A stretch of 64,000 nt of DNA from an uncultured SAR86 cluster bacterium (GTDB lineage Bacteria; Pseudomonadota; Gammaproteobacteria; Magnimaribacterales; AG-339-G14). Shown one piece after another: positions 1-64,000 of the stretch (positions within the stretch are counted from its first letter, which is position 1; each line of letters begins with the position of its first letter). Location: positions 559-64,558 of the forward strand of contig CABZTA010000002.1 of assembly GCA_902528485.1 (NCBI GenBank). The letters are read 5' to 3'. A program made the position numbers and the translations under genes. Below the pieces are notes generated by a model. That model had not been told where the DNA came from. It was given only the letters and a program-made list of their open reading frames with translations, and ran no database searches.

Positions 1-380
1 AAACTGATCAAGGCTATGCAAAAGAATTAACAGAGAAACAATTAGAGTTGCAAAGAGAAGGAATGAAAAAGGTTTGTGGATATTCAGATATTGTAATAAC
101 TACGGCACAAGTTTTTGGTAAGCCAGCTCCTAGAATTTTATCTGAAGATATGATTTCCAGCATGCAGCCGGGAAGTGTCATTATTGATATGGCTGTCACT
201 ACAGGTGGAAATGTAGAAGGTTCTGTATTGGGTGAGACAGTCTTAAAAAATGGGGTGAAAATAATAGGGCATGAAAATCTTCCAGGGTATGTTCCGGAAC
301 ATTCCACTCAAGTATATGCAAGCAATATTTATAATTTAATTGAAGAGTTTTGGGATAAAGATTCTAAAAACTCGAATTAG
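1..380 (+). CDS. pntAA: NAD(P) transhydrogenase alpha subunit part 1 (PntAA, dI domain). The 5' end lies outside the window and the 3' end appears frameshifted.
   Basis: The frame is open from base 3 (TDQGYAKELTEKQLELQREGMKK...). DIVITTAQVFGKPAPRILSEDMISSMQPGSVIIDMAVTTGGNVEGS matches the NAD(H)-binding dI domain of proton-translocating transhydrogenase. The TTG at 48 in the ORF track is only the first in-window start-like codon. The frame stops at TAG 378-380, just after an A5 run. Confidence 0.85.
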   Translation, partial: TDQGYAKELTEKQLELQREGMKKVCGYSDIVITTAQVFGKPAPRILSEDMISSMQPGSVIIDMAVTTGGNVEGSVLGETVLKNGVKIIGHENLPGYVPEHSTQVYASNIYNLIEEFWDKDSKNSN

Positions 381-457
381 ATGAATCAGATGAAATTTTA
401 AAAAGCTGCATAGTTACAAAAGATGGTAATTACATATCAGAAATTCTAAGGAGTTAA
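374..457 (+). other. Out-of-frame continuation encoding the conserved C-terminal tail of PntAA
   Basis: The frame GAA 374 to TAA 455-457 reads ELDESDEILKSCIVTKDGNYISEILRS. This resembles the end of the dI domain (E. coli PntA ITVDFDDVVIRGVTVIRAGEITW). It ends 4 nt before the pntAB ATG. Confidence 0.6.
448..453 (+). promoter_or_regulatory. Shine-Dalgarno sequence (AAGGAG) for pntAB
   Basis: AAGGAG lies 8 nt upstream of ATG 462. Confidence 0.6.
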
Positions 458-461
458 TTTA

Positions 462-737
462 ATGGAAATGATGCTGCTACTGTTTGTCCTTGTCCTTTCA
501 ATATTTTTGGGTTTTGAGCTTATAAATAAAGTTCCATCTACTCTTCACACTCCTTTGATGTCAGGTGCTAATGCAATTTCTGGAATAACCCTTGTTGGAG
601 CAATTTTATCTTCGGGGAGCGACTCTTCAAGTATTACTATTGTCTTAGGAACAGTAGCTGTTTTCTTGGCAAGTCTTAATGTTGTTGGCGGATATTTAGT
701 CACAAATAGAATGCTTAGAATGTTTAAGAAAAAATGA
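462..737 (+). CDS. pntAB: NAD(P) transhydrogenase alpha subunit part 2 (membrane part)
   Basis: 91 aa, hydrophobic throughout. It carries the HTPLMSGANAISGITLVGA motif of the alpha-subunit membrane segment (E. coli HTPLMSVTNAISGIIVVGA) and ends ..RMLRMFKKK as in E. coli ..RMLKMFRKN. Confidence 0.9.
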   Translation: MEMMLLLFVLVLSIFLGFELINKVPSTLHTPLMSGANAISGITLVGAILSSGSDSSSITIVLGTVAVFLASLNVVGGYLVTNRMLRMFKKK

Positions 738-2164
738 TTTTAGAAGCCTTACAGAATAATACTTTTATCAACCTAAGTTACATCTTAGCTTCGGTTTTAT
801 TTATATTTGGTTTGAAAATGTTGAGCTCACCCGATACAGCTCAAAGAGGAAATTTTGTATCTTCTCTAGGAATGCTTCTTGCTGTAGTTGTAACTTTACT
901 AAGCAAAGAAATAGTTTCATTTCAATTTATCTTGATAGGTCTTATTGGAGGCGGAGCAGTTGGAGCAATTGCTGCATTAAGAATAAAAATGACATCTATG
1001 CCTGAATTAGTTGCTTTATTGAATGGCTTCGGTGGAGCATCAAGCCTTCTGGTTGCCTCTGCAGAATTATTTGCTTTAACAACTTCTAATCTAGTGGCAA
1101 TGATTGCAATAGGAATCGCAACTATCATTGGTGGGGTAACTTTCTCAGGAAGCTTAATTGCATTTGGGAAACTTTCAGAAATTATGCCCGGTAAACCTTA
1201 TTTATTTATCGGTCAAAAAATCCTCACTGGATTAATAATTTTATTACTTCTTCTATTACTTTTTCAGTTTTGTTCAGGTATTTTCTTTGCTGAAATTCTT
1301 TTTGGCTTTGATTGGATTAACGAGCAATATGCATTAATTCTTCTAATATCATTATCTCTTTTACTAGGAATTTTATTAGCCATACCTATCGGTGGTGCTG
1401 ATATGCCGGTTATCATTGCTCTTCTTAACAGTTATTCTGGTCTTGCTGCATGTGCAGCAGGATTTGTAATTGGGAACAATGTATTGATTGTTGCTGGTTC
1501 ATTAGTAGGGGCGAGCGGATTGATCCTTACAAATATAATGTGTAAGGCAATGAACAGATCATTGCTTAACGTTCTTTTTGGAGGTTTTGGTGCAATTGAT
1601 TCCTCCTCGTCTTCGGGTGAAGGAAAGGTTCAAGGTGATGTAAAGCCTATAAACATTGGAGATTCTTACCTCGTATTAGAGGCTGCTTCAACAGTTCTTA
1701 TCGTTCCAGGTTATGGGATGGCTGTTTCTCAAGCCCAACACTCTGTAAGGGAGTTAGGGGAGTTGCTTCAAGATAATGGTTGCGAGGTTAAATATGCAAT
1801 TCATCCAGTTGCTGGCAGGATGCCAGGACATATGAATGTGCTTTTAGCAGAAGCAAATGTTTCATACGATGTTCTTGTTGAGCCTCAAGATGTAAATCCT
1901 ATTATGGATACCATAGATGTATGCATTGTCATTGGTGCTAATGATGTTGTGAATCCTGATGCTAGAGAGGACGAATCAAGCCCTATATATGGAATGCCCG
2001 TCATAGAGGTTGATAGAGCTAAAACAGTGTTTGTCTTAAAAAGATCCATGGCTTCTGGTTTCGCAGGAATACAAAATAGTTTATTTTTTAAACAAAATAC
2101 TCGCATGCTTTTTGGTGATGCAAAAGAGTCTGTAAGTGGTTTAGTTTCTGAGTTTAAGTCATAA
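734..2164 (+). CDS. pntB: NAD(P) transhydrogenase beta subunit
   Basis: 476 aa. It has an N-terminal polytopic membrane part and a C-terminal NADP(H)-binding dIII domain (PGYGMAVSQAQH, HPVAGRMPGHMNVLLAEA, VIGANDVVNP). ATGA overlap with pntAB. Confidence 0.92.
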   Translation: MILEALQNNTFINLSYILASVLFIFGLKMLSSPDTAQRGNFVSSLGMLLAVVVTLLSKEIVSFQFILIGLIGGGAVGAIAALRIKMTSMPELVALLNGFGGASSLLVASAELFALTTSNLVAMIAIGIATIIGGVTFSGSLIAFGKLSEIMPGKPYLFIGQKILTGLIILLLLLLLFQFCSGIFFAEILFGFDWINEQYALILLISLSLLLGILLAIPIGGADMPVIIALLNSYSGLAACAAGFVIGNNVLIVAGSLVGASGLILTNIMCKAMNRSLLNVLFGGFGAIDSSSSSGEGKVQGDVKPINIGDSYLVLEAASTVLIVPGYGMAVSQAQHSVRELGELLQDNGCEVKYAIHPVAGRMPGHMNVLLAEANVSYDVLVEPQDVNPIMDTIDVCIVIGANDVVNPDAREDESSPIYGMPVIEVDRAKTVFVLKRSMASGFAGIQNSLFFKQNTRMLFGDAKESVSGLVSEFKS

Positions 2165-2256
2165 AATAAACCCCTAAGAATACGTTAGAAATGCTATAAT
2201 TTATTCAGTATTTTGAGCTTATTTTCTATTGATTTTTCTTAGTATCATTACATTGA

Positions 2257-4785
2257 ATGACAGACATTTCTGACGATAAAGATTCCACTATAAGTATTGA
2301 GGAAGAGCTTAAATCTTCCTATATGGATTACGCAATGAGCGTAATTGTAGGAAGAGCATTGCCTGATGCTAGAGATGGGCTAAAGCCAGTTCATAGGAGA
2401 ACATTATTTGCCATGAATGTAGAGGGCAATGATTGGAATAGGGCTTATAAAAAGTCAGCAAGAATAGTTGGTAACGTCATAGGTAAATATCATCCTCACG
2501 GAGACGCTGCCGTCTATCACACGCTTGTTAGAATGGCTCAAGATTTTGCTCTTCGTTATACCTTAGTTGATGGTCAAGGAAACTTTGGATCTATGGATGG
2601 AGATCCTCCAGCAGCAATGAGATATACCGAAGTCAGACTTTCAAAAATTGCTCATGAACTACTTGCAGATTTAAATAAAGATACAGTTAATTTTGTGGAA
2701 AATTATGATGGCACTGAGTTAATGCCCGAAGTTCTTCCTACAAAAATTCCAAATCTTCTTGTTAACGGCTCTTCTGGAATTGCAGTAGGCATGGCTACAA
2801 ACATGCTTCCTCATAATTTAACTGAGTCTATACAAGCATGTTTGTTGCTTATTGATAATCCGGATGCTGATATTGATTCTCTTTTAGAGATTATACCTGG
2901 TCCAGATTTTCCAACTGGCGGGTTTATTAATGGAAGAGCTGGCCTTATTGAAGCAGCAAAAACTGGAAAGGGCAGAGTCTATCTCAGAGCAAAAGCTGAC
3001 ATAGAAACAGACAAAAAAGACCGTAGCAAAATCATAGTTTCTGAAATTCCATACCAAGTAGATAAATCAAGATTGGTAGAGAAAATTGCTGAACTTTCCA
3101 AAGAAAAAAGAATTGAGGGAATTTCTGAAATAAGAGACGAGTCTAATAAAGATGGCGTCAGAATAGTAATTGAAATTAGATCTGGTCAATCTCCAGAAGT
3201 TATCCTTAATAACTTATATGCATTGACTCCTTTGGAAAATGTTTACGGGATCAATAACGTAGCATTAATAAACAACGTCCCAAAACTTTTAAATACAAAA
3301 CAAATTCTTGAAGTATTTATTGATCATAGGAAAGAGGTAGTAACTAGAAGAACAAAATTTGATCTAGAAAAAGCAAAAAATAGATCTCATGTTCTTGAGG
3401 GACTTACCGTAGCTTTAGAAAACATAGATCCTGTTATAGATTTGATTAAAAAATCAAAGGATGGACAAGAAGCCAAGAAAAAATTGTTATCAAAATCATG
3501 GAAAGCCTCTAATGTGGTTAAGCTTCTCAAAGCATCTGGCGCTGATATATCCGGAAGTAAAAAAAATGATTTTGGATTGTCCGGAAATAAATACCAACTA
3601 TCGGATCACCAGGCACAGGCAATATTAGATCTCAGACTTCAAAGACTTACTGGACTTGAACAAGAATCATTAAAAAAGGAATATGCTGAAATATTAGATC
3701 AGATAAAAAAATTACAAGAAATTCTTTCTGATAAAAATAAGCTCATAAGCGTTATCAAAGATGAGCTAAATGAGATTAAAGAAGAGTATGGAGATGCTAG
3801 AAAGACTCCTATCGAGGATAAGCTGGATCTGACTGATGAGGATTTGATCAAACAGGAAGATATGGTTGTGACTATCTCTCATCTAGGTTATGCAAAAACT
3901 CAGTCTCTTGAAGTTTATAGATCTCAACGAAGAGGCGGTGTAGGTAAAACGGCTGCATCTGTAAAAGATGAGGATTTTGTAGAGCAGCTTATAGTTGCTA
4001 ATACTCATTCAACGCTTTTATGTTTTTCTAATTTAGGCAAAGTATATTGGCTTAAGGTTTATCAAATCCCTACAGCATCAAGAGTTGCCAAAGGTAGGCC
4101 GCTAATAAACTTAATAAATTTAGATGAAGGAGAGAGAATAACGAGTTTATTGAACGTTGAATCGTTTGAAGAGCCAGGATTTGTTTTTATGGCAACGAAA
4201 AAAGGCGTCGTAAAGAAAACTTCATTAGATGAATTTAAAAGACAATGGAAAGTTGGAAAAAGAGCTATAAAACTTGATCCTGATGATGAATTAGTAGGCT
4301 CAACTTTAACCGATGGAGAAAAATTCATGATGCTAGTTTCTCAATCTGGTAAAGCAGTTTTTTTTGATGAAAAGGAAGCTAGATCAATGGGAAGGGCTGC
4401 TAGGGGAGTTAAAGGAATTAATTTGGGGAAAGATGATCAGGTCATATCTCTTCTTGTTCCAGAGAAAGAAAATACAATCTTCACTGTTTCTGAAAACGGT
4501 TATGGGAAAAGAACAAATGTCGATGACTTCAGAAAAACCAGGAGAGGAGCCAAAGGTGTTATCGCAATGCAAACCTCCGATAGGAATGGATTACTTATAG
4601 GCGCAAATCAGGTTATAGAAGACCAAGAAATAATGTTGATAAGTAACAAAGGTACCTTAGTCAGAACTAAAGTTGATCAAATTAATGTTATCGGAAGAAA
4701 TACTCAAGGAGTAACTGTTATAAAACTTAAAGACTCAGAAAAGCTTGTGGGGCTGGCTTCTATAATTGAAGATACAGATGACTAG
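2257..4785 (+). CDS. gyrA: DNA gyrase subunit A
   Basis: 842 aa. Motifs: DGLKPVHRR, the [23 protein letters not shown], the catalytic Tyr region AAMRYTE, and C-terminal repeated beta-pinwheel blades. Confidence 0.97.
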
Positions 4786-5857
4786 GGCATTTAATTTTTG
4801 TGCAGGTCCAGCTGCGCTTCCTGAAGAAGTCTTGAAGGAGTTACAAGAAGAAACTTTAGATTATAAAAATCATGGTTTAGCGGTTATGGAAATGAGCCAT
4901 AGAAGCAAAGAGTTTGTATCCATAGCGGAGCAAGCAAAACAGGATTTCATTGATTTATTATCTATACCTGATGAGTACGATGTTTTATTTATTCAAGGAG
5001 GCGCCAGTCTACAATTTTCAATGATTCCAATGAATCTTGGAAATAAGAATCAAAAACTAGATTACTTAGAGGTCGGATCGTGGTCTAAAAAAGCTATAGC
5101 TGAAGCTAAAAAATTTCATGACGTTAACATAGCTGCATCTTCAAAAGATATTTCATTCAAAAAATATCCTTCAATAAATGACTGGAATATTACAGAAGAT
5201 TCCTCATACATACATATGGTGATGAATGAGACAATTGAAGGAGTTGCATGCAGGTCATTAAATGATTTACCAGAAAAAGTAATAGTTTCTGACTGTTCTT
5301 CCAATATACTTTCCGAGCCTCTAGATATAAAAAAGTTTGGACTCATTTATGCAGGCGCTCAAAAAAATATTGGTCCAGCTGGGCTAGCAATTGTAATTAT
5401 TCGAAAAGACTTAATTCAAAAAAGAGATGATCTTCCTGCTTTAATGAGTTATCAGACATATGCAGATTCAGAATCAATGTACAACACGCCTCCTACATTT
5501 GCTTGGTATCTTTCAGGAAAAGTTTTTTCTTGGCTTAAAAGAAACGGTGGCCTTAAATCAATTGAAGAAATTAATCTGAGAAAAGCAAAAAAACTATACG
5601 ATTACATAGACAAAAGTGATTTTTACTACAACGATGTATCTATCGAGAGTAGGTCTATCATGAATGTTCCATTCTTGTTGAACGATGATTCCCTAAATGA
5701 TTCATTTCTTAAAGAAAGCGAAAAAGAAGGTTTACTGAATCTTGCTGGTCATAGATCAGTTGGAGGGATGAGAGCTAGCATATACAATGCTGTGCCAGAA
5801 GAAGCTATAGATGCCCTAGTTTCTTTTATGGATGTATTTGCAAGTAAGTATGGCTAA
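4778..5857 (+). CDS. serC: Phosphoserine aminotransferase
   Basis: The N-terminus [15 protein letters not shown] resembles E. coli SerC MAQIFNFSSGPAMLP. Class V aminotransferase length. ATG 4778 is preferred over the track TTG 4766. 8-nt overlap with gyrA. Confidence 0.9.
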
Positions 5858-6941
5858 CTCAAAATTAGAAAAATCATTAGGTTTAATTCGTAAGAAAATT
5901 GATTTAATCGATGACCAGATGCTCTCTCTGCTTGAAGAAAGGGTCTCCTTGGTTATTGATGCCGAGAATTTAAAAAAAAATACATCGAAAGGCCCTTTTT
6001 ATCGTCCAGATAGAGAAAAAGAAATTATTAGGCGTTTACAATCTTTGAATAACTCGCCGCTAGAGGATAATAAAATTCGAACAATTTTTCAGGATATTAT
6101 ATCTGCTTGTTTTTCAACAGCATTTGAAATTAAGGTCGCATATTTGGGGCCTGAAGGTTCATTTTCAGAAAAGGCAGCAAAAAAACACTTCGGGTCCTCT
6201 ACAAATTTTGTTCCCTGCGGATCTATCAGAGAAATTATAGATTCAGTTGAAGAAAATTCTGAATATTATGGAGTTTTGCCAATTGAAAATTCAACTGAGG
6301 GTCTTGTTAACTCTACTTTAGATGAAATCATTGAAAGTAATCTAAAGATTTGCAGTGAGATAAGCATTCCAATTAATTTAAGCCTTATATCAAAGAAAAA
6401 CATTGCTCTTTCGAGCATTAAAACTATCTTTGCGCATAGCCAGGCTTTTGCACAGTCCCAGTCTTGGATGAGTAAAAACTTACCTAAAGCAATAAAAAAA
6501 GATGTAACAAGTAATTCTCAAGGTGTATTGCAGTCAAAAAAAACAAATTATTCCGCTGCCATAGCTTCTATTGAGGCTGCAAAAAAGTACGACATGAAAG
6601 TTTTGAAGCGAAATATTCAAGATTACAAAAATAATAAAACAAGATTTATTATTGTAGGAAATCATGATGTTTCAGCTACACGAGACGATAAAACCAGCAT
6701 AAGCATAATAACAAAAAATAAGTCTGGGGCACTTTCAGATATTTTAGAAAAGTTCAAAGATCAAAAAATCAATCTTACAAACATTCAATCGAGGCCAACT
6801 AAAAAGAACAACTGGGAATACATGTTTTTTATAGAATTAGATGGCCACACGTCTGATAAAAATGTGGACAATGCGCTAAAAAAAATATCACGGCTATCAC
6901 TAAATTTAAAAGTTTTGGGATCCTATCCCAAAGGAATTTAA
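5850..6941 (+). CDS. pheA: Bifunctional chorismate mutase / prephenate dehydratase (P-protein)
   Basis: N-terminal chorismate-mutase helix (LIRKKIDLIDDQMLSLLEERVSL), dehydratase core (VAYLGPEGSFSE ... NKTRFIIVG) and a C-terminal ACT region (IQSRPTKK). ATG 5850 is preferred; ATG 5832 is also possible. Confidence 0.88.
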   Translation: MANSKLEKSLGLIRKKIDLIDDQMLSLLEERVSLVIDAENLKKNTSKGPFYRPDREKEIIRRLQSLNNSPLEDNKIRTIFQDIISACFSTAFEIKVAYLGPEGSFSEKAAKKHFGSSTNFVPCGSIREIIDSVEENSEYYGVLPIENSTEGLVNSTLDEIIESNLKICSEISIPINLSLISKKNIALSSIKTIFAHSQAFAQSQSWMSKNLPKAIKKDVTSNSQGVLQSKKTNYSAAIASIEAAKKYDMKVLKRNIQDYKNNKTRFIIVGNHDVSATRDDKTSISIITKNKSGALSDILEKFKDQKINLTNIQSRPTKKNNWEYMFFIELDGHTSDKNVDNALKKISRLSLNLKVLGSYPKGI

Positions 6942-8050
6942 TGAAAAAGACTTTTCCCGAAGATAGAGTAAATCTTGGTGTAAATAAGATAACTCCTTAT
7001 CAACCTGGAAAATCATCCGTTAGCCTTAACATGAGCAAAGAAAAGCTGATAAAGCTTGCCAGCAACGAGAATCCTATAGGTCCTAGTAAGTTAGCTACCA
7101 AAGCAATTAGTCATATTGTTGAAGAAGCGCATAGATATCCAGATGGAAATGGAACAAAAATAAAACAAGAAATTTCAAAGTTGGAAAAAGTTCCACTTGA
7201 TTGCATTACGTTAGGAAACGGATCCAATGATTTGATTGAGTTTACAGCCAGGGCTTTTTTAACTAATGGAGATAATGCACTTTATTTTAAACATGGATTT
7301 GCAATATATCCCCTTGCCATCCTAGCAACAGGAGCAGATTTAAGAGAATTGCCTGTGACTGAAAATTATCATCAAGACTTAACTTCAGTCATTAATTTCA
7401 TTGATGAAAAATCTAAAGTAATTTTTATCGCATCGCCAAATAATCCTACAGGATCAGCAAATACATTATTTGAAATTGAAGCAATGCTGAATGATTTACC
7501 AAATGATTTAATTGTCTTTCTTGATCAGGCTTACTTTGAATATATTGAAGATGAACATTACAAACTACCTTTTGATTTGATCGATAAGTATCAAAATTTA
7601 GTAATTTCTAGGAGTTTTTCAAAGGCGCATGGTCTTGCGGCCTATAGACTTGGCTACAGCATTTCATCTCAAAAAATTGCAGATTATTTAAATCGTGTTA
7701 GACAGCCATTCAATGTAAGTTCTTTTGCTCTTGAGGCGGGTATTGCATCTTTAAATGATAAGGAGCATTTAAGAGAATCTATTGATTTAAACCTAAAAGA
7801 AAAAAATAAATTAATGCAGTTCTTTAATGAAGAAAATATTGAATATCTGCCTACTCAAGGTAATTTCTTTTCTTTTAGTTTGGGCATGGACTCTGATGAA
7901 ACCTTTGAAGCTTTTTTAAATGAAGGAATCATATTGAGATCTCTCAAATCTTACAATATGGACAAATTTGTAAGGGTAAGCATTGGACAGGAATTTGAAA
8001 ACGATGCTTTTATTGAGGCTGCAAAAAAGATTAAAGGCTCAATCAATTGA
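6941..8050 (+). CDS. hisC: Histidinol-phosphate / aromatic aminotransferase (class II)
   Basis: LASNENPIGPS and SRSFSKAHGLAAYRLGY (PLP-lysine motif). Its position between pheA and tyrA matches Pseudomonas hisC2. Confidence 0.85.
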   Translation: MKKTFPEDRVNLGVNKITPYQPGKSSVSLNMSKEKLIKLASNENPIGPSKLATKAISHIVEEAHRYPDGNGTKIKQEISKLEKVPLDCITLGNGSNDLIEFTARAFLTNGDNALYFKHGFAIYPLAILATGADLRELPVTENYHQDLTSVINFIDEKSKVIFIASPNNPTGSANTLFEIEAMLNDLPNDLIVFLDQAYFEYIEDEHYKLPFDLIDKYQNLVISRSFSKAHGLAAYRLGYSISSQKIADYLNRVRQPFNVSSFALEAGIASLNDKEHLRESIDLNLKEKNKLMQFFNEENIEYLPTQGNFFSFSLGMDSDETFEAFLNEGIILRSLKSYNMDKFVRVSIGQEFENDAFIEAAKKIKGSIN

Positions 8051-8877
8051 AAGAACAAATACTAATATTTGGTCTAGGTCATATTGGAGGATCCATAGCC
8101 AAATCTCTTTGCAAACAGGGAATTAGTGTCTATGCAGAGGATTTGAGTAAAAAAACAATCAGATATGCAATAAAAAATAAAATCATTAAAGGAACATTGT
8201 CAGATTTAGATCTTTCAAAACCTTATTCAATTATTTTCTCTACTCCTCCAATTGTTACCAATGAATTAATTAACAAAAACAAAGATCTCATTAAAAATGC
8301 TGTTCTTTTCACTGAGACATCCAGCTCAAAAAATAAGATAAAAAAGAATGCTTTTATCAATAAAATTGAGAATGCTATTCTTTCCCATCCGATTGCAGGG
8401 AACGAAGGAAGCGGTATAGATGCTTCTGACATGAAACTTTTTAATAACAAAATTTGTATTCTTTCTCCGTTGAAAATGACATCGAGAAATTCAATTACAA
8501 AAGCACAAAAATTATGGGAATCTATAGGTTCTAATTGTATAAAAATGGATTTAAATTCTCATGACAAAATACTAGCAGCTACAAGTCACCTACCACATGT
8601 AATAAGTTTTAGCTTAATGAGATATATCGAAAAATCCTCAAACATAAAGAATAAAGTCCTTATGGGAGGAGGACTAAAAGACTTCACTAGAATTTCTTCA
8701 AGTGATCCTGAAATGTGGAGCGATATTTTTGATCTTAATAAAAAGGAAATTTTAAATTCAATAAAAGGTTTTAAAAGAGAATTAGAGGTAATGGAAAAAA
8801 ATATCTTAAGAAGTCGCTCAAATACTAAAAATTTAATTACTGAATCCAATAAAGCAAGAAAAAAAATAATTGACTGA
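8047..8877 (+). CDS. tyrA: Prephenate (or arogenate) dehydrogenase
   Basis: 276 aa. Rossmann motif ILIFGLGHIGGSIA, plus HPIAG and ATSHLPH motifs. The TTG start overlaps the hisC stop. Confidence 0.8.
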   Translation: MKEQILIFGLGHIGGSIAKSLCKQGISVYAEDLSKKTIRYAIKNKIIKGTLSDLDLSKPYSIIFSTPPIVTNELINKNKDLIKNAVLFTETSSSKNKIKKNAFINKIENAILSHPIAGNEGSGIDASDMKLFNNKICILSPLKMTSRNSITKAQKLWESIGSNCIKMDLNSHDKILAATSHLPHVISFSLMRYIEKSSNIKNKVLMGGGLKDFTRISSSDPEMWSDIFDLNKKEILNSIKGFKRELEVMEKNILRSRSNTKNLITESNKARKKIID

Positions 8878-10188
8878 ATGACCACACTATTAAAGTCATC
8901 GAAGCAAAATAGCCTTTCAGGAGAGATTGTTATTCCAGGTGATAAATCTATCTCGCATAGAGCAATCTTATTTGGACTTTTAAGTAAAGGAAAAACGCAA
9001 ATTCATGGCTCACAAAATAGCGAAGATGTTCTTAATTCGCTCAACGTTGCTAAATTGCTAGGAATTGAAACCAAAGTTAAAAGCTCTATTATTTTTCTTG
9101 ATTCCCCTGGCATGGAAGCATTGTCTGCTCCAACAAACGATCTTTATTTTGGTAACTCTGGAACAGGTATGAGACTTTTTGCAGGATTCTTAAGCTCGTT
9201 AAGCTTTTCATCCACATTGACCGGAGATGCTTCTCTTTCAAAACGTCCAATGATGAGAATTATTGACCCTTTGCAAAAAATGGGAGCAAAAATTTCTGCA
9301 ACTAATAAAGAAAATCCTCCTCTTAATATTAGTCCTTCAAACGGTTTAAAAGGAATTACTTACAAAATGCCAATTGCAAGTGCGCAAGTAAAATCCTCAA
9401 TTTTATTGGCAGGATTAAATGCGGAAGGTAAAACTCTGGTACAAGAAAAATATGCAACCAGAGATCATACAGAAAGGATGATGAAAACTTTTGAAGCTAA
9501 TATTTCATCTTCTAACGGGATTATTGAAATTGAAAAAAGTGATTTAAAAACCCCAGGGCAGATTGAAGTTCCTGGAGATTTTTCATCGGCTGCCTTTTTT
9601 ATTAGTGCATGCCTTATTTCAGAGAATTCAGAAATAATAATTAAAAATGTTGGAATAAATGAGACTAGAAAAGCTTTTCTTGACTGTCTTTTAGATATGA
9701 GAGCAAACATAGATCTTACAAATATCAGACAATTAGGAAACGAAGAAGTGGCTGATTTAGTTATAAAGTCATCGGACTTATTACCTGCAAAAATTACGGA
9801 AGATATCGTTCCTAATTTAATTGATGAGCTACCCTTATTTTTCTTAATTGCTAGCTTGATAGAAGGAGAGTCAGAATTTATCGGTTTATCAGAATTGAAG
9901 CACAAAGAGAGCGACAGACTTTCAATCATGATCAATAACCTTAAAGAACTAGATGTTGAAGTTCATTTCAATGAGGACAGTCTAAAAATAGTTGGTAAAA
10001 ACGATAGAATTTTTTCTGATGGAGTATTTGATTCGCATGGGGATCATAGAATCGCGATGACAATGTTAGTAGCAGGCCTGAGGTCTCCAAAAGGAGTGAT
10101 AGTGAAGAATATAGATTGCATCAATACTTCTTTTCCTGAATTTGTCGATCAAGCAAAATTATTGGGATTCAATTTAAATAATGGATAA
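8878..10188 (+). CDS. aroA: 3-phosphoshikimate 1-carboxyvinyltransferase (EPSP synthase)
   Basis: 436 aa. Motifs PGDKSISHR, GNSGTGMRL, LKHKESDR and DHRIAM. Confidence 0.95.
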   Translation: MTTLLKSSKQNSLSGEIVIPGDKSISHRAILFGLLSKGKTQIHGSQNSEDVLNSLNVAKLLGIETKVKSSIIFLDSPGMEALSAPTNDLYFGNSGTGMRLFAGFLSSLSFSSTLTGDASLSKRPMMRIIDPLQKMGAKISATNKENPPLNISPSNGLKGITYKMPIASAQVKSSILLAGLNAEGKTLVQEKYATRDHTERMMKTFEANISSSNGIIEIEKSDLKTPGQIEVPGDFSSAAFFISACLISENSEIIIKNVGINETRKAFLDCLLDMRANIDLTNIRQLGNEEVADLVIKSSDLLPAKITEDIVPNLIDELPLFFLIASLIEGESEFIGLSELKHKESDRLSIMINNLKELDVEVHFNEDSLKIVGKNDRIFSDGVFDSHGDHRIAMTMLVAGLRSPKGVIVKNIDCINTSFPEFVDQAKLLGFNLNNG

Positions 10189-10831
10189 TTTAATAACTAT
10201 TGATGGGCCAGGCGGATCTGGCAAAGGGACTATAGCCAAACTGTTAGCTTTAAAATTAGGATGGAATATTTTAGATAGCGGAGCCTTGTATAGATTAATA
10301 GCTCTAATTTCAGAAAATATCAAAAATAATGACCCAGATAAAATTGGATTAGAACTGAAAGATAGGAAAATCATCTTTGAGCTTATAGACGATCAATATC
10401 ACCTTTTTTTTAATGGTAAAGATGTATCTGATCATATAAGAAGAGAAGAAATTGGCACAAAGGCCTCAGACTTGGCACATAATCAACAAATTCGAAACCT
10501 AATTAAAACTACTCAGAGGTCCTTTTATGATCCGAATATAGGACTAATAGCCGACGGAAGAGATATGGGATCTGTTGTTTTTCCAGCTGCTGGGATAAAG
10601 ATTTACTTGGATGCATCAATCGAAGAAAGAGCAAAAAGACGTCAAATTCAGTTGAAAGAAAAGGGTTTGAAGGTTAACATGCCCAACCTTATCTCAAGCT
10701 TAGAAGAAAGAGATTTGAAAGACAAAAATAGAAAAGTATCACCTCTTTTGATTCCAGAAGGAGCAAAAGTAATTGACTCTACAAATCTTTCGATAGATGA
10801 GGTAGTAAATATAGTAATGGATTTAACTTAA
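10181..10831 (+). CDS. cmk: Cytidylate kinase
   Basis: P-loop ITIDGPGGSGKGT. 216 aa. It sits in the conserved position upstream of rpsA. Confidence 0.92.
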   Translation: MDNLITIDGPGGSGKGTIAKLLALKLGWNILDSGALYRLIALISENIKNNDPDKIGLELKDRKIIFELIDDQYHLFFNGKDVSDHIRREEIGTKASDLAHNQQIRNLIKTTQRSFYDPNIGLIADGRDMGSVVFPAAGIKIYLDASIEERAKRRQIQLKEKGLKVNMPNLISSLEERDLKDKNRKVSPLLIPEGAKVIDSTNLSIDEVVNIVMDLT

Positions 10832-10834
10832 ATT

Positions 10835-12508
10835 ATGGAACAAGCTAACTTCGCAAAACTTCTAGATGAAAGTCTATCAACATTAGATTTCCAAATAGGA
10901 ACGATTATTACTGGGGTGATAGTTGACTTAAAATCAGACTGGGTTACTGTCCATGTAGGCTTAAAATCAGAGCCTGTTTTGGCCAGAAGCGAATTTTTAG
11001 CAGATGAATCTGATAAAGAGCTAGAGATCGGCGATGAAGTAAAAGTTACCCTTGAAGCCGTTGAAGATGGTTATGGTGAGACTAGGGTTTCAAGATTAAG
11101 AGCAATGCATGATGAAAGTTGGCTCAACTTAGAAGAATCACTTAAAACAGGTTCAATAGTTAAAGGTTACATAACAGGCAAAGTCAGAGGTGGAATGACA
11201 GTCGACGTAGCAGGAGTTAGAGCCTTCCTGCCTGGCTCTCTTGTGGATTCAAAACAACTTGAAAGCTTTGACCATTTAGAAAAAACCTTTCAAGATTTTA
11301 AAGTCATAAAACTAGACAAAGATAAATCTAACGTTGTCATATCTAGAAAGGCTGTTCAGGAGGATATCAATTCGGAAGAAAGAGAGAAGCTTTTTGCGTC
11401 CATAGAAGAAGGTTCTACCATTGAAGGTATAGTAAAAAATCTAACTGATTATGGAGCCTTTATTGATCTCGGGGGCATAGATGGATTGCTTCACATAACA
11501 GATATTACATGGAAAAGAATTAATCACCCATCAGAAGCTCTCAATATTGGAGATCAGCTTAGTCTAAAGGTGACTAATTTTGATAAAGAAAAATCAAGGA
11601 TATCTTTAGGATTGAAACAAATGTATTCAGATCCATGGGAGACCATTGAAACACTTTACCCTGTAAATTCAGTGCATAAAGCAAAAGTATCAACTCTTAC
11701 AGATTATGGTTTTTTTGCTGAGCTTGATAAAGATACAGAAGGTTTGGTTCATGTTTCTGAAATTGACTGGACCAATAAAAATATACATCCATCAAAAGTC
11801 GTATCTTCAGGAGATGAGATCGATGTTATGGTGCTAGAGCTTGATTTAGAAAAAAGAAGAATTTCATTAGGAATGAAGCAATGTCAAGAGAACCCTTGGC
11901 TAATTTTTTCAGAAAATAATTCTGTTGGTGATACAGTTAAAGGAACCGTCAAATCTATAACTGATTTTGGAATGTTTGTCGGCCTCGATGGCGATATAGA
12001 TGGACTTGTCCATCTTTCAGATCTATCTTGGATAGATTCAGAAGAAAATGCAGTTCAAAGTTTCCAAAAAGGTCAAGATGTTCAAGCTTTGATTTTAGCC
12101 ATGGATCCATTGAAGGAGAGAATATCTCTTGGAATCAAACAACTTTCAGAGGATCCACTTGAAAATTTCATAAAAGATCATCCAAAAGGAACTCCAATTT
12201 CAGGAAAAATTTCAATTATTGATGAAGATAATCTAAGCATAACAGTTAATGAGAATATTTTAGTTTTGATGAGAAAGAGAGACTTTATAGAAGAAGAAAG
12301 TTCCTCTCTTGAAGAAGGAAACGAGATAAACTTCTCAATTTCAAATTTTGATAGGAAGGAAAGAAAAATTTGGGGTTCCATGAAAGCACTTGAAAAAAGT
12401 AAGGAAAAAGAAATTTTGAAAGAAAATCAAATAAAGAATAAAGAAATTGAAGAGAGCTCTAAATCTTCAATTGGTGACCTGATCAAAGAAGAGCTTGAAG
12501 ATAAGTGA
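10835..12508 (+). CDS. rpsA: 30S ribosomal protein S1
   Basis: 557 aa with six S1 OB-fold repeats (recurrent G.V..(I/L)TD(Y/F)G.F(V/I).L pattern). Confidence 0.96.
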   Translation: MEQANFAKLLDESLSTLDFQIGTIITGVIVDLKSDWVTVHVGLKSEPVLARSEFLADESDKELEIGDEVKVTLEAVEDGYGETRVSRLRAMHDESWLNLEESLKTGSIVKGYITGKVRGGMTVDVAGVRAFLPGSLVDSKQLESFDHLEKTFQDFKVIKLDKDKSNVVISRKAVQEDINSEEREKLFASIEEGSTIEGIVKNLTDYGAFIDLGGIDGLLHITDITWKRINHPSEALNIGDQLSLKVTNFDKEKSRISLGLKQMYSDPWETIETLYPVNSVHKAKVSTLTDYGFFAELDKDTEGLVHVSEIDWTNKNIHPSKVVSSGDEIDVMVLELDLEKRRISLGMKQCQENPWLIFSENNSVGDTVKGTVKSITDFGMFVGLDGDIDGLVHLSDLSWIDSEENAVQSFQKGQDVQALILAMDPLKERISLGIKQLSEDPLENFIKDHPKGTPISGKISIIDEDNLSITVNENILVLMRKRDFIEEESSSLEEGNEINFSISNFDRKERKIWGSMKALEKSKEKEILKENQIKNKEIEESSKSSIGDLIKEELEDK

Positions 12509-12511
12509 TTT

Positions 12512-12790
12512 ATGCAAAAAACAGATCTTCTTTATAAATTAACTACTCAAAATCTAACCTTCTCCTCTTTAGATTCAAAAATTGCCCTAGATGAACTGAT
12601 CAATCAATTATCAAATCTACTTTCAGAAAATCAAAGAATTGAAATAAGAGGATTTGGTGCATTTTCAGTTAGAGAAAGAAATCCAATTAGAGGAAGAAAT
12701 CCCAAATCGGGAAAAGCAATTGAATTAGATAGAAGATCTTTACTTTACTTTAGACCTTCAAAGTTGCTTAAAAATAGAATAAATAAATAA
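12512..12790 (+). CDS. ihfB: Integration host factor subunit beta
   Basis: 92 aa HU/IHF-fold protein (RIEIRGFGAFSVRER...GRNPKSG), immediately after rpsA as in other gammaproteobacteria. Confidence 0.9.
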   Translation: MQKTDLLYKLTTQNLTFSSLDSKIALDELINQLSNLLSENQRIEIRGFGAFSVRERNPIRGRNPKSGKAIELDRRSLLYFRPSKLLKNRINK

Positions 12791-12827
12791 ACTTTATTAT
12801 TGATATAATTTTCCAAATAGTGCGTTA

Positions 12828-13529
12828 ATGGAAAAATTCATCAAAAAGGGACAAATAATAGTTGGATTAGATTTTGATAATTCGCAAAGCGCTTTTGAAA
12901 TAACTAAGCTCCTTAATCCTGAAAATTATAAGTTAAAGGTTGGAAATCAACTCTTTACTGCTTGTGGACCTAGAGTATTAGAAGACCTTAAAGCGCAAGG
13001 CTTTGACATTTTTTTAGATTTAAAGTTTCACGATACGCCAAACACAGTTGAGAAAGCTGTTATAGAAGCTTGTAAAAAGGATGTATGGATGTTGAATATT
13101 CATCTTTCTGGAGGACAAAATATGATTGAGTCTGCAGTTAATGCAAAGAATTCAATTTCACCTGAAATTCTTTTAGTAGGAGTTACGGTTCTTACAAGCC
13201 TTGATCAAAACGATTTATCTGATGCTGGAGTTAGCAAGGATCTAAAAGACCAAATTATCTCTCTTTTTAATTTAGGAAAAAAGCTAGGTATAGATGGAAT
13301 TGTTTGCTCTCCTAACGATCTTGCTTATTTCAATAAGGAACAGATGGATTCTTTTATATCTGTTTGTCCAGGAATAAGGGTTAAAGAAAAGAGGGGGGGT
13401 CAAAAAAGAACAGCAACTATCCATGATGCAATAAATATGGGCGCAGATTACCTTGTTGTGGCAAGAGAGATAATTTCGTCCACGAATCCTATAAAAGTTA
13501 TTAATGAAATTGACTCTTACTTTATTTGA
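12828..13529 (+). CDS. pyrF: Orotidine 5'-phosphate decarboxylase
   Basis: 233 aa. Motifs VGLDF, DLKFHDTPNTV, PGIR..GGQKR and GADYLVVAREI. Confidence 0.92.
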   Translation: MEKFIKKGQIIVGLDFDNSQSAFEITKLLNPENYKLKVGNQLFTACGPRVLEDLKAQGFDIFLDLKFHDTPNTVEKAVIEACKKDVWMLNIHLSGGQNMIESAVNAKNSISPEILLVGVTVLTSLDQNDLSDAGVSKDLKDQIISLFNLGKKLGIDGIVCSPNDLAYFNKEQMDSFISVCPGIRVKEKRGGQKRTATIHDAINMGADYLVVAREIISSTNPIKVINEIDSYFI

Positions 13530-15183
13530 AAGAAATCTATTAATTTTTCTTTTTCTTATTTCTTTAAGCATCTTTTCAAGTTTATCCTTTTCAAAACATA
13601 ATTCGGTTGTCGTAACAAGACATCATTTAGCAACTGAAGTTGGTTCAAAAATTCTTTCAGACGGAGGTAATGCATTTGACGCTGCTATTTCAGTTGCTTT
13701 TGCTTTAGCAGTTGTCAATCCTTCTGCAGGAAATATTGGAGGTGGAGGGTTTGCCCTTCTTTACGATGCGAATAAAAAAACTATTGAATCAATAGACTAT
13801 AGAGAAAGGGCCCCAGTTAAAGCTAAAGAAGATATGTTTCTCGATGAAAACGGTAAAGTCATAAAAGGTTTGAGCACATCATCTTTTTTAGCTTCTGGTA
13901 TTCCTGGAACAGTAGATGGAATGTTCAAGATTCACAATAAATATGGGTCTATTCCCATTAGAAAATTAATAGCGCCAGCAATAGACCTGGCTGAAAAAGG
14001 TTTTACGTTATCTAAATTTCAAGCAGAATACTTTAATAAAAATAGAGATAAATTTTCAAAAAATCCTGAAGCCAAAAAAATCTTTGTTAAGGAAAATTTA
14101 TGGAAGAAAGGCGATGTTTTTCAACAAAGAGATTTAGCACAAACCCTAAAAAGAATCTCAAAGTTTGGTAGAGATGAATTTTATTCAGGCGAGACAGCAA
14201 AAAAAATTGTAATTTACTTTCAAAACAATGGAGGTATTTTCACCAGAAACGATTTTATAAATTATAAATCAACATTTAAGCTGCCTCTCTGTTCTACATT
14301 CACTGATTACGAAGTTTGTTCTATGTCTCTCCCAAGCTCAGGAGGTATAGTACTTTCTCAATCTTTGAATATTCTTGAAAATTTCAATCTAACCTCATAT
14401 GATCATAATTCTCTTGAGTACAACCGGCTTTTGATAGAGGCTATGAGATTTTCATTTGCAGATAGGTCAAAATTTTTAGGTGATTCAGATTTCAACAACT
14501 TTGACATAAGCAAAATAACTTCAAAGAAGTACGCAAAGTCTCTTTCAAAAATTATTAAAAACTCTAGTAGAAAAATCATCATTGATACCCCAGGTGAATA
14601 TTTGGCTGAAAGTGAAGAAACAACACATTTCTCAATAATTGATTCTTTAGGGAACGCTGTTTCAAATACTTATACATTAAATACAGCATATGGTTCTGGA
14701 ATAATAGCTAAAGGAACTGGAATTTTAATGAATAATGAAATGGATGATTTTTCAATTAAACCTGGCTACCCAAATTTTTTTGGGCTAGTAGGATCTGAAG
14801 CAAATAAGGTAGAACCAAGCAAGGCTCCTCTTTCATCAATGACACCAACTATAGTTTTTAAGGACGGGAAACCTTATTTAATTACTGGTTCTCCAGGAGG
14901 GTCCACAATCATATCAACAGTTCTTCAACTTTTATTAAATATTATGATTTTTGATATGAAAATTGATGATGCATCTATAGCCAAACGAATTCATCACCAA
15001 TGGAAGCCTGATATTCTATTCATAGAGAATGAAAAAAATATTAAAAATATCAATAAAATAGGTTTTGATACTGTTTATAGAGAAAGAATTGGTGAATCAC
15101 ACTCCATACTTTTTAATGAGGAGAAATATGAGGGTTTTGCTGACTTGAGAAGACCAGATGGAAGAGCAATATCAGTACACTAA
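13504..15183 (+). CDS. ggt: Gamma-glutamyltranspeptidase
   Basis: 559 aa. N-terminal signal-like hydrophobic segment, the autoprocessing/nucleophile motif ETTHFSIID, and GSPGGSTII. Confidence 0.9.
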   Translation: MKLTLTLFERNLLIFLFLISLSIFSSLSFSKHNSVVVTRHHLATEVGSKILSDGGNAFDAAISVAFALAVVNPSAGNIGGGGFALLYDANKKTIESIDYRERAPVKAKEDMFLDENGKVIKGLSTSSFLASGIPGTVDGMFKIHNKYGSIPIRKLIAPAIDLAEKGFTLSKFQAEYFNKNRDKFSKNPEAKKIFVKENLWKKGDVFQQRDLAQTLKRISKFGRDEFYSGETAKKIVIYFQNNGGIFTRNDFINYKSTFKLPLCSTFTDYEVCSMSLPSSGGIVLSQSLNILENFNLTSYDHNSLEYNRLLIEAMRFSFADRSKFLGDSDFNNFDISKITSKKYAKSLSKIIKNSSRKIIIDTPGEYLAESEETTHFSIIDSLGNAVSNTYTLNTAYGSGIIAKGTGILMNNEMDDFSIKPGYPNFFGLVGSEANKVEPSKAPLSSMTPTIVFKDGKPYLITGSPGGSTIISTVLQLLLNIMIFDMKIDDASIAKRIHHQWKPDILFIENEKNIKNINKIGFDTVYRERIGESHSILFNEEKYEGFADLRRPDGRAISVH

Positions 15184-16954
15184 AACAAAAGAAATTTTCT
15201 CTAAGGAAAAGGATCTGCCAAAACTCCCAGGAGTTTACAAATTCTATGATAAAAAAAATAAAATTCTTTACATAGGCAAAGCAAAAAATCTTTCGAACAG
15301 ACTTAAGTCATATCTATCAACATCTAGAGATAGAAAAAAAAATGAACTAATTGAGAAGATTAAATTTCTTGAAGTATTAATAACAAAAACAGAGAGTGAT
15401 GCTTTGCTCTTAGAACAAAGCTTAATTAGAAAGCTTAAGCCACCATTCAACGTTCAATTTAGAGATGATAAATCTTTTCCTGCAATATATTTTTCTTCTA
15501 ATCATGATTTTCCAGGAATATATCTGACTAGAAATAAAAAACTTAAAGGCATAAAACTTGGACCTTATGCAAACGTAGCAGCAGCAAGGCAATCAATAGA
15601 CTTAACAAGAACATTATTTGGTGTGAGAAATTGTTCTGATATGGTTTTCCAAAATCGTACAAGACCTTGTATACAGCATCAAATTGGTAAATGTTCAGCT
15701 CCATGTGTTGAAAAAATATCACAGAAAAACTATCTTGAAGAGGTAGATGCAGCTATCAAATTTATTGAAGGAAAAGATAAATCTTTTCTAAACATTCTTT
15801 ACTCAAAAATGGACGAATACTCATCTTTGGAAGAATTTGAAAGAGCGGCCCTTTATAGAGACAAGATTAAGGCCTATAGGGATATCCAAAAAGATCAATC
15901 CGTCTTTACCATATATGATAATGCGATTGCGATAACTAAGAAATCTAATGAATATGTTAACTGTATCTCTATTTTAGAAATAAAGGATGGTTGGCTTACA
16001 AGTGCAGAGAATTATTTTTCAAAAATAGATAAGTATTTTTCAGAAGAAGAACTCATGGAAAGTTTTCTCTCAAAGATTTTAATAGAAAAAAACTTAGAGC
16101 GCATAACATTGTTATCAGATTTTAAGTTTAGTAATTTAAGTGCGCAACTTAAAGATAAAAAAATTGTCTTAGAGAAGAAGAATCATAAAAATAAAAAAAT
16201 TTTTGAGCTAGCATTAATTCAATCCGATGATGGTCTTCAACGTCAGTACAACTATCCATGGATAATTGAAGGACTTTCTTTCATTGAAGAAAAAACTCAA
16301 TCAAAAATAAACAGGATAGAAGGATTTGATGTTAGTCATATGTCTGGCGATAATGTAACAGCCTCATGTGTGGTATTTGATAAAGATGGACCACAAAAAA
16401 AACAATATCGCTCTTTCAATATAAAAATTAATAAAAATGATGACTATCTAGCTATGAAAGAGGTTTTATCCAGGAGATTCAAAAGGTTAGAGAAAGAAGG
16501 AAATAATTTTCCTGATCTTGTTGTGATTGACGGGGGTAAGGGACAACTTTCATTAGCCAAGGAGGTAATTGAAAAATATCAAGAATGTAATACTCAAATA
16601 CTCTCTTTGGTAAAAGGCCCAGATAGAAATTTGAAATATGATGACGTGCTTTATTTTTCTTGTGGAAAAATTAAAAGTATGATTCTAGAACAAGAAGGTA
16701 AACGCCTCCTTCAGTTTGTAAGAGATGAGTCGCATAGATTTGCTTTATCAAGGAGTAAAAAAAGAAGGCAAAACATTACATATTCATCTCTTGATGAAAT
16801 AAAAGGCATAGGTAAAAGTAATAGGAATGCTCTTCTGAGACATTTTGGAGGGATAGAATCTCTTAGGAAAGCAAGCATAGATCAAATAAAATCCATAGAA
16901 GGTATTGGACCAATGAGAGCCAAAATAATCTTTGATTACTTGAGTGAAAAATGA
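15158..16954 (+). CDS. uvrC: Excinuclease ABC subunit C
   Basis: 598 aa. GIY-YIG N-terminus (PGVYKFYD..ILYIGKAKNL), the central UvrC region and a C-terminal helix-hairpin-helix pair (IKGIGKSNRNALL ... IEGIGPMRAKII). Confidence 0.95.
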   Translation: MEEQYQYTKTKEIFSKEKDLPKLPGVYKFYDKKNKILYIGKAKNLSNRLKSYLSTSRDRKKNELIEKIKFLEVLITKTESDALLLEQSLIRKLKPPFNVQFRDDKSFPAIYFSSNHDFPGIYLTRNKKLKGIKLGPYANVAAARQSIDLTRTLFGVRNCSDMVFQNRTRPCIQHQIGKCSAPCVEKISQKNYLEEVDAAIKFIEGKDKSFLNILYSKMDEYSSLEEFERAALYRDKIKAYRDIQKDQSVFTIYDNAIAITKKSNEYVNCISILEIKDGWLTSAENYFSKIDKYFSEEELMESFLSKILIEKNLERITLLSDFKFSNLSAQLKDKKIVLEKKNHKNKKIFELALIQSDDGLQRQYNYPWIIEGLSFIEEKTQSKINRIEGFDVSHMSGDNVTASCVVFDKDGPQKKQYRSFNIKINKNDDYLAMKEVLSRRFKRLEKEGNNFPDLVVIDGGKGQLSLAKEVIEKYQECNTQILSLVKGPDRNLKYDDVLYFSCGKIKSMILEQEGKRLLQFVRDESHRFALSRSKKRRQNITYSSLDEIKGIGKSNRNALLRHFGGIESLRKASIDQIKSIEGIGPMRAKIIFDYLSEK

Positions 16955-17460
16955 CTGCAAACTTAATATCACTTTCAAGAATTATTTTAATATTTCCAAT
17001 TATCATTTGCATAGGAAATAGTAATTTATACCTTGCCCTTCTCTTTTTTTTACTAGCCAGTTTTACTGATTTTTTAGATGGATATTTTGCAAGATACTTG
17101 AAACAAGAATCTGTTCTAGGGGCAAATCTGGATCTTTTAGCAGATAAAATTTTTGTCTCTAGTTTGCTAATTTTTATCTCTTTTCATTTTGATAATTTAA
17201 TCTTCCTTGCTATGACAACTTTGATTATTGCTAGAGAGCTATCTATAGGGAGCATCCGACAGTATCTATTGGAGACAAAGAAAAACAATGTAAAAGTTAA
17301 TTTTTTAGGAAAATTTAAAACTTTTTTTCAAATCTTTTCCATAGCGGTTGCGATTATCTTTCTAGATACAGAACTTAGCTTCATAGCAGATCTCACAATC
17401 GTACTCTCAGCTATCTTGTCCTGGTTATCACTTTTAAATTACTCGTATGCAAAAAATTAG
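16951..17460 (+). CDS. pgsA: CDP-diacylglycerol--glycerol-3-phosphate 3-phosphatidyltransferase
   Basis: 169 aa membrane protein with the CDP-alcohol phosphatidyltransferase motif DFLDGYFAR(x8)GANLDLLADK. It follows uvrC as in E. coli. Confidence 0.85.
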   Translation: MTANLISLSRIILIFPIIICIGNSNLYLALLFFLLASFTDFLDGYFARYLKQESVLGANLDLLADKIFVSSLLIFISFHFDNLIFLAMTTLIIARELSIGSIRQYLLETKKNNVKVNFLGKFKTFFQIFSIAVAIIFLDTELSFIADLTIVLSAILSWLSLLNYSYAKN

Positions 17461-18559
17461 AAACATTCCTTTCATAGATCTAAGTCTTGGAAAGAAAGAT
17501 CAGAATGAAATTACTAACAATATTATAAATCTTATCGATTCAAGTAACTTTATTGGTGGAGAAGAGGTCAAAAAATTTCAACAAAATTTTTCTCAATTTA
17601 ATGATAGTAACTTCTGTCTAGGAGTCGCAAATGGTACTGATGCAATAGAAATTGCTCTAGAAAGCTTGGACTTACCAAAAAATTCTGAAGTGATTGTTCC
17701 TAACTTTACTTTCTTATCACCTGCAGAAGCAGTCATAAGAGGAGGATATAAGTTGGTTTTAGCAGATATTAATCTTGATGACTTTACTATCTCAATTGAA
17801 TCAATCAAAAAGCTAGTTAATAAAAAAACAAGTGCCATTATTGCCGTACATTTGTTTGGAAACCCATGCAATATGACAGAAATTAAAAAAATAACCGATC
17901 AATTTAATCTTAAATTGATCGAAGATTGTTCCCAGGCCCATGGTGCAAGATTTAGAGGGAAGAAAGTTGGAAATTTTGGAAATCTAGGTACTTTCAGCTT
18001 TTATCCAACAAAAAACCTAGGTGCATTTGGAGATGCTGGAGCGATAGTAACAAATAGTAAAAGACTCTTTAATATAGCTCAAAAAATTGCTAACCATGGG
18101 AGAGTAGATACTTACGATCATGTTTTGGCAGGAAGAAATTCAAGGCTTGACGCATTTCAAGCATCAGTTCTAAATCAAAAAATAAAAACTTTAAAGAAGA
18201 ATAATGAATTAAGAGTTAAACAAGCCTCTTATCTATTAGATTCACTTGATGGATCAATTACAAAAACCATTAAATTATCTAGCTTTCAATCTTCAGTATT
18301 TCACCAATTTCCTATTTTAAGCAAAGATAGGGACTCCCTTTTGAAATATCTAAAGAAAAGAGGAATAAATTGCGGAATTTATTATCCTAATCCACTATCA
18401 AAAATGATGGCATTTAAGGAAAATGCTAGATTCGATAACGCCAAAGAAAGCAATTGTTATGCAGCATCTAAAAGAATTTTAAGTATTCCTATAGGCCCTC
18501 ATCTAAATTTAAAAGATTCAGAATACATAGCTAATGCTATACAATCATTTTCAACTTAA
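17447..18559 (+). CDS. DegT/DnrJ/EryC1/StrS-family sugar aminotransferase
   Basis: 370 aa. GVANGTDAIEIAL, the IEDCSQAHGA motif and the PLP-lysine context SFYPTKNLGAFGDAGAIVT. 14-nt overlap with pgsA. Confidence 0.88.
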   Translation: MQKIRNIPFIDLSLGKKDQNEITNNIINLIDSSNFIGGEEVKKFQQNFSQFNDSNFCLGVANGTDAIEIALESLDLPKNSEVIVPNFTFLSPAEAVIRGGYKLVLADINLDDFTISIESIKKLVNKKTSAIIAVHLFGNPCNMTEIKKITDQFNLKLIEDCSQAHGARFRGKKVGNFGNLGTFSFYPTKNLGAFGDAGAIVTNSKRLFNIAQKIANHGRVDTYDHVLAGRNSRLDAFQASVLNQKIKTLKKNNELRVKQASYLLDSLDGSITKTIKLSSFQSSVFHQFPILSKDRDSLLKYLKKRGINCGIYYPNPLSKMMAFKENARFDNAKESNCYAASKRILSIPIGPHLNLKDSEYIANAIQSFST

Positions 18560-18561
18560 AG

Positions 18562-18635
18562 GGCTGAGTGGCAGAGTGGTTATGCAGCGGACTGCAAATC
18601 CGTGTACGCCGGTTCGATTCCGACCTCAGCCTCCA
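18562..18635 (+). tRNA. tRNA-Cys (anticodon GCA), CCA encoded
   Basis: Acceptor GGCTGAG/CTCAGCC, anticodon arm GCGGA-CTGCAAA-TCCGT, T loop TTCGATT, discriminator T and CCA. 74 nt, close to E. coli tRNA-Cys. There is one C.A mismatch in the T stem. Confidence 0.93.
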
Positions 18636-18640
18636 TCATC

Positions 18641-19594
18641 ATGAAAAAAAAGATCTTAGTTTCAGGATCGTCAGGATTTATCGGCTTCCATATTTCTAAA
18701 TTTCTCTTAGAAAAAGAATTTTCGGTTGTCGGCGTAGATTCAATGAATGACTATTATGATTTAAATCTCAAAAAGCAAAGATTAGAAACCTTAAAAAAAA
18801 ATAAAAAATTTAAATTTTGCCATTCCGATCTTATTCAATTTGATCGCTTGAATAAAATTTTTATCAATGAAGAACCCGATGTTGTAATTCATTTAGCAGC
18901 TCAAGCTGGGGTAAGATACTCAAAGATTAATCCTAAATCCTACATTGACTCTAACCTAATAGTTTTCTCTAATATGATAGAGAATGTCAGAAAATTTAAG
19001 ACCAAATTAATTTATGCTTCAAGCAGCTCTGTATATGGAGGCAAGAAAAAATATCCCTTCAAGGAATCAGATACAATTAACCCAAAATCTTTTTATGGAT
19101 TAACTAAAAAAATTAATGAGGATATTGCTGATTTTTATAGCAAAGAGTTTAATTTGAATATCATTGGGCTGAGATTTTTTACTGTATACGGTCCGTTTGG
19201 AAGACCAGATATGGCTTATTATAAATTTTGCCAAAGAATCAAAGAAAACGTTCCTATTGTGCTTTACAATCAGGGACTGATGAGTAGAGACATGACCTAT
19301 ATTGATGATATCTGCCAAGGTATTTATAAAGCCATTATTAATGATTTTAGCTGCCACCAAATATTTAATCTTGGAAATAATAATCCTATTGAATTAGCTA
19401 AGCTGATTTCTCATATTGAAAATTATTTGGATAAGAAAGCAATCATTAAATATGAGGATTCTCCTGATGAAGTAAAAAAAACTTATGCCGATATCACTAA
19501 ATCTAATGAGCTACTTGGCTATTCTCCCAAAGTATCTTTTGAGGATGGCATGAATAATTTTTTGAATTGGTATAAAAGAAACTTTAAGTTTTGA
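18641..19594 (+). CDS. NAD-dependent nucleotide-sugar epimerase, UDP-glucuronate 4-epimerase-like
   Basis: The start was moved to ATG 18641 because the track start 18602 overlaps tRNA-Cys. Motifs VSGSSGFIGFH, ASSSSVYG, YGLTKK and FFTVYGPFGRPDMAYYKF are typical of Cap1J/LpsL-type epimerases. Confidence 0.8.
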   Translation: MKKKILVSGSSGFIGFHISKFLLEKEFSVVGVDSMNDYYDLNLKKQRLETLKKNKKFKFCHSDLIQFDRLNKIFINEEPDVVIHLAAQAGVRYSKINPKSYIDSNLIVFSNMIENVRKFKTKLIYASSSSVYGGKKKYPFKESDTINPKSFYGLTKKINEDIADFYSKEFNLNIIGLRFFTVYGPFGRPDMAYYKFCQRIKENVPIVLYNQGLMSRDMTYIDDICQGIYKAIINDFSCHQIFNLGNNNPIELAKLISHIENYLDKKAIIKYEDSPDEVKKTYADITKSNELLGYSPKVSFEDGMNNFLNWYKRNFKF

Positions 19595-20451
19595 TATTCA
19601 GTAACATAAAAATTGGAATTATTGGGCATGGATTTGTAGGAGAAGCAACAGAAAAAGGATTTCCAAAAATAAATGAAAAATTCATTGTTGATCCAAAGCA
19701 TGGAACCGATATCAACAAACTGAAAAAATTCAAACCTGATTTCATTTTTATTTGTGTTCCAACGCCAATGAATATAGATGGCAGTCAAGATTCCTCAATT
19801 GTATTTGATGTTTTTAGCAAATTGAAAAATAATTTTAAGGGTGTACCAAAGATTCTAAAAAGTACCTTTTTACCAAATAATTTAAGCTCTTTAAATTCTG
19901 AAATAGATTCCTTAGTTTACAATCCAGAATTTTTAAGAGAAAAACATGCCGAGGAGGATTTTATTAACTCTCCTTTTGTGATTCTAGGTGGGGACAAGAT
20001 AATTTGTAAAAGAGTAGAAAATTTATATAAAAATTATTCTGCATGTAAAACAAAAAATTATATTTTTGTGGATATAGAAACAGCGTCATTAATCAAATAT
20101 TCAATAAACTCTTATTTGGCATCGAAAGTTTTATTCTTTAATGGAATAAGGGATATTTTCGATAATTTAAAATCAGAAATTGACTGGGATGATTTCATTC
20201 AAATATTATCCTTGGATAAAAGAATTGGTAATTCTCATATGTCAGTTCCTGGTCATGATGGCAAAAAAGGTTTTGGTGGCGCTTGTTTCACGAAAGATAC
20301 TGCAGCTTTTCTAAAATATTCTGACGAGATTGGCGAAAAATTTCTTTTTCTTGATTCTGCAATAAACATTAATAACTCTATAAGAAGCAAATATGATGAG
20401 TTGGATCAAAGAGAAAAAGAACAAAATGTTAATTATGATTCTGATAACTGA
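19591..20451 (+). CDS. UDP-glucose/GDP-mannose dehydrogenase-family protein, short form lacking the C-terminal UDP-binding domain
   Basis: 286 aa. Rossmann motif IGIIGHGFVG, then FICVPTP, YNPEFLREKHAEEDF and the catalytic-Cys motif GGACFTKDT. The protein ends about 100-150 aa earlier than canonical Ugd. Confidence 0.65.
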   Translation: MIFSNIKIGIIGHGFVGEATEKGFPKINEKFIVDPKHGTDINKLKKFKPDFIFICVPTPMNIDGSQDSSIVFDVFSKLKNNFKGVPKILKSTFLPNNLSSLNSEIDSLVYNPEFLREKHAEEDFINSPFVILGGDKIICKRVENLYKNYSACKTKNYIFVDIETASLIKYSINSYLASKVLFFNGIRDIFDNLKSEIDWDDFIQILSLDKRIGNSHMSVPGHDGKKGFGGACFTKDTAAFLKYSDEIGEKFLFLDSAININNSIRSKYDELDQREKEQNVNYDSDN

Positions 20452-20456
20452 ATGAC

Positions 20457-21509
20457 TTAAAGAAGCAAATTTGACACAAATTTTGCTATGGCTAGGCTTG
20501 AGGTTACTCCGGGACTTTCAATTCCTTGTAAATTTACAAATCCTTCCAAACTATGATCCTTGGGACCAATTATGCTGAAATCTCTCATATTTTCAGATTT
20601 ATTTTGGATCTTTGGTCTAATTCCAACGTAGTCTTCATTAAGTTTATCTGAATCTAGGTCAGGCCAATAAGCTTTGATGCTTTTTATAAATCTTTCTTTA
20701 GCATTAATTTCAAATTTATAATCTAAATCTTTTACCCACACAAGATCTGGACCAAATCGTAATTGACCAGACATATCAAATCCTACATGAATACCCAAAG
20801 AAGATTCTGAATTTATTGGATAAACCAAATTAGTAAAGGGATGTTGCCCGGTATATTTAAAATAATGTCCTTTTGCATAATAGAGAGGATGTAAAAGTTC
20901 TTTTGGAAGAAAACTGAAATTTTTTGAGGTCTCGTAGGATTGAAGACCTGAGGCATTGATCAACAGTTTGGACTTAATTTTGAATTTTTCTGATGAATCA
21001 CAATAGATTTCAAAGTCATTGCAATTTTTTTTCACTTTTAAGCATTTCGTATTGAAAGAAATTAATCCATCATTTTGCCAAATATCAAATTCCAATGATT
21101 TTATTAATTCTGGTACATCGATGATTCCTGTATTAGGAGAAAAAATACCTGAAACAGCTGATAAATAAGGTAATTTCTCTTTTAAGTCTGTTTTACTTAT
21201 TATTTCTAAATCAACCGAATTTTTTTTTCCATTTTCATAAATTTGAATTAACTTTTTTTCTTCAGATTCATTCGTAGAGACAATATATTTCCCTATTTTT
21301 TTATGGGGTATATTTTTCTTCCTAGCATAATGATAAAGAAGATTATTTCCTTCTACACACAGCTTAGCCTTCAAACTATTTTCTGGATAATACATGCCAG
21401 CATGAATCACTCCGGAATTTCTTGAAGATGTAGATTCTCCTGATCTTTTTTCTTTCTCCAAAACAACTATCTGTAAACCTTCCTCAGATAAATGTTTTGC
21501 AATTGCCAA
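20457..21509 (-). CDS. FAD-dependent oxidoreductase, L-2-hydroxyglutarate oxidase (LhgO/COG0579)-like. The true start is probably upstream of the track start.
   Basis: [28 protein letters not shown] resembles LhgO [21 protein letters not shown]. The dinucleotide-binding motif IIGAGVIGL is encoded at 21510-21536, upstream of the TTG at 21509 (see finding). Confidence 0.7.
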   Translation of the reverse strand: [350 protein letters not shown]

Positions 21510-21652
21510 GCCAATGACACCTGCACCTATTATTACTGCATCAAAAATTTATTTCTCCATTAATAAAAGTAAGTTTATTTATTCTAATTATAAAGTGGTT
21601 GTTATAAACTTCGTCCCATTTCAAAAATTTATGAATTAATTTTAACTGAAGT

Positions 21653-22525
21653 GTGATGAAAATTTCAAAAGCAATCATTCCTGTAGCAGGGTTAGGTACT
21701 AGGATGTTACCTGCTACAAAAGCAATACCCAAAGAACTTCTTCCTGTAGTGGATAAACCGGTCATTCAATATGTTGTTGAAGAAGCAGCGCTTTCTGGAA
21801 TTGAGCAGATTATATTTGTGACCAGAAGTGGCAAAGATGCAATTGAAAATCATTTCGATGGTAATTATGAGTTAGAACATATTTTGGAAACAAAAGGAAA
21901 AAAAAGGATATTAGGATCAATAAAAAATATGATCCCAAAAAACATAAAAATATCCTCAATTAGACAAGAGAAAGCTCTAGGCTTAGGCGATGCCATTCTG
22001 AATGCCAAACATTTATTAAATCAAGAACCCTTTGCAATATTTTTACCCGATGAATTGCTTATCTCTAAAAATAAAGATTCTAGTTTTTTTAAAATGATGA
22101 ATCACTGGGATAATACTAATCAGGGACAGATAATGGTTCAAAAAATAAATAAAAAATTTACAAAAAGCTATGGAATTGTTGATTTAAATAATAAGAAAAT
22201 AAAGATAAATGAAACTCAAGAAATAAAAAAACTAGTTGAAAAGCCTAATCCCGTTGATTCACCTTCTAATTATAGAGTTGTAGGAAGATACATACTTCCA
22301 TATGAGATTATGGAGATATTAGAAAGAACTAATTTCGGAAAAGATAACGAAATACAACTAACTGACGCTTTGGATAATCTACTCAAAAACACTAAATTAA
22401 GTGCATTTTTAACAGACGATGATATTTTTGATTGTGGAGAAATTAAAGGCTTCATTGGGGCAAATGTTGCTGTTGCATCAAAAGATAAAGATTTGAAGAA
22501 ATATATGGAGAATATTATAAATTAG
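21653..22525 (+). CDS. galU: UTP--glucose-1-phosphate uridylyltransferase
   Basis: KAIIPVAGLGTRMLPATKAIPKELLPVVDKPVIQYVVEEA is the GalU signature. GTG 21653 and ATG 21656 are both possible starts. Confidence 0.93.
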   Translation: MMKISKAIIPVAGLGTRMLPATKAIPKELLPVVDKPVIQYVVEEAALSGIEQIIFVTRSGKDAIENHFDGNYELEHILETKGKKRILGSIKNMIPKNIKISSIRQEKALGLGDAILNAKHLLNQEPFAIFLPDELLISKNKDSSFFKMMNHWDNTNQGQIMVQKINKKFTKSYGIVDLNNKKIKINETQEIKKLVEKPNPVDSPSNYRVVGRYILPYEIMEILERTNFGKDNEIQLTDALDNLLKNTKLSAFLTDDDIFDCGEIKGFIGANVAVASKDKDLKKYMENIIN

Positions 22526-22611
22526 CCCGGGTGGTGGAATTGGTAGACACAAGGGACTTAAAATCCCTCGAAGGCAACTTCGTGCCGGTTCAAGTCCGGC
22601 CCCGGGTACCA
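22525..22611 (+). tRNA. tRNA-Leu (anticodon UAA), CCA encoded
   Basis: Acceptor GCCCGGG/CCCGGGT, D arm with GGAATTGGTAGA, anticodon arm AGGGA-CTTAAAA-TCCCT, long variable arm CGAAG..CTTCG, and T arm GCCGG-TTCAAGT-CCGGC followed by ACCA. 87 nt. Confidence 0.93.
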
Positions 22612-22617
22612 TTTTAA

Positions 22618-23301
22618 ATGAAAACTATATCAATCATTCTCTCTAGGGGAGGTAGTAAGGGATTAAAATCAAAAAATATTCTTCCCTTCAATGGAAAACC
22701 CCTTTTATTTTGGACTATTGATCAATTAAAAAAATCAAATGAGGTTGACGAAATTTTTTTATCATCTGATTCAGAAGAAATTCTTGATATAGGAAGAGAT
22801 GAGGATATCAACTTAATAGAAAGACCCTCAAAATTCTCACAAGATTCATCATCATCCGAATCTGCATGGAAACACTCAATAGAATGCATAGATTGTGATG
22901 AGGAAGATTTGATTATTGCTCCTCAAGTAACTTCTCCGTTGAGGTTAAAAAACGATTTTGATAACGCCTTAGAATATTTTAATGAGAAATCCTTAGATTC
23001 TCTCTTTTCTGCTGTAAAATTCGAAGATGAATGCTCATGGGTTGAAGATGAAAATGAAATAGTTCCATCAAACTATGACCCAAGTAACCGGAAAAGGAGG
23101 CAAGAAACAAAGTCTACTATAGTTGAGAATGGTTCTTTTTATATTTTTAAATCAGGAAAGTTTTTGAAAAATATGAATAGATTTGTTGGAAAAAAAGACT
23201 ATTTCCTAATGAAGCATTGGCAACTTTTTGAAATAGATGATCGAGAAACCTTTGATATGTGTGAGAAGCTAATGCAAACCTTTATGATAAAAAATGACTA
23301 G
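22618..23301 (+). CDS. Acylneuraminate cytidylyltransferase-family CMP-ulosonic acid synthetase (NeuA-like)
   Basis: 227 aa. The N-terminal SIILSRGGSKGLKSKNILPFNGKPLL is the NeuA/CMP-NeuAc synthetase signature. Confidence 0.8.
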   Translation: MKTISIILSRGGSKGLKSKNILPFNGKPLLFWTIDQLKKSNEVDEIFLSSDSEEILDIGRDEDINLIERPSKFSQDSSSSESAWKHSIECIDCDEEDLIIAPQVTSPLRLKNDFDNALEYFNEKSLDSLFSAVKFEDECSWVEDENEIVPSNYDPSNRKRRQETKSTIVENGSFYIFKSGKFLKNMNRFVGKKDYFLMKHWQLFEIDDRETFDMCEKLMQTFMIKND

Positions 23302-24268
23302 AAAAGTTTATATGAACGGAAGTTTTGTAGACGAGCAAGACGCAAAAGTTTCCATATATGATTCTTCTTTAATGTTTGGAGATATGGTTTTTGAAATGAC
23401 TAGATCTTTTAATGGGGAACAATTTAAATTGAGAGAACATATTAAAAGATTACTTACAGGTATAAAAATATTTAGGATTCCTCTAGAAGAAACTGAAGAT
23501 AGTATTTATGAAAAATGTCTTTTAACGATCGATCAAAATAAAGGCGAATTTAAAGATGATGATGAGCATCGTTTAATGATTGATGTTTCGAGAGGTCTCC
23601 TAGATATTTATAAAGGCGTTGACGGTCTTCACAAAGAAGCAAATTTAATAATTGCAGATTTTCCATTAAGATGGACAGTTAAAAGCATGGGAATACTTTT
23701 TGATCAAGGTATAAATGCTTTTATTTCTTCACAAAGAGCAATTCCTGCAAGATATCTAGATCCTAAGATTAAAAATAGAAGCAGAGTTTTTTATTTGATG
23801 GCTAACATTGAAGCTGCTCAAGTCAGATATCCTAATACCTGGGCTTTGATGCTCGACGATGATGGATATATAACAGAAGGTACAGGAGATAACTTTTTTA
23901 TTATAAAAGATGGCGTAGTAATAACTCCTGAAGGAAGAAATATACTCAGGGGAATATCCCGAGATTATGTAATTTATGAACTTTGTAAAGAATTAAAACT
24001 CGAATGCGTTCAAAAGAATATAGAGCCTTATGATGTTTATAATGCAGACGAAGCATTTATGACAGGTACTCCCTTCTGCATGCTTCCAGTGACCTCATTA
24101 AATGAACTTCAAATTGGAAGTGGAGAGAGAGGCCCAATTTTTAATTTGATTTTAAAGAAATGGTCAGAAAATATTGGCCTGGATATTGAAAGTCAAATTA
24201 AATCCTGGGATGAAGGAAATAATGATAAAAATATTGGAACTTCACCCTATCAGTTTTCAAAAAAATAA
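23294..24268 (+). CDS. Fold-type IV (class IV) aminotransferase, branched-chain/D-amino-acid aminotransferase-like
   Basis: 324 aa. DPKIKNRSR (lysine region), EGTGDNFFIIKDGVVITPEGRNILRGISRDYV and ADEAFMTGT match the class IV pattern. Confidence 0.8.
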   Translation: MTRKVYMNGSFVDEQDAKVSIYDSSLMFGDMVFEMTRSFNGEQFKLREHIKRLLTGIKIFRIPLEETEDSIYEKCLLTIDQNKGEFKDDDEHRLMIDVSRGLLDIYKGVDGLHKEANLIIADFPLRWTVKSMGILFDQGINAFISSQRAIPARYLDPKIKNRSRVFYLMANIEAAQVRYPNTWALMLDDDGYITEGTGDNFFIIKDGVVITPEGRNILRGISRDYVIYELCKELKLECVQKNIEPYDVYNADEAFMTGTPFCMLPVTSLNELQIGSGERGPIFNLILKKWSENIGLDIESQIKSWDEGNNDKNIGTSPYQFSKK

Positions 24269-25101
24269 TGAATTTTTTGGGAGTAATGCAGGGAAGATTA
24301 CTTCCTAAGTATAAAAATAGATATCAGTCACATCCGGTTGGATACTGGCAGGATGAATTTATCATTGCTAAAGAATTTGGATTGAATTTAATTGAGTTCA
24401 TTGTTGACTATGAAGATGTAGAAAAAAATCCTTTACTCAGTAATGAAGGCATTGAAGAGATTTCTTCACTCTCAAAAAAAAATGAAGTTATGGTGAGGAC
24501 TCTTTGTGCAGATTTTTTTATGGAGGCTCCTTTGCATAGCGAGGATTTGTATCAAAGACAAAAAAGTAAAGATATACTAAAACGATTATCTTTGTCTTGT
24601 AAGCATCTAGGAATTACTGAAATTGTAATTCCTTGTGTGGATCATTCTTCTTTTCAAAATAAAAATCAAATATCCATTTTTAAGGATGTCTTAAATGATG
24701 TGATTGGTGATTCGCCAGTTGAAGTAAATTTCTCTCTAGAAACCGACTTAGGACCGAAAGATTTTGCTGATTTAGTTGATTATTTTGATAATTCTAGGGT
24801 AGGAGTAAATTATGATATTGGAAATAGTGCATCTCTTGGATTTAACTGTAGCGAGGAGATTGAAGCCTACGGTCATTATATAAACGATGTTCATATCAAA
24901 GATAGACGATATAAATCTGATTCAGTTTTTCTTGGAGATGGAGATGCTGATTTTCATATGGTTTTTGAAAAATTATCAAAAATTGGATATAAAGGGCCTT
25001 TCATAATGCAGGCATATAGAGATATGGAAGGGAAAAATGTATTTAAAAGCCAACTTGATTGGATTTTGCCAATTCTTCAAACTTATTTTGTTCTTGCTTA
25101 A
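24268..25101 (+). CDS. Xylose isomerase-like TIM-barrel protein (sugar-phosphate isomerase/epimerase family)
   Basis: 277 aa. The alternating beta/alpha pattern, with IEF(I/V)VD, LETD and NYDIGNS segments, is typical of AP-endonuclease-2/xylose-isomerase-like barrels. Confidence 0.55.
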   Translation: MNFLGVMQGRLLPKYKNRYQSHPVGYWQDEFIIAKEFGLNLIEFIVDYEDVEKNPLLSNEGIEEISSLSKKNEVMVRTLCADFFMEAPLHSEDLYQRQKSKDILKRLSLSCKHLGITEIVIPCVDHSSFQNKNQISIFKDVLNDVIGDSPVEVNFSLETDLGPKDFADLVDYFDNSRVGVNYDIGNSASLGFNCSEEIEAYGHYINDVHIKDRRYKSDSVFLGDGDADFHMVFEKLSKIGYKGPFIMQAYRDMEGKNVFKSQLDWILPILQTYFVLA

Positions 25102-25106
25102 CTCTT

Positions 25107-25847
25107 ATGTCGAAAGAAAAACTAAATGTTTTAGTAACTGGATCATCCAGAGGAATTGGATTCGCAATAGCAAAGGAGTTTGCTGCGAATGGTTACAAAG
25201 TAATATTAAATGGTAGAGATGAAAATTCACTGAAGAGGGCTTCTAGAGAACTTAACACAGATTATTTTTTAGGTGATGTTTCAGATCCTCAAATTGCTAA
25301 AAAAATGGTTAAGTACTGTGTTTCTGAGTTCGGTGATTTAAATGCTTTAATATGCAACGTCGGAAGCGGAAAATCTCATCAACCTGGAAAAGAGAATAAT
25401 GATGAGTGGAAAAAAATGTTTGATGTGAATTTTTTGAGTACAACAAATGTTATTGAAAGCTCTGTAAAAACATTATCAAAAACGAAGGGTTCAATTGTTT
25501 GTATCTCCTCAATTTGTGGAGTAAAGCCTATAAATTCTGCTCCTGTTACTTACTCTGTAGCAAAAGCTGCATTAAATTTTTATGTCCATGCTTACTCAAA
25601 ATATCTTGGAACAAAAGGGGTTAGAATTAATTCTGTAGCACTAGGAAACATTCAGTTTCCAGGATCTACATGGGAAGAAAAATTAAAAAAAAATAAAAAA
25701 CAAGTTGAAGATATGTTGAAAAATGAAGTTGCTTTGACAAGGTTTGGGAATACAGACGATGTTTCCAAAACTGTCTTTTTTTTGAGCTCTGATGAAGCTA
25801 AATTTATAACAGGAGCTACTTTGATTGCTGACGGCGGCCAAGTATAA
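25107..25847 (+). CDS. Short-chain dehydrogenase/reductase
   Basis: Start at ATG 25107 (MSKEKLNVLVTGSSRGIGFAIA). Active-site YSVAKAA. 246 aa. Confidence 0.85.
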   Translation: MSKEKLNVLVTGSSRGIGFAIAKEFAANGYKVILNGRDENSLKRASRELNTDYFLGDVSDPQIAKKMVKYCVSEFGDLNALICNVGSGKSHQPGKENNDEWKKMFDVNFLSTTNVIESSVKTLSKTKGSIVCISSICGVKPINSAPVTYSVAKAALNFYVHAYSKYLGTKGVRINSVALGNIQFPGSTWEEKLKKNKKQVEDMLKNEVALTRFGNTDDVSKTVFFLSSDEAKFITGATLIADGGQV

Positions 25848-25855
25848 ATACTATC

Positions 25856-26683
25856 ATGCTAGAAAAATTTAATTTAAGTGGAAAAACAGTTCTTATTACT
25901 GGCGCTGCCGGAATACTGGGAAAAGAACATGCTGAGGCCCTATTGGAGGTAAATTCATCACTAATACTCACAGATATTGATCAAAAAAAATTACTTAATT
26001 TACAAGATCATCTTTACAAAAAATATGATTCTAAAAAAATCCATATTTTTAAAATGGATGTTTCTGATCCAGATTCAGTGTTCGAAGTCTCAAAAAAGTT
26101 AGATAATTCAAACATCTTTGTCGATATCTTAATAAATAATGCGTCTATTGATGCTAAATTTGATAATGGAAACCTCCCAACGGGGACAAGGCTTGAAAAT
26201 TTCTCTTTAAAGCAATGGGAAGAAGAAATTTCTGTAGGATTAACTGGTTGTTTTCTATGTTGCAAGGTTTTCGGTACAAAAATGGCAAAATCTAACAAAA
26301 ATGGCGTGATCATTAATATTGCATCTGATCTATCAGTGATTTCTCCAGATCAAAGATTATACTTAGATGAGTCTCTTCCAGAAGATGAACAAAAAGTAAA
26401 ACCTATTACATATTCCGTCATAAAGTCAGCTTTGGTTGGCATGACCAAATATTTATCCACATACTGGATTGATGGCAACGTTAGAGTAAACTCTCTATCG
26501 CCTGGAGGAATTTTTAATAATCAAGATGAGGAATTTGTTAATAGGATTTCAAAACTAATTCCATTAGGAAGAATGGCAGCTTCTGATGAATATAGATCTG
26601 CAATACAATTCCTTTGCTCAGATGCTTCAAGCTATTTAAATGGCCAAAATATTGTAATGGATGGAGGCAGATCAGTATGGTAG
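25856..26683 (+). CDS. Short-chain dehydrogenase/reductase
   Basis: VLITGAAGILGKEH, NNAS and YSVIKSA motifs. 275 aa. Confidence 0.85.
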   Translation: MLEKFNLSGKTVLITGAAGILGKEHAEALLEVNSSLILTDIDQKKLLNLQDHLYKKYDSKKIHIFKMDVSDPDSVFEVSKKLDNSNIFVDILINNASIDAKFDNGNLPTGTRLENFSLKQWEEEISVGLTGCFLCCKVFGTKMAKSNKNGVIINIASDLSVISPDQRLYLDESLPEDEQKVKPITYSVIKSALVGMTKYLSTYWIDGNVRVNSLSPGGIFNNQDEEFVNRISKLIPLGRMAASDEYRSAIQFLCSDASSYLNGQNIVMDGGRSVW

Positions 26684-27270
26684 AAGATCTTAAATTTTTA
26701 GAAAAAAAATTAAATCTACGATCAAATTTAATCAAAGAAAATATCAGTGATATTGGTGAATCAATTGTTTCAATATCTATGCTTGTAACAGATGTAATAA
26801 AAAATAAGGGAAAATTAATGTTTTGTGGAAATGGTGGCAGTGCTGCTGAGTGTCAGCATATGTCAGCTGAATACTGCGCAACTTTAGATCATAAAAGACC
26901 TAGGGAAGGAATGTCCTCAATCTCATTGACAACAGATACTTCCTTTTTAACAGCTTGGACAAACGATTTTGGGTATAAAAATATTTTTTCTAGGCAAGTT
27001 TTAACTTTAGGGGAAAAAAAAGATTTATTATTTTGTTACTCCACAAGTGGAAACAGTGAAAATGTTTGTGAGGCAGCAAAACAAGCTAAAAAAATTGGAA
27101 TTAAGGTAGTAGGATTTACAGGAAACCATGAAGAAATGGTTTTAGAAAACTATTGTGACTTGATTTTTAGATCGCCCTCTAAGGAGACACCAATAATTCA
27201 AGAATTTCATACGATTGCAGGTCATGAAATCTGTTCAATAGTTGAGAATAATATTTTTTTTAAAAAATGA
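26677..27270 (+). CDS. gmhA: SIS-domain sedoheptulose-7-phosphate isomerase (GmhA-like)
   Basis: Start at ATG 26677. CGNGGSAAECQHMSAEY, TTDTSFLTAWTNDFGY..FSRQV and YSTSGNSENV match the GmhA pattern. Confidence 0.8.
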   Translation: MVEDLKFLEKKLNLRSNLIKENISDIGESIVSISMLVTDVIKNKGKLMFCGNGGSAAECQHMSAEYCATLDHKRPREGMSSISLTTDTSFLTAWTNDFGYKNIFSRQVLTLGEKKDLLFCYSTSGNSENVCEAAKQAKKIGIKVVGFTGNHEEMVLENYCDLIFRSPSKETPIIQEFHTIAGHEICSIVENNIFFKK

Positions 27271-27731
27271 ATTTCGAAGCAATTTTTTATGATTTCGATG
27301 GCGTAATGACCGACAATACTGTACAGATTTCTCAAGATGGTTCTGAGTTTGTGAGAGTCAATCGAGGGGATGGATTGGCTATTTCAGAAATTAAAAAATT
27401 AAAAATTTACCAAGCTATAATCTCTACAGAAAAAAATCCAGTAGTTAAGGCCAGGTCAGAAAAACTTCAAATCCCATGCTTTCAAGGTGTCTTGAACAAA
27501 CTTAATGAGGTAAATAATATCTGCGAAGCAAAAAAGATTAATCTTAAGAATTCAGCATTTATTGGAAACGATATTAATGACAAAGAAGTCATGGAGTCTA
27601 TTGGTTTATCAGCTTGTCCTTCAGATTCAAACCAGACTATATTAGGCATTTCAGATATCATATTGCAATCCAAGGGCGGAGATGGAGTAATCCGGGAATT
27701 TTATGATTACATTTTAGGAGAAATAAGATGA
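27267..27731 (+). CDS. HAD-IIIA phosphatase of the KdsC family (ulosonate-phosphate phosphatase)
   Basis: 154 aa. FDFDGVMTD, RDG-like GDGLAI and GNDINDKEVMESIGLSACPSDS align with E. coli KdsC LDVDGVLSD ... GDDLIDWPVMEKVGLSVAVADA. Confidence 0.8.
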   Translation: MNFEAIFYDFDGVMTDNTVQISQDGSEFVRVNRGDGLAISEIKKLKIYQAIISTEKNPVVKARSEKLQIPCFQGVLNKLNEVNNICEAKKINLKNSAFIGNDINDKEVMESIGLSACPSDSNQTILGISDIILQSKGGDGVIREFYDYILGEIR

Positions 27732-28561
27732 GTATTTATATAGTTGGAGAGATAGGAATAAACCATAATGGAGACATTGAGATAGCAAAATCACTTATAG
27801 ATGAAGCTAAAGTAGCTGGAGCCGACGCTGTAAAATTTCAGAAACGAAATATAGATTTAGTTTATTCTAAGAGTACATTAGATGCTCTCAGGGATAGTCC
27901 TTGGGGAACGACTCAAAGAGAACAAAAACAGGGGTTAGAATTTAATCAAGATAACTATGAAGAGATTGATAATTATTGCAAAGAGAAAGAAATCGAATGG
28001 TTTGCTTCGGCTTGGGATCTCGATAGCCAAGAGTTTTTGAGAGGTTTTGATTGTAAAAAAAATAAAATTGCATCTGCAATGCTTATTTATGATGATTTAC
28101 TCCACATGGTTGCAGATGAAAAAAAACATACTTTTATTTCAACAGGGATGGCTTCAATGGATGATATTTCCAATGCAGTAAAAATCTTTGAGGATAAAAA
28201 TTGCCCTTTCGAACTTATGCATACTGTCTCTACTTATCCAATGGATGAAAAGAATGCAAATTTAAAAGTAATTGAAACTCTCAGAAAAAAGTTTAATTGT
28301 GACGTTGGATATAGTGGGCACGAGAGTGGTTTGGCTGTTTCTTATGCAGCTGCTGCTATGGGAATTACTTCTCTAGAAAGGCACATTACTCTTGACAGAG
28401 CAATGTATGGTTCTGATCAAGCAGCATCACTAGAACCCTCTGGTTTTAAGCAACTTATTGGGGCGGTAAGAAAAATTGAGCTTGCAATGGGAGATGGTGT
28501 TAAAAGGTTTATTGATGATGAGAAGCCTATTGCAGAAAAACTGAGAGAACATATTAATTAA
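27728..28561 (+). CDS. NeuB-family PEP-condensing ulosonic acid (phosphate) synthase, without the C-terminal SAF domain
   Basis: 277 aa. IVGEIGINHNGDIEIAKSLIDEAKVAGADAVKFQKR and GYSGHESG are NeuB signatures. The protein ends where the SAF/antifreeze-like domain of about 346-aa NeuB proteins would begin. Confidence 0.8.
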   Translation: MSIYIVGEIGINHNGDIEIAKSLIDEAKVAGADAVKFQKRNIDLVYSKSTLDALRDSPWGTTQREQKQGLEFNQDNYEEIDNYCKEKEIEWFASAWDLDSQEFLRGFDCKKNKIASAMLIYDDLLHMVADEKKHTFISTGMASMDDISNAVKIFEDKNCPFELMHTVSTYPMDEKNANLKVIETLRKKFNCDVGYSGHESGLAVSYAAAAMGITSLERHITLDRAMYGSDQAASLEPSGFKQLIGAVRKIELAMGDGVKRFIDDEKPIAEKLREHIN

Positions 28562-28575
28562 TATCAACTTCGTAA

Positions 28576-29325
28576 ATGAAAAACATTATTGTAAGCGGTG
28601 GTTTTGATCCTATCCACATTGGCCACCTTAGAATGTTTCAAGAGGCTAAAAAACTTGGAGATAATTTAATTGTTATTCTTAATAATGATAATTTTCTAAA
28701 AGATAAAAAAGGATTTATTTTTATGCCTTGCTCAGAGAGAAAAGAAATACTGGAGGGTTTTGAATGTGTTGATAGGGTTTTTACCTCAATTGATAAAGAC
28801 TCCACTGTAGTAGAGACAATAAGAGAAATAACTAAAGAAATAAAAATTCATATATTCGCAAATGGAGGAGATCGAAGGAGTGATCTTGACATCCCAGAAG
28901 CTAAAATTTGTTCGGAGCTTGGAATTGATCTTGTCTTTAATATTGGGGGAGGAAAAATACAATCAAGTTCTGATCTGGCAAAAATTGAAACAAAAAAGCC
29001 TTGGGGTAATTATCGAACATTTGAAAAAAGAAATGGTTATTTATCTAAAAGAATAACAGTTAATCCTAATCAGAGTCTTTCTCTTCAATCTCATAATGAA
29101 AGATCAGAATTTTGGATAGTAACTGAGGGAATCGCTACTGTTATCTGTGATGAAAAACAATTAACTTTGAATAAAGGTCAACACATTTTTATTCCATTGA
29201 AATCCAAACATAGATTAGAGAACAGAGAAACTAACGTTCTTGAGATAGTTGAGATCCAATTTGGCGACCATTTAAGTGAAGAAGATATAATAAGATATGA
29301 AGATCATTACGGAAGAGTGCCATGA
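28576..29325 (+). CDS. Fusion of an HxGH cytidylyl/adenylyltransferase domain with a type II phosphomannose-isomerase cupin
   Basis: N-terminal GGFDPIHIGHLRMFQEAKKLGD. The C-terminal PWGNYRTFEKRNGYLSKRITVNPNQSLSLQSHNERSEFWIV...EIVEIQFGDHLSEEDIIRYEDHYGR closely parallels the C-terminus of ManC/AlgA/XanB. Confidence 0.8.
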   Translation: MKNIIVSGGFDPIHIGHLRMFQEAKKLGDNLIVILNNDNFLKDKKGFIFMPCSERKEILEGFECVDRVFTSIDKDSTVVETIREITKEIKIHIFANGGDRRSDLDIPEAKICSELGIDLVFNIGGGKIQSSSDLAKIETKKPWGNYRTFEKRNGYLSKRITVNPNQSLSLQSHNERSEFWIVTEGIATVICDEKQLTLNKGQHIFIPLKSKHRLENRETNVLEIVEIQFGDHLSEEDIIRYEDHYGRVP

Positions 29326-30299
29326 ATGTTCTTGTTACAGGAGGATCTGGATTTATCGGATGCCATTTAATAAAAAATTTGCTGAATGAAGGTCATGCTG
29401 TAACTGTAATCGATAATTTTAGTACAGGTCGAAAAGAAAATCTTTCTGACTCTTTAAACAAAATAAAGCTAATTGAAGCAGATATTTCTATTCGAGGGGA
29501 ATGGTGTAAAGCATTTAAAAATATCGATTGGGTTGTCCATCTAGCTGCTCTTGCAGACATAGTCCCATCTATTGAGAAACCTAGTGATTATTTCGAGGCT
29601 AATGTCACAGGAACACTAAATGTTCTAGATGCATCTAGAAAATATGGAATAAAGAAATTAATTTATACTGCTTCTTCCTCTTGTTATGGGATTCCAGATA
29701 ATTATCCTACAACAGAAGATCAGAAAATTGATACTAGATATCCTTACGCCCTAACTAAATATCTTGGAGAGCAGCTTGTTCTCCATTACGAAAAAGTTTA
29801 TAAAATTGAATCAGTGTCTTTAAGGCTTTTTAATGTTTATGGTACTAAATCAAGAACTTCTGGGACTTATGGTGCTGTTTTTGGAGTCTTCTTAGCACAG
29901 AAACTTTCTGGAAATCCTTTCACAGTTGTAGGAGATGGTAAACAAACCAGAGACTTTACTTATGTTACAGATGTTGTTGAAGCTATAAAAAAAGCCTTGC
30001 TAGCTAAGATCTCAGGAGAAATTATCAATATTGGTTCTGACAATACTTATACAGTTAATGAACTTGTAAAACTATTAAAAGGGGAGGTAGTTTATATTCC
30101 AAAGAGGCCAGGAGAGCCAGATTGCACTTGGGCCGATATCACAAAAGCAAAAGAATTATTAGGTTGGAGGCCAAAAGTTTCATTATCCGATGGAGTAAAA
30201 TTGCTATTAGATGATATAAATTATTGGAAAGACGCTCCTGTTTGGGATGAAAGATCAATAAGTGTTGCAACTAAGAGATGGTTTGAATATCTGAGTTAA
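29322..30299 (+). CDS. NAD-dependent nucleotide-sugar epimerase/dehydratase (extended SDR)
   Basis: VLVTGGSGFIGCHL, ASSSCYG and YALTKYLGE motifs. 325 aa. Confidence 0.8.
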   Translation: MNVLVTGGSGFIGCHLIKNLLNEGHAVTVIDNFSTGRKENLSDSLNKIKLIEADISIRGEWCKAFKNIDWVVHLAALADIVPSIEKPSDYFEANVTGTLNVLDASRKYGIKKLIYTASSSCYGIPDNYPTTEDQKIDTRYPYALTKYLGEQLVLHYEKVYKIESVSLRLFNVYGTKSRTSGTYGAVFGVFLAQKLSGNPFTVVGDGKQTRDFTYVTDVVEAIKKALLAKISGEIINIGSDNTYTVNELVKLLKGEVVYIPKRPGEPDCTWADITKAKELLGWRPKVSLSDGVKLLLDDINYWKDAPVWDERSISVATKRWFEYLS

Positions 30300-30302
30300 T
30301 TT

Positions 30303-31823
30303 ATGTCTAGCAAAATTGTTCAATTGGAAACCTTGAAGAAAATAAGCTTGGATTTAAAAAAAGATGGGAAAAGAATCATTCATTGTCATGGTGTTTTTGA
30401 TCTTCTTCATATAGGTCACATTAAACATTTTTCTGAAGCAAAAAAGAAAGGAGATATTCTAATAGTTACTCTTACTTCAGATGAATTTGTGAATAAAGGG
30501 CCAAACCGGCCCGCTTTTAAAATTTCACATAGGCTTGAATCAATTTCATCATTGGAAGATGTTGATTATGTGGCTGAAAACAAATGGCCTACTGCTGAGA
30601 AAACAATCCAGATTATCAAACCTGATATTTATTTCAAAGGTCCTGACTATAAAGAAAATGAAAAGGATGTCACTGGCAATATAAAGAAAGAGATTTCATC
30701 TTTAAAAAAATATGGTGGGAAGATTGAATACTCAAAATCAATTACATTCAGTTCAAGTAATCTTATTAATAAATACTCAGATCTTTACAACGAGGATCAA
30801 AAAAATTTCCTAAAAGAAATATCTAATAATTTTGATGAAAACGATTTTCAAGAATCATTTAAAAAGTTTAGTGATTTAAAAATTCTTGTTATCGGCGAGA
30901 CAATTATAGATCAATATATTTTCTGTGAGACTATAGGGAAATCGGGAAAAGAGCCAATGTTGGTTCTTCGTGAACTGGAGTCTAACAATTACTTAGGGGG
31001 AGCTGCTGCTGTGGCAAATCATTTGAGTGAATTTTCAAATAATATTTCATTTTTAACTTGTATTGGTCAAGCTAATACACTTTCAGATTTCATATCTAAT
31101 AATCTAAATAAAAAAATTAAGGCCAAGTATTTGAAGAAAAAAGATGCCCCTACAATACTTAAGAAGAGATTTATTGACAAAGTTAGTGGAAATAAAACAT
31201 TAGGAGTTTATTCGCTAAATGACGAAAATCTTCAGCCCCCTCAAGAAACAGTTGTTCTGAATCATTTAAAGGACATTAAAAAATATGATTTAGTGATTGT
31301 CGCTGACTATGGTCACGGTTTCATAACTAAAAAAATAGCTAACTTTATCTCTAAAACCTCTCCGTTTCTTTCTTTGAATGCACAAATCAACTCATCCAAT
31401 AGTGGGTTTCATTCTTTAAATAAATATTCAAAATGTGATTCTATAATCATTAATGAAAGTGAGTTAAGACATGAAATGCGCAGCCGACAAGGAGATCTTA
31501 AAAAGTTGATGTTAAAGCTTTCTCAAAATCATCGAGCGAATTATATTGTTGTTACTAGAGGAAATAAAGGCTCTCTTCTCTTCAATAGTAAAAAGAATGA
31601 ATTTATTGAATGCCCAGCTTTTGCTTCTAAATTAGTTGATAAAGTTGGCTCTGGAGATGCAATGTTGCCCATTTTATCTATGTCTTTAAAATCTAAATTA
31701 AAAGATAATATATCATTATGGTTCGGATCTTTGGCAGCTGCCCAATCGGTAGAATCTATTAGTAATAGTAAATGTGTAGATAAAACTGAAATGCTTAAAA
31801 CAATCCAGCACGCATTAAAATAA
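30303..31823 (+). CDS. Bifunctional heptose-phosphate nucleotidyltransferase / PfkB sugar kinase (HldE-like with inverted domain order)
   Basis: The N-terminal CHGVFDLLHIGHIKHF...SDEFVNKGPNRP resembles HldE domain II. The C-terminal ILVIGETIIDQY...LGGAAAVANHL...VGSGDAM resembles HldE domain I. Confidence 0.75.
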   Translation: MSSKIVQLETLKKISLDLKKDGKRIIHCHGVFDLLHIGHIKHFSEAKKKGDILIVTLTSDEFVNKGPNRPAFKISHRLESISSLEDVDYVAENKWPTAEKTIQIIKPDIYFKGPDYKENEKDVTGNIKKEISSLKKYGGKIEYSKSITFSSSNLINKYSDLYNEDQKNFLKEISNNFDENDFQESFKKFSDLKILVIGETIIDQYIFCETIGKSGKEPMLVLRELESNNYLGGAAAVANHLSEFSNNISFLTCIGQANTLSDFISNNLNKKIKAKYLKKKDAPTILKKRFIDKVSGNKTLGVYSLNDENLQPPQETVVLNHLKDIKKYDLVIVADYGHGFITKKIANFISKTSPFLSLNAQINSSNSGFHSLNKYSKCDSIIINESELRHEMRSRQGDLKKLMLKLSQNHRANYIVVTRGNKGSLLFNSKKNEFIECPAFASKLVDKVGSGDAMLPILSMSLKSKLKDNISLWFGSLAAAQSVESISNSKCVDKTEMLKTIQHALK

Positions 31824-31841
31824 AATTAATTTTATATAACT

Positions 31842-32819
31842 ATGAATATTTTTGTTACAGGTGGAGGAGGATACGTTGGATCATCATTAGTTCCCAAACT
31901 TCTAGAAGAGGGGCATAAAGTTACTGTTTATGACTTGATGATTTATGGAGAAGATGTTTTGAATTCTCATCAAAATCTTAAATTAGTTAAAGGGGACTTA
32001 AGAGACTTGGATTTACTAAAAAAATCCATTCCTAATAATGATGCTTTAATTCACTTGGCATGTATTTCAAATGATCCAAGTTTTGAACTAAACCCTGATC
32101 TAGGAAAATCAATAAACCTTGATTCATTTGAGCCGCTAGTAAAAATTGCTGAAGACTCTGGAATTAAAAGATTTTTAAATGCTTCCTCTTCTAGTGTTTA
32201 TGGCGTGAAAGATTCTGATAATGTTTATGAGGAAATGTCTTTGGAACCCCTTACAGATTACTCAAAATATAAAGCTCAGTGTGAGGATATTTTGATCAAA
32301 TATAATTCTAATAATTTCATTACATCTACAATTCGTCCAGCAACTGTATGCGGCTATTCAAAAAGACAACGGTTGGATGTTGTAGTAAACATTTTTACGA
32401 ATATTGCTTTTCATAAAAAAAGGATAACTGTTTTCGGCGGCGATCAATTAAGACCTAACATACATATTGAAGATATGGTTGATGCCTATGTGGCCATGTT
32501 AAATGCCTCAGATGAACAAATTTCTGGGAAAGTATTCAATGCAGGAGATGAAAATAAGACAGTCTTAGAACTAGCTCAAATTGTTAAAGAAGTCATCGGT
32601 CCTGATGTTGAATTGATTAAATCAAAAACGGACGACAATCGTTCCTATCACATTTCTTCCGAGAAAATAAAAAAAGAATTAGGCTTCTCCTGTAGCAAAA
32701 CTATAAAAAATGCAGTTGAGGATCTTAATGATGCCTTTATCAATAACAAACTAACTGATCCTATTGATAATGAATATTATTTTAATATCAAAAGAATGCA
32801 GAATCTTAATCTCAAGTAA
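31842..32819 (+). CDS. NAD-dependent nucleotide-sugar epimerase/dehydratase (extended SDR)
   Basis: IFVTGGGGYVGSSL, ASSSSVYG and YSKYKAQCE motifs. 325 aa. Confidence 0.8.
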   Translation: MNIFVTGGGGYVGSSLVPKLLEEGHKVTVYDLMIYGEDVLNSHQNLKLVKGDLRDLDLLKKSIPNNDALIHLACISNDPSFELNPDLGKSINLDSFEPLVKIAEDSGIKRFLNASSSSVYGVKDSDNVYEEMSLEPLTDYSKYKAQCEDILIKYNSNNFITSTIRPATVCGYSKRQRLDVVVNIFTNIAFHKKRITVFGGDQLRPNIHIEDMVDAYVAMLNASDEQISGKVFNAGDENKTVLELAQIVKEVIGPDVELIKSKTDDNRSYHISSEKIKKELGFSCSKTIKNAVEDLNDAFINNKLTDPIDNEYYFNIKRMQNLNLK

Positions 32820-32821
32820 AA

Positions 32822-34405
32822 ATGCTCATAGGTATCGATTTTGATAATACGATTGCCTGTTATGACAAAGTTTTTCAAGAAGTTGCAAAAAATCAAAAAA
32901 TTGTAAATAAAAATTGGATTGGTAACAAAACCGATCTTAAAAAATTAATTTTAAAATCAAAAAAAGGAAAGGAACTTTGGATGAAAATCCAAGGAATGGT
33001 TTACGGCCAATACATGAAAAATGCAGAGATCATGGATGGCTTCGTAAATTTTTTAAAAGTAACAAAACTGCTCGATGTCGATGTTTGCATAATTAGCCAC
33101 AAGACAAAATATGGTCACTTTGATAAAAATAAAATAGATCTGAGAAAAGAAGCTTTAAAATGGATTAAAAAAAATAAAATTTTGGATGCAAATAAAGTCT
33201 ACTTTGCTAATACAAGGGAAGAAAAAATATCTCTAATAAATGATTTAAAATGCGATATTTTTATAGATGATCTTATTGAAGTTCTAGACCATGATAATCT
33301 AAATAAAGATATCAAAAAGATTCACCTATCCTCAAGAAATTCCTCAAAAATAATAAATTTCTCAAACTGGCATGATATAAAAAAAAATATTTTCAAAAAT
33401 GATGAACATTTTATAAAAAAATGTTTTGAGAAAAATTCAGAAAACAAAATTTTACAAATTAATCCTGTTAAAGGAAGAGGTAACAGTAAAGTATTTAAAA
33501 TTAAAACTAAAAATAAAAATTTTGCTTTGAAGTTATATCCAGATAAAAACTTAGATCATAGGAAACGACAACAGATAGAATTTGAAGCCTTAAATCTTTT
33601 AATGAGAGAAGGATTTAAAAATATTCCCTCGACAGAATTTAAAAATGACGAATTGAATATATCAGCATTTACCTGGATCGAAGGTAATGAGCCTAAAAGA
33701 CTTAACCAAGATCATATAAACCAAGCTGTAAAGTTTATAAAAAAACTAAAAAAAATCTCATTAAGGAATAATTTTAAAAATAAAAAAGCTTCCGAAGCTT
33801 GTCTTTCCTATAATGAATTAATTAGGCAAATTTCTCATAAGAAAATAAATCTATTAGATAAAAATAAAAATGAGAAAATACTAATAAAGTTTATTTCAGA
33901 GAAGTTATCTCCCATCTCAAAAGAACTCATTCGAAAAGGGAAAATTACCTGGCCTCAAGAATCTAGAACTTTAAATTTACAATGGGATAAAAGAATTTTA
34001 AGTCCTTCAGATTTTGGCTTTCATAATTCTTTGGTAACTAAAGATAAGAAGCTTTATTTTATCGATTTTGATTATTTTGGCTGGGACGATCCTGTAAAAC
34101 TAATAGCTGATTTTTATTGGCATCCTGGCATGGACTTAAATTCATCATTAAAGAAGTTGTGGTTAAGTCAAACAAAAAAAATTTTTATAGATGACGACAT
34201 TTTTTTTAGTGATCGTCTTCACGCATCATTGCCATTATATGGAATTAGGTGGGTCTTGATCATTTTGAATATATTTGATGATAATGTTGCTTCTAGAAGA
34301 CTTCATGCAAATAAAATAAGTAAAACCGAGCTGAAAGAAATAAAAAAAATACAATTAGACAAAGCTGATAAAATGCTCGACAAAATTCTAAATTTTAATT
34401 TTTGA
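32822..34405 (+). CDS. HAD-like domain fused to an aminoglycoside/choline-kinase-like phosphotransferase domain
   Basis: N-terminal DxDxT motif (IGIDFDNTIA). The C-terminus has a kinase-like nucleotide-binding stretch (GRGNSKVFKIKT..FALKLY) and a catalytic region (SPSDFGFHNSL ... YFIDFDYFGWDDP). Confidence 0.6.
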   Translation: MLIGIDFDNTIACYDKVFQEVAKNQKIVNKNWIGNKTDLKKLILKSKKGKELWMKIQGMVYGQYMKNAEIMDGFVNFLKVTKLLDVDVCIISHKTKYGHFDKNKIDLRKEALKWIKKNKILDANKVYFANTREEKISLINDLKCDIFIDDLIEVLDHDNLNKDIKKIHLSSRNSSKIINFSNWHDIKKNIFKNDEHFIKKCFEKNSENKILQINPVKGRGNSKVFKIKTKNKNFALKLYPDKNLDHRKRQQIEFEALNLLMREGFKNIPSTEFKNDELNISAFTWIEGNEPKRLNQDHINQAVKFIKKLKKISLRNNFKNKKASEACLSYNELIRQISHKKINLLDKNKNEKILIKFISEKLSPISKELIRKGKITWPQESRTLNLQWDKRILSPSDFGFHNSLVTKDKKLYFIDFDYFGWDDPVKLIADFYWHPGMDLNSSLKKLWLSQTKKIFIDDDIFFSDRLHASLPLYGIRWVLIILNIFDDNVASRRLHANKISKTELKEIKKIQLDKADKMLDKILNFNF

Positions 34406-34406
34406 T

Positions 34407-35234
34407 ATGCCCAATAAAATATCTAATCCACCTTTAGATGAAAGATCAAATTTCTTAAGAAGTCTTGTAGTCAGGGCTTTGCAAGGAGGTAACAGAGGTC
34501 ACATAGGATCCTCAATGTCCTTGATAGAAATTTTAAGAGTACTTTTTGATGATATTCTTAAATTTAAATCTAACGATCCCTCTTGGGAAGACAGAGATAG
34601 ATTAATTTTAAGTAAAGGACATGGCTGCTTAGCTTTGTATGCATTGCTTGCTGATAAAGAGTTTTTTAGTTTATCTGAGCTGGATAAATTTTGTCATAAC
34701 GATGGAATGCTCGGAGGGCACCCAGAAAGAAACAAAATTCCAGGAGTAGAGGCGTCTACCGGAGCTTTAGGTCATGGTTTATCAATAGGCGTAGGAATGG
34801 CTTTAGCCTGTAAAATTAGAAAAAAAAGTAGCAAGGTTTTCGTTATTGTTGGTGATGGTGAAATAAATGAAGGCTCTGTTTGGGAGGCAGCCATGTGTGC
34901 AGGAAATCATAATCTTGAAAATTTAATCGTGATGATTGATTATAATAAAATTCAATCTTATGGATTCACAAAAGAAGTCGCAGATCTAGAACCTTTAGTG
35001 GATAAATGGAAAGCATTTAATTTTAATGTTTCTGAGGTTGATGGCCACAATATAGAAGACATAAGATCTGTTCTTAAAAAAAAATCCTCTAAAAAACCTT
35101 TAGCGGTTATCTGTCACACTGTAAAAGGAAAGGGAATAGGTTTTGCTGAAAATGACCCTAAATGGCATCACAAATCCAACCTAGAGGATTCTGATATTAA
35201 AGACATGTATAAATCCCTTAAAGCAGAAATTTAA
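34407..35234 (+). CDS. Transketolase, N-terminal (ThDP pyrophosphate-binding) subunit
   Basis: 275 aa. GHIGSSMS, SKGHG, GALGHGLSIGVGMA and GDGEINEGSVWEA motifs of split transketolases. Confidence 0.88.
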   Translation: MPNKISNPPLDERSNFLRSLVVRALQGGNRGHIGSSMSLIEILRVLFDDILKFKSNDPSWEDRDRLILSKGHGCLALYALLADKEFFSLSELDKFCHNDGMLGGHPERNKIPGVEASTGALGHGLSIGVGMALACKIRKKSSKVFVIVGDGEINEGSVWEAAMCAGNHNLENLIVMIDYNKIQSYGFTKEVADLEPLVDKWKAFNFNVSEVDGHNIEDIRSVLKKKSSKKPLAVICHTVKGKGIGFAENDPKWHHKSNLEDSDIKDMYKSLKAEI

Positions 35235-35236
35235 AA

Positions 35237-36157
35237 ATGAGACCTACAAGCCTAAATTGTGTTTATGAACTAGCTCAAAAAGATGAAAGAGTAATTTTTA
35301 TAGGCTCTGATCTTGGTCCTGGAGTTTTAGATGATTTCAAAAAAAATATTCCAGAAAGATTTTTTATGGAAGGAGTAGCAGAACAACATATCGTTGGCAT
35401 GGCTGCTGGTATGGCACTGGAGGGTTTTATTCCTTATGTCAATACAATCGCAACTTTTCTAACAAGGAGATGTTTTGAACAAAATATGATTGATCTAGGA
35501 TTACACCGGACTAATGTGAGGTTAATTTCAAATGGAGGAGGTCTAGTTTATGCTCCTTTGGGGCCAACCCATCTTGCCATAGAAGACATATCTATAATGA
35601 GGACTATACCTAATATGACGATCGTTTCTCCAGCAGATGCCAATGAAATGAGGAGATTCATGATGCAGACAATAGATTATGAAGGTCCGATATACATTAG
35701 ACTGGCAAAAGGCTATGACCCAATAGTCACTCCAGATGATATTCCCTTTAAAATTGGAAAAGCTCTCAAAGTACAAGATGGTAACGATGTATTGTTAGTA
35801 ACTACTGGAATTACCTTGGGTATTGCCAAAGAAGTGTCTGATGTTTTAAAAAAAGAAAATATAAATTGCTCTATTCTTCACATGCATACTCTAAAGCCTA
35901 TTGATGAAGAAGCCCTAATCCAGTCATCAAACGAAGTTCAGTCAGTAATTACTCTCGAAGAACATACTATCGTTGGAGGCCTAGGAAGTGCATGTGCTGA
36001 ATTAATACTAGAAGAAGGTATAAACATCAAAAATTTTAAAAGGATTGGAATAAATGATCTCTTTCCATCTGGTTACGGTTCCCAAGCAGACATGATGAAA
36101 AGAAATGGTTTATCAGTTGAGAATGTTATTAGTACTATTAAAACTTTCAGTAAATAG
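35237..36157 (+). CDS. Transketolase, C-terminal (pyrimidine-binding) subunit
   Basis: 306 aa. FFMEGVAEQHIVGMAAGMA, GPTHLAIEDISIMR and a C-terminal transketolase-C domain. Confidence 0.88.
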   Translation: MRPTSLNCVYELAQKDERVIFIGSDLGPGVLDDFKKNIPERFFMEGVAEQHIVGMAAGMALEGFIPYVNTIATFLTRRCFEQNMIDLGLHRTNVRLISNGGGLVYAPLGPTHLAIEDISIMRTIPNMTIVSPADANEMRRFMMQTIDYEGPIYIRLAKGYDPIVTPDDIPFKIGKALKVQDGNDVLLVTTGITLGIAKEVSDVLKKENINCSILHMHTLKPIDEEALIQSSNEVQSVITLEEHTIVGGLGSACAELILEEGINIKNFKRIGINDLFPSGYGSQADMMKRNGLSVENVISTIKTFSK

Positions 36158-36169
36158 AGGAAGGAAATC

Positions 36170-36835
36170 ATGGGAAAATTAGTAAATTTTGTCACCTCGC
36201 TTCATCAGGCGACATCAAGAGATTATTTAGCAAGGATGATTGATGAAAAGGTCCACTGCATGCAAAAAGCGAAAGAATATGAAAAAGATTATTGGGATGG
36301 CGACAGAAGATATGGGTATGGAGGTTATAAATATCTTCCAGGTAGATGGAAGCCTGTAGCTGAATCTCTGATCGAGGAATATGAACTGGATAACGATTCA
36401 TCAATCTTAGATGTTGGCTGTGGAAAAGCTTTCCTCTTGCACGAAATCAAATTGATTTTGCCAGAAATAAAAATTAGTGGATTTGATATATCTAATCACG
36501 GTCTTGAATGCTCTAAAGATGAGATAAAAAAAGATCTATTTATTCACAAGGCACAAGAACTCTTTCCCTTCAAAGATAAAGAGTTTGATTTAGTCATCTC
36601 TCTAGGTTGCCTTCATAATTTAAGACTTTTTGAACTCGAGGTAGCTCTTAAAGAAATTCAAAGGGTGGGAAAAAATGGATATGTAATGCTGGAGAGTTAT
36701 AGAAATGAACTTGAACAATTTAATTTGCAATGTTGGGCCCTAACCTGCGAATCATTTTTTGACAAAGAGGAATGGATTTGGCTTTATAAACATTTCGGAT
36801 ACGAAGGAGATTACGAATTTATTTATTTCGAGTGA
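36170..36835 (+). CDS. Class I SAM-dependent methyltransferase
   Basis: SAM motif I ILDVGCGKAFLL and acidic motif II GFDIS. 221 aa. Confidence 0.75.
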   Translation: MGKLVNFVTSLHQATSRDYLARMIDEKVHCMQKAKEYEKDYWDGDRRYGYGGYKYLPGRWKPVAESLIEEYELDNDSSILDVGCGKAFLLHEIKLILPEIKISGFDISNHGLECSKDEIKKDLFIHKAQELFPFKDKEFDLVISLGCLHNLRLFELEVALKEIQRVGKNGYVMLESYRNELEQFNLQCWALTCESFFDKEEWIWLYKHFGYEGDYEFIYFE

Positions 36836-36841
36836 ATAATA

Positions 36842-37873
36842 ATGAAAGCAGCTGTATTAGTAGAAAGTAAGAAGCCCTTAAAAATTGAAAATCTAGAGCT
36901 ACCCGAATTAAGTTTTGGGCAGGTTCATGTAAAACTTAAATACAGCGGCATTTGTGGAGCACAAATCAATGAAATTGATGCTGTTAAAGGCCCAGATAAA
37001 TTTCTTCCGCATCTTTTGGGCCACGAAGGTTCTGGCATTGTAATTAAAGTTGGAGAGGGGGTTACTACTCTTGAAGAAGGGGATCATGTAGTTCTTCATT
37101 GGCGCCCTAGCAAAGGTATAGAAAGTCAAACTCCAAAATACAAGATGGGGAACTCCACTGTAAATGCAGGATGGGTTACAACCTTTAATGAGGAGGCAAT
37201 AATATCTGAAAATAGGCTTACAAGAATTCCCAAAGATTTTGATATGAAGGTTGCAACCCTTTTTGGATGCGCAGTCACAACTGCATTTGGTGTCATAAAC
37301 AATGATGCAATGGTCAAAGTCGGTCAATCCATAGTAATCTTTGGATTAGGCGGAGTTGGGCTAAATTTAGTGCAAGCAGCAAGCATGGTCTCTGCCAACC
37401 CAATTATAGGTATAGATATTTTGGATGAAAAAATTTCTATGGCAAAAAAATTTGGCCTTTCCTATGGAATTAATTCAACCAAAGTAGATTTGGAAAAAGA
37501 GTTAAATAAGATCTTAAAAGGCAATGATGCAGATGTAGTAATTGATACTACTGGAATCACAAATGTAATAGAAAAAGCTTATGAAATAACGCATAAAGAT
37601 GGAAAAACTATATTAGTTGGAGTTCCAAAAAAAGGAGAAAATGTATCAATTTATACTTTGCCGCTGCATTTTAAAAAGATCCTCAAAGGATCGGAGGGGG
37701 GCGACTGTAAGCCTGACGAAGATATCCCTCGATTTATAAATCTTATTAATGACAGCAAAATGACTTTAGATGGAATAATAACTCATGAATTCAAACTAGA
37801 CGAAATAAATTCAGCTATTGATTTATTTCGTCAAAATAAAGCTGGCAGAATACTTATTGATCTTGACGGCTAA
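36842..37873 (+). CDS. Zinc-dependent medium-chain alcohol/polyol(-phosphate) dehydrogenase
   Basis: GICGAQINE, GHEGSGIV and the Rossmann motif VIFGLGGVGL. 343 aa. Confidence 0.82.
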   Translation: MKAAVLVESKKPLKIENLELPELSFGQVHVKLKYSGICGAQINEIDAVKGPDKFLPHLLGHEGSGIVIKVGEGVTTLEEGDHVVLHWRPSKGIESQTPKYKMGNSTVNAGWVTTFNEEAIISENRLTRIPKDFDMKVATLFGCAVTTAFGVINNDAMVKVGQSIVIFGLGGVGLNLVQAASMVSANPIIGIDILDEKISMAKKFGLSYGINSTKVDLEKELNKILKGNDADVVIDTTGITNVIEKAYEITHKDGKTILVGVPKKGENVSIYTLPLHFKKILKGSEGGDCKPDEDIPRFINLINDSKMTLDGIITHEFKLDEINSAIDLFRQNKAGRILIDLDG

Positions 37874-39310
37874 ATGTCATCACTGATAGTTGATTTAGAT
37901 GGAACTCTCACTGACACAGATTGTTCTGTTGAGTCTCTGCTTTCTGCTGTAATTAAAAATCCACTTATTATTTTTTATTCAATATTTTGGTATTTCAAAG
38001 GAAAGCCTTATTTAAAGAAAAGACTTTTTGACGCTTCTAATTTTCATGTTAAGAATTTACCTTTCAATGAGTCTGTTATAGAAATAATAAAGGATGCAAA
38101 AGTTCAAAATAATAAAATCTATCTTTTTACTGGATCGACTCAAAAGATAGCAGACGAGGTATCAGATCATTTAAATCTTTTTGATGGGTCCTTTGGCTCA
38201 AATGAAAAAATCAATCTCACTTCATACAATAAACTCATAAAAATAAGAGATATAATTGGAAATGAACCATTCTCTTATGTTGGAAATTCTAAAGCTGACT
38301 TACCTATCTGGGAAGAAGCTGAAAAAATATACATAGTTTCTAACTTTGGAGAAAGCCTAAAAAATAAATTGAAAAATAAGGCACCAAAAGTCATTCTAAA
38401 ATCTGAGAATTCATATCTTAGTTTCATAAAGATTTTGAGACCTTATCAGTGGTTCAAAAACGTATTGGTTTTTGTACCTTTCTTTATATATGAATATTCA
38501 ACATTAAATGAATTTTGGATGTCAATTATTGGCTTCATCTCTTTTAGCCTTGCTGCTTCATCTGTCTATATTCTGAATGATCTTTTAGATGTTTCCTCTG
38601 ATAGAGAACACCCAACAAAAAAGAAAAGACCTTTCGCATCTGGGGAACTAAACCTACTTCACAGTTTTTGGATGATTCCAGTTTTATTGATTCCTAGTTT
38701 AATTCTTGCATCATCAGTATCTTTTAATTCTCTTATTATTATTTCTTCTTATCTACTAGTAACATTTCTTTATTCTGTTTATTTAAAAAAGGTTCTCATT
38801 TTAGATATATGCATTCTTGCAAGTCTTTATACACTTAGACTGATCGGTGGTGCTATTTTTATTCAATCCGAATTTTCACTTTCTCCATGGCTAATAAACT
38901 TCTCTATATTTTTCTTTTTCTTTTTAGCGTGCATAAAAAGAGAATCGGAATTGATAATAGGAATTGATTCAAAAAAAGAAAATTCACGAAGATCTTATTT
39001 CGAAGAAGATAAAAAAATTATCTCAACTCTCTCGGTATCTTCTGGATTATTATCAGTATTAATTTTGTTGCTTTATGCAGAAAATTCCATGAATTCTTCA
39101 GCTTTTTCTTCTCCAATATTATTATGGTTTTTAAGTCCTGTGTTTTTATATTGGATATCAAGATTTTGTATTATTTCTTCAAGAGGTTTCATAAAAGAAG
39201 ATCCTTTATTTTTTGCAATAAAAGATAGGGTAAGTATTTTATTTGCAATTTTAGTTTTCACAATTATTTCCGCAGCGAAGTTTTTAGAAATTAGTTATTT
39301 TCTGAATTAA
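37874..39310 (+). CDS. HAD phosphatase domain fused to a UbiA-family polyprenyl-phosphate phosphoribosyltransferase (Rv3806c-like)
   Basis: N-terminal LIVDLDGTLTDTD ... YVGNSKADLP. The C-terminal YILNDLLDVSSDREHPTKKKRPFASGEL parallels M. tuberculosis Rv3806c NDVRDVEADREHPTKRFRPIAAG. Multiple TM helices. Confidence 0.8.
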   Translation: MSSLIVDLDGTLTDTDCSVESLLSAVIKNPLIIFYSIFWYFKGKPYLKKRLFDASNFHVKNLPFNESVIEIIKDAKVQNNKIYLFTGSTQKIADEVSDHLNLFDGSFGSNEKINLTSYNKLIKIRDIIGNEPFSYVGNSKADLPIWEEAEKIYIVSNFGESLKNKLKNKAPKVILKSENSYLSFIKILRPYQWFKNVLVFVPFFIYEYSTLNEFWMSIIGFISFSLAASSVYILNDLLDVSSDREHPTKKKRPFASGELNLLHSFWMIPVLLIPSLILASSVSFNSLIIISSYLLVTFLYSVYLKKVLILDICILASLYTLRLIGGAIFIQSEFSLSPWLINFSIFFFFFLACIKRESELIIGIDSKKENSRRSYFEEDKKIISTLSVSSGLLSVLILLLYAENSMNSSAFSSPILLWFLSPVFLYWISRFCIISSRGFIKEDPLFFAIKDRVSILFAILVFTIISAAKFLEISYFLN

Positions 39311-39312
39311 AA

Positions 39313-41439
39313 ATGACGTACAAATATCTAATAGGATTTGTATTTATTCTTTTTTGTATCCTAATTTTTTTATCAACTAACTTTTGGTCAGGCCTTAATC
39401 CCTCAAATTTATCAGATTGGGAGGATTGGAATTATTGGAGCCAAGTATCTCAAGAGAACCAGTTTTATCATCCATTTTTAATAAATCCCTACCAAGGGCT
39501 TTTTGGATATTCATTACCAGTAAACTCATTTCTAAATCCAATTTTTCTAGTTGCTAATCTTTTGAGCAATATTGACAACTATCATATTACGACGAAATTG
39601 CTTGTTGTGATGGTTGAGTCACTTTGTTTAATAATTTTTTTAAAAAGTCTTAAAGTAAATAATTTCTCTATTATTTTTACTTCTTTGCTAAATATTTTTT
39701 TATTCACTTCTTTATTCAATTTATCAGATTGGTCTTTGAGAATTTTTGAAAACTTAATAGACGTTAGTATTTTAAAATCTTTTATTTTATTAATTTTCAC
39801 CTTATTAATTTCTAAGCCTTTATTTTTTAATAACAAAAAGGTTTTTTTAACTCTTGCTTTGTTTTTTTGGGCTTATGCACTAAATCCTTCTTATTTATTA
39901 ATTTACATAGCCTTACCAGCATTTTTTCTTTTAATATTTTATGTTTTTGATGCCAAGAAAAACTTTTTATTTTTTTATAAAAAACAACTGTTAATTCTGA
40001 TTATTTTTTTTGTGCCTCTATTTATTGTCTATTATATTTTTTCTGGAATTTCTGCTAGAAGTGTCTTTGGTAACGAGATAACAAATGAAGTTCAAACTTT
40101 TGATTACTTGAATGTTATATTTTTTAGACCTTCACCTTACTCGGGTTTATTTGCATTTATAACTCTTATCGCCTCATTTTATTTAGTCTTCACGAAGCAC
40201 AAAAGTTTTGGGATTGCCACTATTTCAACCTTTGTTTTATTACTCATCATTGGAGTGTTATACACTTTTACAGGGATAGTATGGAAATATCCAAGTCCAG
40301 TTTATCTTGAGCAGTCAATTTACTTAATTTTTTTAGCATCTATTGCCCTTTGCATCAAAAAAGAGAATATTCTGATAAGCATATTTTTAATTTCATCATG
40401 CAGTTTTTTAGCTTATAAAATTTCCAAACCTAGAATAGCTGACCTTTTTGATAATGAAGGGATTTATCAATCAGCAGACCTTTTGAGAGTTGATGCTCCA
40501 ATTTTTGACATAATTAATGAATTAAGATTTGAAAATGAGTTCAAGGGATCTTTTGCAACAATATTCCCAATGAAAAATAATTTTTATTTAGGCAAAAAAA
40601 TAGAAAATAATTATGAAAAATCGTGGGTTTATGTAAGAAATATGCAAAGGCATTTATACAATAATATTGACAAGAAAATATTTACAACCTCTTTATGGGA
40701 AAACAGGATTCCTTCTTTAGAGGATCATAATCACCTTATTTCTCCATTTAAATATTTCTTCTTTTCGAGGCTTTTATCTTATCCTCAAGATTATCAGAAA
40801 AAAAACTGGCTATTTGCATCAAAAGTAGATTTAACAATCTTAAAAATGCTAGGCGTAAAATATTTATTAACAAATCAGATCTTGGATGAAAAAGAATTAT
40901 TTTTAAAATCATCTGAATCAGATGACTATCGTTTATATCAGTTAAGTAATCCTAATTTAGGAGATTACTACGTTAAAAAAATTGATTTCTTTGAAGACTC
41001 GTCTGAATTTATGAATCGCTTCAATCAGAAAAGTATAGATTTTAGATCCACAGCTTATCTCCATCAGAATGATCAACTTAAACTTCATAAAGACTTATCC
41101 ATCGGGCAAACAGAAATCTTTGAAATTGATAAAAACTCAATAAGAATAAAAGCTAAAACTGAGAGTGCTTCCTTATTAATTTTACCCATAGAATATAGGA
41201 ATATATTTAAATCTAATGAAAGCAATAACTTTACAATATTTAGAGTTAATTTATTTCTCACAGGAATTTATTTTGAAAAGAGTATCGATTTAAAAATTAA
41301 GTATAATTCCTCATTTCTTAAAACATTAAATGGATTTAAAAAGGATATTTCTGATCTGGATGGTTATAAATTTGAAGAAGGTTTCATTACTTATCCTTAT
41401 GATGCTTATCAACCAAAAAGCTTATTTTTAAATGAATGA
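39313..41439 (+). CDS. Large polytopic membrane protein with a C-terminal soluble domain, candidate GT-C glycosyltransferase
   Basis: 708 aa. About 11-13 hydrophobic segments occupy the first 380 aa or so, followed by a hydrophilic domain of about 330 aa. The first loop carries the acidic motif SDWEDWNYW. It lies between the UbiA-like and DprE1-like genes. Confidence 0.45.
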   Translation: MTYKYLIGFVFILFCILIFLSTNFWSGLNPSNLSDWEDWNYWSQVSQENQFYHPFLINPYQGLFGYSLPVNSFLNPIFLVANLLSNIDNYHITTKLLVVMVESLCLIIFLKSLKVNNFSIIFTSLLNIFLFTSLFNLSDWSLRIFENLIDVSILKSFILLIFTLLISKPLFFNNKKVFLTLALFFWAYALNPSYLLIYIALPAFFLLIFYVFDAKKNFLFFYKKQLLILIIFFVPLFIVYYIFSGISARSVFGNEITNEVQTFDYLNVIFFRPSPYSGLFAFITLIASFYLVFTKHKSFGIATISTFVLLLIIGVLYTFTGIVWKYPSPVYLEQSIYLIFLASIALCIKKENILISIFLISSCSFLAYKISKPRIADLFDNEGIYQSADLLRVDAPIFDIINELRFENEFKGSFATIFPMKNNFYLGKKIENNYEKSWVYVRNMQRHLYNNIDKKIFTTSLWENRIPSLEDHNHLISPFKYFFFSRLLSYPQDYQKKNWLFASKVDLTILKMLGVKYLLTNQILDEKELFLKSSESDDYRLYQLSNPNLGDYYVKKIDFFEDSSEFMNRFNQKSIDFRSTAYLHQNDQLKLHKDLSIGQTEIFEIDKNSIRIKAKTESASLLILPIEYRNIFKSNESNNFTIFRVNLFLTGIYFEKSIDLKIKYNSSFLKTLNGFKKDISDLDGYKFEEGFITYPYDAYQPKSLFLNE

Positions 41440-42745
41440 TCATAATTATTTTTCATGGGGAAGGTTGAAAAGAGCATCTGCTCCACAAGTTATTAAGCCA
41501 AATAATTATGAAGATTTACTTAAAAACCTAAAAAAACATAGAAAGCTTGGCAAAGTTTTACCAATTGGATTAATGAGATCATATGGTGATAGCTGCCTTA
41601 TAAAAGAAGGTTTATTACTAGATATGACTGAATTTAAAAAGATAAATAGCTTTGATGAACAATCAGGACTAATTAATGTTCAGGCAGGGATTTCTTTGGA
41701 CGAGCTTTTAAAGTTTATAGTGCCTAAAGGATGGTTTATTCCGACATCACCCGGAACAAAATATGTAACCATTGGTGGCGCCATAGCTAATGATATTCAT
41801 GGAAAAAACCATCATAAATTTGGATCTTTTTGTAATTCAGTCAAAAAGATAAAAGTCTTATCAACTGAGGGCAAATTACAGCTTCTTGAAGATCCTGATG
41901 ATGAAATGTTCAAGGCAACATGTGGTGGTCTAGGATTGACAGGATTAATTTTAGAAGCAGAAATAGAATTAGCAGAAATCAAAAGTTCATACCTTAATGT
42001 AGAAACAATAAAATTTAACAATTTAAAAGAATTTTTTGAAATTGAAAAACAAAGTATAGAAAATTATGAATTTACAGTTTCTTGGATTGACCTCACAAAT
42101 GAGAGTAAATATTTTGGTCGAGGATTATTTCAAAGAGCAAATTGGGCAGATGATAAAGATCTTACGCCTCACTCTTCTTTCAAAATTCCAATTCCTTTTG
42201 GCGTAGGATTTAATTTAGTCAGCAAAAAGCTCATGAAATTATTCAATTTTCTGTATTTTTCTAAAAATTTAAAAAAGAAAACAAAAGAAAAAACTCATTA
42301 TGGCACTTTTTTTTACCCCCTTGATGTCTTGAGAGGATGGAATAAGCTTTATGGAAAAAATGGATTTTCTCAATATCAATTTGTATTGCCAGAAGAAAAT
42401 TCAAAGACTGGTTTAGATGAAATCCTTGAAGTTCTCAAAAATGATAAATTCATGCCTAGGCTATGTGTTTTAAAAACTTTTGGCAAGATACCTTCATTAG
42501 GACATTTAAGTTTTCCACTAAAAGGAACTACCTTGGCTATGGATTTTCCCGTTAATATTAAAAAAAATAAGAATCTCTATAGCAAACTTGATGAAATTGT
42601 TATTAAAAACGGTGGAAGAATTTATCCTGCAAAAGACAGCTTTATGAATAGTAAAACTTTTCAGAGTTCTTATAAAAATTTTCATAAATTCAAGAAATTT
42701 AAAGATACGCATATCTCGTCAGATTTCTGGGAAAGAGTTTCATGA
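41432..42745 (+). CDS. dprE1: FAD-dependent polyprenylphospho-ribose 2'-oxidase (DprE1-like)
   Basis: [35 protein letters not shown] (Mtb [26 protein letters not shown]), [19 protein letters not shown]. Confidence 0.85.
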   Translation: [437 protein letters not shown]

Positions 42746-43491
42746 GTAAAAACCTAGTTATTCTAGGAGCGACTTCTGAAATTGGTATGGAAGTTAATAA
42801 ATTGTTTGCTCAAGAAGGTTGCAATTTCATATTAGTAGGAAGGTCAGAAGAAAGCTTAAAAACACATAAAGAAGTTTTAAAACATCGTGGTGCAAATAAG
42901 GTAATTTCTTATTTCTTAGATTTTGCTGACGAGAACGATGAAGTAAAACTTTTTAATCTTTTTGAAGAGAAATTAGAGGGACCTATAGACATCATTTTTT
43001 TAAATTATGCAGTCCTTGGAAGACAAGAAGAAGAAGAAGTAAATTTATCTTTTGCAATGAAAAATATTTATATAAATTTTATTTCAGCTTTCAAATGGGC
43101 TTTTGCTGCAGGAAATTATTTCAAGGATAAAGATGGAAGATTTATATATTTAAATTCTGTAGCAGCTGAAAGGGGCAGGAGAGGTAATTTTTTTTATGGA
43201 GCATCGAAATCTGGAATGAAGACAATCATGGAAGGATTTGCCAACAAATTTGCCTATAGCAATACTTTTTTTATCAATATTAAGTTAGGCATAATTAAAA
43301 CTAGAATGAGTAGTGAAGTAAAAGGAGTTTCATCCTTTTTAGCATACGATCCAATAAAAACAGCCAGAAAAATTTTCTTGATAACCAAACTAAATAAACC
43401 AAGGAGCTCTTACTACCTTCCTTATTTTTGGAAATATATAATGCTCATCATAAAATTACTCCCTGAGAAAATATTATTTAAAATTAATTAA
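42742..43491 (+). CDS. dprE2: Polyprenylphospho-2'-keto-ribose reductase (DprE2-like SDR)
   Basis: VILGATSEIGMEV, NSVAAERGRRGNFFYGASKSGM (Mtb [22 protein letters not shown]), IIKTRMS, and the C-terminal hydrophobic tail WKYIMLIIKLLPEKILFKIN (Mtb [21 protein letters not shown]). Confidence 0.85.
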   Translation: MSKNLVILGATSEIGMEVNKLFAQEGCNFILVGRSEESLKTHKEVLKHRGANKVISYFLDFADENDEVKLFNLFEEKLEGPIDIIFLNYAVLGRQEEEEVNLSFAMKNIYINFISAFKWAFAAGNYFKDKDGRFIYLNSVAAERGRRGNFFYGASKSGMKTIMEGFANKFAYSNTFFINIKLGIIKTRMSSEVKGVSSFLAYDPIKTARKIFLITKLNKPRSSYYLPYFWKYIMLIIKLLPEKILFKIN

Positions 43492-44426
43492 TGAGGAAAA
43501 TTTTAATAACTGGAGGGGCAGGTTTACTGGGATTTAATCTTTGCAAAGTTCTTTCAGAAAAAGATGATGTTCAATTAACAGTATTAGATAAAAATTTAGA
43601 AAATTTAAAAAAACTTCAAATTTTTTTTCCTTCAGTAAACGTTATAAAAGCAGATTTGGCTGTATTGGATGGATGGGAGAAAGGAATTTCAAATTATGAC
43701 CACTTAATAATATGTCATGCACAAATTACCTCATTAGATGAATTAGACTTCGAAAAAAATAATATTTCATCAACAAAGAATCTTTTGAAAATATTTGAGA
43801 ATAATAACCTAAATAGCTGTATTCACATCAGCAGTTCAGTTGTTAATTCAAAGGCAGATGACTTTTATTCTAGAACTAAGAGAGAGCAAGAAAAATTGGT
43901 AATATCTTCAAAACTTCCATACACAATTCTTCGGCCTACTTTGATGTTTGGCCTTTTTGATAGAAAACATTTAGGTTGGTTATCAAAGTTCATGTCAAAA
44001 TCACCTGTTTTTCCGATACCTGGAAAAGGTGAATACTTGAGGCAGCCACTTTATGCAAAAGATTTTTGCAGAATTATAGAAGAATGCCTTCATGGCAGAC
44101 ATGTTGGAAAAGTTTATAACATAAGCGGTCAGACCAAAATTTTTTACATCGACATAATAAGATCTATAAAAAAAGTAACAAATTCAAAATCAATAATCAT
44201 GCATATTCCCTATAGTTTCTTCTTCATTCTTTTAAAGATATATTCTGTATTTGTCACTAATCCACCATTTAATGTGAATCAGTTAAGAGCTTTAGTTATC
44301 CCAGAAACTTTTGAAATAATCGATTGGGAAAACATTTTTTCCATTAAACAAACTGATTTTCTGGAAGCATTAGACGAAACTTTTAATGATCCTTCTCTTT
44401 CAAACTTGGAATTAGATAGATTATGA
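43491..44426 (+). CDS. NAD(P)-dependent epimerase/dehydratase-family protein
   Basis: ILITGGAGLLGFNL Rossmann motif, YSRTKRE active-site-like motif. 311 aa. Confidence 0.65.
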   Translation: MRKILITGGAGLLGFNLCKVLSEKDDVQLTVLDKNLENLKKLQIFFPSVNVIKADLAVLDGWEKGISNYDHLIICHAQITSLDELDFEKNNISSTKNLLKIFENNNLNSCIHISSSVVNSKADDFYSRTKREQEKLVISSKLPYTILRPTLMFGLFDRKHLGWLSKFMSKSPVFPIPGKGEYLRQPLYAKDFCRIIEECLHGRHVGKVYNISGQTKIFYIDIIRSIKKVTNSKSIIMHIPYSFFFILLKIYSVFVTNPPFNVNQLRALVIPETFEIIDWENIFSIKQTDFLEALDETFNDPSLSNLELDRL

Positions 44427-45712
44427 AGAGCATAGGGATTTTAGGTGCAGGACCAATGGGATTGGCCTGCGCTTATTATGCTCAAAAAAAGGGGTATAAG
44501 GTCACCTTAATAGAAGCTGCTCCATTTATTGGAGGAATGGCATCTCACTTCGAACTAAGTGGAACATCTATTGAAAAATTTTATCATTTTATATGTAAGA
44601 CGGATTTCGATACTTTTGAACTTCTAGATGAGTTGCAGCTATCTGATAAATTAATCTGGAAAAATACATCCATGGGTTATTTTATTGAAGGAAAACTTTA
44701 TAAATGGGGAGATCCATTTTCTCTATTATTTTTTGAAAAATTTAGTTTAATTTCAAAAATCCGATATGGTCTTAACGCTTTTTTTACTAGCAAAAGAAAG
44801 AATTTTGATTCTCTTGAAAACTTAAGTGCTGAAGAATGGCTAAAGTCTTGGATAGGAGAAAAGGCCTATGATCTTGCATGGAAAAAATTAATGGATTATA
44901 AGTTTTATGAATATTCTTCATCTATTTCTGCAGCTTGGATAGCTACAAGGATGAAAAGAGTGGGAAATTCAAGAAAATCTATTTTTCAAGAGCAATTAGG
45001 ATATTTAGAAGGCGGATCGGAGACTTTAGTCAATGCTCTTGCAGATAAAATAAAAGATGACGGAGGAAAGATTATCATCAATTCTCCTGTAACAAATTTA
45101 ATGATTTCTGAAAAAAAAATCCTTGGCTTAGAAGCAAATAATGAGAAATTATATTTTGACTCTGTAATTTCAACTATACCCACACCCTATTTAGATGAAA
45201 TTTTAGGTGAAACTTCATTAGACTTTAGAAACAAATATAAACAAATAGAAAATATTGGAGTCGTCTGTGTCATATATAAGCTTAAAAAGGGCGTTTCAAA
45301 ACATTTCTGGGTAAATATAAATGACGAAAGGTTTGAGCTTCCGGGTTTGATAGAATTTTCAAATCTAAGAAAAATTGAAAATGATTTAAAAATAATTTAT
45401 CTGCCTTATTACATGCCAATTACACATGAAAAATTTGAAAAAAATGATGAATATTTTTTTGAGGAAACTTTTAACTACCTACAAATGCTTAATCCTAATT
45501 TAGAAAAAGAGGATGTTATTGATTTTTCGGTAAATAAATTAAAATATGCTCAACCTATTTGCAATGTAGGCTTCAAAGAAAATATTCCTCCAATACAAAC
45601 CGATATTGAAGATTTATATATTGCTGACACTTGTTTCTATTACCCGGAAGATAGAGGAGTATCTGAAAGCATTAAACTAGCGAAAACAATAATTGAAAAA
45701 ATCGTTATCTAG
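44423..45712 (+). CDS. FAD-dependent oxidoreductase (amine-oxidase / UDP-galactopyranose-mutase-like fold)
   Basis: IGILGAGPMGLACAYYAQKKGYKVTLIEAAPFIGGMA dinucleotide motif. 429 aa. The specific function is not assignable. Confidence 0.6.
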   Translation: MKSIGILGAGPMGLACAYYAQKKGYKVTLIEAAPFIGGMASHFELSGTSIEKFYHFICKTDFDTFELLDELQLSDKLIWKNTSMGYFIEGKLYKWGDPFSLLFFEKFSLISKIRYGLNAFFTSKRKNFDSLENLSAEEWLKSWIGEKAYDLAWKKLMDYKFYEYSSSISAAWIATRMKRVGNSRKSIFQEQLGYLEGGSETLVNALADKIKDDGGKIIINSPVTNLMISEKKILGLEANNEKLYFDSVISTIPTPYLDEILGETSLDFRNKYKQIENIGVVCVIYKLKKGVSKHFWVNINDERFELPGLIEFSNLRKIENDLKIIYLPYYMPITHEKFEKNDEYFFEETFNYLQMLNPNLEKEDVIDFSVNKLKYAQPICNVGFKENIPPIQTDIEDLYIADTCFYYPEDRGVSESIKLAKTIIEKIVI

Positions 45713-46097
45713 ACAATTTCCTACCTTTTTAATTACTGCTGGTGTTGCTGCTTTAGTAAATCTGGCCAGTAGATATTTTTTAAATTTATATATTTCTTTC
45801 GAGTTATCTGTTTTCTTAGCTTACTGTGTGGGAGTTGTTGTGGCTTACACCCTAGCAAAATATTTTGTCTTTGTTTCTAGAAATGAAGATTTAGGTTTAG
45901 AGTTTCTAAGATTCATCATTGTAAATGTTATTTCTTTGGCAATCGTTTGGACAGTTAGCGTGTCTTTAAGAAATATTATCTTTCCTGGATTTGAGATGGA
46001 TTTTTATCCCGAAACAGTCTCGCACATCATCGGGGTAGCAAGTCCTGCTATTTTTAGTTTTTTTGCACATAAGACTTACACTTTTAACGAAAGATAA
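45693..46097 (+). CDS. GtrA-family small membrane protein (candidate polyprenyl-phospho-sugar translocase)
   Basis: 134 aa with four hydrophobic helices. The FLRFIIVNVISLAI and HKTYTF ending are typical of GtrA-like proteins. TTG start. Confidence 0.7.
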   Translation: MKKSLSRQFPTFLITAGVAALVNLASRYFLNLYISFELSVFLAYCVGVVVAYTLAKYFVFVSRNEDLGLEFLRFIIVNVISLAIVWTVSVSLRNIIFPGFEMDFYPETVSHIIGVASPAIFSFFAHKTYTFNER

Positions 46098-46134
46098 AAA
46101 ATAAATTACTCTTTGGATATCTTATAATTAGGAA

Positions 46135-46803
46135 ATGAAAACAAAAGATCCTGTAAACCAAGATTTGATTGAGCATGAAATAAATTCTGGATACGAAAAA
46201 CTTGGTCTTATGAATAGTAAAGTTTGGTCAGAAGATCCTAAAAGACTCATATTTACACTATCTAGGTACAAATTTGTTTCAAAGATGTTTAATGGAATTG
46301 ATTCTGTTCTAGAAATAGGTTGCGGTGATGGATTTGGATCTAAAATAGTTAATCAAACGGTAAAGAATTTAACTATATCTGACTATGATCCACTATTCAT
46401 AGATCGTTTTAACGCAGACTTAAATACGAAGTCAGATATTAAAGCGGTTACTCACGATTTTTTAGAAAAAGAATTTTCTAAATCTTTTGATGCAATTTAT
46501 TCATTAGATGTTTTAGAACACATACATCCTGAAAAGGAACACTTATTTATTTCAAACTGTGTGAAGTCTTTAAAAAAAGATGGTGCATTAATATTTGGCA
46601 TGCCGAGCCTAGAATCTCAGTTGTATGCATCTCCAGCAAGCAAAGAAGGCCATGTGAATTGTAAATCTGGTAATGACTTTAAAGAATGTATGGAAAAATA
46701 CTTTAAAAATGTTTTCCTATTTTCAATGAATGATGAGGTCATTCATACAGGCTTTGAAAAAATGTCACATTATTTGTTTACTCTTTGCGTAGGTAAAATC
46801 TAA
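46135..46803 (+). CDS. Class I SAM-dependent methyltransferase
   Basis: VLEIGCGDGFGS motif I, DAIYSLDVLEHI. 222 aa. Confidence 0.75.
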   Translation: MKTKDPVNQDLIEHEINSGYEKLGLMNSKVWSEDPKRLIFTLSRYKFVSKMFNGIDSVLEIGCGDGFGSKIVNQTVKNLTISDYDPLFIDRFNADLNTKSDIKAVTHDFLEKEFSKSFDAIYSLDVLEHIHPEKEHLFISNCVKSLKKDGALIFGMPSLESQLYASPASKEGHVNCKSGNDFKECMEKYFKNVFLFSMNDEVIHTGFEKMSHYLFTLCVGKI

Positions 46804-47573
46804 TGAGATTAATTATTGGTGCAGATAGTAAGGTTGGATCTGCACTAGCTAGAAATTGGGCAAGGAAAAACATTAAGTTTCACGGAACTTCTAGAAGAAA
46901 TGCTCCTGAGTCAGAGAATATTTTTTTTGACCTATCAGACTTTGAATCTTCAAGTCTAAAAAAAGTCTACGATAAAATAGTTCTGTGTGCTGCTATTACA
47001 GATATGAACTATTGTGAAAATAATCCAGAAAAGAGCCATTCAATAAATGTCGATGCTGTAAAAAAGATATTGGATTTTTTTTATGATTCTAAACAAATAA
47101 TACTTCTCTCAAGCTCGCAAGTATTTGATGGTTCTAAACCTTTTAGGCAACCTAACGAAAAGAAAAATCCTATAAACGAATATGGAAAACAAAAATCAGT
47201 AATGGAAGATATTGCTTTAGCATATGAGAATGCAACTATTTTAAGATTTAGTAAAATTGTTGATGAGAAAGATGAATTATTCCTCAATTGGAAAAAAGAT
47301 CTTCTTTCAGAGAAAGAAATTTATGCATTTTATGATTACAGCATCTCTGCAACCCCAATTGAAAAAGTAGTCTCAAAGATAAATACTTTAATGGATAAAG
47401 AAGTTTTTGGAACATTTCATTGTGAAGGAAAAAAAGATCAGCCTTATTATGAGTATGCTAAAGATTTGGCAGTAAGCTTAGATCGGTCAGTGAGCCTTGT
47501 TAAAAAGATTTCATACAAAGAGAAAAAATTCGATTATAAACTTCCTCGTTATGTTAGTTTGAGGGATACTTAA
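46803..47573 (+). CDS. Sugar-nucleotide-binding reductase-like protein (RmlD/extended-SDR-like)
   Basis: 256 aa. N-terminal MRLIIGADSKVGSAL and a YGKQK active-site-like motif. Weak assignment. Confidence 0.4.
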   Translation: MRLIIGADSKVGSALARNWARKNIKFHGTSRRNAPESENIFFDLSDFESSSLKKVYDKIVLCAAITDMNYCENNPEKSHSINVDAVKKILDFFYDSKQIILLSSSQVFDGSKPFRQPNEKKNPINEYGKQKSVMEDIALAYENATILRFSKIVDEKDELFLNWKKDLLSEKEIYAFYDYSISATPIEKVVSKINTLMDKEVFGTFHCEGKKDQPYYEYAKDLAVSLDRSVSLVKKISYKEKKFDYKLPRYVSLRDT

Positions 47574-47587
47574 ATTTGGGGTTAGAT

Positions 47588-48151
47588 ATGGAAAAACAAA
47601 TTCTTCAAGATTATTTTAATGATCTATCAAAACTGCTTAGTTTTGATGATGAAATACTGCATAAGATAGTTGAAATTAAATCAAAGATTATTACCACCAA
47701 CGAAAATGGCGGGAAAATATTAATTTTTGGAAATGGTGGAAGTGCAGCTATTGCCTCTCATTTTAGTGTTGATCTTACAAAAAATGCCAAGGTGAGATCT
47801 GTCAACTTTAATGAAGCAGATCTTATAACTTGTTTCGCTAATGACTTTGGCTTTGAGAATTGGATTGCAGAGGCAATAAATTTTTATGCCGACGAACAGG
47901 ATTCCGTAATTTTTATCTCCTCAAGTGGAAAATCTCAGAATATGGTTTTAGGAGCTGAAAAGGCTAAACAAAGTAACCTCAATTCAATTATTACCTTCAC
48001 TGGATTTGAAAAGGATAATCTTTTATCGTCGAAAGGTGACATTAATATTTGGATCGACTCTAAAGCTTATAATTTTGTTGAAAATATCCATCAAATCATT
48101 CTCTTATCGATAGTGGATTTGATAATTGGAGATAGACATTACGAAGCATAA
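47588..48151 (+). CDS. SIS-domain phosphoheptose isomerase paralogue (GmhA-like)
   Basis: IFGNGGSAAIASHFSVDLTKN, ANDFGFENW and SSSGKSQN motifs. ATG 47588 is preferred over TTG 47576. Confidence 0.7.
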   Translation: MEKQILQDYFNDLSKLLSFDDEILHKIVEIKSKIITTNENGGKILIFGNGGSAAIASHFSVDLTKNAKVRSVNFNEADLITCFANDFGFENWIAEAINFYADEQDSVIFISSSGKSQNMVLGAEKAKQSNLNSIITFTGFEKDNLLSSKGDINIWIDSKAYNFVENIHQIILLSIVDLIIGDRHYEA

Positions 48152-48262
48152 CTTCATTTAAATTAGTTGTAATTCATTCGTGCACTTTTTTAAGTAATTC
48201 TTATAAATAAATTTAATTGTATTTCCATTTAAGAATTATAATGGCTAAAACTTAAATACATA

Positions 48263-48943
48263 ATGGACGATTATTTAGAGAAAAGTTTTTCTCAAGAAGG
48301 ACAAGATTTAATTCTCAAATCTATTTTTAGGAATGTTGAAGTTGGAAATTATTTGGAAATAGGTTCCTATAAACCAGCAGATCTCAGCAATACTTATAAA
48401 CTTTATCTTGAAGGATGGCGGGGAGTTTGTATTGATGGAAATCCATCATTGAAAAAAGAATGGCTTGATAAAAGACCTCAAGATATTTTTATAAATACAT
48501 TTGTAACTGATAAAAAAAAATCCGTAACCTATAGTATTTTTCCAGAGAAATTTGAGACTATGAACTCGATTGATCCTCAAACTTCATTGAGATATGCGCA
48601 AAGATTTAAAAAATCAGAAATTCAAACTGAAGTTCATGAGGCTGATGGAGTTAATGAAATTCTCGAAAAATACTTTAATAATAAAGAGCTCCATCTTATT
48701 TGTTGTGATGTTGAAGGATCAGAGTTTAAAATTTTTAACAGCATAGATTTTGATAAGTTTTTTCCAGGGGCAATCTTAGTAGAGGTAAAAAATTTTAATT
48801 TCTCCTCATTCAAAGAGGATAAGTTAGTATCCCTTTTGTATAAAAAAGGCTACAAATTATTTTCTAAAACTCCTCTTGATTGCTTTTTTGTTCATCCTTC
48901 AAAGAAATATTTTGATTGGGTTCCTAAAGAAATGTTGATTTGA
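48263..48943 (+). CDS. Putative methyltransferase (FkbM-like)
   Basis: 226 aa. YLEIGSYKPADLSNT ... GVCIDGNP ... CCDVEGSEF resembles the FkbM-type layout. Modest confidence. Confidence 0.4.
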   Translation: MDDYLEKSFSQEGQDLILKSIFRNVEVGNYLEIGSYKPADLSNTYKLYLEGWRGVCIDGNPSLKKEWLDKRPQDIFINTFVTDKKKSVTYSIFPEKFETMNSIDPQTSLRYAQRFKKSEIQTEVHEADGVNEILEKYFNNKELHLICCDVEGSEFKIFNSIDFDKFFPGAILVEVKNFNFSSFKEDKLVSLLYKKGYKLFSKTPLDCFFVHPSKKYFDWVPKEMLI

Positions 48944-50142
48944 AAATAATAATAAAAAGCATTAAGTTCTTACTAAAAGCTTTTCTATCTTTTACAATTC
49001 TTCCATTCTTAATCTTGATAAGATTCTTATCCTTTTTTCTTCTGATCAGAGTTGGTTTTTTATATGTCGATAGAATTGGTCATTTGATTGCTGACCTAGA
49101 ATTATATTTATCTGAAAAAAAACTTGAGATCGAACCTAATTCAATAGATATTTTCTTCTTATCAGGTAAACCAGCAAATTCTTTTGCAATTGACCTTGCC
49201 AAACGAAATTTGAATACTGTAAATGGTTTGGGTTTTATTATTGATTTAAACAATTTTCTACCTTTCTCCAAGAAACATTCATACAAGCCATATATTATTA
49301 GAACTTCTTCAAGGGATACATCAGGAACTTTAAAAAAAGTTAGCCCTCAATTGAAATTCACCGCTGATGAAAACAAGAGAGGAGAAGATTTTCTTAAGTC
49401 TATAGGACTCAAAAAAGATCAAAAATTTGTCTGTTTTACTATTAGAGATAATCAATATCTTAAAAATGAGTTCCCGGATATAGATTTTTCATATCATTCT
49501 TACAGAGACTCAGATATTTCTAAATTTTATCCATCTTTTAATTATTTGCTGGAAAAAGGATATGCCCTTTTTAGGATGGGAAAGCATGTCTCTTCTGAGG
49601 TAAAAATTGATAATCCCTCATTTTTTGATTATTCCATAAGTGACTTTAGGTCAGATTTTTTAGATATCTGGCTAATGGCAAATTGTTCATTTACAGTCAG
49701 CACTGGAACAGGAATTGATGAAGTTGCGAACGCTTTTAGAAAACCTATCTGTTATGTAAATTTTTTACCACTTTTGCTATTTAATTCCTATAATCCCAAG
49801 ACTTTGACTACGCCAAAGACTTTGTTAAATCCAGACACAAAAAAACCTGTGACTATATTAGAAATGATCGAAGAATATGATGATTTAGAGAAATTTCAAA
49901 ATGGGGACCTTTTATATGTTGAAAATACTGAAAACGAGATAATTGATGCTATAAAAGAAATAGAGAGAAAAATAGATAGCAATTGGTCCTTAAATGAAGA
50001 AGAAATGATAATTAGAAACAAAATTTTAAAGTTATTAATGAAATGGGAAAATATTCATATTTTTCATCCAAGGAATTTTAGTAATTCAGGCAATATAAGC
50101 TTTACTTACCTAAAGCAAAGAGAATATTTACTTAATGAGTGA
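48940..50142 (+). CDS. Membrane-anchored protein of unknown function, possible GT-B-like glycosyltransferase
   Basis: 400 aa. N-terminal TM helix, then FTIRDNQYLK ... SYRDSDI ... LFRMGK ... SFTVSTGTGIDEVANAFRKPICYVNF. I recall this pattern from a family of putative glycosyltransferases found in polysaccharide loci, but I have not verified it. Confidence 0.3.
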   Translation: MKIIIKSIKFLLKAFLSFTILPFLILIRFLSFFLLIRVGFLYVDRIGHLIADLELYLSEKKLEIEPNSIDIFFLSGKPANSFAIDLAKRNLNTVNGLGFIIDLNNFLPFSKKHSYKPYIIRTSSRDTSGTLKKVSPQLKFTADENKRGEDFLKSIGLKKDQKFVCFTIRDNQYLKNEFPDIDFSYHSYRDSDISKFYPSFNYLLEKGYALFRMGKHVSSEVKIDNPSFFDYSISDFRSDFLDIWLMANCSFTVSTGTGIDEVANAFRKPICYVNFLPLLLFNSYNPKTLTTPKTLLNPDTKKPVTILEMIEEYDDLEKFQNGDLLYVENTENEIIDAIKEIERKIDSNWSLNEEEMIIRNKILKLLMKWENIHIFHPRNFSNSGNISFTYLKQREYLLNE

Positions 50143-51904
50143 ACTTAAAAATTCAAATGATTCGCTTTTATATAGCATTGTTGCTATAGCTCCTTTTCTT
50201 TTTAGCTTTCTGATCCTTTTAATTCTTACGCAAGGATTAGTAAACATTTTATCTGTCGTTTCCTTGGCGCCCGTTATGGATGTCATCTTAAATAAAAGCG
50301 AAGAGGAATATTCTTTGTTTAGCTCCTATATGGTTAATTTCTTAGATTTACAAGAGCTTACGCTAGAGATTGTATTTTTAACGTTCGTATTACTTTTGTT
50401 TATATCAAATATGCTAGGTATTTATGTCCAATACTGGATTTTAAAAATTAAATACAAGGTAATTATTTATTTTATGAGCGATATCCATGAAACTTTCTTC
50501 AAAGCAAAATATTCTTTTTTTTCAGACTCTAATTCAGGGGAGTTAATTAATTCGTTTCAGAAAGAAGCAGAAAAACTAGGAGATATTTTTGGCTCTATTG
50601 GTAAGTTAGTTTCAAATTCTTTACAATTAATTATATACCTCAGCATTCCTTTTTTTATTTCAATAAACATGACTCTTATGTTTATAGCTGCTGTAGCATT
50701 TTTTTCGATACCTCTTCTTATGATGAATAGATACATTTATCCATTCGGTGAAAAAAATACCTCAACCGCAAATGAATACGTGTCGTATTTGCAGCAAACA
50801 TTTGATGCTGCAAAGCTTATTTTAATTTTCTCTAGACAAAAGAAGTCTTTGCAAGAATTTAAATCAAAATTTTTGAATCACGCTAATGTAAGTGTTCCTT
50901 TTCAAACATTATTATTTTCTATTAATTTACTGACTGTTCCTTTAGGTTTGTCTGCTGCTCTCATTGCAGTGTACGTTGGTTTTTATAACGGAGTTTCTCT
51001 GTCATTGATTACAATTATATTGTTCTCTTTTTTTAGAATAACTCCCTTGTTAAGTGCAACTTTTACTTCTAGATCAGAAATCGTTGGATTCTCTCCAGCC
51101 TTCGAACAGTTAAAAAATTTAAAAAATATTGCTATAAAAAATAAATTTAAAAACGGAAGTTTAGTTTTTGAAAATTTTGATTCCATAAAAATTTCAGAAT
51201 TGTCTTTTTCATATAATAAAGATAATTATGCTTTAAAAGATATTTCTATGGATATTTATCAGGGAAAAACTATATCCATAATTGGAGAATCAGGGTCTGG
51301 AAAAACGACAATTGTAGATATCCTTTTAGGCCTATATAAAGGAAATTCAGGAGAGATAAAAATAAATGATATTGATCTATATGATTACGATATAAATAGC
51401 TTTCGGGAGAGAGTAGGAGTAGTTTCTCAAGATTCTTTTTTATTTGATCAATCAATAAGACATAACCTACTTTGGGCTAATCATTTAGCAACCGAAGATG
51501 AAATGTGGAATGTTATTGAGAAATCTCAAATAGCTGACTTTGTAAAATCTCAGAAAAATGGATTGGATACGATAGTAGGAAACAGAGGTGCTCGAATGTC
51601 TGGAGGTCAGAGACAAAGAATTTCTTTAGCAAGAGCACTCATCAAAAAACCAGATCTGATTATTTTAGATGAAGCTACTAGCTCTTTGGATGTTGATTCT
51701 GAAAGAAAAATTCAAGAATCAATTGATAACCTAAATCAAAGCTATACCTTCTTAATAATTGCACACAGATTATCGACAATAAAAAATTCTGATTATATTT
51801 ATGTGCTTGATAATGGCTCAATATTTGAGGAAGGAAGTTATGATGACTTAATTCGCGATGAAAATTCTTATTTGAGTAGAATGGGCAATCTTCAAAAATC
51901 TTAA
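50135..51904 (+). CDS. ABC exporter, fused permease and ATPase (MsbA/PglK-type half-transporter)
   Basis: 589 aa. Six N-terminal TM helices, Walker A GESGSGKTT, signature MSGGQRQRISLARAL and Walker B IILDEATSSLD. Confidence 0.88.
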   Translation: MSELKNSNDSLLYSIVAIAPFLFSFLILLILTQGLVNILSVVSLAPVMDVILNKSEEEYSLFSSYMVNFLDLQELTLEIVFLTFVLLLFISNMLGIYVQYWILKIKYKVIIYFMSDIHETFFKAKYSFFSDSNSGELINSFQKEAEKLGDIFGSIGKLVSNSLQLIIYLSIPFFISINMTLMFIAAVAFFSIPLLMMNRYIYPFGEKNTSTANEYVSYLQQTFDAAKLILIFSRQKKSLQEFKSKFLNHANVSVPFQTLLFSINLLTVPLGLSAALIAVYVGFYNGVSLSLITIILFSFFRITPLLSATFTSRSEIVGFSPAFEQLKNLKNIAIKNKFKNGSLVFENFDSIKISELSFSYNKDNYALKDISMDIYQGKTISIIGESGSGKTTIVDILLGLYKGNSGEIKINDIDLYDYDINSFRERVGVVSQDSFLFDQSIRHNLLWANHLATEDEMWNVIEKSQIADFVKSQKNGLDTIVGNRGARMSGGQRQRISLARALIKKPDLIILDEATSSLDVDSERKIQESIDNLNQSYTFLIIAHRLSTIKNSDYIYVLDNGSIFEEGSYDDLIRDENSYLSRMGNLQKS

Positions 51905-53688
51905 TTTATCAAATATACAAAATAAGTTTCGTTAAAAAATACAACTTCAAAATCAAGACCTTTAGCTTTTGAAATCAAGAAATTACTATCAGATATCTCA
52001 GCAAGATAATTAACATCATTTTTATTAATTTGTGAAAACTTTTTATAAATTTCTTTTTTAGCAAAATTGTCAAACCATCCTCTTTCTGAGACTTTCTCTA
52101 ACTTCCAAAAATCTAAAACAAAATCGCTAAATTTTTCAGTTTCACGATCTTGAACTCTATAAACTTCTGGAATAAATGGAAAAGGCCTAAAGGTCGATCT
52201 ATTTGAGAGACCATTCATCTGAATTTCATATTCAATAGTTATGAATCTTGAATCAGATGGAGTCTTTTTATCCATCCATTTTAGTAACTGAACAAGCTGA
52301 TGATCTTTTTTATTTGAGAAATTAGATCCATAGAATAAGTTAAAAGATTCCAAAAAAATAAAACAAGAAAAAACTACGGTTAAAAAGTAGGGTAAAAAAT
52401 ATTTATTCGCATCAGAGATTTTTTTATAAAGGAAATAAAAAAATATACTGATAAGTATTGCTGAAATAATTTTTATTAAAACAAAATTACTCAATTTCAA
52501 AAAATTTAGATCAAAAATAATCCAGGATGCAAAAGATTTATGTGAACCAATAAGGATAAAGAAAATAATTAAACAACTTAATTGCCATTTATTTTTTGAA
52601 GTCACCAAAAAATTTAGAATATAAAAAATCAGTACAGGAAAAATCAATAACTGGATATAAACAGATGATCTCATCGGGAGAATCTGAACAAATCTGATAT
52701 ATTCTTCTATCTCGAAAAAAAGTATCAGGAAGTGAGAAATAGCATAAAAACATACAAGGCTTGAGATCGAGAAAAAGAGTATCCAGAATTCACTATTTAG
52801 GTTTTTAATTTTTTTATAGAAAAATGTAAAAACTAAAAGCACAGCAAAAAAATTTATAAGAATATTAGGATATTTTTCATATTCCCAGGGATAAATGTGT
52901 CCTCCCACTGTTCCGCTAATAAATGAAAAAATGTGATTATTAGATACTGCAATATCAGAAACACTAACATTGAAGAAATAAATTAAAAATATTGTCAGAA
53001 TACATATCAGTGAAACACTCAGAGTCTTCAGAAAGTATTCTAATGAAATGCAATTAAAAATAAGGTTACTTATCAAGGTTAAATAAAAAATTGGCAAAAT
53101 TAATAAGGCATGCCCAAGATGAAAAAAAATCAATAACTCGACAAGAAAAACAGCCTGAATGAAATTTCTTTTCAAAAGGTTAAAAAATAAATAACAAATG
53201 ATTCCTAATGCATAAAAATTTATATCAGGAAAAGTTTGGAATGAAGTTCCGGGTCCAAAATTTGCAATATTATTATCTAGGATTACTACACCAAGTGAAA
53301 TGAGTGTAATTAGACAAGATAAAAAATTTTCTTTAGTAAAATATTTAGTTAATTTAAAAAAACCAAAAATAAATAAAAGATTTCCTATTACGAGAAATAA
53401 GTAACTTAGATAATAAGGATCTATGTTTAGAGTTTGCTTAAAGAGGACTTGAGCAAGAACTAAAGGATTCAAATAACCAATATTTGTTACAAAAGAAATT
53501 ATGTCATTTTTATAAATTTCAGGATAAAGAATAAGATTTGTACTAAAAATTCCTGAGGTAGATTTATCTTGAATGGCAAGAGCTCTATCAAAGTTACCAA
53601 TTGATAAAACAATACAAATTAATGAAAACGTTAAAAATATTGGAAAACAGTATTTTTCTAGAACTGAATGAAAGTCTTTAATTTTCAA
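51901..53688 (-). CDS. Polytopic membrane protein with a C-terminal soluble domain (candidate polymerase, ligase or GT-C enzyme)
   Basis: 595 aa. About 12 or more hydrophobic segments are followed by a hydrophilic tail of about 150 aa. It overlaps the upstream Wzz-like gene by 4 nt. Confidence 0.4.
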   Translation of the reverse strand: MKIKDFHSVLEKYCFPIFLTFSLICIVLSIGNFDRALAIQDKSTSGIFSTNLILYPEIYKNDIISFVTNIGYLNPLVLAQVLFKQTLNIDPYYLSYLFLVIGNLLFIFGFFKLTKYFTKENFLSCLITLISLGVVILDNNIANFGPGTSFQTFPDINFYALGIICYLFFNLLKRNFIQAVFLVELLIFFHLGHALLILPIFYLTLISNLIFNCISLEYFLKTLSVSLICILTIFLIYFFNVSVSDIAVSNNHIFSFISGTVGGHIYPWEYEKYPNILINFFAVLLVFTFFYKKIKNLNSEFWILFFSISSLVCFYAISHFLILFFEIEEYIRFVQILPMRSSVYIQLLIFPVLIFYILNFLVTSKNKWQLSCLIIFFILIGSHKSFASWIIFDLNFLKLSNFVLIKIISAILISIFFYFLYKKISDANKYFLPYFLTVVFSCFIFLESFNLFYGSNFSNKKDHQLVQLLKWMDKKTPSDSRFITIEYEIQMNGLSNRSTFRPFPFIPEVYRVQDRETEKFSDFVLDFWKLEKVSERGWFDNFAKKEIYKKFSQINKNDVNYLAEISDSNFLISKAKGLDFEVVFFNETYFVYLIN

Positions 53689-54596
53689 AAAATCTTTAAT
53701 TTTGAGTATTTTAAATATAAGTTTCTATTTAAATAATAAAGTAAAAGAGTGATTACAAAGCTCACTATCACAGAAATAATTGTTCCTAGCATGAGTATCA
53801 ACCTTCTAGATGGCTCTGATGCTCTTTCAGGAAAATAGGGGCTGTCAATTACTGTAAAAGCAAATTCATCTGTTTTGGAAGCCATTGAGAGCACTTGTAG
53901 GTCATTTGTCATTCCGGCAGCATAAACTGACTTTAAACTTTGAATATTTGGACTGTTTTGGAGCTTAGTTCTATAAAACTCAAGTGATTTTTCAGCTTCA
54001 GAAATCTCTTTATCCTTTTGATACGAATTAATTTGATCAATAACTGTTTGATTCCAACTTTGAGCAACATAAGGAGACATATGTTTAGTAAGTATTTCTG
54101 TGAAGCCGGTTTTTGAATTATTCGAAACTATCACGTTACCCAAATATGCTTCATAGGACTTTTCAAACGATGGCCTGGATTCAGGATCAAAATCAAAGAA
54201 ATTAAGTTTATTACTTCCCAAATCATATGACTTAGAGTACATCAACTGTTTTAGAAAAATGTCATCATTATATAAAATCCTAAAAAAATCCCTAGAAGTA
54301 AGGTATTTAATAACCACTTCAGTCTTGTTACTTGAACTTGGCGCATTACCAAGTAACTGTATTATGCTCGAGCTGCTATTACCTCTATTTTGCGTAGCTG
54401 ATGAAAAAGAGCTTACTTCTGCGGCGGTCAAGAGAGAGCTCGAATAATAAACTTTTGTTGCTGATATAGCTGCATACAAAGAATATAAGAAGCCTAAAAA
54501 AGTAATAAGTAGAATTAATTTCCAGGCTTCCTTTAAGACGGCAAAAATATCAATTATTTTTACCTCAAAATATTCTTTATCTTCCATTTTGAACAA
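53685..54596 (-). CDS. wzz: Polysaccharide chain-length determinant (Wzz/PCP-1-like)
   Basis: 303 aa. It has an N-terminal TM after IDIFAVLKEAWKLILLITFLGFLYSLYA, a central coiled periplasmic region and a C-terminal TM (LILMLGTIISVIVSFVITLLLY). Confidence 0.7.
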   Translation of the reverse strand: MFKMEDKEYFEVKIIDIFAVLKEAWKLILLITFLGFLYSLYAAISATKVYYSSSLLTAAEVSSFSSATQNRGNSSSSIIQLLGNAPSSSNKTEVVIKYLTSRDFFRILYNDDIFLKQLMYSKSYDLGSNKLNFFDFDPESRPSFEKSYEAYLGNVIVSNNSKTGFTEILTKHMSPYVAQSWNQTVIDQINSYQKDKEISEAEKSLEFYRTKLQNSPNIQSLKSVYAAGMTNDLQVLSMASKTDEFAFTVIDSPYFPERASEPSRRLILMLGTIISVIVSFVITLLLYYLNRNLYLKYSKLKIF

Positions 54597-54747
54597 GCTA
54601 ATTTCTGCATTTTAACAGATATATTAATTGCTACTTATATATAATGACCGAATGATTAAGGCTACCTACAGAAAGTTAGATGACTACATTTAGGCCTGAT
54701 AAAGTTCTTTGTGACAACAGTATTGTGGTTATCAGAAAAAAACCGAT

Positions 54748-55629
54748 TTGAAAAACTTACTTAAAAAAATTCTACCTCCATTTTTCTTTGATTTTTACTA
54801 TTCTTCAAAATCATTTATTTACTATTACAAATACAAAAAATATTTCTCAAAAAATTTACGTTTCAAAGAATCTATGGACGATCAAAGATGTTTTATAGTT
54901 GGATCTGGAAATTCAATTGGAGATATTGATTTAAAATTACTTAAAAATGAAAATATAATTTTTTTAAATTCTTTTTTACACCATGACCAATATTCAGATT
55001 TAATTAAATCAAACAAAGGAAAAAAATTTCATGTATTCACTCCATTGCATGAATTTAAAAATAAAAAGATTCTTGAAAATTACATTGACGAATTTAAAAA
55101 TCCTATCTTAAAACACGTTACTTGCTTTTTTGGAATAGATGACTTTTCTACAAACTATATAGAAGAATTTAAGAAAAAGAATTTGGAAATTCATGACAGT
55201 TCATTCTATGTTTATTGCACTAAAAAATATGACGATATTGGGTCTATATCTCCAGATGACTTTGAGCTGTCTAAGAATATATGGTCTCCTAAAACAAGTT
55301 CAAACCTTGCTTTACAAATAGCCATTTATATGAACTTTAATGAAATTTATCTCATAGGCATTGATCACGATTATATGAATACAAAGCATTCAGAAAATAT
55401 AAAAATTATAAAAAAGGGCACTTTGGTTGAGGATGAACAAGATCAATGGAATGATTTGTTGGATGATGGAAGAATTAATCAAACCTCTTTCCTGAAGGAT
55501 TTAATTCCTGTAATCAAGCCCATGGAAATCATTGAAAAGAAGTTTCCTGGAAGAGTTAAAAATCTCTCCAAAAGGTCTTTCTTTTACTGTCACGATCAAG
55601 TAGATATCAGTGATCTAGAATTTGAATGA
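54748..55629 (+). CDS. Sialyltransferase-like (Cst-II/GT42 or DUF115-like) putative ulosonic-acid transferase
   Basis: CFIVGSGNSIGDIDLKLLKNENIIFLNSF and TSSNLALQIAIYMNFNEIYLIGIDHDY parallel Cst-II VIIAGNGPSLKEIDYSRLP..DVFRCNQF and ITSGVYMCAVAIALGYKEIYLSGIDFY. The start is either TTG 54748 or ATG 54874. Confidence 0.4.
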   Translation: MKNLLKKILPPFFFDFYYSSKSFIYYYKYKKYFSKNLRFKESMDDQRCFIVGSGNSIGDIDLKLLKNENIIFLNSFLHHDQYSDLIKSNKGKKFHVFTPLHEFKNKKILENYIDEFKNPILKHVTCFFGIDDFSTNYIEEFKKKNLEIHDSSFYVYCTKKYDDIGSISPDDFELSKNIWSPKTSSNLALQIAIYMNFNEIYLIGIDHDYMNTKHSENIKIIKKGTLVEDEQDQWNDLLDDGRINQTSFLKDLIPVIKPMEIIEKKFPGRVKNLSKRSFFYCHDQVDISDLEFE

Positions 55630-56630
55630 AAATATTGATTCCTGGAGGACTGGGTTACATAGGATCACACATGGTGGAATTCTTAAGAGATAGAAACCAC
55701 GAAGTAGTCATATTGGATAATTTATCCACTGGAAACGAATGGGCTTCTTTAGGGTGCGAGGTGATTTTAGTTGATTTGCTTGATAGAGATGAACTCAAAA
55801 AAAAATTATGCAAAAGGAAATTTGATGGAGTCATTCATTTTGCTGCTAAATCTATAGTCTCAGAGTCAGTTTTAAATCCAGATCTTTATTATGAAAATAA
55901 TTTTGTAGGCACAAAAAATTTAATTGACGTTATGGAAATAAATGAAATCCAGAACATTATTTTTTCATCTAGCGCAGCTGTATACGGAAATCCTATTAGT
56001 AATAAAATTGATGAAAATCATCCGACAGTTCCTATAAACCCCTATGGTAAAACCAAATTAATGGTAGAAAAATATCTGGAAGAAAAAACTTTAGAGGGAA
56101 AAATTAATGCGACTTGCTTAAGATATTTTAATGCTGCAGGAGCTTCATACTCAAAAAAAATAGGGGAATGTCGTGAACCTGAAACTCACTTAATTCCCAA
56201 TATCATTCGTTCAGGCATCAATAAAGATTTAAATTTTGATATATTCGGCGATAATTATGATACGCCAGATGGGACTTGCATTAGAGATTACATTCATGTG
56301 TTTGATTTAGCCAAAGCACATTATTTAGCCTTAAAGGAAATGAATCAAAAATCTAATTTTCAAATCTATAACCTGGGAAGTGGTGCAGGATTTTCAATTA
56401 TGGAAATAAAAAATACTTGCGAGCAAGTTTTAAATATAAATATACCTTATAAAATAAGACCAAGAAGAGAAGGAGATCCGGCAATTCTAGTATCCGACAT
56501 TAACAAAGCTTCAAAAGTATTAGGTTGGAAACCAGATAATTCGGAAATTAAAAATATAATTGAAACAGCTTATAACTTTGAAAAGGTTAAAGACTCTATA
56601 ATTGAAGCTAGTAATGGGACAGATAAATAA
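55626..56630 (+). CDS. galE: UDP-glucose 4-epimerase
   Basis: 334 aa. ILIPGGLGYIGSH, SSSAAVYG, YGKTKLMVE, and LRYFNAAGA...CIRDYIHV typical of GalE. Confidence 0.85.
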   Translation: MKILIPGGLGYIGSHMVEFLRDRNHEVVILDNLSTGNEWASLGCEVILVDLLDRDELKKKLCKRKFDGVIHFAAKSIVSESVLNPDLYYENNFVGTKNLIDVMEINEIQNIIFSSSAAVYGNPISNKIDENHPTVPINPYGKTKLMVEKYLEEKTLEGKINATCLRYFNAAGASYSKKIGECREPETHLIPNIIRSGINKDLNFDIFGDNYDTPDGTCIRDYIHVFDLAKAHYLALKEMNQKSNFQIYNLGSGAGFSIMEIKNTCEQVLNINIPYKIRPRREGDPAILVSDINKASKVLGWKPDNSEIKNIIETAYNFEKVKDSIIEASNGTDK

Positions 56631-57531
56631 ACCCAAAGTTTCTATCTTAATGACAACATATAACAGTCATAAAGATTTATTGAGGTCTGTAAGCAGCGTT
56701 CTTTGGCAAAATTATGCTAATTTTGAATTGCTCATTCTAAATGATGCCTCTACTGATGAGACCAAAGAAGTATTAGAGAATTTTACTGATGAAAGAATTA
56801 AAAAATTTAACTTTAAGAAAAATAGAGGCCAACTTTGGAGAATGAATTCAGGAAAAAGGCTCGCTTCAGGAGACTATATTGCCTTTCTGGATACTGGTGA
56901 TATTTGGTTTCCAGAATTCCTAACAAATATGATTGAAGCAACATCTGATGGAACTAAATATGCATATTGTTGGTGCTCAGGTCAGATAAGGAAGCCTTTA
57001 TTGAGCATAGATAATAATTATGCTGATTTTCTTTATCAGGGAATACTTGCTGACACGATTACATTATTTTGCGACCTAGAACTTGCTAAAAATACTAAAT
57101 TTACTGCAGACGGAAGATATTTTCATGATGATATGTTTACTTTAAGTATTGCAAAAAAAGAAAAAATAAAACTTGTTCCAAAAGATTTATGTATCAAGTT
57201 AGAAACTTCTTATGACGATGGAGTTCCCCATTCAGCAAATTTTAAGCTAACCGCTAAATGTGCAATAGATTATTACGATGAAATAAAAAATGATGTTTAT
57301 GAAAAATGCGGGTTTTTAGGGCTATCTAGGCACAACTACCTTCTCTGTTTAAAGCTATTACAAGGATTTGAAATTATCTTATTTTTTAAGCATATTTTTT
57401 TGGCTTCTTTTTTTTATTTTTTGAAATTTAAAACAAGAAAAATTTACAACAGGAAAATTAACGTTTTTTCAATTTTTAAGTCATTAGCTAAAAATTTTTT
57501 TATTGGGATCAACTATAAAGTTTCGAATTAA
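56614..57531 (+). CDS. Family 2 glycosyltransferase
   Basis: VSILMTTYNSHKDLLRSVSSVLWQNYANFELLILNDASTDET and the DxD-like FLDTGD. C-terminal hydrophobic helix. Confidence 0.85.
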   Translation: MGQINKPKVSILMTTYNSHKDLLRSVSSVLWQNYANFELLILNDASTDETKEVLENFTDERIKKFNFKKNRGQLWRMNSGKRLASGDYIAFLDTGDIWFPEFLTNMIEATSDGTKYAYCWCSGQIRKPLLSIDNNYADFLYQGILADTITLFCDLELAKNTKFTADGRYFHDDMFTLSIAKKEKIKLVPKDLCIKLETSYDDGVPHSANFKLTAKCAIDYYDEIKNDVYEKCGFLGLSRHNYLLCLKLLQGFEIILFFKHIFLASFFYFLKFKTRKIYNRKINVFSIFKSLAKNFFIGINYKVSN

Positions 57532-57532
57532 T

Positions 57533-58354
57533 ATGAGATTTCTTAATATTGCCTGCGGGAATACACTAATTGATAACGAGCTTTGGACTAATATAGATTT
57601 TACTTCAACAAATAAGTCAGTTAAGAGAATGAATGTTCTCTCAAAGCTGCCATTTAATAATGGTTCTTTTGATGTTATTTATACTTCTCACTTCGTTGAA
57701 CATATTCCAAAGGAAGATCTATCTGGTTTTTATAAAGAATGTTTCAGACTTTTAAAGCCAGGCGGAATGATAAGAATTGTCATGCCAGATTTTGAATTCT
57801 TAATGAAAGAATACTTTTTCCACGTTGAAAATAGAGATATTGATAAATTAGAGTTTGTTTCGCTTTTAATTTTTGATCAATGCGTAAGAAATAATAGGGG
57901 AGGGTCATTGCAGAAATATTTATATGATTTAGGCCTTTCTGATGACGATTCTATGAAAGAATACGTCTTCGAACTAATTGGAGATGATTCTGGCTTTATG
58001 TCACAGAGTTCATTAGAAAAAAATTTTTACAAAAGAAGTTTTCGTAAAATTATCCATAATCCATCTTTAATCATAGATGCACTCACTCTTTTCAGAAATT
58101 ATGCTGTCTCTTTTTTATTCTCTAAAGGTTTTAGGAAGCAAAATATTTCTTACGCATCCCTTGGAGAAAAACATATGTGGCTCTATGACAATTTTTTAAT
58201 GAGTGAAATTTTAAAAAAAGAAAATTATAGAAATATTTCAAAAGAAAAATTTAATACAACATCATGGAAAGAAAATATTTTTATAAATTTAGATGTGAAA
58301 AATTCAATCCCCAGAAAAGGTACACATCAAATATTTATTGAAGCCTATAAATAA
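57533..58354 (+). CDS. Class I SAM-dependent methyltransferase
   Basis: Start at ATG 57533 (MRFLNIACGN). FDVIYTSHFVEHI and LKPGGMIRIVMP motifs. Confidence 0.7.
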   Translation: MRFLNIACGNTLIDNELWTNIDFTSTNKSVKRMNVLSKLPFNNGSFDVIYTSHFVEHIPKEDLSGFYKECFRLLKPGGMIRIVMPDFEFLMKEYFFHVENRDIDKLEFVSLLIFDQCVRNNRGGSLQKYLYDLGLSDDDSMKEYVFELIGDDSGFMSQSSLEKNFYKRSFRKIIHNPSLIIDALTLFRNYAVSFLFSKGFRKQNISYASLGEKHMWLYDNFLMSEILKKENYRNISKEKFNTTSWKENIFINLDVKNSIPRKGTHQIFIEAYK

Positions 58355-59473
58355 ATGAGTATCTATTCAAATATTAAAGATCTTGCACGAGAAATTTATG
58401 TGAATTACTCGCTTCCAATGAAGGTAAGTGAAACAGGAAATAAAAAGGTACTTATTTCCTATATTAAATCTCCATTTTATTCGTCAACAAAAAAAATATT
58501 TCATAGTAACTATCTTGAATCAAAAATAATAAGTGAAAGTTTTACTGACTTGGGCTTTAGTGTGGAAGTCGTAGACTATAGATGTAAAAGGAAAATAAAT
58601 TTTGAAGAATACGATTTAATCTTTGGTTTTGGATATCCATTTCATGACTCTTTAGATATAAAGAAATTAAAAAAAATTTGTTATCTAACAGGATCCAATC
58701 CAAATTTTTCAAACTTACGTGAGGCAGAAAGAATAAGAGACTTTAAAAATGAGTTTGGCATAACTTTAGTTCCAAGAAGAGAGGCATATTGGCCATGGAT
58801 GCACGCAGCTATAAACAGTGACTTTTTGATAACTACTGGTAATTATTTTACTAAATCAACATATTTGAATCTTAGATCTGATGTACTGACTATTCCTGTT
58901 CCATTTGTTCCATCAGAAAATCATCCTACAAAAAACTTTCCTAAGGGAATTCTTTGGTTTGGAGGCGCTGGGGCCTTATTTAAAGGCCTTGATCTGACTA
59001 TAAGAGCTTTTAAGAATTTAAAATCAAATTTCACTTTAGATATTTGTGGCCCTATTGAATCTGAAACTGACTTTATGGGACACTTTGAAAATGAAATTTT
59101 TAAGGATTCAAGAATAAATTTTCATGGAATGTTAGATATATCGTCTAAAAAAATGCAATCAATTATAAATAGGAACTCCTTTGTTATTCTTCCCTCTTGT
59201 TCTGAAGGAGGAGCTTCTTCTGTTTTAACTTGCATGAATCTAGGTTTAATTCCAATAGTTAGTGAGGAATGCAGTATCGATTTGGATAACTTTGGCATTC
59301 CAATAAAAAAATTAACCGTTCAGGATGTTGAAAATTCCATAAACGAAGCTTTTAAACTTGAAGAAAATGACATTCTTTATCAAAGAAGTGAAATTGAAAA
59401 ATTTCTTCATCGACAACATACATTTAACTCTGTGAAAGAAAAATTAAAAAATATTCTTCAAGAAATTATTTAG
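58355..59473 (+). CDS. GT-B glycosyltransferase (family 4-like)
   Basis: 372 aa. ILWFGGAGALFKGLD ... FVILPSCSEGGASSVLTCMNLGLIPIV (EX7E-like region). Confidence 0.75.
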   Translation: MSIYSNIKDLAREIYVNYSLPMKVSETGNKKVLISYIKSPFYSSTKKIFHSNYLESKIISESFTDLGFSVEVVDYRCKRKINFEEYDLIFGFGYPFHDSLDIKKLKKICYLTGSNPNFSNLREAERIRDFKNEFGITLVPRREAYWPWMHAAINSDFLITTGNYFTKSTYLNLRSDVLTIPVPFVPSENHPTKNFPKGILWFGGAGALFKGLDLTIRAFKNLKSNFTLDICGPIESETDFMGHFENEIFKDSRINFHGMLDISSKKMQSIINRNSFVILPSCSEGGASSVLTCMNLGLIPIVSEECSIDLDNFGIPIKKLTVQDVENSINEAFKLEENDILYQRSEIEKFLHRQHTFNSVKEKLKNILQEII

Positions 59474-59536
59474 GCAAATACTATTAAATCATCGTAAAAC
59501 CCTTATAATTCCAAAAAATTTTTTAATTCTAATTTT

Positions 59537-60757
59537 GTGATCATAAAGCAATGCAGGCTTTGCAAGTCGGATAGCCTTAAAAAAGTGATTGATCTTGGAG
59601 ATCATCCTCCTGCTGATACTTTTATTCCTCAAAAATACAAAGATATAGATTTACCGAGGTACCCATTATCATTAACGAAATGCTCTGCTTGCGGTCATGT
59701 CTTCACAAGTTTTTATGTATCCCCAGAAGAACGTTACCAGAGATATGAATATAGTTATGATTCTTCAAATTCAATTGTTTCAGAAAATCATTTTAAAGAT
59801 TTTGCAGAGGATGTATTAGATACCAAAGACTTTTCGCCTGATTCTTTATTTGTCGATATAGGAAGTAATGTTGGAACATTATTAACTAAATTCAAAGACA
59901 AAGGATTAAACAACGTTTTAGGGATCGAGCCATCCGAAAATATTTCGAAGTTAGCAAATTCAAATGGAATTAGAACTCTAAATTATTTTTTTGATAAAAC
60001 ACTTCAAAATAATCTAGATTTTAATAATAAAGCAGACTGTATTTTGAGTGCCAACGTTTTTAATCATACAGATGATTTAGGCGAAGTATTTGAATTAGTA
60101 CTTGATTTATTGAGCGATGAAGGAATTTTGGTTTTCGAAGTACCCTATTTACTTGATTTAATTAAACAAAGGGCATTTGATACCATCTACCATGAACATG
60201 TTCATTATTTCAGTGTTAAAGCACTGAAAGAAATTTTAAATTCTTATGATTTTGAGATAGTTAAACTAAAAAACATTGATTATATGTGTGGGTCACTGAG
60301 AGTTTTTTGTCAAAAAAAATCCTCTTCTATTTATGAAGCATTAGAAGTGGAAACATTCATAGAAAATGAAAACTCTTTCTCTCTTTTCGATGATGAAACA
60401 TATTTATCTTTTATGAAGGACATAAAAAATATGAAAATAAAATTGAATTCAGATATTGACTCAATATTGAAAAAAGGAGGCAAGATTATCGGAGTTGGAG
60501 CTGCCACTAAGGGAAATACCTTGTTGAATTTTTGTGATTTAGATCATAATAAGATCAGTTACTTGACAGATACTTCTAAATTAAAGGTTGGTAAGTATTC
60601 TCCAGGTTCCTTGATACCAATAAAACACGACGATGAAATTGATAATTCTGTTACTCATCTTCTAATCTTGCCTTGGAATTTATCTGATTACCTTGTCAAT
60701 AAACTTTCATTCATGAAGAAGAAATTTTTAATACCGCAAATGGAAAATTTAAAATGA
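59537..60757 (+). CDS. NDP-hexose C-methyltransferase (TylCIII-like)
   Basis: 406 aa. N-terminal zinc ribbon (CRLCKS...CSACGHV), a SAM domain (FVDIGSNVGTLL) and a C-terminal C-methyltransferase domain (IGVGAATKGNTLLNF). GTG start. Confidence 0.75.
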   Translation: MIIKQCRLCKSDSLKKVIDLGDHPPADTFIPQKYKDIDLPRYPLSLTKCSACGHVFTSFYVSPEERYQRYEYSYDSSNSIVSENHFKDFAEDVLDTKDFSPDSLFVDIGSNVGTLLTKFKDKGLNNVLGIEPSENISKLANSNGIRTLNYFFDKTLQNNLDFNNKADCILSANVFNHTDDLGEVFELVLDLLSDEGILVFEVPYLLDLIKQRAFDTIYHEHVHYFSVKALKEILNSYDFEIVKLKNIDYMCGSLRVFCQKKSSSIYEALEVETFIENENSFSLFDDETYLSFMKDIKNMKIKLNSDIDSILKKGGKIIGVGAATKGNTLLNFCDLDHNKISYLTDTSKLKVGKYSPGSLIPIKHDDEIDNSVTHLLILPWNLSDYLVNKLSFMKKKFLIPQMENLK

Positions 60758-61128
60758 AAAAAAAACTAGCTCCACAGTTCTCTGATGATAGAGGAGAGAT
60801 TTTAGATATATTAACTGATGAAAATATCGATGCAGTTACACTGATAACTTTTACAAAAGGTGCAACTAGAGCAAATCACTATCACAAAGAAACAATCCAA
60901 TGGAATTATGTTACAAATGGCAAACTAATTTATGCTTCTCAAGAAATTGGCGGAGTAAAAAAGGAAATAACTCTGTCCAAGGGAGACTTTGTAACTAGTA
61001 ATCCTAACGAAATTCACGCTTTTAAAGCAATAGAAAATTCTGAGTTATTGGTTCTAACTAAAGGACCAAGAGCCGGTAAAGATTACGAAGAAGATACTTT
61101 TCGTTTAGAGGAACCTATTCTTAAATAG
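60754..61128 (+). CDS. Cupin NDP-4-keto-6-deoxyhexose 3,4-ketoisomerase (FdtA/QdtA/Tyl1a-like)
   Basis: 124 aa. FSDDRGEILDIL ... RANHYHKET ... IHAFKA pattern of WxcM-C/FdtA cupins. Confidence 0.65.
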   Translation: MKKKLAPQFSDDRGEILDILTDENIDAVTLITFTKGATRANHYHKETIQWNYVTNGKLIYASQEIGGVKKEITLSKGDFVTSNPNEIHAFKAIENSELLVLTKGPRAGKDYEEDTFRLEEPILK

Positions 61129-61133
61129 ATCTA

Positions 61134-62267
61134 ATGAAAATTCCAGTTTCAAAGCCTCTGATATCAAATAAAGCTACTAAGTATGTAAATGAAGCTCTGT
61201 CGGAAAAATCTTTATCAGGTCTCTTCGGTAAATTCATTCCTAAATTTGAAGAAGAATTTGCCGATTACTGTGGAACAAAACATTCTATTACCTGTAGCAG
61301 CGGAACTGCAGCTCTTCATTTACCATTGGCTGCCTCTGGACTGAAAAAGGGAGATGAAGTTCTAGTTTCAACATTGACCAATATGGCAACTTTTTTTGCA
61401 GTTATATACACCGGTGCAAAACCGGTCCCCGTAGATATAGATACGGATACTTTGAATATAAGTTTCGAAGATTTAAAAAGAAAGGTAACAAAAAGAACTA
61501 AGGCAATATTGCTTGTTCATCTTTTTGGTCATCCTGCAGATCTTAATCCAATACTTGAATTTGCTAGATCAAATAATCTTGATGTTATTGAAGATTGTGC
61601 AGAAGCTCACGGAGCTGAATATCATGGAAAAAAAGTAGGAGGTTTTGGAAAAGCCGGATGTTTTAGCTTATTCGCAAATAAAATTATTACTGCTGGTGAA
61701 GGTGGAGTTATTACAACCAATGATGACGATCTAAATTTGACAATAAGGAACTTAAAATCTTTAGCATTCGGCGAAAAAGATAAATTTCAGCATAAAGATA
61801 TTGGCTACAACTATAGATTTTCAAATATTCAAGCTGCAGTAGCATGCGAGCAACTGGAAAATATTTCTCATTTGGTTAAAAAAAGAATAGAGATTGCTGA
61901 GTTTTATAACAAAGAATTTGAGAGCTTATCTGACTTTATTAGTCTCCCCATCCAAAGACCTCACTCAAAAAATGTTTACTGGATGTACCACATGGTTTTA
62001 AAGCCAAACGAAAAATTATTCAACAAAAGAAATGAAATTTGTAAAGAACTTTCAAAAAAGGGAATCGAAACAAGACAAGGCTTTGTTCCATTTAATCTCC
62101 AAAGAATATTCATAGATAAAAAAATGACCAAACCAAATGACTGTCCTAATGCTAATGCAATTTCTGGCTCCTCTTTTTATATACCTACAGGCCCCGATAT
62201 TTCTGAGAAGGAATTGAAATATGTTGCGTCAAATTTTTTAGAAATTATTGATAAATTGATAAATTAA
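61134..62267 (+). CDS. DegT/DnrJ/EryC1/StrS-family NDP-ketohexose aminotransferase
   Basis: 377 aa. SSGTAALHL, IEDCAEAHGA, and the lysine context FSLFANKIITAGEGGVITT. Confidence 0.88.
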   Translation: MKIPVSKPLISNKATKYVNEALSEKSLSGLFGKFIPKFEEEFADYCGTKHSITCSSGTAALHLPLAASGLKKGDEVLVSTLTNMATFFAVIYTGAKPVPVDIDTDTLNISFEDLKRKVTKRTKAILLVHLFGHPADLNPILEFARSNNLDVIEDCAEAHGAEYHGKKVGGFGKAGCFSLFANKIITAGEGGVITTNDDDLNLTIRNLKSLAFGEKDKFQHKDIGYNYRFSNIQAAVACEQLENISHLVKKRIEIAEFYNKEFESLSDFISLPIQRPHSKNVYWMYHMVLKPNEKLFNKRNEICKELSKKGIETRQGFVPFNLQRIFIDKKMTKPNDCPNANAISGSSFYIPTGPDISEKELKYVASNFLEIIDKLIN

Positions 62268-62275
62268 ATTATCAA

Positions 62276-63052
62276 ATGACAAATAAGACAAAATCAAGGT
62301 TCTCAAAGTATGCTCCTTTCTATGATTTACTTTATGAAGATAAGGATTATGGAGCTGAAGCATATTTTATTTCAGATTTAATCAAAGATTTTAAAAATGA
62401 TAAAAAACTTACTTTATTGGATGCCGGATGCGGAACAGGCATTCATGCAATAGAATTAAGCAAGCTTGGCTACATACTAGAAGGTTCAGATATCTCTGGG
62501 GAAATGATTGAGATTGCTAGAGAAAAAGTTAAAAAGGCTAATATCTCAGTAAAATTTCATAATGAATCTTTTCAAACTCTTAATAAGATAAAGGGTAGGT
62601 TTGATGTAATTCTATGTATGTTTTCATCTATAAATTATCTGACGAGCCTAGGTGATCTTGATATTTTTTTTCAGAATGTATTTTCTTTACTAAAAAAAGA
62701 TGGAATCTTTATCTTTGATTTTTGGAATGGCGAAGCTGTTGAAAAGGGATTTTCTAAAGTTAGAACAAAATCTGCAGAAAATAACTCTATGAAGATTAAC
62801 AGAAAGTCAGAAACTTCTATTGATACCGAAACCCAGGAAGTTTTTTTAAAATTTTATTTTGACTTATACGAGAATAATTCCCTGATTGATTCGTTTGCTG
62901 AAAATCACCACCTTAGATATTTTTTTATTCAAGAAATGAAAAATATTCTTTCAAAAAACAATTTAAATTTTTTATTTTCTTGTCCTTTTATGGAAAGAAA
63001 ATCAAAGATCTTCAGCGATACATGGAATATTTCTTTTGTGGTAAAAAAATGA
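62276..63052 (+). CDS. NDP-aminosugar N,N-dimethyltransferase-like (TylM1/DesVI family)
   Basis: YDLLYEDKDYGAEA..LLDAGCGTGIHAIEL and RFDVILCMFSSINYLTSLGDLD..LKKDGIFIFDFWN align with TylM1 YDLVHQGKGKDYHREA..LLDVACGTGMHLRHL and RFSAVTCMFSSIGHLAGQAELD..LPDGVVVVEPWW. Confidence 0.7.
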   Translation: MTNKTKSRFSKYAPFYDLLYEDKDYGAEAYFISDLIKDFKNDKKLTLLDAGCGTGIHAIELSKLGYILEGSDISGEMIEIAREKVKKANISVKFHNESFQTLNKIKGRFDVILCMFSSINYLTSLGDLDIFFQNVFSLLKKDGIFIFDFWNGEAVEKGFSKVRTKSAENNSMKINRKSETSIDTETQEVFLKFYFDLYENNSLIDSFAENHHLRYFFIQEMKNILSKNNLNFLFSCPFMERKSKIFSDTWNISFVVKK

Positions 63053-64000
63053 AAATTGCAGTTTTTATTGATAGTAAATTAGATTCTGGTGGTTCTTTTC
63101 AATGTTCAGCCTCAAATATAAAAAATCTCTCTCAATCTGCTCACAAAGAATTTAACTTTATTTTTTTTACAACAGAAAAGGAGAACTTATCCTTTTTTAA
63201 AGAAATTAAATGTGAAGTCAAACTTGTTAAGTTTAATTTTTTTGATTTTTTGTTCTCATACTTAAAGAGAACTTTTAAACTGAAAAGAATACTGAGAGGT
63301 TTCAGTAAATTAGATAATTTATTTTTAAAATATGAAATTGACATTGTTTATTTCGTAAACACCTCAGCATTTGCAAAAGATTTAGACCGCCATAACTTTA
63401 TTTTTACCCTATGGGATCTTTGTCATCTAGATCATCCTGAATTTCCTGAGGTAAGCAATCACGGCGAGTTTGAATCACGACAAGAATTACTGCTTAATGT
63501 CCTACCAAAGGCAACAAATGTTATTGTTGAGTCTGAGATTGGAAAAGAAAATCTAGTAAATAGATTCAATATTGAGAAAACTCGAATAAAAGTTTTGCCT
63601 GTGCTCCCATCTCTGCAAATAGAAGAATTTGATCAAAATATAAAGGAGAGTGAAATTGACATTAAAGTTAAATATTCCATTGCAGGAGATTATATTTTTT
63701 ACCCTGCACAATTTTGGCCCCATAAAAATCATATCTATATTTTAAGGGGTTTAAAAAAATTAAAAGATGAAAATATTGAAATTCATGCAATATTTACCGG
63801 TTCAGATAAAGGCAATCAAGAATATATAGAACATTGTGCACAAAAACTTAATCTTTCCAGTCAAGTTCATTTTTTAGGATTTGTAGATAACGAAGAGCTT
63901 CCTTATTTATACAAACAATCTTTAGCCTTAGTAATGCCCACTTATTTTGGACCAACTAACCTACCTCCAGAAGAAGCTTCCATATTGGAATGTCCAATCC
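63049..64000 (+). CDS. GT-B glycosyltransferase (family 4-like), with its 3' end outside the window. It is not present in the supplied ORF track.
   Basis: Manual translation from ATG 63049 (ATGA overlap with the previous stop) gives 317 codons with no stop. The product reads MKIAVFIDSKLDSGGSF ... YIFYPAQFWPHKNH ... AIFTGSDKG ... VHFLGFVDNEELPYLYKQSLALVMPTYFGPTNLPPEEA, typical of the GT4 C-terminal half. Confidence 0.75.
   Translation, partial: MKIAVFIDSKLDSGGSFQCSASNIKNLSQSAHKEFNFIFFTTEKENLSFFKEIKCEVKLVKFNFFDFLFSYLKRTFKLKRILRGFSKLDNLFLKYEIDIVYFVNTSAFAKDLDRHNFIFTLWDLCHLDHPEFPEVSNHGEFESRQELLLNVLPKATNVIVESEIGKENLVNRFNIEKTRIKVLPVLPSLQIEEFDQNIKESEIDIKVKYSIAGDYIFYPAQFWPHKNHIYILRGLKKLKDENIEIHAIFTGSDKGNQEYIEHCAQKLNLSSQVHFLGFVDNEELPYLYKQSLALVMPTYFGPTNLPPEEASILECPI

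Follow-up and report, generated by a model that had tools for sequence, protein, structure and literature searches.

The question raised by this locus, part of a 64,000-nucleotide stretch of DNA from an uncultured SAR86 cluster bacterium (the window), is which sugar is built by a NeuB-family synthase that is encoded side by side with a GmhA-type isomerase. Positions 26677 to 28561 encode, all on the + strand, a GmhA-type SIS isomerase of 197 amino acids (aa) (26677..27270; SIS_2 domain, E = 1.3e-21), a KdsC-family cap-less HAD phosphatase of 154 aa (27267..27731; NF058599 and TIGR01670 matches), and a 277-aa NeuB-family synthase without a SAF domain (27728..28561; PF03102 only, E = 4.8e-70). 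The domain matches of the window genes are strong and not due to chance, and the three genes form the core of a widespread bacterial and archaeal module, of which we found no description in the papers searched. The SIS gene, which has a GGAGG sequence 10 nt 5′ of its ATG, shares 7 nt with the SDR gene that precedes it, while the SIS/HAD and HAD/NeuB junctions are 4-nt overlaps sharing the sequence ATGA. The open reading frame positions and domain matches confirmed the SAF-less synthase and the KdsC-type phosphatase of the original prediction, and the overlapping frames are in line with the translational coupling it had proposed for this pair.

The TIGR03569 match of the synthase spans model positions 2 to 274 of 329, and no SAF domain follows, as the reading frame ends at 28561 and the next one (ATG at 28576) opens with a cytidylyltransferase-like domain. 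The 120 nearest homologues are likewise 276 to 292 aa long with PF03102 alone. Scores with the NeuB_NnaB (253 bits, cutoff 400) and PseI (183 bits, cutoff 340) profiles stay below the cutoffs. In an alignment, the enzyme displays a K-F-Q-K-R motif and a [WYF]G-x-T...LE[FL] insertion, otherwise seen only in Bacteroides thetaiotaomicron BT1714 and in the Prymnesium parvum and Streptomyces enzymes; G[YF]SGH and GSDQ/GTDH..SLEP are also common to the synthase, both characterized mannose-6-phosphate (Man-6-P)-dependent KDN-9-P synthases (BT1714 and the P. parvum enzyme), and the Streptomyces enzyme. These phosphosugar-type motifs are not shared by Neisseria meningitidis NeuB, PseI, SpsE, or 6NCS in the same alignment. 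A neighbor-joining tree placed the synthase family as sister to the P. parvum enzyme, apart from the free-sugar synthases; it did not group with N. meningitidis NeuB, SpsE, or PseI.

The phosphatase has the DxD nucleophile motif and finds its best NCBIfam match in NF058599 (KDN-9-P phosphatase; 120 bits, cutoff 180), with 101.6 bits for the KdsC subfamily model TIGR01670 (cutoff 106.95). Among PDB entries, 3mmz from Streptomyces scored best (108 bits), with 94 bits for BT1713 (3e81) and 64 bits for E. coli KdsC. It carries the BT1713 markers Glu56, Arg64, and Lys67, while E. coli KdsC has Arg and Thr in place of Glu56 and Lys67; position 56 is Glu in 38 of 39 module phosphatases, and position 67 is Lys or Arg in 35 of them. 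The synthase motifs, the phosphatase markers, and the separation from free-sugar synthases support the phosphate-dependent ulosonate route of the original prediction, in which the ulosonate is very probably first made in phosphorylated form.

The B. thetaiotaomicron genes BT1713, BT1714, and BT1715 (phosphatase, KDN-9-P synthase, and CMP-KDN synthetase) are adjacent, and all three functions have counterparts in the window: BT1713 is a cap-less KdsC-family phosphatase with the same Glu56/Lys67 pair, and BT1715 is a CTP_transf_3 enzyme. The comparison of the SAF-less synthase with B. thetaiotaomicron did not hold, however, because BT1714 (346 aa) includes a SAF domain; among the relatives, it is the P. 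parvum and Streptomyces enzymes that lack one. The B. thetaiotaomicron locus also has neither the isomerase gene nor the tailoring genes of the window. The four-step logic of the Kdo pathway (KdsD-KdsA-KdsC-KdsB: SIS isomerase, PEP condensation, KdsC-family phosphatase, CMP-transferase) is matched as well, and animal NANS uses ManNAc-6-P. It is nevertheless highly improbable that the module makes eight-carbon Kdo, with the SIS protein as arabinose-5-P isomerase, or Neu5Ac-9-P from ManNAc-6-P. The likeness to the Kdo pathway is one of working logic, not of family, given that the synthase is NeuB-fold rather than a KdsA, the Glu/Lys pair of the phosphatase differs from the Arg/Thr of KdsC, and the SIS protein is of the GmhA rather than the KdsD/KpsF type, having no CBS domains and retaining the GmhA residues. 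Furthermore, the conserved module contains neither a ManNAc-6-P-forming enzyme nor an N-acetyltransferase, and neither Ara-5-P nor ManNAc-6-P is a substrate for the related enzyme of P. parvum (PMC6200933).

The synthase family is tight (at least 54% identity) and comprises at least 590 species representatives, with carriers ranging from SAR11, Prochlorococcus, and Lachnospiraceae to Nitrosopumilus and Methanoperedens. We compared 80 related loci, across which the synthases show 54 to 74% identity. Recurrent neighbors are the isomerase, the phosphatase, a CMP-transferase, two SDRs, a xylose-isomerase-fold enzyme, and an aminotransferase. The SIS-HAD-NeuB triad, whole or partial, occurs in 58/80 loci from many phyla, and 13 loci encode, next to the synthase, a HAD-SIS fusion protein of 350 to 370 aa. 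The overlapping frames, the recurrence of the triad, and the fusions argue for a single pathway.

The module SIS proteins share the fold of GmhA from ADP/GDP-heptose biosynthesis and have kept its catalytic, zinc-binding, and sedoheptulose-7-P-binding residues (roles assigned from PMC7705670): GNGGS, His61, Glu65, [ST]TSGxS, Gln175, and His183 are conserved in 43 to 46 of 47 module-linked proteins. The window protein scored 149 to 150 bits on GmhA models (TIGR00441 gmhA, 149 bits, cutoff 209), and its best PDB match was Burkholderia pseudomallei GmhA (2xbl, 147 bits; ~50% identity over 156 residues). Unlike GmhA of the heptose pathway, it remains below the equivalog cutoffs and is linked to a KdsC-type phosphatase (in some loci by fusion) and a NeuB-type synthase, not to a heptose kinase and nucleotidyltransferase.

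GmhA normally acts in heptose-nucleotide synthesis, and a diverged, domain-swapped HldE-like gene (30303-31823; rfaE_dom_I, 132 bits; rfaE_dom_II, 98 bits) and two epimerase genes lie downstream of the triad. One could thus envisage two unrelated pathways encoded side by side, in which GmhA, a GmhB-like HAD protein, the HldE-like protein, and the epimerases yield a nucleotide-heptose, while the NeuB- and NeuA-like proteins convert a free sugar to a nonulosonic acid. This arrangement is improbable, as the HAD protein is of the KdsC type with ulosonate-phosphatase markers rather than of the GmhB type, the three frames overlap, and the synthase has phosphosugar-type motifs. A domain search of the 21.6- to 36.2-kb region of the window detected neither a SAF domain nor a 2-epimerase of the NeuC/LegG/PseG type. 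In addition, triads and HAD-SIS fusions are found in loci without a kinase or heptose nucleotidyltransferase, and HldE-like genes occur near the synthase in only about 2/80 loci.

What, then, is the acceptor? The main rival to a heptose phosphate is ordinary nine-carbon KDN chemistry, in which PEP and Man-6-P would give KDN-9-P and the HAD enzyme KDN, to be tailored, aminated, and CMP-activated, with the GmhA-like protein being a dedicated fructose-6-P to Man-6-P isomerase or serving something else. The reactions from sedoheptulose-7-P to heptose-7-P and from fructose-6-P to Man-6-P follow the same stereochemical course, and SIS-fold PGI/PMI enzymes exist in archaea. The phosphatase has KDN-9-P phosphatase markers and NF058599 as its best match, and the closest synthase relatives of known chemistry are Kdn linked: the Streptomyces enzymes are 46 to 49%, BT1714 31%, and the P. 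parvum Kdn-9-P synthase 31 to 33% identical to the window enzyme. Two Streptomyces loci (L097 and L098) encode SAF-less NeuB proteins of 310 to 312 aa that share KFQKR and GYSGHE with it, each with a KdsC-type HAD gene (Glu56/Lys67) directly upstream and overlapping, in the HAD-NeuB order of the window. They probably represent the teichulosonic acid (Kdn polymer) cluster reported as SCO4873-SCO4882; Kdn teichulosonic acid is known from Streptomyces (PMC11481543, PMC13011467). BT1714 and the P. parvum synthase use Man-6-P (PMC6200933). The latter, a eukaryotic, SAF-less enzyme of 312 aa (PF03102 only) with KFQKR and the insertion, is strictly Man-6-P specific, and no phosphatase homologue is linked to it (PMC6200933).

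Despite these relationships, the KDN route appears less likely than a heptose-7-P acceptor. The Streptomyces loci have no GmhA-like gene (and, instead of the xylose-isomerase-fold/SDR/aminotransferase set, a polysialyltransferase-like gene), and Bacteroidales loci around BT1713-type phosphatases pair the phosphatase with a synthase, again without SIS. Man-6-P is a housekeeping metabolite, yet SIS is kept at 19/23 monoderm or archaeal loci, compared with 26/57 diderm loci (P = 0.003, calculated from MAG labels and nonindependent loci); diderm genomes could draw on a housekeeping GmhA. The fusion of SIS to the phosphatase in 13 loci and its retention of all sedoheptulose-7-P-binding residues likewise speak against KDN synthesis, and PMI activity is not known to us from any GmhA homologue. 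With the gmhA model, whose cutoff is 209 bits, the SIS half of one fusion protein (L046) scored 190 bits. The synthase family also has its own signature in the insertion, a putative sugar-phosphate-binding region: the near-invariant positions read T-[QTN]-R-x-Q-K, as opposed to T-Y-[IG]-x-[YH]-R in all three Kdn-linked synthases (T-Y-I-D-Y-R, rather than T-Q-R-x-Q-K, in the Streptomyces enzyme, which falls outside the 80-member family, and T-Y-G-A-H-R in P. parvum). Finally, in Methanoperedens (L088), the order is TktN, TktC, transaldolase/fructose-6-phosphate aldolase (TAL/FSA) homologue, SIS, radical SAM, synthase, CMP-transferase, placing transketolase and a TAL/FSA homologue next to the isomerase.

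As for the Man-6-P supply, the gene at 28576 (28576-29325) does contain the predicted phosphomannose isomerase cupin, not as a plain cupin but fused to a cytidylyltransferase-like domain. Its proposed role as supplier finds no support, because such a gene is linked to the synthase in just 1/80 related loci; it seems to belong to a different pathway. A split transketolase (N and C subunits, 34407..36157, +; Transketolase_N, E = 1.6e-50; Transket_pyr and Transketolase_C) belongs to the same operon as the triad and may provide sedoheptulose-7-P or add a two-carbon unit, although its membership in the module is uncertain.

Comparative genomics thus favors the heptose-7-P acceptor, which the original prediction had raised as the alternative to KDN, since SIS is retained alongside the synthase and phosphatase, and is even fused to the latter, in loci lacking heptose-nucleotide genes and is missing from the Kdn-type loci. 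Our best reading, to which we give a probability of about 0.5, is a route from sedoheptulose-7-P through heptose-7-P and a ten-carbon ulosonate phosphate, followed by dephosphorylation, tailoring, and amination, to a CMP-sugar. Several observations weigh against it. All characterized phosphosugar-type NeuB members use hexose-6-phosphate, the closest relative from a locus whose likely product is chemically known (Streptomyces) is linked to Kdn, a nine-carbon sugar, and the phosphatase markers are of the KDN-9-P phosphatase type. The score of the SIS protein does not reach the GmhA equivalog cutoff. The enzyme may have changed its substrate to fructose-6-P, and in the window it may additionally or alternatively work in a heptose-nucleotide branch with the downstream HldE-like gene and epimerases. 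Transketolase adjoins the module in 7/80 loci, an infrequent linkage for which other readings are possible. A literature search by name returned no structurally described 3-deoxy-deculosonic acid of the proposed kind, and the only ulosonic acids of ten carbons in mass spectrometric reports resemble Leg/Pse plus CH2, unlike the proposed product.

Upstream of the triad lies a set of candidate tailoring genes (23294-26683), all on the + strand. The class IV aminotransferase (23294..24268; PF01063, E = 4.9e-44) matches BCATs best among PDB entries (160 bits) and also R-selective amine transaminases; class IV enzymes occur in 12/80 loci and class III enzymes in 23/80, never together. Across the module family, the aminotransferase is partnered alternatively by a radical-SAM/SPASM enzyme or by SDRs. 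A xylose-isomerase-fold TIM-barrel protein (24268..25101; PF01261, E = 1.1e-20), weakly UlaE-like (L-ribulose-5-P 3-epimerase, 48 to 70 bits), is present in 41/80 loci, 37 of which also have the PtmA-like SDR (P = 1e-8). The FabG/glucose-1-dehydrogenase-like SDR (25107..25847, with the start as called in L006, a near-identical contig; adh_short_C2, E = 8.9e-47) is found in 35/80 loci, and the PtmA/gluconate-5-dehydrogenase/KduD-like SDR (25856..26683; PRK09186, 173 bits; gluconate 5-dehydrogenase, 129; PtmA, 111; KduD, 106; each below cutoff) in 48/80. Shewanella Kdo8N synthesis, in which KdnB oxidation precedes KdnA transamination, and aminoglycoside pathways with BtrN/NeoA and an aminotransferase follow a similar late logic of oxidizing an alcohol and then transaminating, with different enzyme families.

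In the pathway that we propose from the gene set, the isomerase would convert a ketose phosphate, most likely sedoheptulose-7-P, to the aldose phosphate (D-glycero-D-manno-heptose-7-P), which the synthase would condense with PEP to a 3-deoxy-2-ulosonate carrying a terminal phosphate, to be removed by the phosphatase; a heptose-7-P acceptor would give a ten-carbon KDN homologue. Before or after activation, the two SDRs (the PtmA-like one as an oxidoreductase on the sugar acid, the FabG-like one as a tailoring oxidoreductase), the TIM-barrel enzyme (an epimerase, isomerase, or dehydratase), and the class IV aminotransferase would oxidize, rearrange, and aminate the sugar, the last acting at an oxidized position of the sugar acid. 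Steps, step order, acceptor, and amino group position are all predictions from sequence. The NeuA/PseF-like CMP-transferase, present at 22618 as predicted (22618..23301, +; CTP_transf_3, PF02348, E = 1.3e-23; PseF model, 92 bits, below cutoff; 26% identical to P. parvum CMP-Kdn synthetase), would act last to form the CMP-sugar; its subtype is linked to class IV aminotransferases, occurring in 8 of the 12 loci that have one (P = 1.4e-4).

A CTP_transf_3 gene is found near the synthase in 64/80 loci, the clostridial module is flanked by a flagellin gene with a Maf-like gene on one side and the remainder of a glycosylation island on the other, and the polysaccharide island that contains the module in the window also encodes an ABC exporter and Wzz. 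These settings point to a CMP-sugar destined for cell surfaces. Starting from a sugar phosphate, the module most likely builds a CMP-activated sialic acid-like sugar, possibly one with ten carbons, and the finished sugar would be placed in a surface polysaccharide.

The plus strand of the window is a tightly packed run of genes, three of which fill positions 26677-28561. A GmhA-like SIS protein (26677-27270, +; PF13580 [SIS_2], E = 1.3e-21; 149 to 150 bits on gmhA models) is followed by a KdsC-family HAD protein of 154 aa (27267-27731, +), which scores 120 bits on NF058599, "KDN-9-P phosphatase," and 101.6 bits on TIGR01670, and by a NeuB protein of 277 aa (27728-28561, +) with PF03102 as its sole domain (E = 4.8e-70). 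The original prediction of a 277-aa, SAF-less NeuB beside a KdsC-family HAD is borne out, the two frames overlapping by ATGA; the description of a NeuA-like gene at 22618 and of a cupin gene at 28576 holds as well. The SIS and HAD genes share an ATGA overlap as well, and the junction between the preceding SDR gene and the SIS gene is an ATGGTAG overlap with GGAGG upstream. A domain search detected no SAF domain (PF08666) in the window synthase, whose NeuB match ends at model position 274 of 329. Since the ORF ends at 28561 and the cytidylyltransferase-like domain that opens the next one (28576) is unrelated, a frameshift does not explain the missing SAF domain, which is truly absent. A promoter and terminator scan returned nothing above chance.

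Assembly GCA_902615285.1 contains a contig almost identical to the window, and a protein search with the synthase was saturated by proteins of 276 to 292 aa that carry PF03102 alone and are at least 70% identical to it. Scanning one genome per species yielded at least 590 relatives. The best 80 of these are 54 to 74% identical to the window synthase and include Gammaproteobacteria, SAR86, SAR116, Pelagibacteraceae, and Prochlorococcus; Magnetococcales, Planctomycetota, Elusimicrobiota, Omnitrophota, and Leptospirales; Lachnospiraceae, Roseburia, and Clostridia; and the archaea Nitrosopumilus, Thermoplasmatales, and Methanoperedens. Cultured carriers are Alteromonas sp. a30 (L038), Ferrithrix thermotolerans DSM 19514 (L029), and strains of Roseburia and Nitrosopumilus. 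NCBI labels family members "N-acetylneuraminate synthase family protein" and nothing more specific. The comparison with NeuB and PseI models that had been proposed as a check placed the SAF-less window synthase below both NCBIfam equivalog cutoffs (253 versus 399.65 bits for TIGR03569, 183 versus 340.25 for TIGR03586 [PseI]). It retains the NeuB TIM barrel with metal-site histidines: GYSGH-E and ERH align with LSDH-T and ERH of Neisseria meningitidis NeuB, whose metal-binding histidines we take to be His215 and His236. Identity is 31% both to BT1714, the KDN-9-P synthase of Bacteroides thetaiotaomicron, and to the P. parvum enzyme, and 28 to 34% to N. meningitidis NeuB, PseI, SpsE, and the SAF-less Leptospira structure 6NCS; neighbor-joining trees at ~30% identity are indicative only. 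A SAF-less Streptomyces NeuB encoded after a 3MMZ-type phosphatase gene is closer (46 to 49% identity, 252 to 263 bits). No Epimerase_2 or PseG-type gene occurs among window genes 21653 to 36157, and a NeuC/LegG/PseG-type 2-epimerase with the nucleotide-sugar dehydratase/aminotransferase set is not among the recurrent neighbors in the 80 loci.

An alignment revealed motifs common to the window family, BT1714, and the P. parvum and Streptomyces enzymes: K-[FM]-[QT]-K-R (KMTKR in BT1714), an inserted [WYF]G-x-T...LE[FL] segment, G[YF]SGH, and GSDQ/GTDH..SLEP. In the same alignment these phosphosugar motifs, which were derived here from few references with two characterized enzymes and are not taken from a published definition, are not found in N. 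meningitidis NeuB, PseI 8H2C, SpsE 1VLI, or 6NCS. The K-R dyad after K-x-Q and the insertion are present in 81 of 81 family members, and human NANS presumably contains the same insertion. The HAD protein has the cap-less KdsC fold and size (~155 to 165 aa for the type), keeps the Asp10/Asp12 equivalents (DxD), and aligns end to end with the B. thetaiotaomicron KDN-9-P phosphatase BT1713 (3e81). Like BT1713, it has Glu at position 56 and Lys at position 67; the corresponding residues of E. coli KdsC are Arg and Thr. Of the 39 module HADs, 38 share the Glu and 35 have Lys or Arg at position 67; the deposited BT1713 structures 4hgq and 4hgr carry mutations at Glu56 and Lys67. The NF058599 score of the window HAD (120.1 bits) lies under the equivalog cutoff of 180. 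Taken together, the synthase motifs and the phosphatase markers make it very probable that the synthase acts on a phosphosugar and the phosphatase then on the resulting ulosonate phosphate.

The B. thetaiotaomicron analogy drawn in the original prediction holds for the phosphatase markers shared with BT1713 and the phosphosugar motifs shared with BT1714 and fails for domain architecture: BT1714, at 346 aa, possesses a SAF domain, unlike the window synthase, while the P. parvum and Streptomyces enzymes are SAF-less. (The P. parvum Kdn-9-P synthase and BT1713 sequences were rebuilt from the supplement of PMC6200933, and the B. thetaiotaomicron locus was reached via BT1713.) The two Streptomyces loci, L097 and L098, also contain a polysialyltransferase-like gene. 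Streptomyces walls bear a Kdn-containing teichulosonic acid (PMC11481543), and we infer that L097 and L098 are its cluster, SCO4873-4882 (PMC13011467). The likeness to the Kdo pathway is one of logic only: KdsA, with a DAHP-synthase fold, and the CBS-bearing KdsD are not matched by a PF03102 synthase and an isomerase with SIS_2 only. A link to the Campylobacter legionaminic acid proteins PtmA and PtmF was rejected, PtmF being a 326-aa oxidoreductase rather than a SIS protein and the PtmA match being weak.

Profile HMMs made from window genes were searched against all ORFs of the 80 loci. Near the synthase we found the NeuA-like CMP-transferase CTP_transf_3 (22618-23301 in the window) in 64 loci, the PtmA-like SDR (25856-26683) in 48, the GmhA-like SIS in 45, the xylose-isomerase-fold enzyme (24268-25101) in 41, the KdsC-like HAD in 37, and the FabG-like SDR (25107-25847) in 35. 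Less frequent are a class III aminotransferase (23 of 80), the class IV aminotransferase (23294-24268) and an acetolactate synthase (ALS)-like ThDP enzyme (12 each), a radical-SAM/SPASM enzyme (9), and the split transketolase (34407-36157; 7). By these counts, the window, with its eight genes between 22618 and 28561, carries the complete form of a module that recurs across loci. Minimal modules consist of SIS-HAD-NeuB followed by an epimerase gene (locus L001) or CTP_transf_3 (L004 and L010).

Every SIS residue reported to bind sedoheptulose-7-P or zinc or to handle the catalytic proton in GmhA (PMC7705670, PMC4697000) is kept: GNGGS, His61, Glu65, [ST]TSGxS, Gln175, and His183 are each present in 43 to 46 of 47 module SIS sequences, which favors a heptose-7-P acceptor. 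Against it, the window SIS falls below the GmhA equivalog cutoffs (149 versus 209.45 bits for TIGR00441, 150 versus 276 for NF010546), and the window has its own HldE-like gene, diverged and 3 kb downstream, as a possible partner; across the 80 loci SIS is partnered by the NeuB/KdsC pair rather than by a kinase. In favor of heptose-7-P again, SIS-bearing loci are spread across the whole family tree. In 13 loci of Lachnospiraceae, Roseburia, Clostridia, and Syntrophorhabdus (L046, L050, L057, L058, L061, L065, L066, L071, L075, L080, and L082 from Firmicutes; L021 and L059), a single protein of 350 to 370 aa adjoining the synthase has a HAD N-terminal half, located by a dedicated search, and a SIS C-terminal half. 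In L046 the SIS half scores 190 bits on TIGR00441 (gmhA) and 201 bits on NF010546, and the HAD half 109 bits on the KDN-9-P phosphatase model. In loci with neither a heptose kinase nor a nucleotidyltransferase, such a fusion links the isomerase reaction to the pathway in which the phosphatase works. In the 13 Pelagibacterales loci (L011, L036, L045, L048, L049, L053, L056, L067, L070, L077-L079, and L087), SIS is near the synthase in nine and HAD in none; the phosphatase step must come from elsewhere in these streamlined genomes.

Further evidence for heptose-7-P comes from comparing loci. The SIS gene is absent from Bacteroidales BT1713-type loci (L091-L096, four distinct gene contexts) and from both Streptomyces loci, so Kdn needs no dedicated isomerase. 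Monoderm bacteria and archaea normally lack a housekeeping GmhA. With taxon labels that are MAG labels and loci that are not independent, SIS is kept in 19 of 23 monoderm or archaeal loci versus 26 of 57 diderm loci (Fisher P = 0.003), and HAD in 19 of 23 versus 18 of 57 (P = 5e-5). Sedoheptulose-7-P is made by transketolase and transaldolase. A "Ca. Methanoperedens" MAG locus (L088, 6135-11593) encodes, in order, a GDP-mannose dehydratase, TktN, TktC, a short transaldolase/fructose-6-phosphate aldolase (TAL/FSA) homolog (TIGR00875, 289 bits versus a cutoff of 246), SIS, a radical SAM (SPASM) enzyme, the synthase, and a CMP-transferase, and the cluster of this archaeon appears self-sufficient in sedoheptulose-7-P. 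The synthases themselves also differ at near-invariant positions: the family insertion reads T-[QTN]-R-x-Q-K (Arg64 in 78 of 81, Gln66 in 80, Lys67 in 81), versus T-Y-[IG]-x-[YH]-R in the three Kdn-linked synthases (BT1714, P. parvum, and Streptomyces), and the window synthase does not have the Kdn-type T-Y-x-x-[HY]-R.

The competing acceptor is Man-6-P. All characterized relatives use hexose-6-phosphates, and Kdn is the sugar linked to the closest relative whose locus has a likely known product; both facts speak against heptose-7-P, as do the MAG labels and the non-independence of loci behind the taxon counts, and the lack of any described sugar of this kind. The original prediction suggested that the phosphomannose-isomerase cupin at 28576 could supply Man-6-P, a proposal that we abandon: the cupin is fused to a cytidylyltransferase-like domain and accompanies the synthase in only 1 of 80 loci. 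We put heptose-7-P at roughly even odds and regard Man-6-P, the main rival, as less likely. In the literature searched we found no description of such a ten-carbon sugar ("deculosonic acid") or of a NeuB+KdsC+GmhA module, and for nonulosonic acids in the carrier taxa we found only papers on unrelated matters. CMP-activated C10 ulosonic acids have been described in Magnetospirillum, without gene assignment (2026 preprint). We rejected these as the product, since their fragmentation resembles that of Leg/Pse plus CH2 bearing two N-acetyl groups and suggests a different scaffold.

Our functional assignments derive from sequence, gene linkage, and gene fusion. The most far-reaching reading, with a probability of about 0.45, is that this synthase family, a GmhA-type isomerase, and a KdsC-type phosphatase make new CMP-activated C10 3-deoxy-2-ulosonic acids from sedoheptulose-7-phosphate, often with late, oxidize-then-transaminate amination, and that these sugars decorate the surface polysaccharides of abundant plankton in the sea (SAR11, SAR86, Prochlorococcus, and Nitrosopumilus) and flagellins of Lachnospiraceae from the gut (such as Roseburia).

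In the proposed amination, the SDRs or a BtrN-like radical SAM enzyme would oxidize an alcohol of the sugar acid, and transamination would come next. Of the 41 loci with the xylose-isomerase-fold enzyme, 37 also have the PtmA-like SDR (P = 1e-8). All nine radical-SAM/SPASM loci have an aminotransferase (P = 3e-4) and none has the xylose-isomerase-fold enzyme (P = 9e-4); the radical-SAM/SPASM set and the set of xylose-isomerase-fold enzyme plus SDR are alternatives across the 80 loci. The two aminotransferase classes, III and IV, exclude each other (0 of 80 loci with both), and each class pairs with its own CMP-transferase subtype, the window type being found in 8 of 12 class IV loci (P = 1.4e-4) and 1 of 23 class III loci. 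Possibly the two transaminase folds give opposite configurations, each with a matched CMP-transferase. The 12 loci with the ThDP enzyme are mostly the Firmicutes fusion loci. Only 2 of them have a CMP-transferase, versus 62 of 68 elsewhere (P = 3e-7); the presence of the ThDP enzyme and the usual lack of the CMP-transferase hint at a possible decarboxylation or ligation of the alpha-keto acid there in place of CMP activation.

A second, distant NeuB paralog (26 to 30% identity) is found in nine of the 80 loci, several copies being long enough for a SAF domain and some having their own CMP-transferase. Such loci include L001 (4661-5722, -; faint SAF match), L010, L014, L034, L048, L054, and L078. 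With two neighboring gene sets, the carriers probably produce two distinct ulosonic acids.

The window module lies inside a ~37-kb glycan island extending from just after rpsA-pyrF-ggt-uvrC-pgsA to an ABC exporter and Wzz. The same ggt-uvrC-pgsA junction is found at 13504-17460 in the window and at 1-3627 in L004, a 1.25-Mb metagenomic contig. Apart from a SIS-HAD-NeuB-CTP3-AT4 cassette, the L004 and window islands differ in gene content, a pattern that fits a hypervariable surface-glycan island in which a mobile cassette is shared. CMP-nonulosonates are classically used where flagellin and Maf genes lie close by. In one genome of the Clostridia the module directly follows a flagellin gene and a Maf-type (MptE-like) gene, and flagellin genes occur in five Firmicutes loci.

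Genes just downstream of the window synthase are found near it in 0 to 2 of 46 well-flanked loci. They encode the cytidylyltransferase-like/PMI-cupin fusion (28576), an epimerase (29322), an HldE-like protein of swapped domain order, with a cytidylyltransferase-like N terminus and a PfkB kinase C terminus (30303), a second epimerase (31842), and a kinase-like protein of 527 aa whose one match, to APH kinase, is weak (32822). The genes at 28576-34405 look like a second sugar pathway, whose product could be a heptose nucleotide or a CDP-6-linked sugar, such as the CDP-6-glucitol described for C. jejuni (PMC10918830). Elsewhere in the island are a UDP-glucose/GDP-mannose dehydrogenase homolog of only 286 aa in which the N-terminal and central domains are incomplete and the C-terminal one is missing (19591-20451) and a DAO-family FAD oxidoreductase (20457-21509, -), the sole minus-strand gene seen in the island (17.4-51.9 kb). 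At 37874-43491 a UbiA-family prenyltransferase (478 aa), a 708-aa protein without a Pfam match, a FAD_binding_4 protein, and a short-chain dehydrogenase are encoded in a row, an arrangement that we take to resemble the mycobacterial decaprenyl-phospho-ribose synthase with the DprE1/DprE2 epimerase. The resemblance points to a sugar donor linked to polyprenyl phosphate, here in a marine bacterium of low GC content.

Sialic-acid-like sugars govern how microbial surfaces are recognized by phages, grazers, and immune systems. The module is not confined to one genome: at least 590 species representatives have synthase relatives, including flagellated gut commensals and several of the ocean's most abundant organisms. 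If the acceptor is heptose-7-phosphate, the pathway would be the first known to synthesize a ten-carbon ulosonic acid and would give a genetic handle on the unassigned "higher-carbon" ulosonic acids seen by mass spectrometry. If the chemistry is only that of KDN, it would be a widespread route that adds amino groups after the backbone is made, the opposite order to the neuraminic, legionaminic, and pseudaminic acid pathways. Either reading concerns four small soluble enzymes.

Follow-up and report, generated by a model that had tools for sequence, protein, structure and literature searches.

A UbiA/DprE cassette with two additional enzymes and a candidate GT-C transferase, predicted to act in the pentofuranosylation of a surface glycan in a SAR86-like bacterium

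The operon, its host and the proposed pathway

A seven-gene operon of an uncultured, SAR86-like gammaproteobacterium is predicted to encode the extracytoplasmic pentofuranosylation of the surface polysaccharide specified by the glycan island that surrounds it; based on homology and gene order, we assign a probability of roughly 70% to this reading. The operon is located in a window of 64,000 nucleotides, which is the whole stretch of DNA that was analyzed, and occupies the interval 37874-46097. The seven genes are intact, tightly packed and all encoded on the + strand, and neighboring genes abut or overlap by 1 to 20 nucleotides; terminator-like sites are not in excess within the operon. The surrounding island contains genes for an ABC exporter, a Wzz-like protein, glycosyltransferases and NDP-sugar enzymes. 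The open reading frames and motifs quoted in an initial annotation of this DNA were all found at the coordinates given there. The seven genes, in their order along the DNA, and the two halves of the flanking module, here called module X, are:

37874-39310, + strand: HAD-UbiA polyprenyl-phosphate 5-phosphoribosyltransferase, 478 aa (NCBIfam PRK08238, PDB Rv3806c, Pfam UbiA)
39313-41439, + strand: GT-C-fold glycosyltransferase candidate, 708 aa, with a C-terminal beta-rich periplasmic domain (AF2, Foldseek)
41432-42745, + strand: DprE1 homolog, FAD-dependent oxidase (PDB 4aut, NCBIfam DprE1)
42742-43491, + strand: DprE2 homolog, classical SDR (PDB 21gq_C, NCBIfam, YGASK)
43491-44426, + strand: GalE-like extended SDR of the NAD-dependent epimerase/dehydratase family, 311 aa (Pfam Epimerase)
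44423-45712, + strand: PRK07233-type FAD/NAD(P)-binding oxidoreductase of the amine-oxidase/CrtI/PPOX superfamily, 429 aa (NCBIfam, Pfam)
45693-46097, + strand: GtrA-family small membrane protein, 134 aa, proposed lipid-linked sugar flippase (Pfam)
29322-37873, + strand: upstream half of module X, NDP-sugar pathway genes (Pfam, NCBIfam)
46135-48151, + strand: downstream half of module X, encoding a methyltransferase, an RmlD-like reductase and a SIS isomerase (Pfam)

Judged by its conserved genes, the host is SAR86-like: the nearest named GyrA, 74% identical, is that of a SAR86 cluster bacterium, and the arrangement gyrA-serC-pheA-aroA-rpsA is consistent with a SAR86-type host, which agrees with the low-GC gammaproteobacterium proposed initially.

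In the proposed pathway, the UbiA domain would transfer ribofuranose-5-phosphate from PRPP to polyprenyl phosphate, probably undecaprenyl-P, and the fused HAD domain would then strip the 5-phosphate, thereby yielding polyprenyl-P-ribofuranose. The DprE1 homolog would oxidize C2', which would be re-reduced by the DprE2 homolog to give the arabino configuration. The GalE-like SDR and the PRK07233 flavoprotein would most likely modify the lipid-linked sugar further by redox chemistry, for instance through a second epimerization at C3; these roles are deduced from family membership and co-conservation. GtrA would carry the donor to the periplasmic face of the membrane, where the 708-aa GT-C enzyme would put the pentofuranose on the glycan, leading to the release of polyprenyl-P. 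Periplasmic pentofuranosylation of a surface glycan had already been suggested in the initial annotation and still seems the best reading, with homology supporting each of the steps.

Enzymes of the lipid-linked donor

The UbiA-family transferase, in which NDLLDVSSDREHPTKKKRPFASG is located, proved to be a true homolog of Rv3806c, as had been claimed. The protein matches the NCBIfam equivalog PRK08238 over residues 3-469 with 497 bits (cut-off 351) and Pfam UbiA with an E value of 2.8e-22, and a PDB sequence search with the UbiA part returned Rv3806c as the sole match (8j8j/8j8k, E 2e-29, residues 179-468). The decaprenyl-phosphate phosphoribosyltransferase models of NCBIfam score 127-141 bits against the UbiA part, compared to at most 34 bits for the heme O synthase and 4-hydroxybenzoate prenyltransferase models, which excludes its identity as a quinone or heme prenyltransferase. 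NDLLDVSSD aligns with NDVRDVEAD of 8j8j, the NDxxDxxxD motif of cytoplasmic loop II, and KRESEL aligns with KRYAEL, the R..E motif of loop IV. Mutational data revealed that the residues of both motifs are required in Rv3806c and in ORF15 of C. youngae (PMC11127046). The N-terminus of the protein contains a HAD domain, which was missed in the initial annotation; it is recognized by a weak Pfam HAD match (residues 4-108) and carries a DLDGT motif at residues 7-11, which would provide the catalytic Asp. A separate gene for an Rv3807c-type phosphatase is absent from the interval 37874-46097, and the 5-phosphatase step is, to judge from the PRK08238 match of 497 bits, assigned to the N-terminal HAD domain of the UbiA protein, a fusion architecture that C. 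youngae ORF15 also has. The description of the pathway as complete and of the mycobacterial type does not hold in this respect.

The FAD oxidase, within which the 26-residue DprE1-like stretch quoted initially was located (ORF 41432-42745), is a true DprE1 homolog and no generic oxidase: the E value for DprE1 in the PDB (4aut) is 8e-67, whereas the next VAO family, galactonolactone dehydrogenase, reaches about 1.4e-9. The protein contains a Pfam FAD_binding_4 domain, and the NCBIfam DprE1 model ranks first with 361 bits, which is below the equivalog cut-off of 500. HGKNHH and the lysine in GGRIYPAKDS are kept and align with the corresponding residues of mycobacterial DprE1; from DprE1 structures, we take these to be the active-site His/Lys and the catalytic, C-terminal Lys, respectively. 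An alanine is found at the position of Cys387, the benzothiazinone target of the mycobacterial enzyme. The predicted target of the DprE1 homolog is the 2'-OH of polyprenyl-P-ribofuranose. The DprE2-like SDR (ORF 42742-43491), which contains AAERGRRGNFFYGASKSG, was said to share the hydrophobic tail of DprE2, and the structural match agrees: DprE2 is the top PDB hit (21gq_C, E 2e-16, compared to 1e-9 for FabG), and the alignment reaches residue 247 of 249 and thus includes the hydrophobic C-terminal tail. The protein possesses YGASK, the YxxxK motif of classical SDRs. In NCBIfam, it scores 156 bits with PRK07102 (cut-off 267) and 110 bits with DprE2 (cut-off 250), and it is predicted to be the 2'-keto reductase.

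The last gene of the operon encodes a 134-aa protein, which matches Pfam GtrA_DPMS_TM with 46.9 bits (cut-off 26.1) and is therefore a true member of the GtrA/Rv3789 family, as previously assigned. Its score with NCBIfam gtrA_1 is 25 bits, below the cut-off of 50; with the GtrA proteins at the end of the cassette in loci L010-L012, it shares 32-49% identity. Flippase activity has been directly demonstrated for no member of the GtrA family.

A conserved cassette with two further enzymes

Two genes of the interval, 43491-44426 and 44423-45712, were left out of the initial annotation. The first encodes a GalE-like SDR (Pfam Epimerase, E 4.5e-17), in which GxxGxxG and YxxxK are invariant. Searched as a profile against the PDB, it finds 6zl6 ("Epimerase domain-containing protein"), presumably a UDP-glucuronate 4-epimerase, as the best match, followed by RmlB and NDUFA9. 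The second gene encodes a flavoprotein that scores 498 bits with NCBIfam PRK07233 (cut-off 252) and matches Pfam Amino_oxidase with an E value of 1.6e-25; its nearest structures are uncharacterized archaeal oxidoreductases, phytoene desaturase and PPOX.

Homologs of the operon are present in other genomes. Another marine contig carries the same seven genes in the same order around a GT-C with 43% identity, and a GT-C gene followed by DprE1 is found in a SAR86 single-cell genome. A cassette of six genes, which lacks the GT-C gene and has the same order (UbiA, DprE1, DprE2, SDR, flavoprotein, GtrA), occurs in Burkholderia stagnalis, Agrobacterium salinitolerans, Rhizobium tumorigenes and, plasmid-borne, in Rhodobacteraceae SC52. 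The six-gene version invariably includes the SDR and the flavoprotein. Since a four-gene version (UbiA-GtrA-DprE1-DprE2) was also found, the pair marks a distinct variant. Taken together, the marine contig, the four proteobacteria and the four-gene loci reveal co-conservation of the genes; the four linked homologs described initially are indeed there, but the conserved unit comprises six genes, as the SDR and the flavoprotein have to be added. The rarity of such sets outside the actinobacteria, as initially stated, is outdated: HAD-UbiA homologs are found in 105 plasmid records, 80 of which cover at least 80% of the protein, and pentofuranose systems are widespread according to Kelly et al. 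2024 (PMC11127046).

Compared with its positional counterparts in the cassettes of Burkholderia, Agrobacterium, Rhizobium and Rhodobacteraceae, the SDR is 45-50% identical, and the flavoprotein is 42-50% identical to its cassette partners in these four proteobacteria; both are conserved above UbiA (30-37%) and DprE2 (28-35%). Judged by position and conservation, the two proteins are integral members of the cassette. As they are its best-conserved members, a D-arabinofuranose end product is not secure, and the final donor is probably a further-tailored pentofuranose rather than plain Araf. A simpler, though distinctly less probable, possibility is plain D-arabinofuranosylation, in which UbiA, DprE1 and DprE2 alone would produce polyprenyl-P-D-Araf and the SDR and the flavoprotein would serve elsewhere, for example in the neighboring NDP-sugar pathway or in redox support of DprE1. 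The survey by Kelly et al. found that DprE1/E2 homologs mark Araf-containing glycans (PMC11127046), the four-gene version shows that a module can do with the DprE pair alone, and arabino is the sole product with direct precedent, namely noeCHOP and the P. aeruginosa pilin. However, four unrelated proteobacteria that are devoid of the neighboring NDP-sugar genes have the SDR and the flavoprotein at the same place, after DprE2 and before GtrA, and a role outside the cassette would also not be expected from their high conservation or from the plasmid matches to the flavoprotein: four of the seven full-length proteobacterial matches were inspected, and all four lie within the cassette.

The candidate transferase, its neighborhood and known systems

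The 708-aa protein has no match in Pfam or NCBIfam and belongs to a family with 1071 representatives at E<=1e-3. Its previous designation as a GT-C candidate is borne out by an AF2 model (pLDDT 83, pTM 0.87), for which all 11 top Foldseek matches in the PDB are GT-C proteins, STT3, AftD, PglB, ArnT and ALG12 among them; the matches are modest, with a best E value of 8.8e-4, probabilities of 0.69-1.0 and TM scores of 0.29-0.39. Residue D35, which directly follows TM1, is nearly invariant in 44 family sequences. A comparison of these 44 members with Pfam, including YfhO, PMT_2/ArnT and the arabinosyltransferases, returned only a DedA domain fused to one of them; DedA is a family of Und-P recycling flippases. 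The family profile has no PDB sequence match; the comparison with known families took in Pfam, NCBIfam and the PDB.

Relatives of the 708-aa protein adjoin GtrA and GT2 genes for polyprenyl-P-sugar synthases, which best match PgfS, AglJ, ArnC and PpgS; in locus L009 and the P0026 contig, the GT2 gene stands just upstream of the GT-C gene. The window contains no GtrB/ArnC-like GT2, and the one GT2 that it does encode is closest to the Leloir enzymes TuaG, EpsE and PglI. Given that the relatives pair with a GT2 synthase and GtrA, the UbiA/DprE cassette appears to have taken the place of the GT2 donor module in the SAR86 lineage. Members of the GT-C family in Desulfococcaceae and at two metagenomic loci are accompanied by module X genes, and no UbiA or DprE gene is present there; the link between the GT-C and the pentose cassette is thus lineage-specific and based on gene position.

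Module X is a conserved NDP-sugar pathway whose genes accompany the GT-C family. Its upstream half encodes two epimerases, an HldE-like kinase/nucleotidyltransferase, a HAD-APH kinase, a split transketolase, a methyltransferase and a Zn-ADH. For seven of its eight genes, the best GT-C-adjacent ortholog in L007, L008 or L009 is 40-72% identical; for the HldE-like gene, only a truncated L007 fragment is comparable (34% over 91 aa). Orthologs of the downstream half in L007 and L008 share 27-53% identity. The 708-aa GT-C might serve the module X sugar; the pentofuranose would then be transferred by another membrane protein, for which the 595-aa minus-strand ORF at 51901-53688 is one candidate. The GT-Cs of L007, L008 and L009 are found with flanking-gene orthologs (mostly 40-72%) and GT2s and without UbiA/DprE, and no family could be assigned to the polytopic 595-aa protein; nevertheless, we regard this arrangement as improbable, because the GT-C gene is located between UbiA and DprE1 in three SAR86-type sequences and directly downstream of the lipid-sugar synthase, just as it stands beside the GT2 in L009 and the P0026 contig, the window is devoid of a GtrB/ArnC-like GT2, and the contig of the 43%-identical relative has a 286-aa ORF without a Pfam match at the position of the 595-aa ORF. 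A prenylated-aromatic or isoprenoid redox pathway, as might be read from automatic (IMG) names such as 4-hydroxybenzoate polyprenyltransferase, L-gulonolactone oxidase and protoporphyrinogen oxidase and from the UbiA and amine-oxidase superfamily memberships, is hardly credible in view of the scores described above (at most 34 bits for quinone/heme models versus 127-141 for phosphoribosyltransferase and 497 for PRK08238; E 8e-67 for DprE1 versus 1e-9 for galactonolactone dehydrogenase) and of the position of the genes within a glycan island together with GtrA and a GT-C.

The extracytoplasmic pentofuranosylation proposed for the operon has an experimentally proven precedent in the three-component system of C. 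youngae O1/O2, which consists of ORF15 (PRP-PPPRS, in which a HAD domain joined to the synthase is the 5-phosphatase), the flippase ORF14 and the GT-C/GT136 ORF12, plus auxiliary epimerases such as ORF13 (PMC11127046). The SAR86 operon likewise links a PPPRS with a PRP domain, a small flippase and a GT-C in an O-antigen-type glycan biosynthesis cluster, and in both cases auxiliary cytoplasmic epimerases would fix the identity of the pentose. However, the C. youngae flippase is of the MATE type instead of the GtrA type, and a single SDR (ORF13, compared by description) takes the place of DprE1/E2, the GalE-like SDR and the flavoprotein. The C. youngae GT-C belongs to GT136; the SAR86 GT-C has no Pfam, NCBIfam or PDB-sequence match, and its relatives pair with GT2 synthases. 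"More elaborate systems" are named in passing by Kelly et al. 2024, without characterization (PMC11127046).

The mycobacterial DPA pathway (Rv3806c, Rv3807c, DprE1, DprE2, Rv3789 and the Emb/Aft GT-Cs) shares with the operon the homologs of Rv3806c, DprE1, DprE2 and the GtrA family as well as the use of a PRPP-derived, lipid-linked pentofuranose by an extracytoplasmic GT-C. It differs in that the SAR86 operon has a fused HAD phosphatase, presumably an undecaprenyl lipid and two additional enzymes; the SAR86 GT-C has no sequence match among solved structures, those of Emb and Aft enzymes included, and its resemblance to AftD is at the fold level only. The rhizobial noeC(N)HOP and P. aeruginosa pilin D-Araf systems also use Gram-negative DprE1, DprE2 and UbiA homologs to produce a lipid-linked Araf donor; compared by description, they lack the SDR and flavoprotein pair and the 708-aa GT-C family, and they modify a Nod factor or pilin instead of a polysaccharide. 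GtrA/GtrB/GtrC of Shigella and Salmonella and YfhO/CsbB of teichoic-acid glycosylation resemble the loci of the 708-aa relatives with their GT2 synthase and GtrA. The SAR86 operon, however, has the UbiA/DprE cassette in place of the GT2 of the Gtr three-component layout, and the 708-aa family matches neither YfhO nor any other family curated in Pfam. A Gram-negative system of this kind was described in 2024; the SAR86 operon combines it with two further conserved enzymes and an as yet unclassified transferase.

Layout of the cassette and its surroundings

Seven open reading frames on the + strand (478, 708, 437, 249, 311, 429 and 134 aa) fill window positions 37874-46097; the first two are separated by a gap of 2 nt, and the next five junctions are overlaps of 8, 4, 1, 4 and 20 nt.

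37874-39310 (+): UbiA-type transferase with fused HAD domain
39313-41439 (+): 708-aa putative GT-C transferase
41432-42745 (+): DprE1 homolog (FAD oxidase)
42742-43491 (+): DprE2 homolog (249-aa SDR)
43491-44426 (+): 311-aa SDR
44423-45712 (+): 429-aa flavoprotein
45693-46097 (+): GtrA-family protein

We propose, with a probability of about 0.7, a general mechanism in which a polyprenyl-P-pentofuranose would be made from PRPP, tailored by redox steps in the cytoplasm, flipped with the assistance of GtrA and finally transferred to a glycan by the GT-C protein. A scan for promoter-like or terminator-like sites in the cassette region revealed no excess over shuffled sequence, and, judged by its sequence, the cassette reads as part of a single long co-directional transcription unit.

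The start of the window carries pntB, gyrA, serC, pheA, aroA and rpsA. For its GyrA, the only close match with an organism name comes from a "SAR86 cluster bacterium" (74% identity), a SAR86 single-cell genome encodes a copy of the 708-aa protein (42% identical) followed by a DprE1 homolog (59% identical), and the GC content of the window is around 27-36%; the host is therefore fairly described as a streamlined low-GC gammaproteobacterium. SAR86 is one of the most abundant groups of uncultured bacteria in the surface ocean, and marine metagenome assemblies, Tara Oceans included, contain identical or near-identical stretches. The glycan island of around 45 kb that harbors the cassette follows the housekeeping block gyrA-serC-pheA-aroA-rpsA, which is where the O-antigen locus lies in Pseudomonas, and two tRNA genes lie at its start.

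Features of the glycan island outside the cassette
18562-18635: tRNA-Cys
18602-19594: epimerase ORF; its listed GTG start overlaps tRNA-Cys, and the true start is therefore probably further downstream
19591-20451: UDP-glucose/GDP-mannose dehydrogenase-family ORF; with just 286 aa and incomplete N-terminal and central domains, it is possibly truncated or frameshifted
22525-22611: tRNA-Leu
22618-29325: second sugar module, which resembles a pathway for a nonulosonic or ulosonic acid (CMP-sugar-type cytidylyltransferase, class IV aminotransferase, xylose-isomerase-like TIM barrel, two SDRs, SIS, HAD, short NeuB-family protein of 277 aa, cytidylyltransferase-cupin fusion)
29322-37873 and 46135-48151: NDP-sugar module flanking the cassette on both sides
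48940-50142: TIGR04372-family glycosyltransferase with N-terminal membrane anchor
50135-51904: fused ABC exporter (best matches HepA, MsbA and PglK)
51901-53688 (-): 595-aa polytopic membrane protein of no Pfam or NCBIfam family, a candidate polymerase, ligase or second GT-C
53685-54596 (-): weak Wzz-like protein

Relationship to known pentofuranose pathways

The initial annotation interpreted four of the genes as a mycobacterial-type polyprenyl-phospho-arabinose pathway. Every motif it quoted is present at the locus, and the homologies to UbiA, DprE1, DprE2 and GtrA are genuine. The only solved-structure matches of the UbiA protein are two entries of Rv3806c, the UbiA-type phosphoribosyltransferase of M. 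tuberculosis (E 2e-29), with which its NDxxDxxxD and KRxxEL motifs align. It scores 127-141 bits with NCBIfam phosphoribosyltransferase models, against at most 34 bits with heme O synthase and 4-hydroxybenzoate transferase models, and a quinone or heme prenyltransferase reading of the cassette is rejected on these scores. The FAD oxidase is likewise no generic oxidase: it matches DprE1 structures with E 8e-67, compared to 1e-9 for the next VAO-family enzyme, and keeps the HGKNHH motif and the C-terminal Lys. At the position of Cys387, the residue of mycobacterial DprE1 attacked by benzothiazinones, it carries Ala and is thus predicted to be insensitive to these compounds. DprE2 is the best solved relative of the 249-aa SDR (E 2e-16), the alignment running through the hydrophobic tail, and the last gene of the cassette exceeds the Pfam cut-off for GtrA. 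The NCBI equivalog cut-offs are not reached by the DprE1 homolog (361 vs 500) or the DprE2 homolog (110 vs 250); both are clear homologs, for which these scores give no guarantee of identical function. The names under which identical or near-identical proteins (window 37874-45712) stand in public records, namely '4-hydroxybenzoate polyprenyltransferase', 'L-gulonolactone oxidase' and 'protoporphyrinogen oxidase', are misleading.

The mycobacterial architecture, in contrast, does not apply. The best full-length match of the UbiA protein is PRK08238 (497 bits, cut-off 351, residues 3-469), and the matched span takes in an N-terminal HAD domain with a DLDGT motif. This fusion sets the protein apart from the mycobacterial pathway and is shared with ORF15 of Citrobacter youngae, whose architecture it therefore has. 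Experimental proof was provided by Kelly et al. (2024; PMC11127046) that the C. youngae O antigen receives alpha-ribofuranose or xylofuranose side chains by a system of three parts: ORF15, a flippase and a GT-C enzyme, which founded the family GT136. In ORF15, a UbiA-type polyprenyl-P phosphoribosyltransferase is joined to a HAD phosphoribose phosphatase, and the GalE-like SDR ORF13 converts the ribo donor to the xylo form. The authors called the strategy widespread and mentioned "more elaborate systems" with several epimerases, which were not studied there (PMC11127046). Older Gram-negative examples are the rhizobial noeCHOP genes and the pilin system of P. aeruginosa. The cassette is a new variant of this already described strategy of pentofuranose addition; the general idea of the initial annotation is correct, but not new.

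Two additional enzymes and the conserved six-gene cassette

Two genes passed over in the initial annotation encode the 311-aa protein of the NAD epimerase/dehydratase family and the 429-aa flavoprotein (NCBIfam PRK07233, 498 bits, cut-off 252). A tblastn search of plasmids with the flavoprotein yielded seven full-length proteobacterial matches (42-50% identity). Four of these loci were inspected, in Burkholderia stagnalis, Agrobacterium salinitolerans, Rhodobacteraceae SC52 and Rhizobium tumorigenes, and all four have the gene order UbiA, FAD oxidase, SDR, NAD epimerase, flavoprotein, GtrA, i.e. the cassette without the 708-aa gene.

Identity of plasmid cassette proteins to the window proteins
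UbiA: 30-37%
DprE1 homolog: 34-40%
DprE2 homolog: 28-35%
311-aa SDR: 45-50%
Flavoprotein: 42-50%
GtrA: 32-49%

By these identities, the 311-aa SDR and the flavoprotein are the best-conserved members, and with the same order in all four loci, a reading of the pair as unrelated passengers is rejected. Other versions exist, so that the six-gene set is a distinct conserved variant: Ruegeria and Rhizobium sp. Kim5 carry a four-gene version (UbiA, GtrA, DprE1, DprE2), and a Vibrio alfacsensis plasmid combines a HAD-UbiA protein with an EamA transporter inside an XrtA/PEP-CTERM exopolysaccharide locus. Since the Vibrio version lacks an epimerase, it is probably of the ribofuranose type. The four-gene version adjoins hypothetical membrane proteins and a GT87 protein.

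The 311-aa SDR keeps the GxxGxxG and YxxxK motifs. The nearest PDB entry to its profile is 6zl6 ("Epimerase domain-containing protein"), presumably a UDP-glucuronate 4-epimerase, followed by RmlB and membrane-associated NDUFA9; the structures nearest to the flavoprotein are uncharacterized archaeal oxidoreductases, phytoene desaturase and protoporphyrinogen oxidase. We infer that the two enzymes carry out further tailoring of the lipid-linked sugar; no study of this pair turned up in literature searches.

The GT-C family, its donor and the product

The 708-aa protein has no Pfam or NCBIfam match. A word-indexed search found only seven relatives, even with a profile, whereas an exhaustive search of representatives (50% clustering) returned 1071 cluster representatives at E<=1e-3 and 803 at E<=1e-10. 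A comparison of 44 members to Pfam yielded only two matches, a fused DedA domain and a marginal one to a nucleoside transporter (E 0.0085), and the family profile had no match among PDB sequences. An AlphaFold2 model built with five sequences was unusable (pLDDT 53); with a 44-sequence alignment, the model reached pLDDT 83 and pTM 0.87. All of the eleven closest folds in the PDB belong to GT-C enzymes (STT3, AftD, PglB, ArnT and ALG12), with probabilities of 0.69-1.0 but TM-scores of only 0.29-0.39. Asp35, which follows directly on the first transmembrane helix, is almost invariant in the family, and residues ~400-708 form a beta-rich domain. With more than 1000 representatives and no Pfam model, the family forms a sizeable unclassified group of what are likely periplasmic glycosyltransferases.

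A genome scan with a five-sequence alignment of the family gave only two loci. One relative (43% identical) is embedded in the same seven-gene arrangement, which is also followed by the TIGR04372 glycosyltransferase and ABC exporter pair. Relatives in a Desulfococcaceae genome and on several metagenomic contigs lack UbiA/DprE genes and adjoin small GT2 genes that match best to polyprenyl-phosphate sugar synthases (PgfS, AglJ, ArnC and PpgS); GtrA is sometimes present. In one member (P0005, L009 2908-5727; also P0008), a DedA/VTT domain is fused to the C terminus. DedA proteins bring Und-P back to the cytoplasmic face, and the fusion couples the transferase to the recycling of its own lipid by-product.

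Loci of the relatives also carry orthologs of the genes flanking the cassette on both sides, the best identities being mostly 40-72% upstream and 27-53% downstream. The flanking NDP-sugar module accompanies the GT-C family in distantly related taxa (L007, L008 and L009, loci without UbiA/DprE) and encodes an HldE-like protein, a SIS isomerase, a HAD-APH kinase fusion, a split transketolase, two methyltransferases, a Zn-ADH and an RmlD-like reductase. The HldE-like protein has a reversed domain order, nucleotidyltransferase then PfkB kinase; the module resembles a pathway for a modified heptose or a higher sugar.

On the simplest reading, the 708-aa family comprises Gtr-type periplasmic transferases tied to a particular acceptor glycan, and in the SAR86 lineage the GT2 donor synthase around the GT-C has given way to the UbiA/DprE cassette. 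No member of the family was found next to the six-gene and four-gene plasmid cassettes, which must therefore use other transferases.

As to the product, Araf-containing glycans are accompanied by DprE1/E2 homologs (PMC11127046), and plain D-Araf as the end product is possible, if rather doubtful; the SDR and flavoprotein pair would act beyond these two enzymes. It is improbable that the GT-C draws on another donor and that the pentose is transferred by a different protein: a GtrB-like GT2 as alternative donor synthase was not found in the window, where the only GT2 is Leloir-like. The 595-aa membrane protein had no match near other cassettes in any of the loci compared. Within the proposed mechanism, it is tempting to speculate, only tentatively, that the six-gene cassette makes a pentofuranose undocumented in any glycan, delivered in SAR86 by an unclassified GT-C family able to switch between GT2-made and UbiA-made donors. 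One candidate is D-lyxofuranose, formed via C2 epimerization by DprE1/E2 and C3 epimerization by the SDR; lyxofuranose, which requires inversion at C2 as well as at C3, occurs in none of the solved glycan structures (PMC11127046). Another candidate is a further oxidized or deoxygenated arabinofuranose.

SAR86 bacteria are uncultured (PMC3569297). Since culturable Burkholderia, Agrobacterium and Rhizobium carry the six-gene cassette, genetics could solve the function of the two additional enzymes, and a new lipid-linked sugar donor might thereby come to light. For SAR86, whose surface glycans probably shape interactions with phages and grazers, the locus gives a concrete, testable prediction: a furanose side chain.

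Follow-up and report, generated by a model that had tools for sequence, protein, structure and literature searches.

A predicted bifunctional polyprenyl-phospho-ribofuranose synthase, formed by fusion of a HAD phosphatase domain with a UbiA-fold phosphoribosyltransferase, in a DprE1/DprE2-containing operon of a SAR86 cluster bacterium

The closest described counterpart of the protein considered here is ORF15 of Citrobacter youngae O1 (AWU66546.1), in which an N-terminal HAD domain, designated PRP, is fused to a C-terminal UbiA-fold PRPP:polyprenyl-P phosphoribosyltransferase, designated PPPRS (Kelly et al. 2024, PMC11127046). Wild-type ORF15 produces farnesyl-P-ribofuranose (m/z 435), and the D18A variant accumulates farnesyl-P-Ribf-5-P (m/z 513). 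Some dephosphorylated product is still formed by the D18A protein, indicating that the HAD domain is not the sole phosphatase able to act in vivo, and the variant retains partial in vivo function (PMC11127046). ORF15 supplies Ribf in the O1 system; in the O2 system the Ribf donor is turned into Xylf by the SDR epimerase ORF13 (PMC11127046). Such loci have been described as a "three-component" pentofuranose system, comprising PPPRS, a lipid-sugar flippase and a GT-C enzyme encoded together (PMC11127046), the latter two being represented in the ORF15 system by a MATE-type flippase and a GT136 GT-C.

The corresponding transferase of Mycobacterium tuberculosis, Rv3806c (UbiA/DPPR synthase, structures 8J8J and 8J8K), lacks a HAD domain, its phosphatase partner being a separate PAP2-family membrane protein, Rv3807c. 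The lipid is decaprenyl-P, the products are arabinogalactan and LAM, and the pathway includes DprE1/DprE2 epimerization and a GtrA-family partner, Rv3789. A Gram-negative polyprenyl-P-Araf route with PPPRS, DprE1 and DprE2 is found in the D-Araf pilin glycosylation cluster of Pseudomonas aeruginosa PA7/Pa5196 (PsPA7_6245-6249), where PPPRS is unfused and there is a separate Rv3807c-like phosphatase (bioRxiv 10.1101/2020.04.19.049825; PMC11127046). The gPRT-PRP ribofuranosyltransferases, exemplified by that of Thermobacillus composti (Kelly et al. 2022), also perform PRPP-dependent phosphoribosyl transfer followed by the action of a HAD PRP domain in the same polypeptide; their transferase is, however, a soluble gPRT working on a glycan acceptor, whereas the enzyme described below has a UbiA-fold membrane transferase predicted to work on lipid. 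The T. composti structure was absent from the PDB sequence and Foldseek matches of our protein.

We analyzed a 64,000-nucleotide stretch of DNA from an uncultured SAR86 cluster bacterium, hereafter the window. It encodes a 478-aa fusion protein (Table 1) whose ATG start codon lies right behind the stop codon of an upstream Zn-dehydrogenase gene and whose end is separated by 2 nt from the next gene, placing the fusion gene within an operon. The initial annotation had described the product as a HAD-UbiA fusion with intact catalytic motifs, and this is confirmed: all four HAD motifs are present, and residues 3-469 match positions 13-480 of the 482-position NCBIfam profile NF006088/PRK08238 with 497.4 bits, well above the curated cut-off of 351 bits, a result repeated in a genome-wide search. 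Because the match runs end to end, the architecture is that of a curated two-domain family and not a chance juxtaposition or assembly artefact. The NCBIfam product name, "UbiA family prenyltransferase", omits both the phosphatase domain and the phosphoribosyltransferase chemistry of this family, to which the window protein belongs over its full length. We regard the gene product as very probably a bifunctional polyprenyl-phospho-ribofuranose synthase; both activities have been measured in the C. youngae homologue, and by analogy the window protein would possess them as well.

Table 1. Features of the fusion gene and the operon downstream of it; positions are those of the window.
Feature	Coordinates	Strand	Basis or predicted role
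PRP-PPPRS fusion gene (predicted)	37874..39310	+	ORF; NF006088 E 3.8e-149; AF2 pLDDT 88.4, pTM 0.84
HAD (PRP) domain, residues 1-176	37874..38401	+	AF2 secondary structure; Foldseek; homologues pass PF12710
HAD motif I DLDGTLTD, residues 7-14	37892..37915	+	D7 nucleophile, D9 general acid/base (predicted)
HAD motif II, T86; motif III, K120			both upstream of motif IV
HAD motif IV GNSKAD, residues 137-142	38282..38299	+	D142 with N/D138, predicted Mg2+ ligands
UbiA-fold phosphoribosyltransferase domain, residues 181-478	38414..39307	+	about nine TM helices; Rv3806c match
First Asp-rich loop NDLLDVSSD (N235, D236, D239, D243)	38576..38602	+	predicted Mg2+/PRPP site; alignment
708-aa polytopic membrane protein, tentative GT-C glycosyltransferase using lipid-linked pentofuranose	39313..41439	+	Foldseek
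DprE1-like FAD oxidase (polyprenyl-P-ribose 2'-oxidase)	41432..42745	+	NF053785 E 1e-107, below cut-off; PDB 4AUT
DprE2-like SDR (2'-keto reductase)	42742..43491	+	NF053786 E 1.5e-31, PRK07102 E 9e-46, both below cut-off
Extended-SDR epimerase/dehydratase-family protein	43491..44426	+	PF01370 E 4.5e-17; same place in L031, L086
FAD oxidoreductase, family NF005560/PRK07233	44423..45712	+	NF005560 E 2.2e-149; conserved in L031, L086
GtrA-family small membrane protein, candidate lipid-linked-sugar flippase	45693..46097	+	PF04138 E 3.8e-12

The N-terminal domain, whose first 150 residues were modeled by AF2 with block-mean pLDDT values of 87-95, consists of a Rossmann-like core with a helical cap (residues 17-77) inserted after motif I. 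The initial annotation correctly proposed a HAD domain here but made it about 190 residues long; in the AF2 model it spans about 176 residues and is followed by a short linker of lower confidence. Foldseek matched the domain to the HAD phosphatases 2go7, 3n28, 1f5s and 3fvv, each with a probability of 1.0. With 21.8 bits for PF00702 (threshold 26.4) and 15.6 bits for PF12710 (threshold 27), the domain falls below the Pfam gathering thresholds, and its identity as a HAD therefore rests on the catalytic motifs, on the predicted fold and on homologues that pass PF12710 (P0048, P0053 and P0080). Across 199 fused homologues from many phyla, motifs I to IV are kept as strictly as the transferase residues: D7, T/S86, K120 and D142 are found in all 199, D9 and T/S11 in 198, and N/D138 in 197.

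Such invariance bears on the possibility that the HAD domain is catalytically silent, contributing structure, regulation or PRPP recruitment while a separate cellular phosphatase removes the phosphate. The same genome does encode PAP2 proteins, and ORF15 D18A is partly functional in vivo as noted above; however, the two PAP2 genes lie on other contigs (C17 and C9), unlinked to the operon, and catalytic residues that are invariant or nearly so in homologues from many phyla are not expected of a degenerate domain. We consider a silent HAD domain very improbable. An active HAD domain might also have another substrate, either a soluble phosphoester such as phosphoserine or a polyprenyl pyrophosphate whose hydrolysis would regenerate the lipid acceptor. 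Some homologues carry the JGI name [quoted passage not shown], phosphoserine phosphatases are among the best structural matches of the domain, and stand-alone HADs of the same subfamily occur apart from any UbiA gene. The resemblance to phosphoserine phosphatase is nevertheless confined to the fold (12-18% identity in Foldseek), the AF2 model shows the domain covalently attached to a membrane enzyme close to where PRPP binds, the fusion co-varies with DprE1/E2, which require a dephosphorylated substrate, and it is the 5-phosphate lipid product that accumulates in ORF15 D18A (PMC11127046). A different substrate is thus highly unlikely.

The C-terminal domain is recognized by Pfam as UbiA (residues 204-424, E 2.8e-22), and a profile search of the PDB matched it to Rv3806c (8J8J, E 9.4e-50). 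This structure is also the top Foldseek match of the window protein (8j8j_A, E 3.4e-10, TM 0.83 on the target, 29% identity). The residues of Rv3806c that bind PRPP, Mg2+ and the 5'-phosphate were defined in the 8J8K structure (PMC10994848), and 10 of the 12 PRPP-binding residues are identical in the alignment with the window protein: R22, K28, Y70, N73 and D77 of Rv3806c correspond to R189, K195, Y232, N235 and D239, and K87, R90, Y138, K143 and Y157 to K249, R252, Y300, K305 and Y319. Q135 is replaced by T297, and K208 is unaligned, with the invariant R373 nearby. The Asp-rich loop residues N235, D236, D239 and D243, which align to N73, D74, D77 and D81 of Rv3806c, are each present in all 199 fused homologues.

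The window protein is a relative and not an equivalog of the actinobacterial-type DPPRS, as judged by bit scores of 141.5, 136.6 and 127.5 against the respective cut-offs of 207, 234 and 474 for the NCBIfam equivalog models NF008976-8. That the domain might be a conventional UbiA enzyme prenylating an aromatic substrate with a prenyl diphosphate, in a cluster unrelated to pentofuranose donors, would accord with the NCBI family name. It is hardly credible given that the DPPRS models matched with E-values of 1e-37 to 1e-41, compared with 1e-4 for 4-hydroxybenzoate prenyltransferases, that the phosphoribose-binding residues K28, Y70 and Y157 of Rv3806c, which other UbiA enzymes do not retain (PMC10994848), are identical here, and that DprE1 and DprE2 adjoin the fusion.

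The residues D18, N247, D248, D251, D255, R366 and E369, which were mutated in ORF15, correspond to D7, N235, D236, D239, D243, R356 and E359, so that all seven are identical by numbering, with offsets of 11, 12 and 10; the shift from 12 to 10 is accounted for by a two-residue insertion observed in the family alignment. The likeness to ORF15 is judged from the published account of its architecture, from residue numbering and from presumed membership of the same NCBIfam family.

DprE1 and DprE2 homologues are adjacent to PPPRS in the window operon, which links it to a DPA-type pathway. The DprE1-like protein matches the DprE1 structure 4AUT with an E-value of 8.2e-67, and both homologues score below their NCBIfam equivalog cut-offs. 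A survey of this linkage, proposed in the initial annotation, revealed dprE1 and dprE2 directly downstream of the fusion in 42 of 68 loci, DprE2 always being immediately behind DprE1 in related loci. Among 300 sampled genomes of the phylum, DprE1 was encoded in 31 of the 38 with a member of the fusion family, always within 7 kb, and in 11 of the 262 without one. DprE1 was encoded elsewhere in three of five genomes with an apparently unlinked fusion. A distinct arabinofuranose-type fusion subfamily was considered and rejected, as DprE-linked and unlinked proteins are interspersed in the tree.

In 15 linked loci, the Pfam families encoded by at least two flanking genes did not include PAP2. A regular expression for the PAP2 tripartite motif had no match in 80 loci or in the window, but it detected only one of two control PAP2 genes, and for this reason we relied on the Pfam tally. 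Where the UbiA gene is unfused and accompanied by DprE1/E2, a stand-alone HAD gene is present in one locus (L098) and a DUF212 divergent PAP2 gene in another (L097); no recognizable phosphatase gene adjoins two other unfused family members (L093 and L095). Elsewhere, a 182-aa stand-alone HAD (P0137) adjoins grpE without a UbiA neighbor, and another (P0151) sits on a 692-bp contig. Together, the ORF15 D18A phenotype, the conserved residues, the DprE linkage and the unfused loci support the earlier proposal of 5'-dephosphorylation by the fused HAD domain in this lineage.

The ORF15 and window genes are similarly located in surface-glycan operons with a candidate lipid-sugar flippase and a GT-C, the latter tentative in the window. 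They differ in their partners: DprE1 and DprE2, which define an Araf route, are present in the window, and the candidate flippase is a GtrA-family and not a MATE protein. In 5 of 15 loci GtrA adjoins the fusion, and it is also present in a Prochlorococcus locus (L088). The 708-aa protein, which is unclassified, has no sequence match in Pfam, NCBIfam or the PDB and just seven detected homologues. Its AF2 model is poor (pLDDT 59), yet the best 12 Foldseek matches are all GT-C enzymes, including AftD, AftA, ArnT and Stt3, and we tentatively assign it as a GT-C glycosyltransferase on this low-confidence model. The gene is syntenic in L086, and in a relative with 57% identity the synteny extends over the entire operon.

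The two additional redox genes downstream of dprE2 make the final sugar uncertain. The fusion could function as described while the SDR and the flavoprotein edit the pentose or the lipid, so that the end product would not be arabinofuranose. The pair is kept between DprE2 and GtrA in L031 and L086, and there is a precedent in the conversion of Ribf to Xylf donor by C. youngae ORF13. Nonetheless, the pair is present in 1 of 80 loci and is missing from most DprE-linked fusion loci, neither protein has a characterized close relative, and the pair could serve a different sugar of a large glycan operon. We consider such a product unlikely. It is decidedly unlikely that the pair edits the lipid-linked pentose to yet another pentofuranose, distinct from Ribf, Araf and Xylf, such as D-lyxofuranose, the 2,3-di-epimer, a sugar never found in a glycan according to Kelly et al. 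(PMC11127046).

The domain architecture, the fold, the conservation of catalytic and PRPP-binding residues and the gene linkage are established in this analysis; in the mechanism that we propose for the arabinofuranose route, we infer which lipid serves as carrier, which sugar finally results and which glycan accepts it. The C-terminal domain would bind a polyprenyl phosphate, probably undecaprenyl-P, and Mg2+-PRPP at the cytoplasmic face of the inner membrane, and would move 5-phosphoribose onto the lipid phosphate with release of pyrophosphate. The HAD domain, joined through the short linker to TM1 at its cytoplasmic end, beside the PRPP site, would then hydrolyze the 5'-phosphate through an aspartyl-phosphate intermediate, with D7 as nucleophile, D9 as acid/base, T86 and K120 holding the phosphate, and D142 and N138 holding Mg2+, to give polyprenyl-P-beta-D-ribofuranose. 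Epimerization at C2 by the DprE1-like FAD oxidase and then the DprE2-like reductase would yield polyprenyl-P-D-arabinofuranose. This donor may be flipped across the membrane by the GtrA protein, and the sugar may be transferred in the periplasm to a surface glycan by the 708-aa GT-C-like protein.

The Rosetta-stone inference from the fusion is not new, as the role of the PRP domain was already published in 2024, and the comparison of wild-type and HAD-mutant products that the initial annotation proposed had been performed on ORF15 (PMC11127046). The window gene is an ordinary further member of a known, widespread fusion family, for which 5'-dephosphorylation is performed by the fused HAD domain, as shown experimentally in the homologue. 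The result covers this lineage only and neither identifies nor confirms the mycobacterial phosphatase (Rv3807c, PAP2). Different lineages rely on unrelated enzymes for the phosphatase step, namely a HAD that is either fused or separate, a PAP2 protein or a divergent PAP2 protein, which calls for caution before the assignment is carried over to mycobacteria. Current annotation pipelines give the fusion proteins the prenyltransferase name alone. The streamlined marine bacterium of the window and Prochlorococcus possess a full set of genes for a lipid-linked arabinofuranose donor route, and it is consequently likely that D-arabinofuranose surface glycans are much commoner in Gram-negative bacterioplankton than one would judge from the small number of structures solved so far.

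The gene for the fusion of a HAD phosphatase domain to a UbiA-fold phosphoribosyltransferase lies within a long co-directional glycan operon, with its ATG directly 3' of the stop codon of the preceding Zn-dehydrogenase gene and its end 2 nt before the next gene. The ORF and its two HAD motifs, as read in the initial annotation, were confirmed by the coordinates and residue positions, with DLDGTLTD at residues 7-14 and GNSKAD at residues 137-142. An NCBIfam search matched residues 3-469 to NF006088 (PRK08238), a 482-position model covering both domains (497 bits; cut-off, 351 bits; E 3.8e-149). The fusion therefore belongs to a curated family and is not a product of chance or of assembly, in a metagenome-assembled genome of 0.89 Mb and 60% completeness. 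The GyrA encoded by this genome shares 99% identity with that of a MAG designated "SAR116 cluster bacterium". Pfam recognizes UbiA at residues 204-424 (E 2.8e-22). The HAD domain (37874-38407) gives only a sub-threshold Pfam match, as do those of its closest relatives, P0001 and P0002, so precomputed annotations give UbiA alone for these proteins. Pfam-based domain surveys would under-count the fusion in low-GC marine lineages; the G+C content of the window is about 31%.

Features of the glycan operon around the fusion gene
Feature	Coordinates	Strand	Description
HAD-UbiA fusion gene	37874-39310	+	ORF, 478 aa
708-aa membrane protein	39313-41439	+	GT-C-like by Foldseek of AF2 model
Extended-SDR (311 aa), NF005560/PRK07233 flavoprotein, GtrA	43491-46097	+	After DprE2, ends overlapping

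An AF2 model of the fusion protein built with 30 homologues (pLDDT 88.4, pTM 0.84) places a Rossmann-like core in residues 1-176 (strands 3-7, 81-89, 105-109, 133-137, 151-155 and 172-175), with a helical cap, residues 17-77, inserted after motif I. An N-terminal HAD-type domain is thus retained from the initial annotation, although its extent, put there at about 190 aa, ends in the model at residue 176, followed by a linker of lower confidence and by membrane-domain helices from residue 181. The protein has no N-terminal signal sequence, and the catalytic strand begins at residue 3. TM1 of Rv3806c, the mycobacterial DPPR synthase, starts at the cytoplasmic PRPP site. From these two features we infer that the HAD domain would be cytoplasmic, beside the transferase active site.

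The top Foldseek match in the PDB was M. tuberculosis Rv3806c (8j8j_A, E 3.4e-10, TM 0.83 on the target), followed by other UbiA-fold enzymes and then by the HAD phosphatases 2go7, 3n28, 1f5s and 3fvv (probability 1.0); a profile search of PDB sequences also found Rv3806c (E 9.4e-50). According to the profile alignment, 10 of the 12 Rv3806c residues involved in binding PRPP, Mg2+ and the 5'-phosphate (PMC10994848) are identical in the window protein: R22, K28, Y70, N73, D77, K87, R90, Y138, K143 and Y157 correspond to R189, K195, Y232, N235, D239, K249, R252, Y300, K305 and Y319. Some of the Rv3806c ligand-binding residues have no counterpart in ordinary UbiA prenyltransferases (PMC10994848), and the identical residues include such positions, which disfavors the automatic label of 4-hydroxybenzoate polyprenyltransferase.

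Both the architecture and the function of the fusion have already been published. In ORF15 of Citrobacter youngae O1, a phosphoribose phosphatase (PRP) of the HAD family forms the N-terminal part and a polyprenyl-phosphate phosphoribosyltransferase (PPPRS) the C-terminal part (Kelly et al. 2024, PNAS, PMC11127046), and an experiment of the type proposed in the initial annotation has been reported for it. ORF15 membranes supplied with PRPP and farnesyl-P formed farnesyl-P-Ribf (m/z 435, NMR-confirmed), and the D18A variant formed farnesyl-P-Ribf-5-P (m/z 513) with a little dephosphorylated product remaining (PMC11127046). The seven mutated ORF15 residues, compared by published numbering, are all identical in the window protein: D18, N247, D248, D251, D255, R366 and E369 correspond to D7, N235, D236, D239, D243, R356 and E359. 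The residue offsets are 11, 12 and 10; where 12 changes to 10, the window protein has two residues inserted relative to most homologs in the alignment.

The fusion family is large, with more than 1,900 protein clusters among the matches listed and at least 597 species-level genomes matching one peptide pattern. The HAD domain alone as query retrieved 2,554 representatives at E <= 1e-10, and among the best 150 of these it is always N-terminal. A length peak of 160-199 aa among the same best 150 makes it probable that this HAD subfamily also has free-standing members. P0137, a stand-alone HAD protein of 182 aa, is 39% identical to the window HAD domain; its gene (L090:684-1232, L091:352-900) adjoins grpE without a UbiA gene nearby. 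Across 199 aligned fused homologs, HAD residues D7, T/S86, K120 and D142 are conserved in 199, D9 and T/S11 in 198, and N/D138 in 197, and transferase residues N235, D236, D239, D243, R244, K355 and R356 are each conserved in all 199. The HAD catalytic residues are as strictly kept as those of the transferase, which makes it very unlikely that the HAD domain is silent or has a structural role only.

The survey of linkage to dprE1/dprE2 proposed in the initial annotation upheld the association. Among 80 fusion loci compared, 68 extend for 3 kb or more past the fusion gene; homologs of both DprE1 and DprE2 follow it immediately, in the same orientation, in 42 of these, whereas 24 encode neither and two encode one of the pair. 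Three of five "unlinked" genomes checked have a DprE1 homolog elsewhere. Linked and unlinked members are interspersed on the tree of fusion proteins, a pattern consistent with epimerases that act as modules on a shared Ribf entry point. According to Kelly et al., loci for Araf-containing glycans have DprE1/E2 homologs alongside the same machinery (PMC11127046, SI Fig. S11). We also drew 300 genomes evenly from the phylum, requesting at least 90% completeness. NF006088 over its cut-off was present in 38 (36 fused, two of which have a divergent HAD domain, and two unfused) and a DprE1 homolog (E <= 1e-40) in 42. Both occurred in 31, in every case on one contig and no more than 7 kb apart, the family only in seven, DprE1 only in 11 and neither in 251. 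DprE1 is thus found in 82% of carriers versus 4% of non-carriers, related genomes not being independent. The actinobacterium Nocardioides marinus, which is outside the mycolata, has fused HAD-UbiA, DprE1 and DprE2 (L073:10001-13900) rather than the Rv3806c/Rv3807c arrangement. In Prochlorococcus GCA_000760035.1, the fusion, GtrA, DprE1 and DprE2 genes stand in a row (L088:9001-12902), which implies, from gene content, a lipid-linked arabinofuranose donor in this major marine cyanobacterium.

The window operon itself encodes a DprE1-like protein (M. smegmatis DprE1, 4AUT, matched at E 8.2e-67), a DprE2-like SDR and a GtrA-family protein. The order of the entire operon is preserved on L086, a marine metagenome contig encoding a fusion protein with 57% identity to that of the window: fusion, ~710-aa membrane protein, DprE1, DprE2, SDR, flavoprotein and GtrA. 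The 708-aa protein has no family match and no PDB sequence match, and a search of 5.8 billion proteins detected only seven homologs, including a 939-aa form carrying PF09335. The AF2 model of the 708-aa protein is of low quality (pLDDT 59), yet the twelve best Foldseek matches are all GT-C proteins (Stt3, AftD, AftA, DPY19, ArnT; TM 0.3-0.4), so it is tentatively GT-C-like. The other 80 fusion loci contain no homolog of it, and the transferase partner is therefore highly variable. The SDR-flavoprotein-GtrA order after fusion-DprE1-DprE2 recurs in L086 and in Schauerella fraxinea (L031; 49%, 43% and 38% identity to the window proteins, respectively). The flavoprotein matches NF005560 (E 2e-149), and neither it nor the SDR has characterized close relatives; they might further edit the lipid-linked pentose.

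At 15 DprE-linked fusion loci, the recurrent flanking families were adh_short (15), FAD_binding_4 (14) and GtrA (5), and PAP2 was absent from the families seen at two or more flanking genes. In four of the DprE1-positive genomes without the fusion, an unfused UbiA gene adjoins DprE1/DprE2. One alphaproteobacterial operon (L098:7042-14309, genome G120) holds an unfused pathway in the order DprE1, DprE2, a stand-alone HAD protein of 203 aa (PF12710, E 5e-36), a 387-aa protein of unknown function, a 287-aa UbiA protein, an LPG_synthase_TM protein and a PMT_2-type GT-C; by BLASTP this HAD protein resembles the window HAD domain at motif I only. In genome G100 (L097:8776-10076), the unfused UbiA gene adjacent to DprE1/DprE2 is directly followed by a gene whose 163-aa product matches DUF212, "divergent PAP2" (E 3.6e-33), and is a candidate for a further, third type of phosphatase acting on lipid-P-ribose-5-P. 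P. aeruginosa 6245 is a PAP2 protein, as is Rv3807c of mycobacteria (bioRxiv 10.1101/2020.04.19.049825; PMC11127046). Taken together, these proteins show that unrelated enzymes fill the 5'-dephosphorylation step in different lineages, and the fusion is consequently no direct evidence on the identity of the mycobacterial phosphatase. The complementary distribution of phosphatases joins the ORF15 biochemistry and the conservation of the HAD domain in supporting the earlier proposal that the fused HAD domain would act as the 5'-phosphatase in this lineage.
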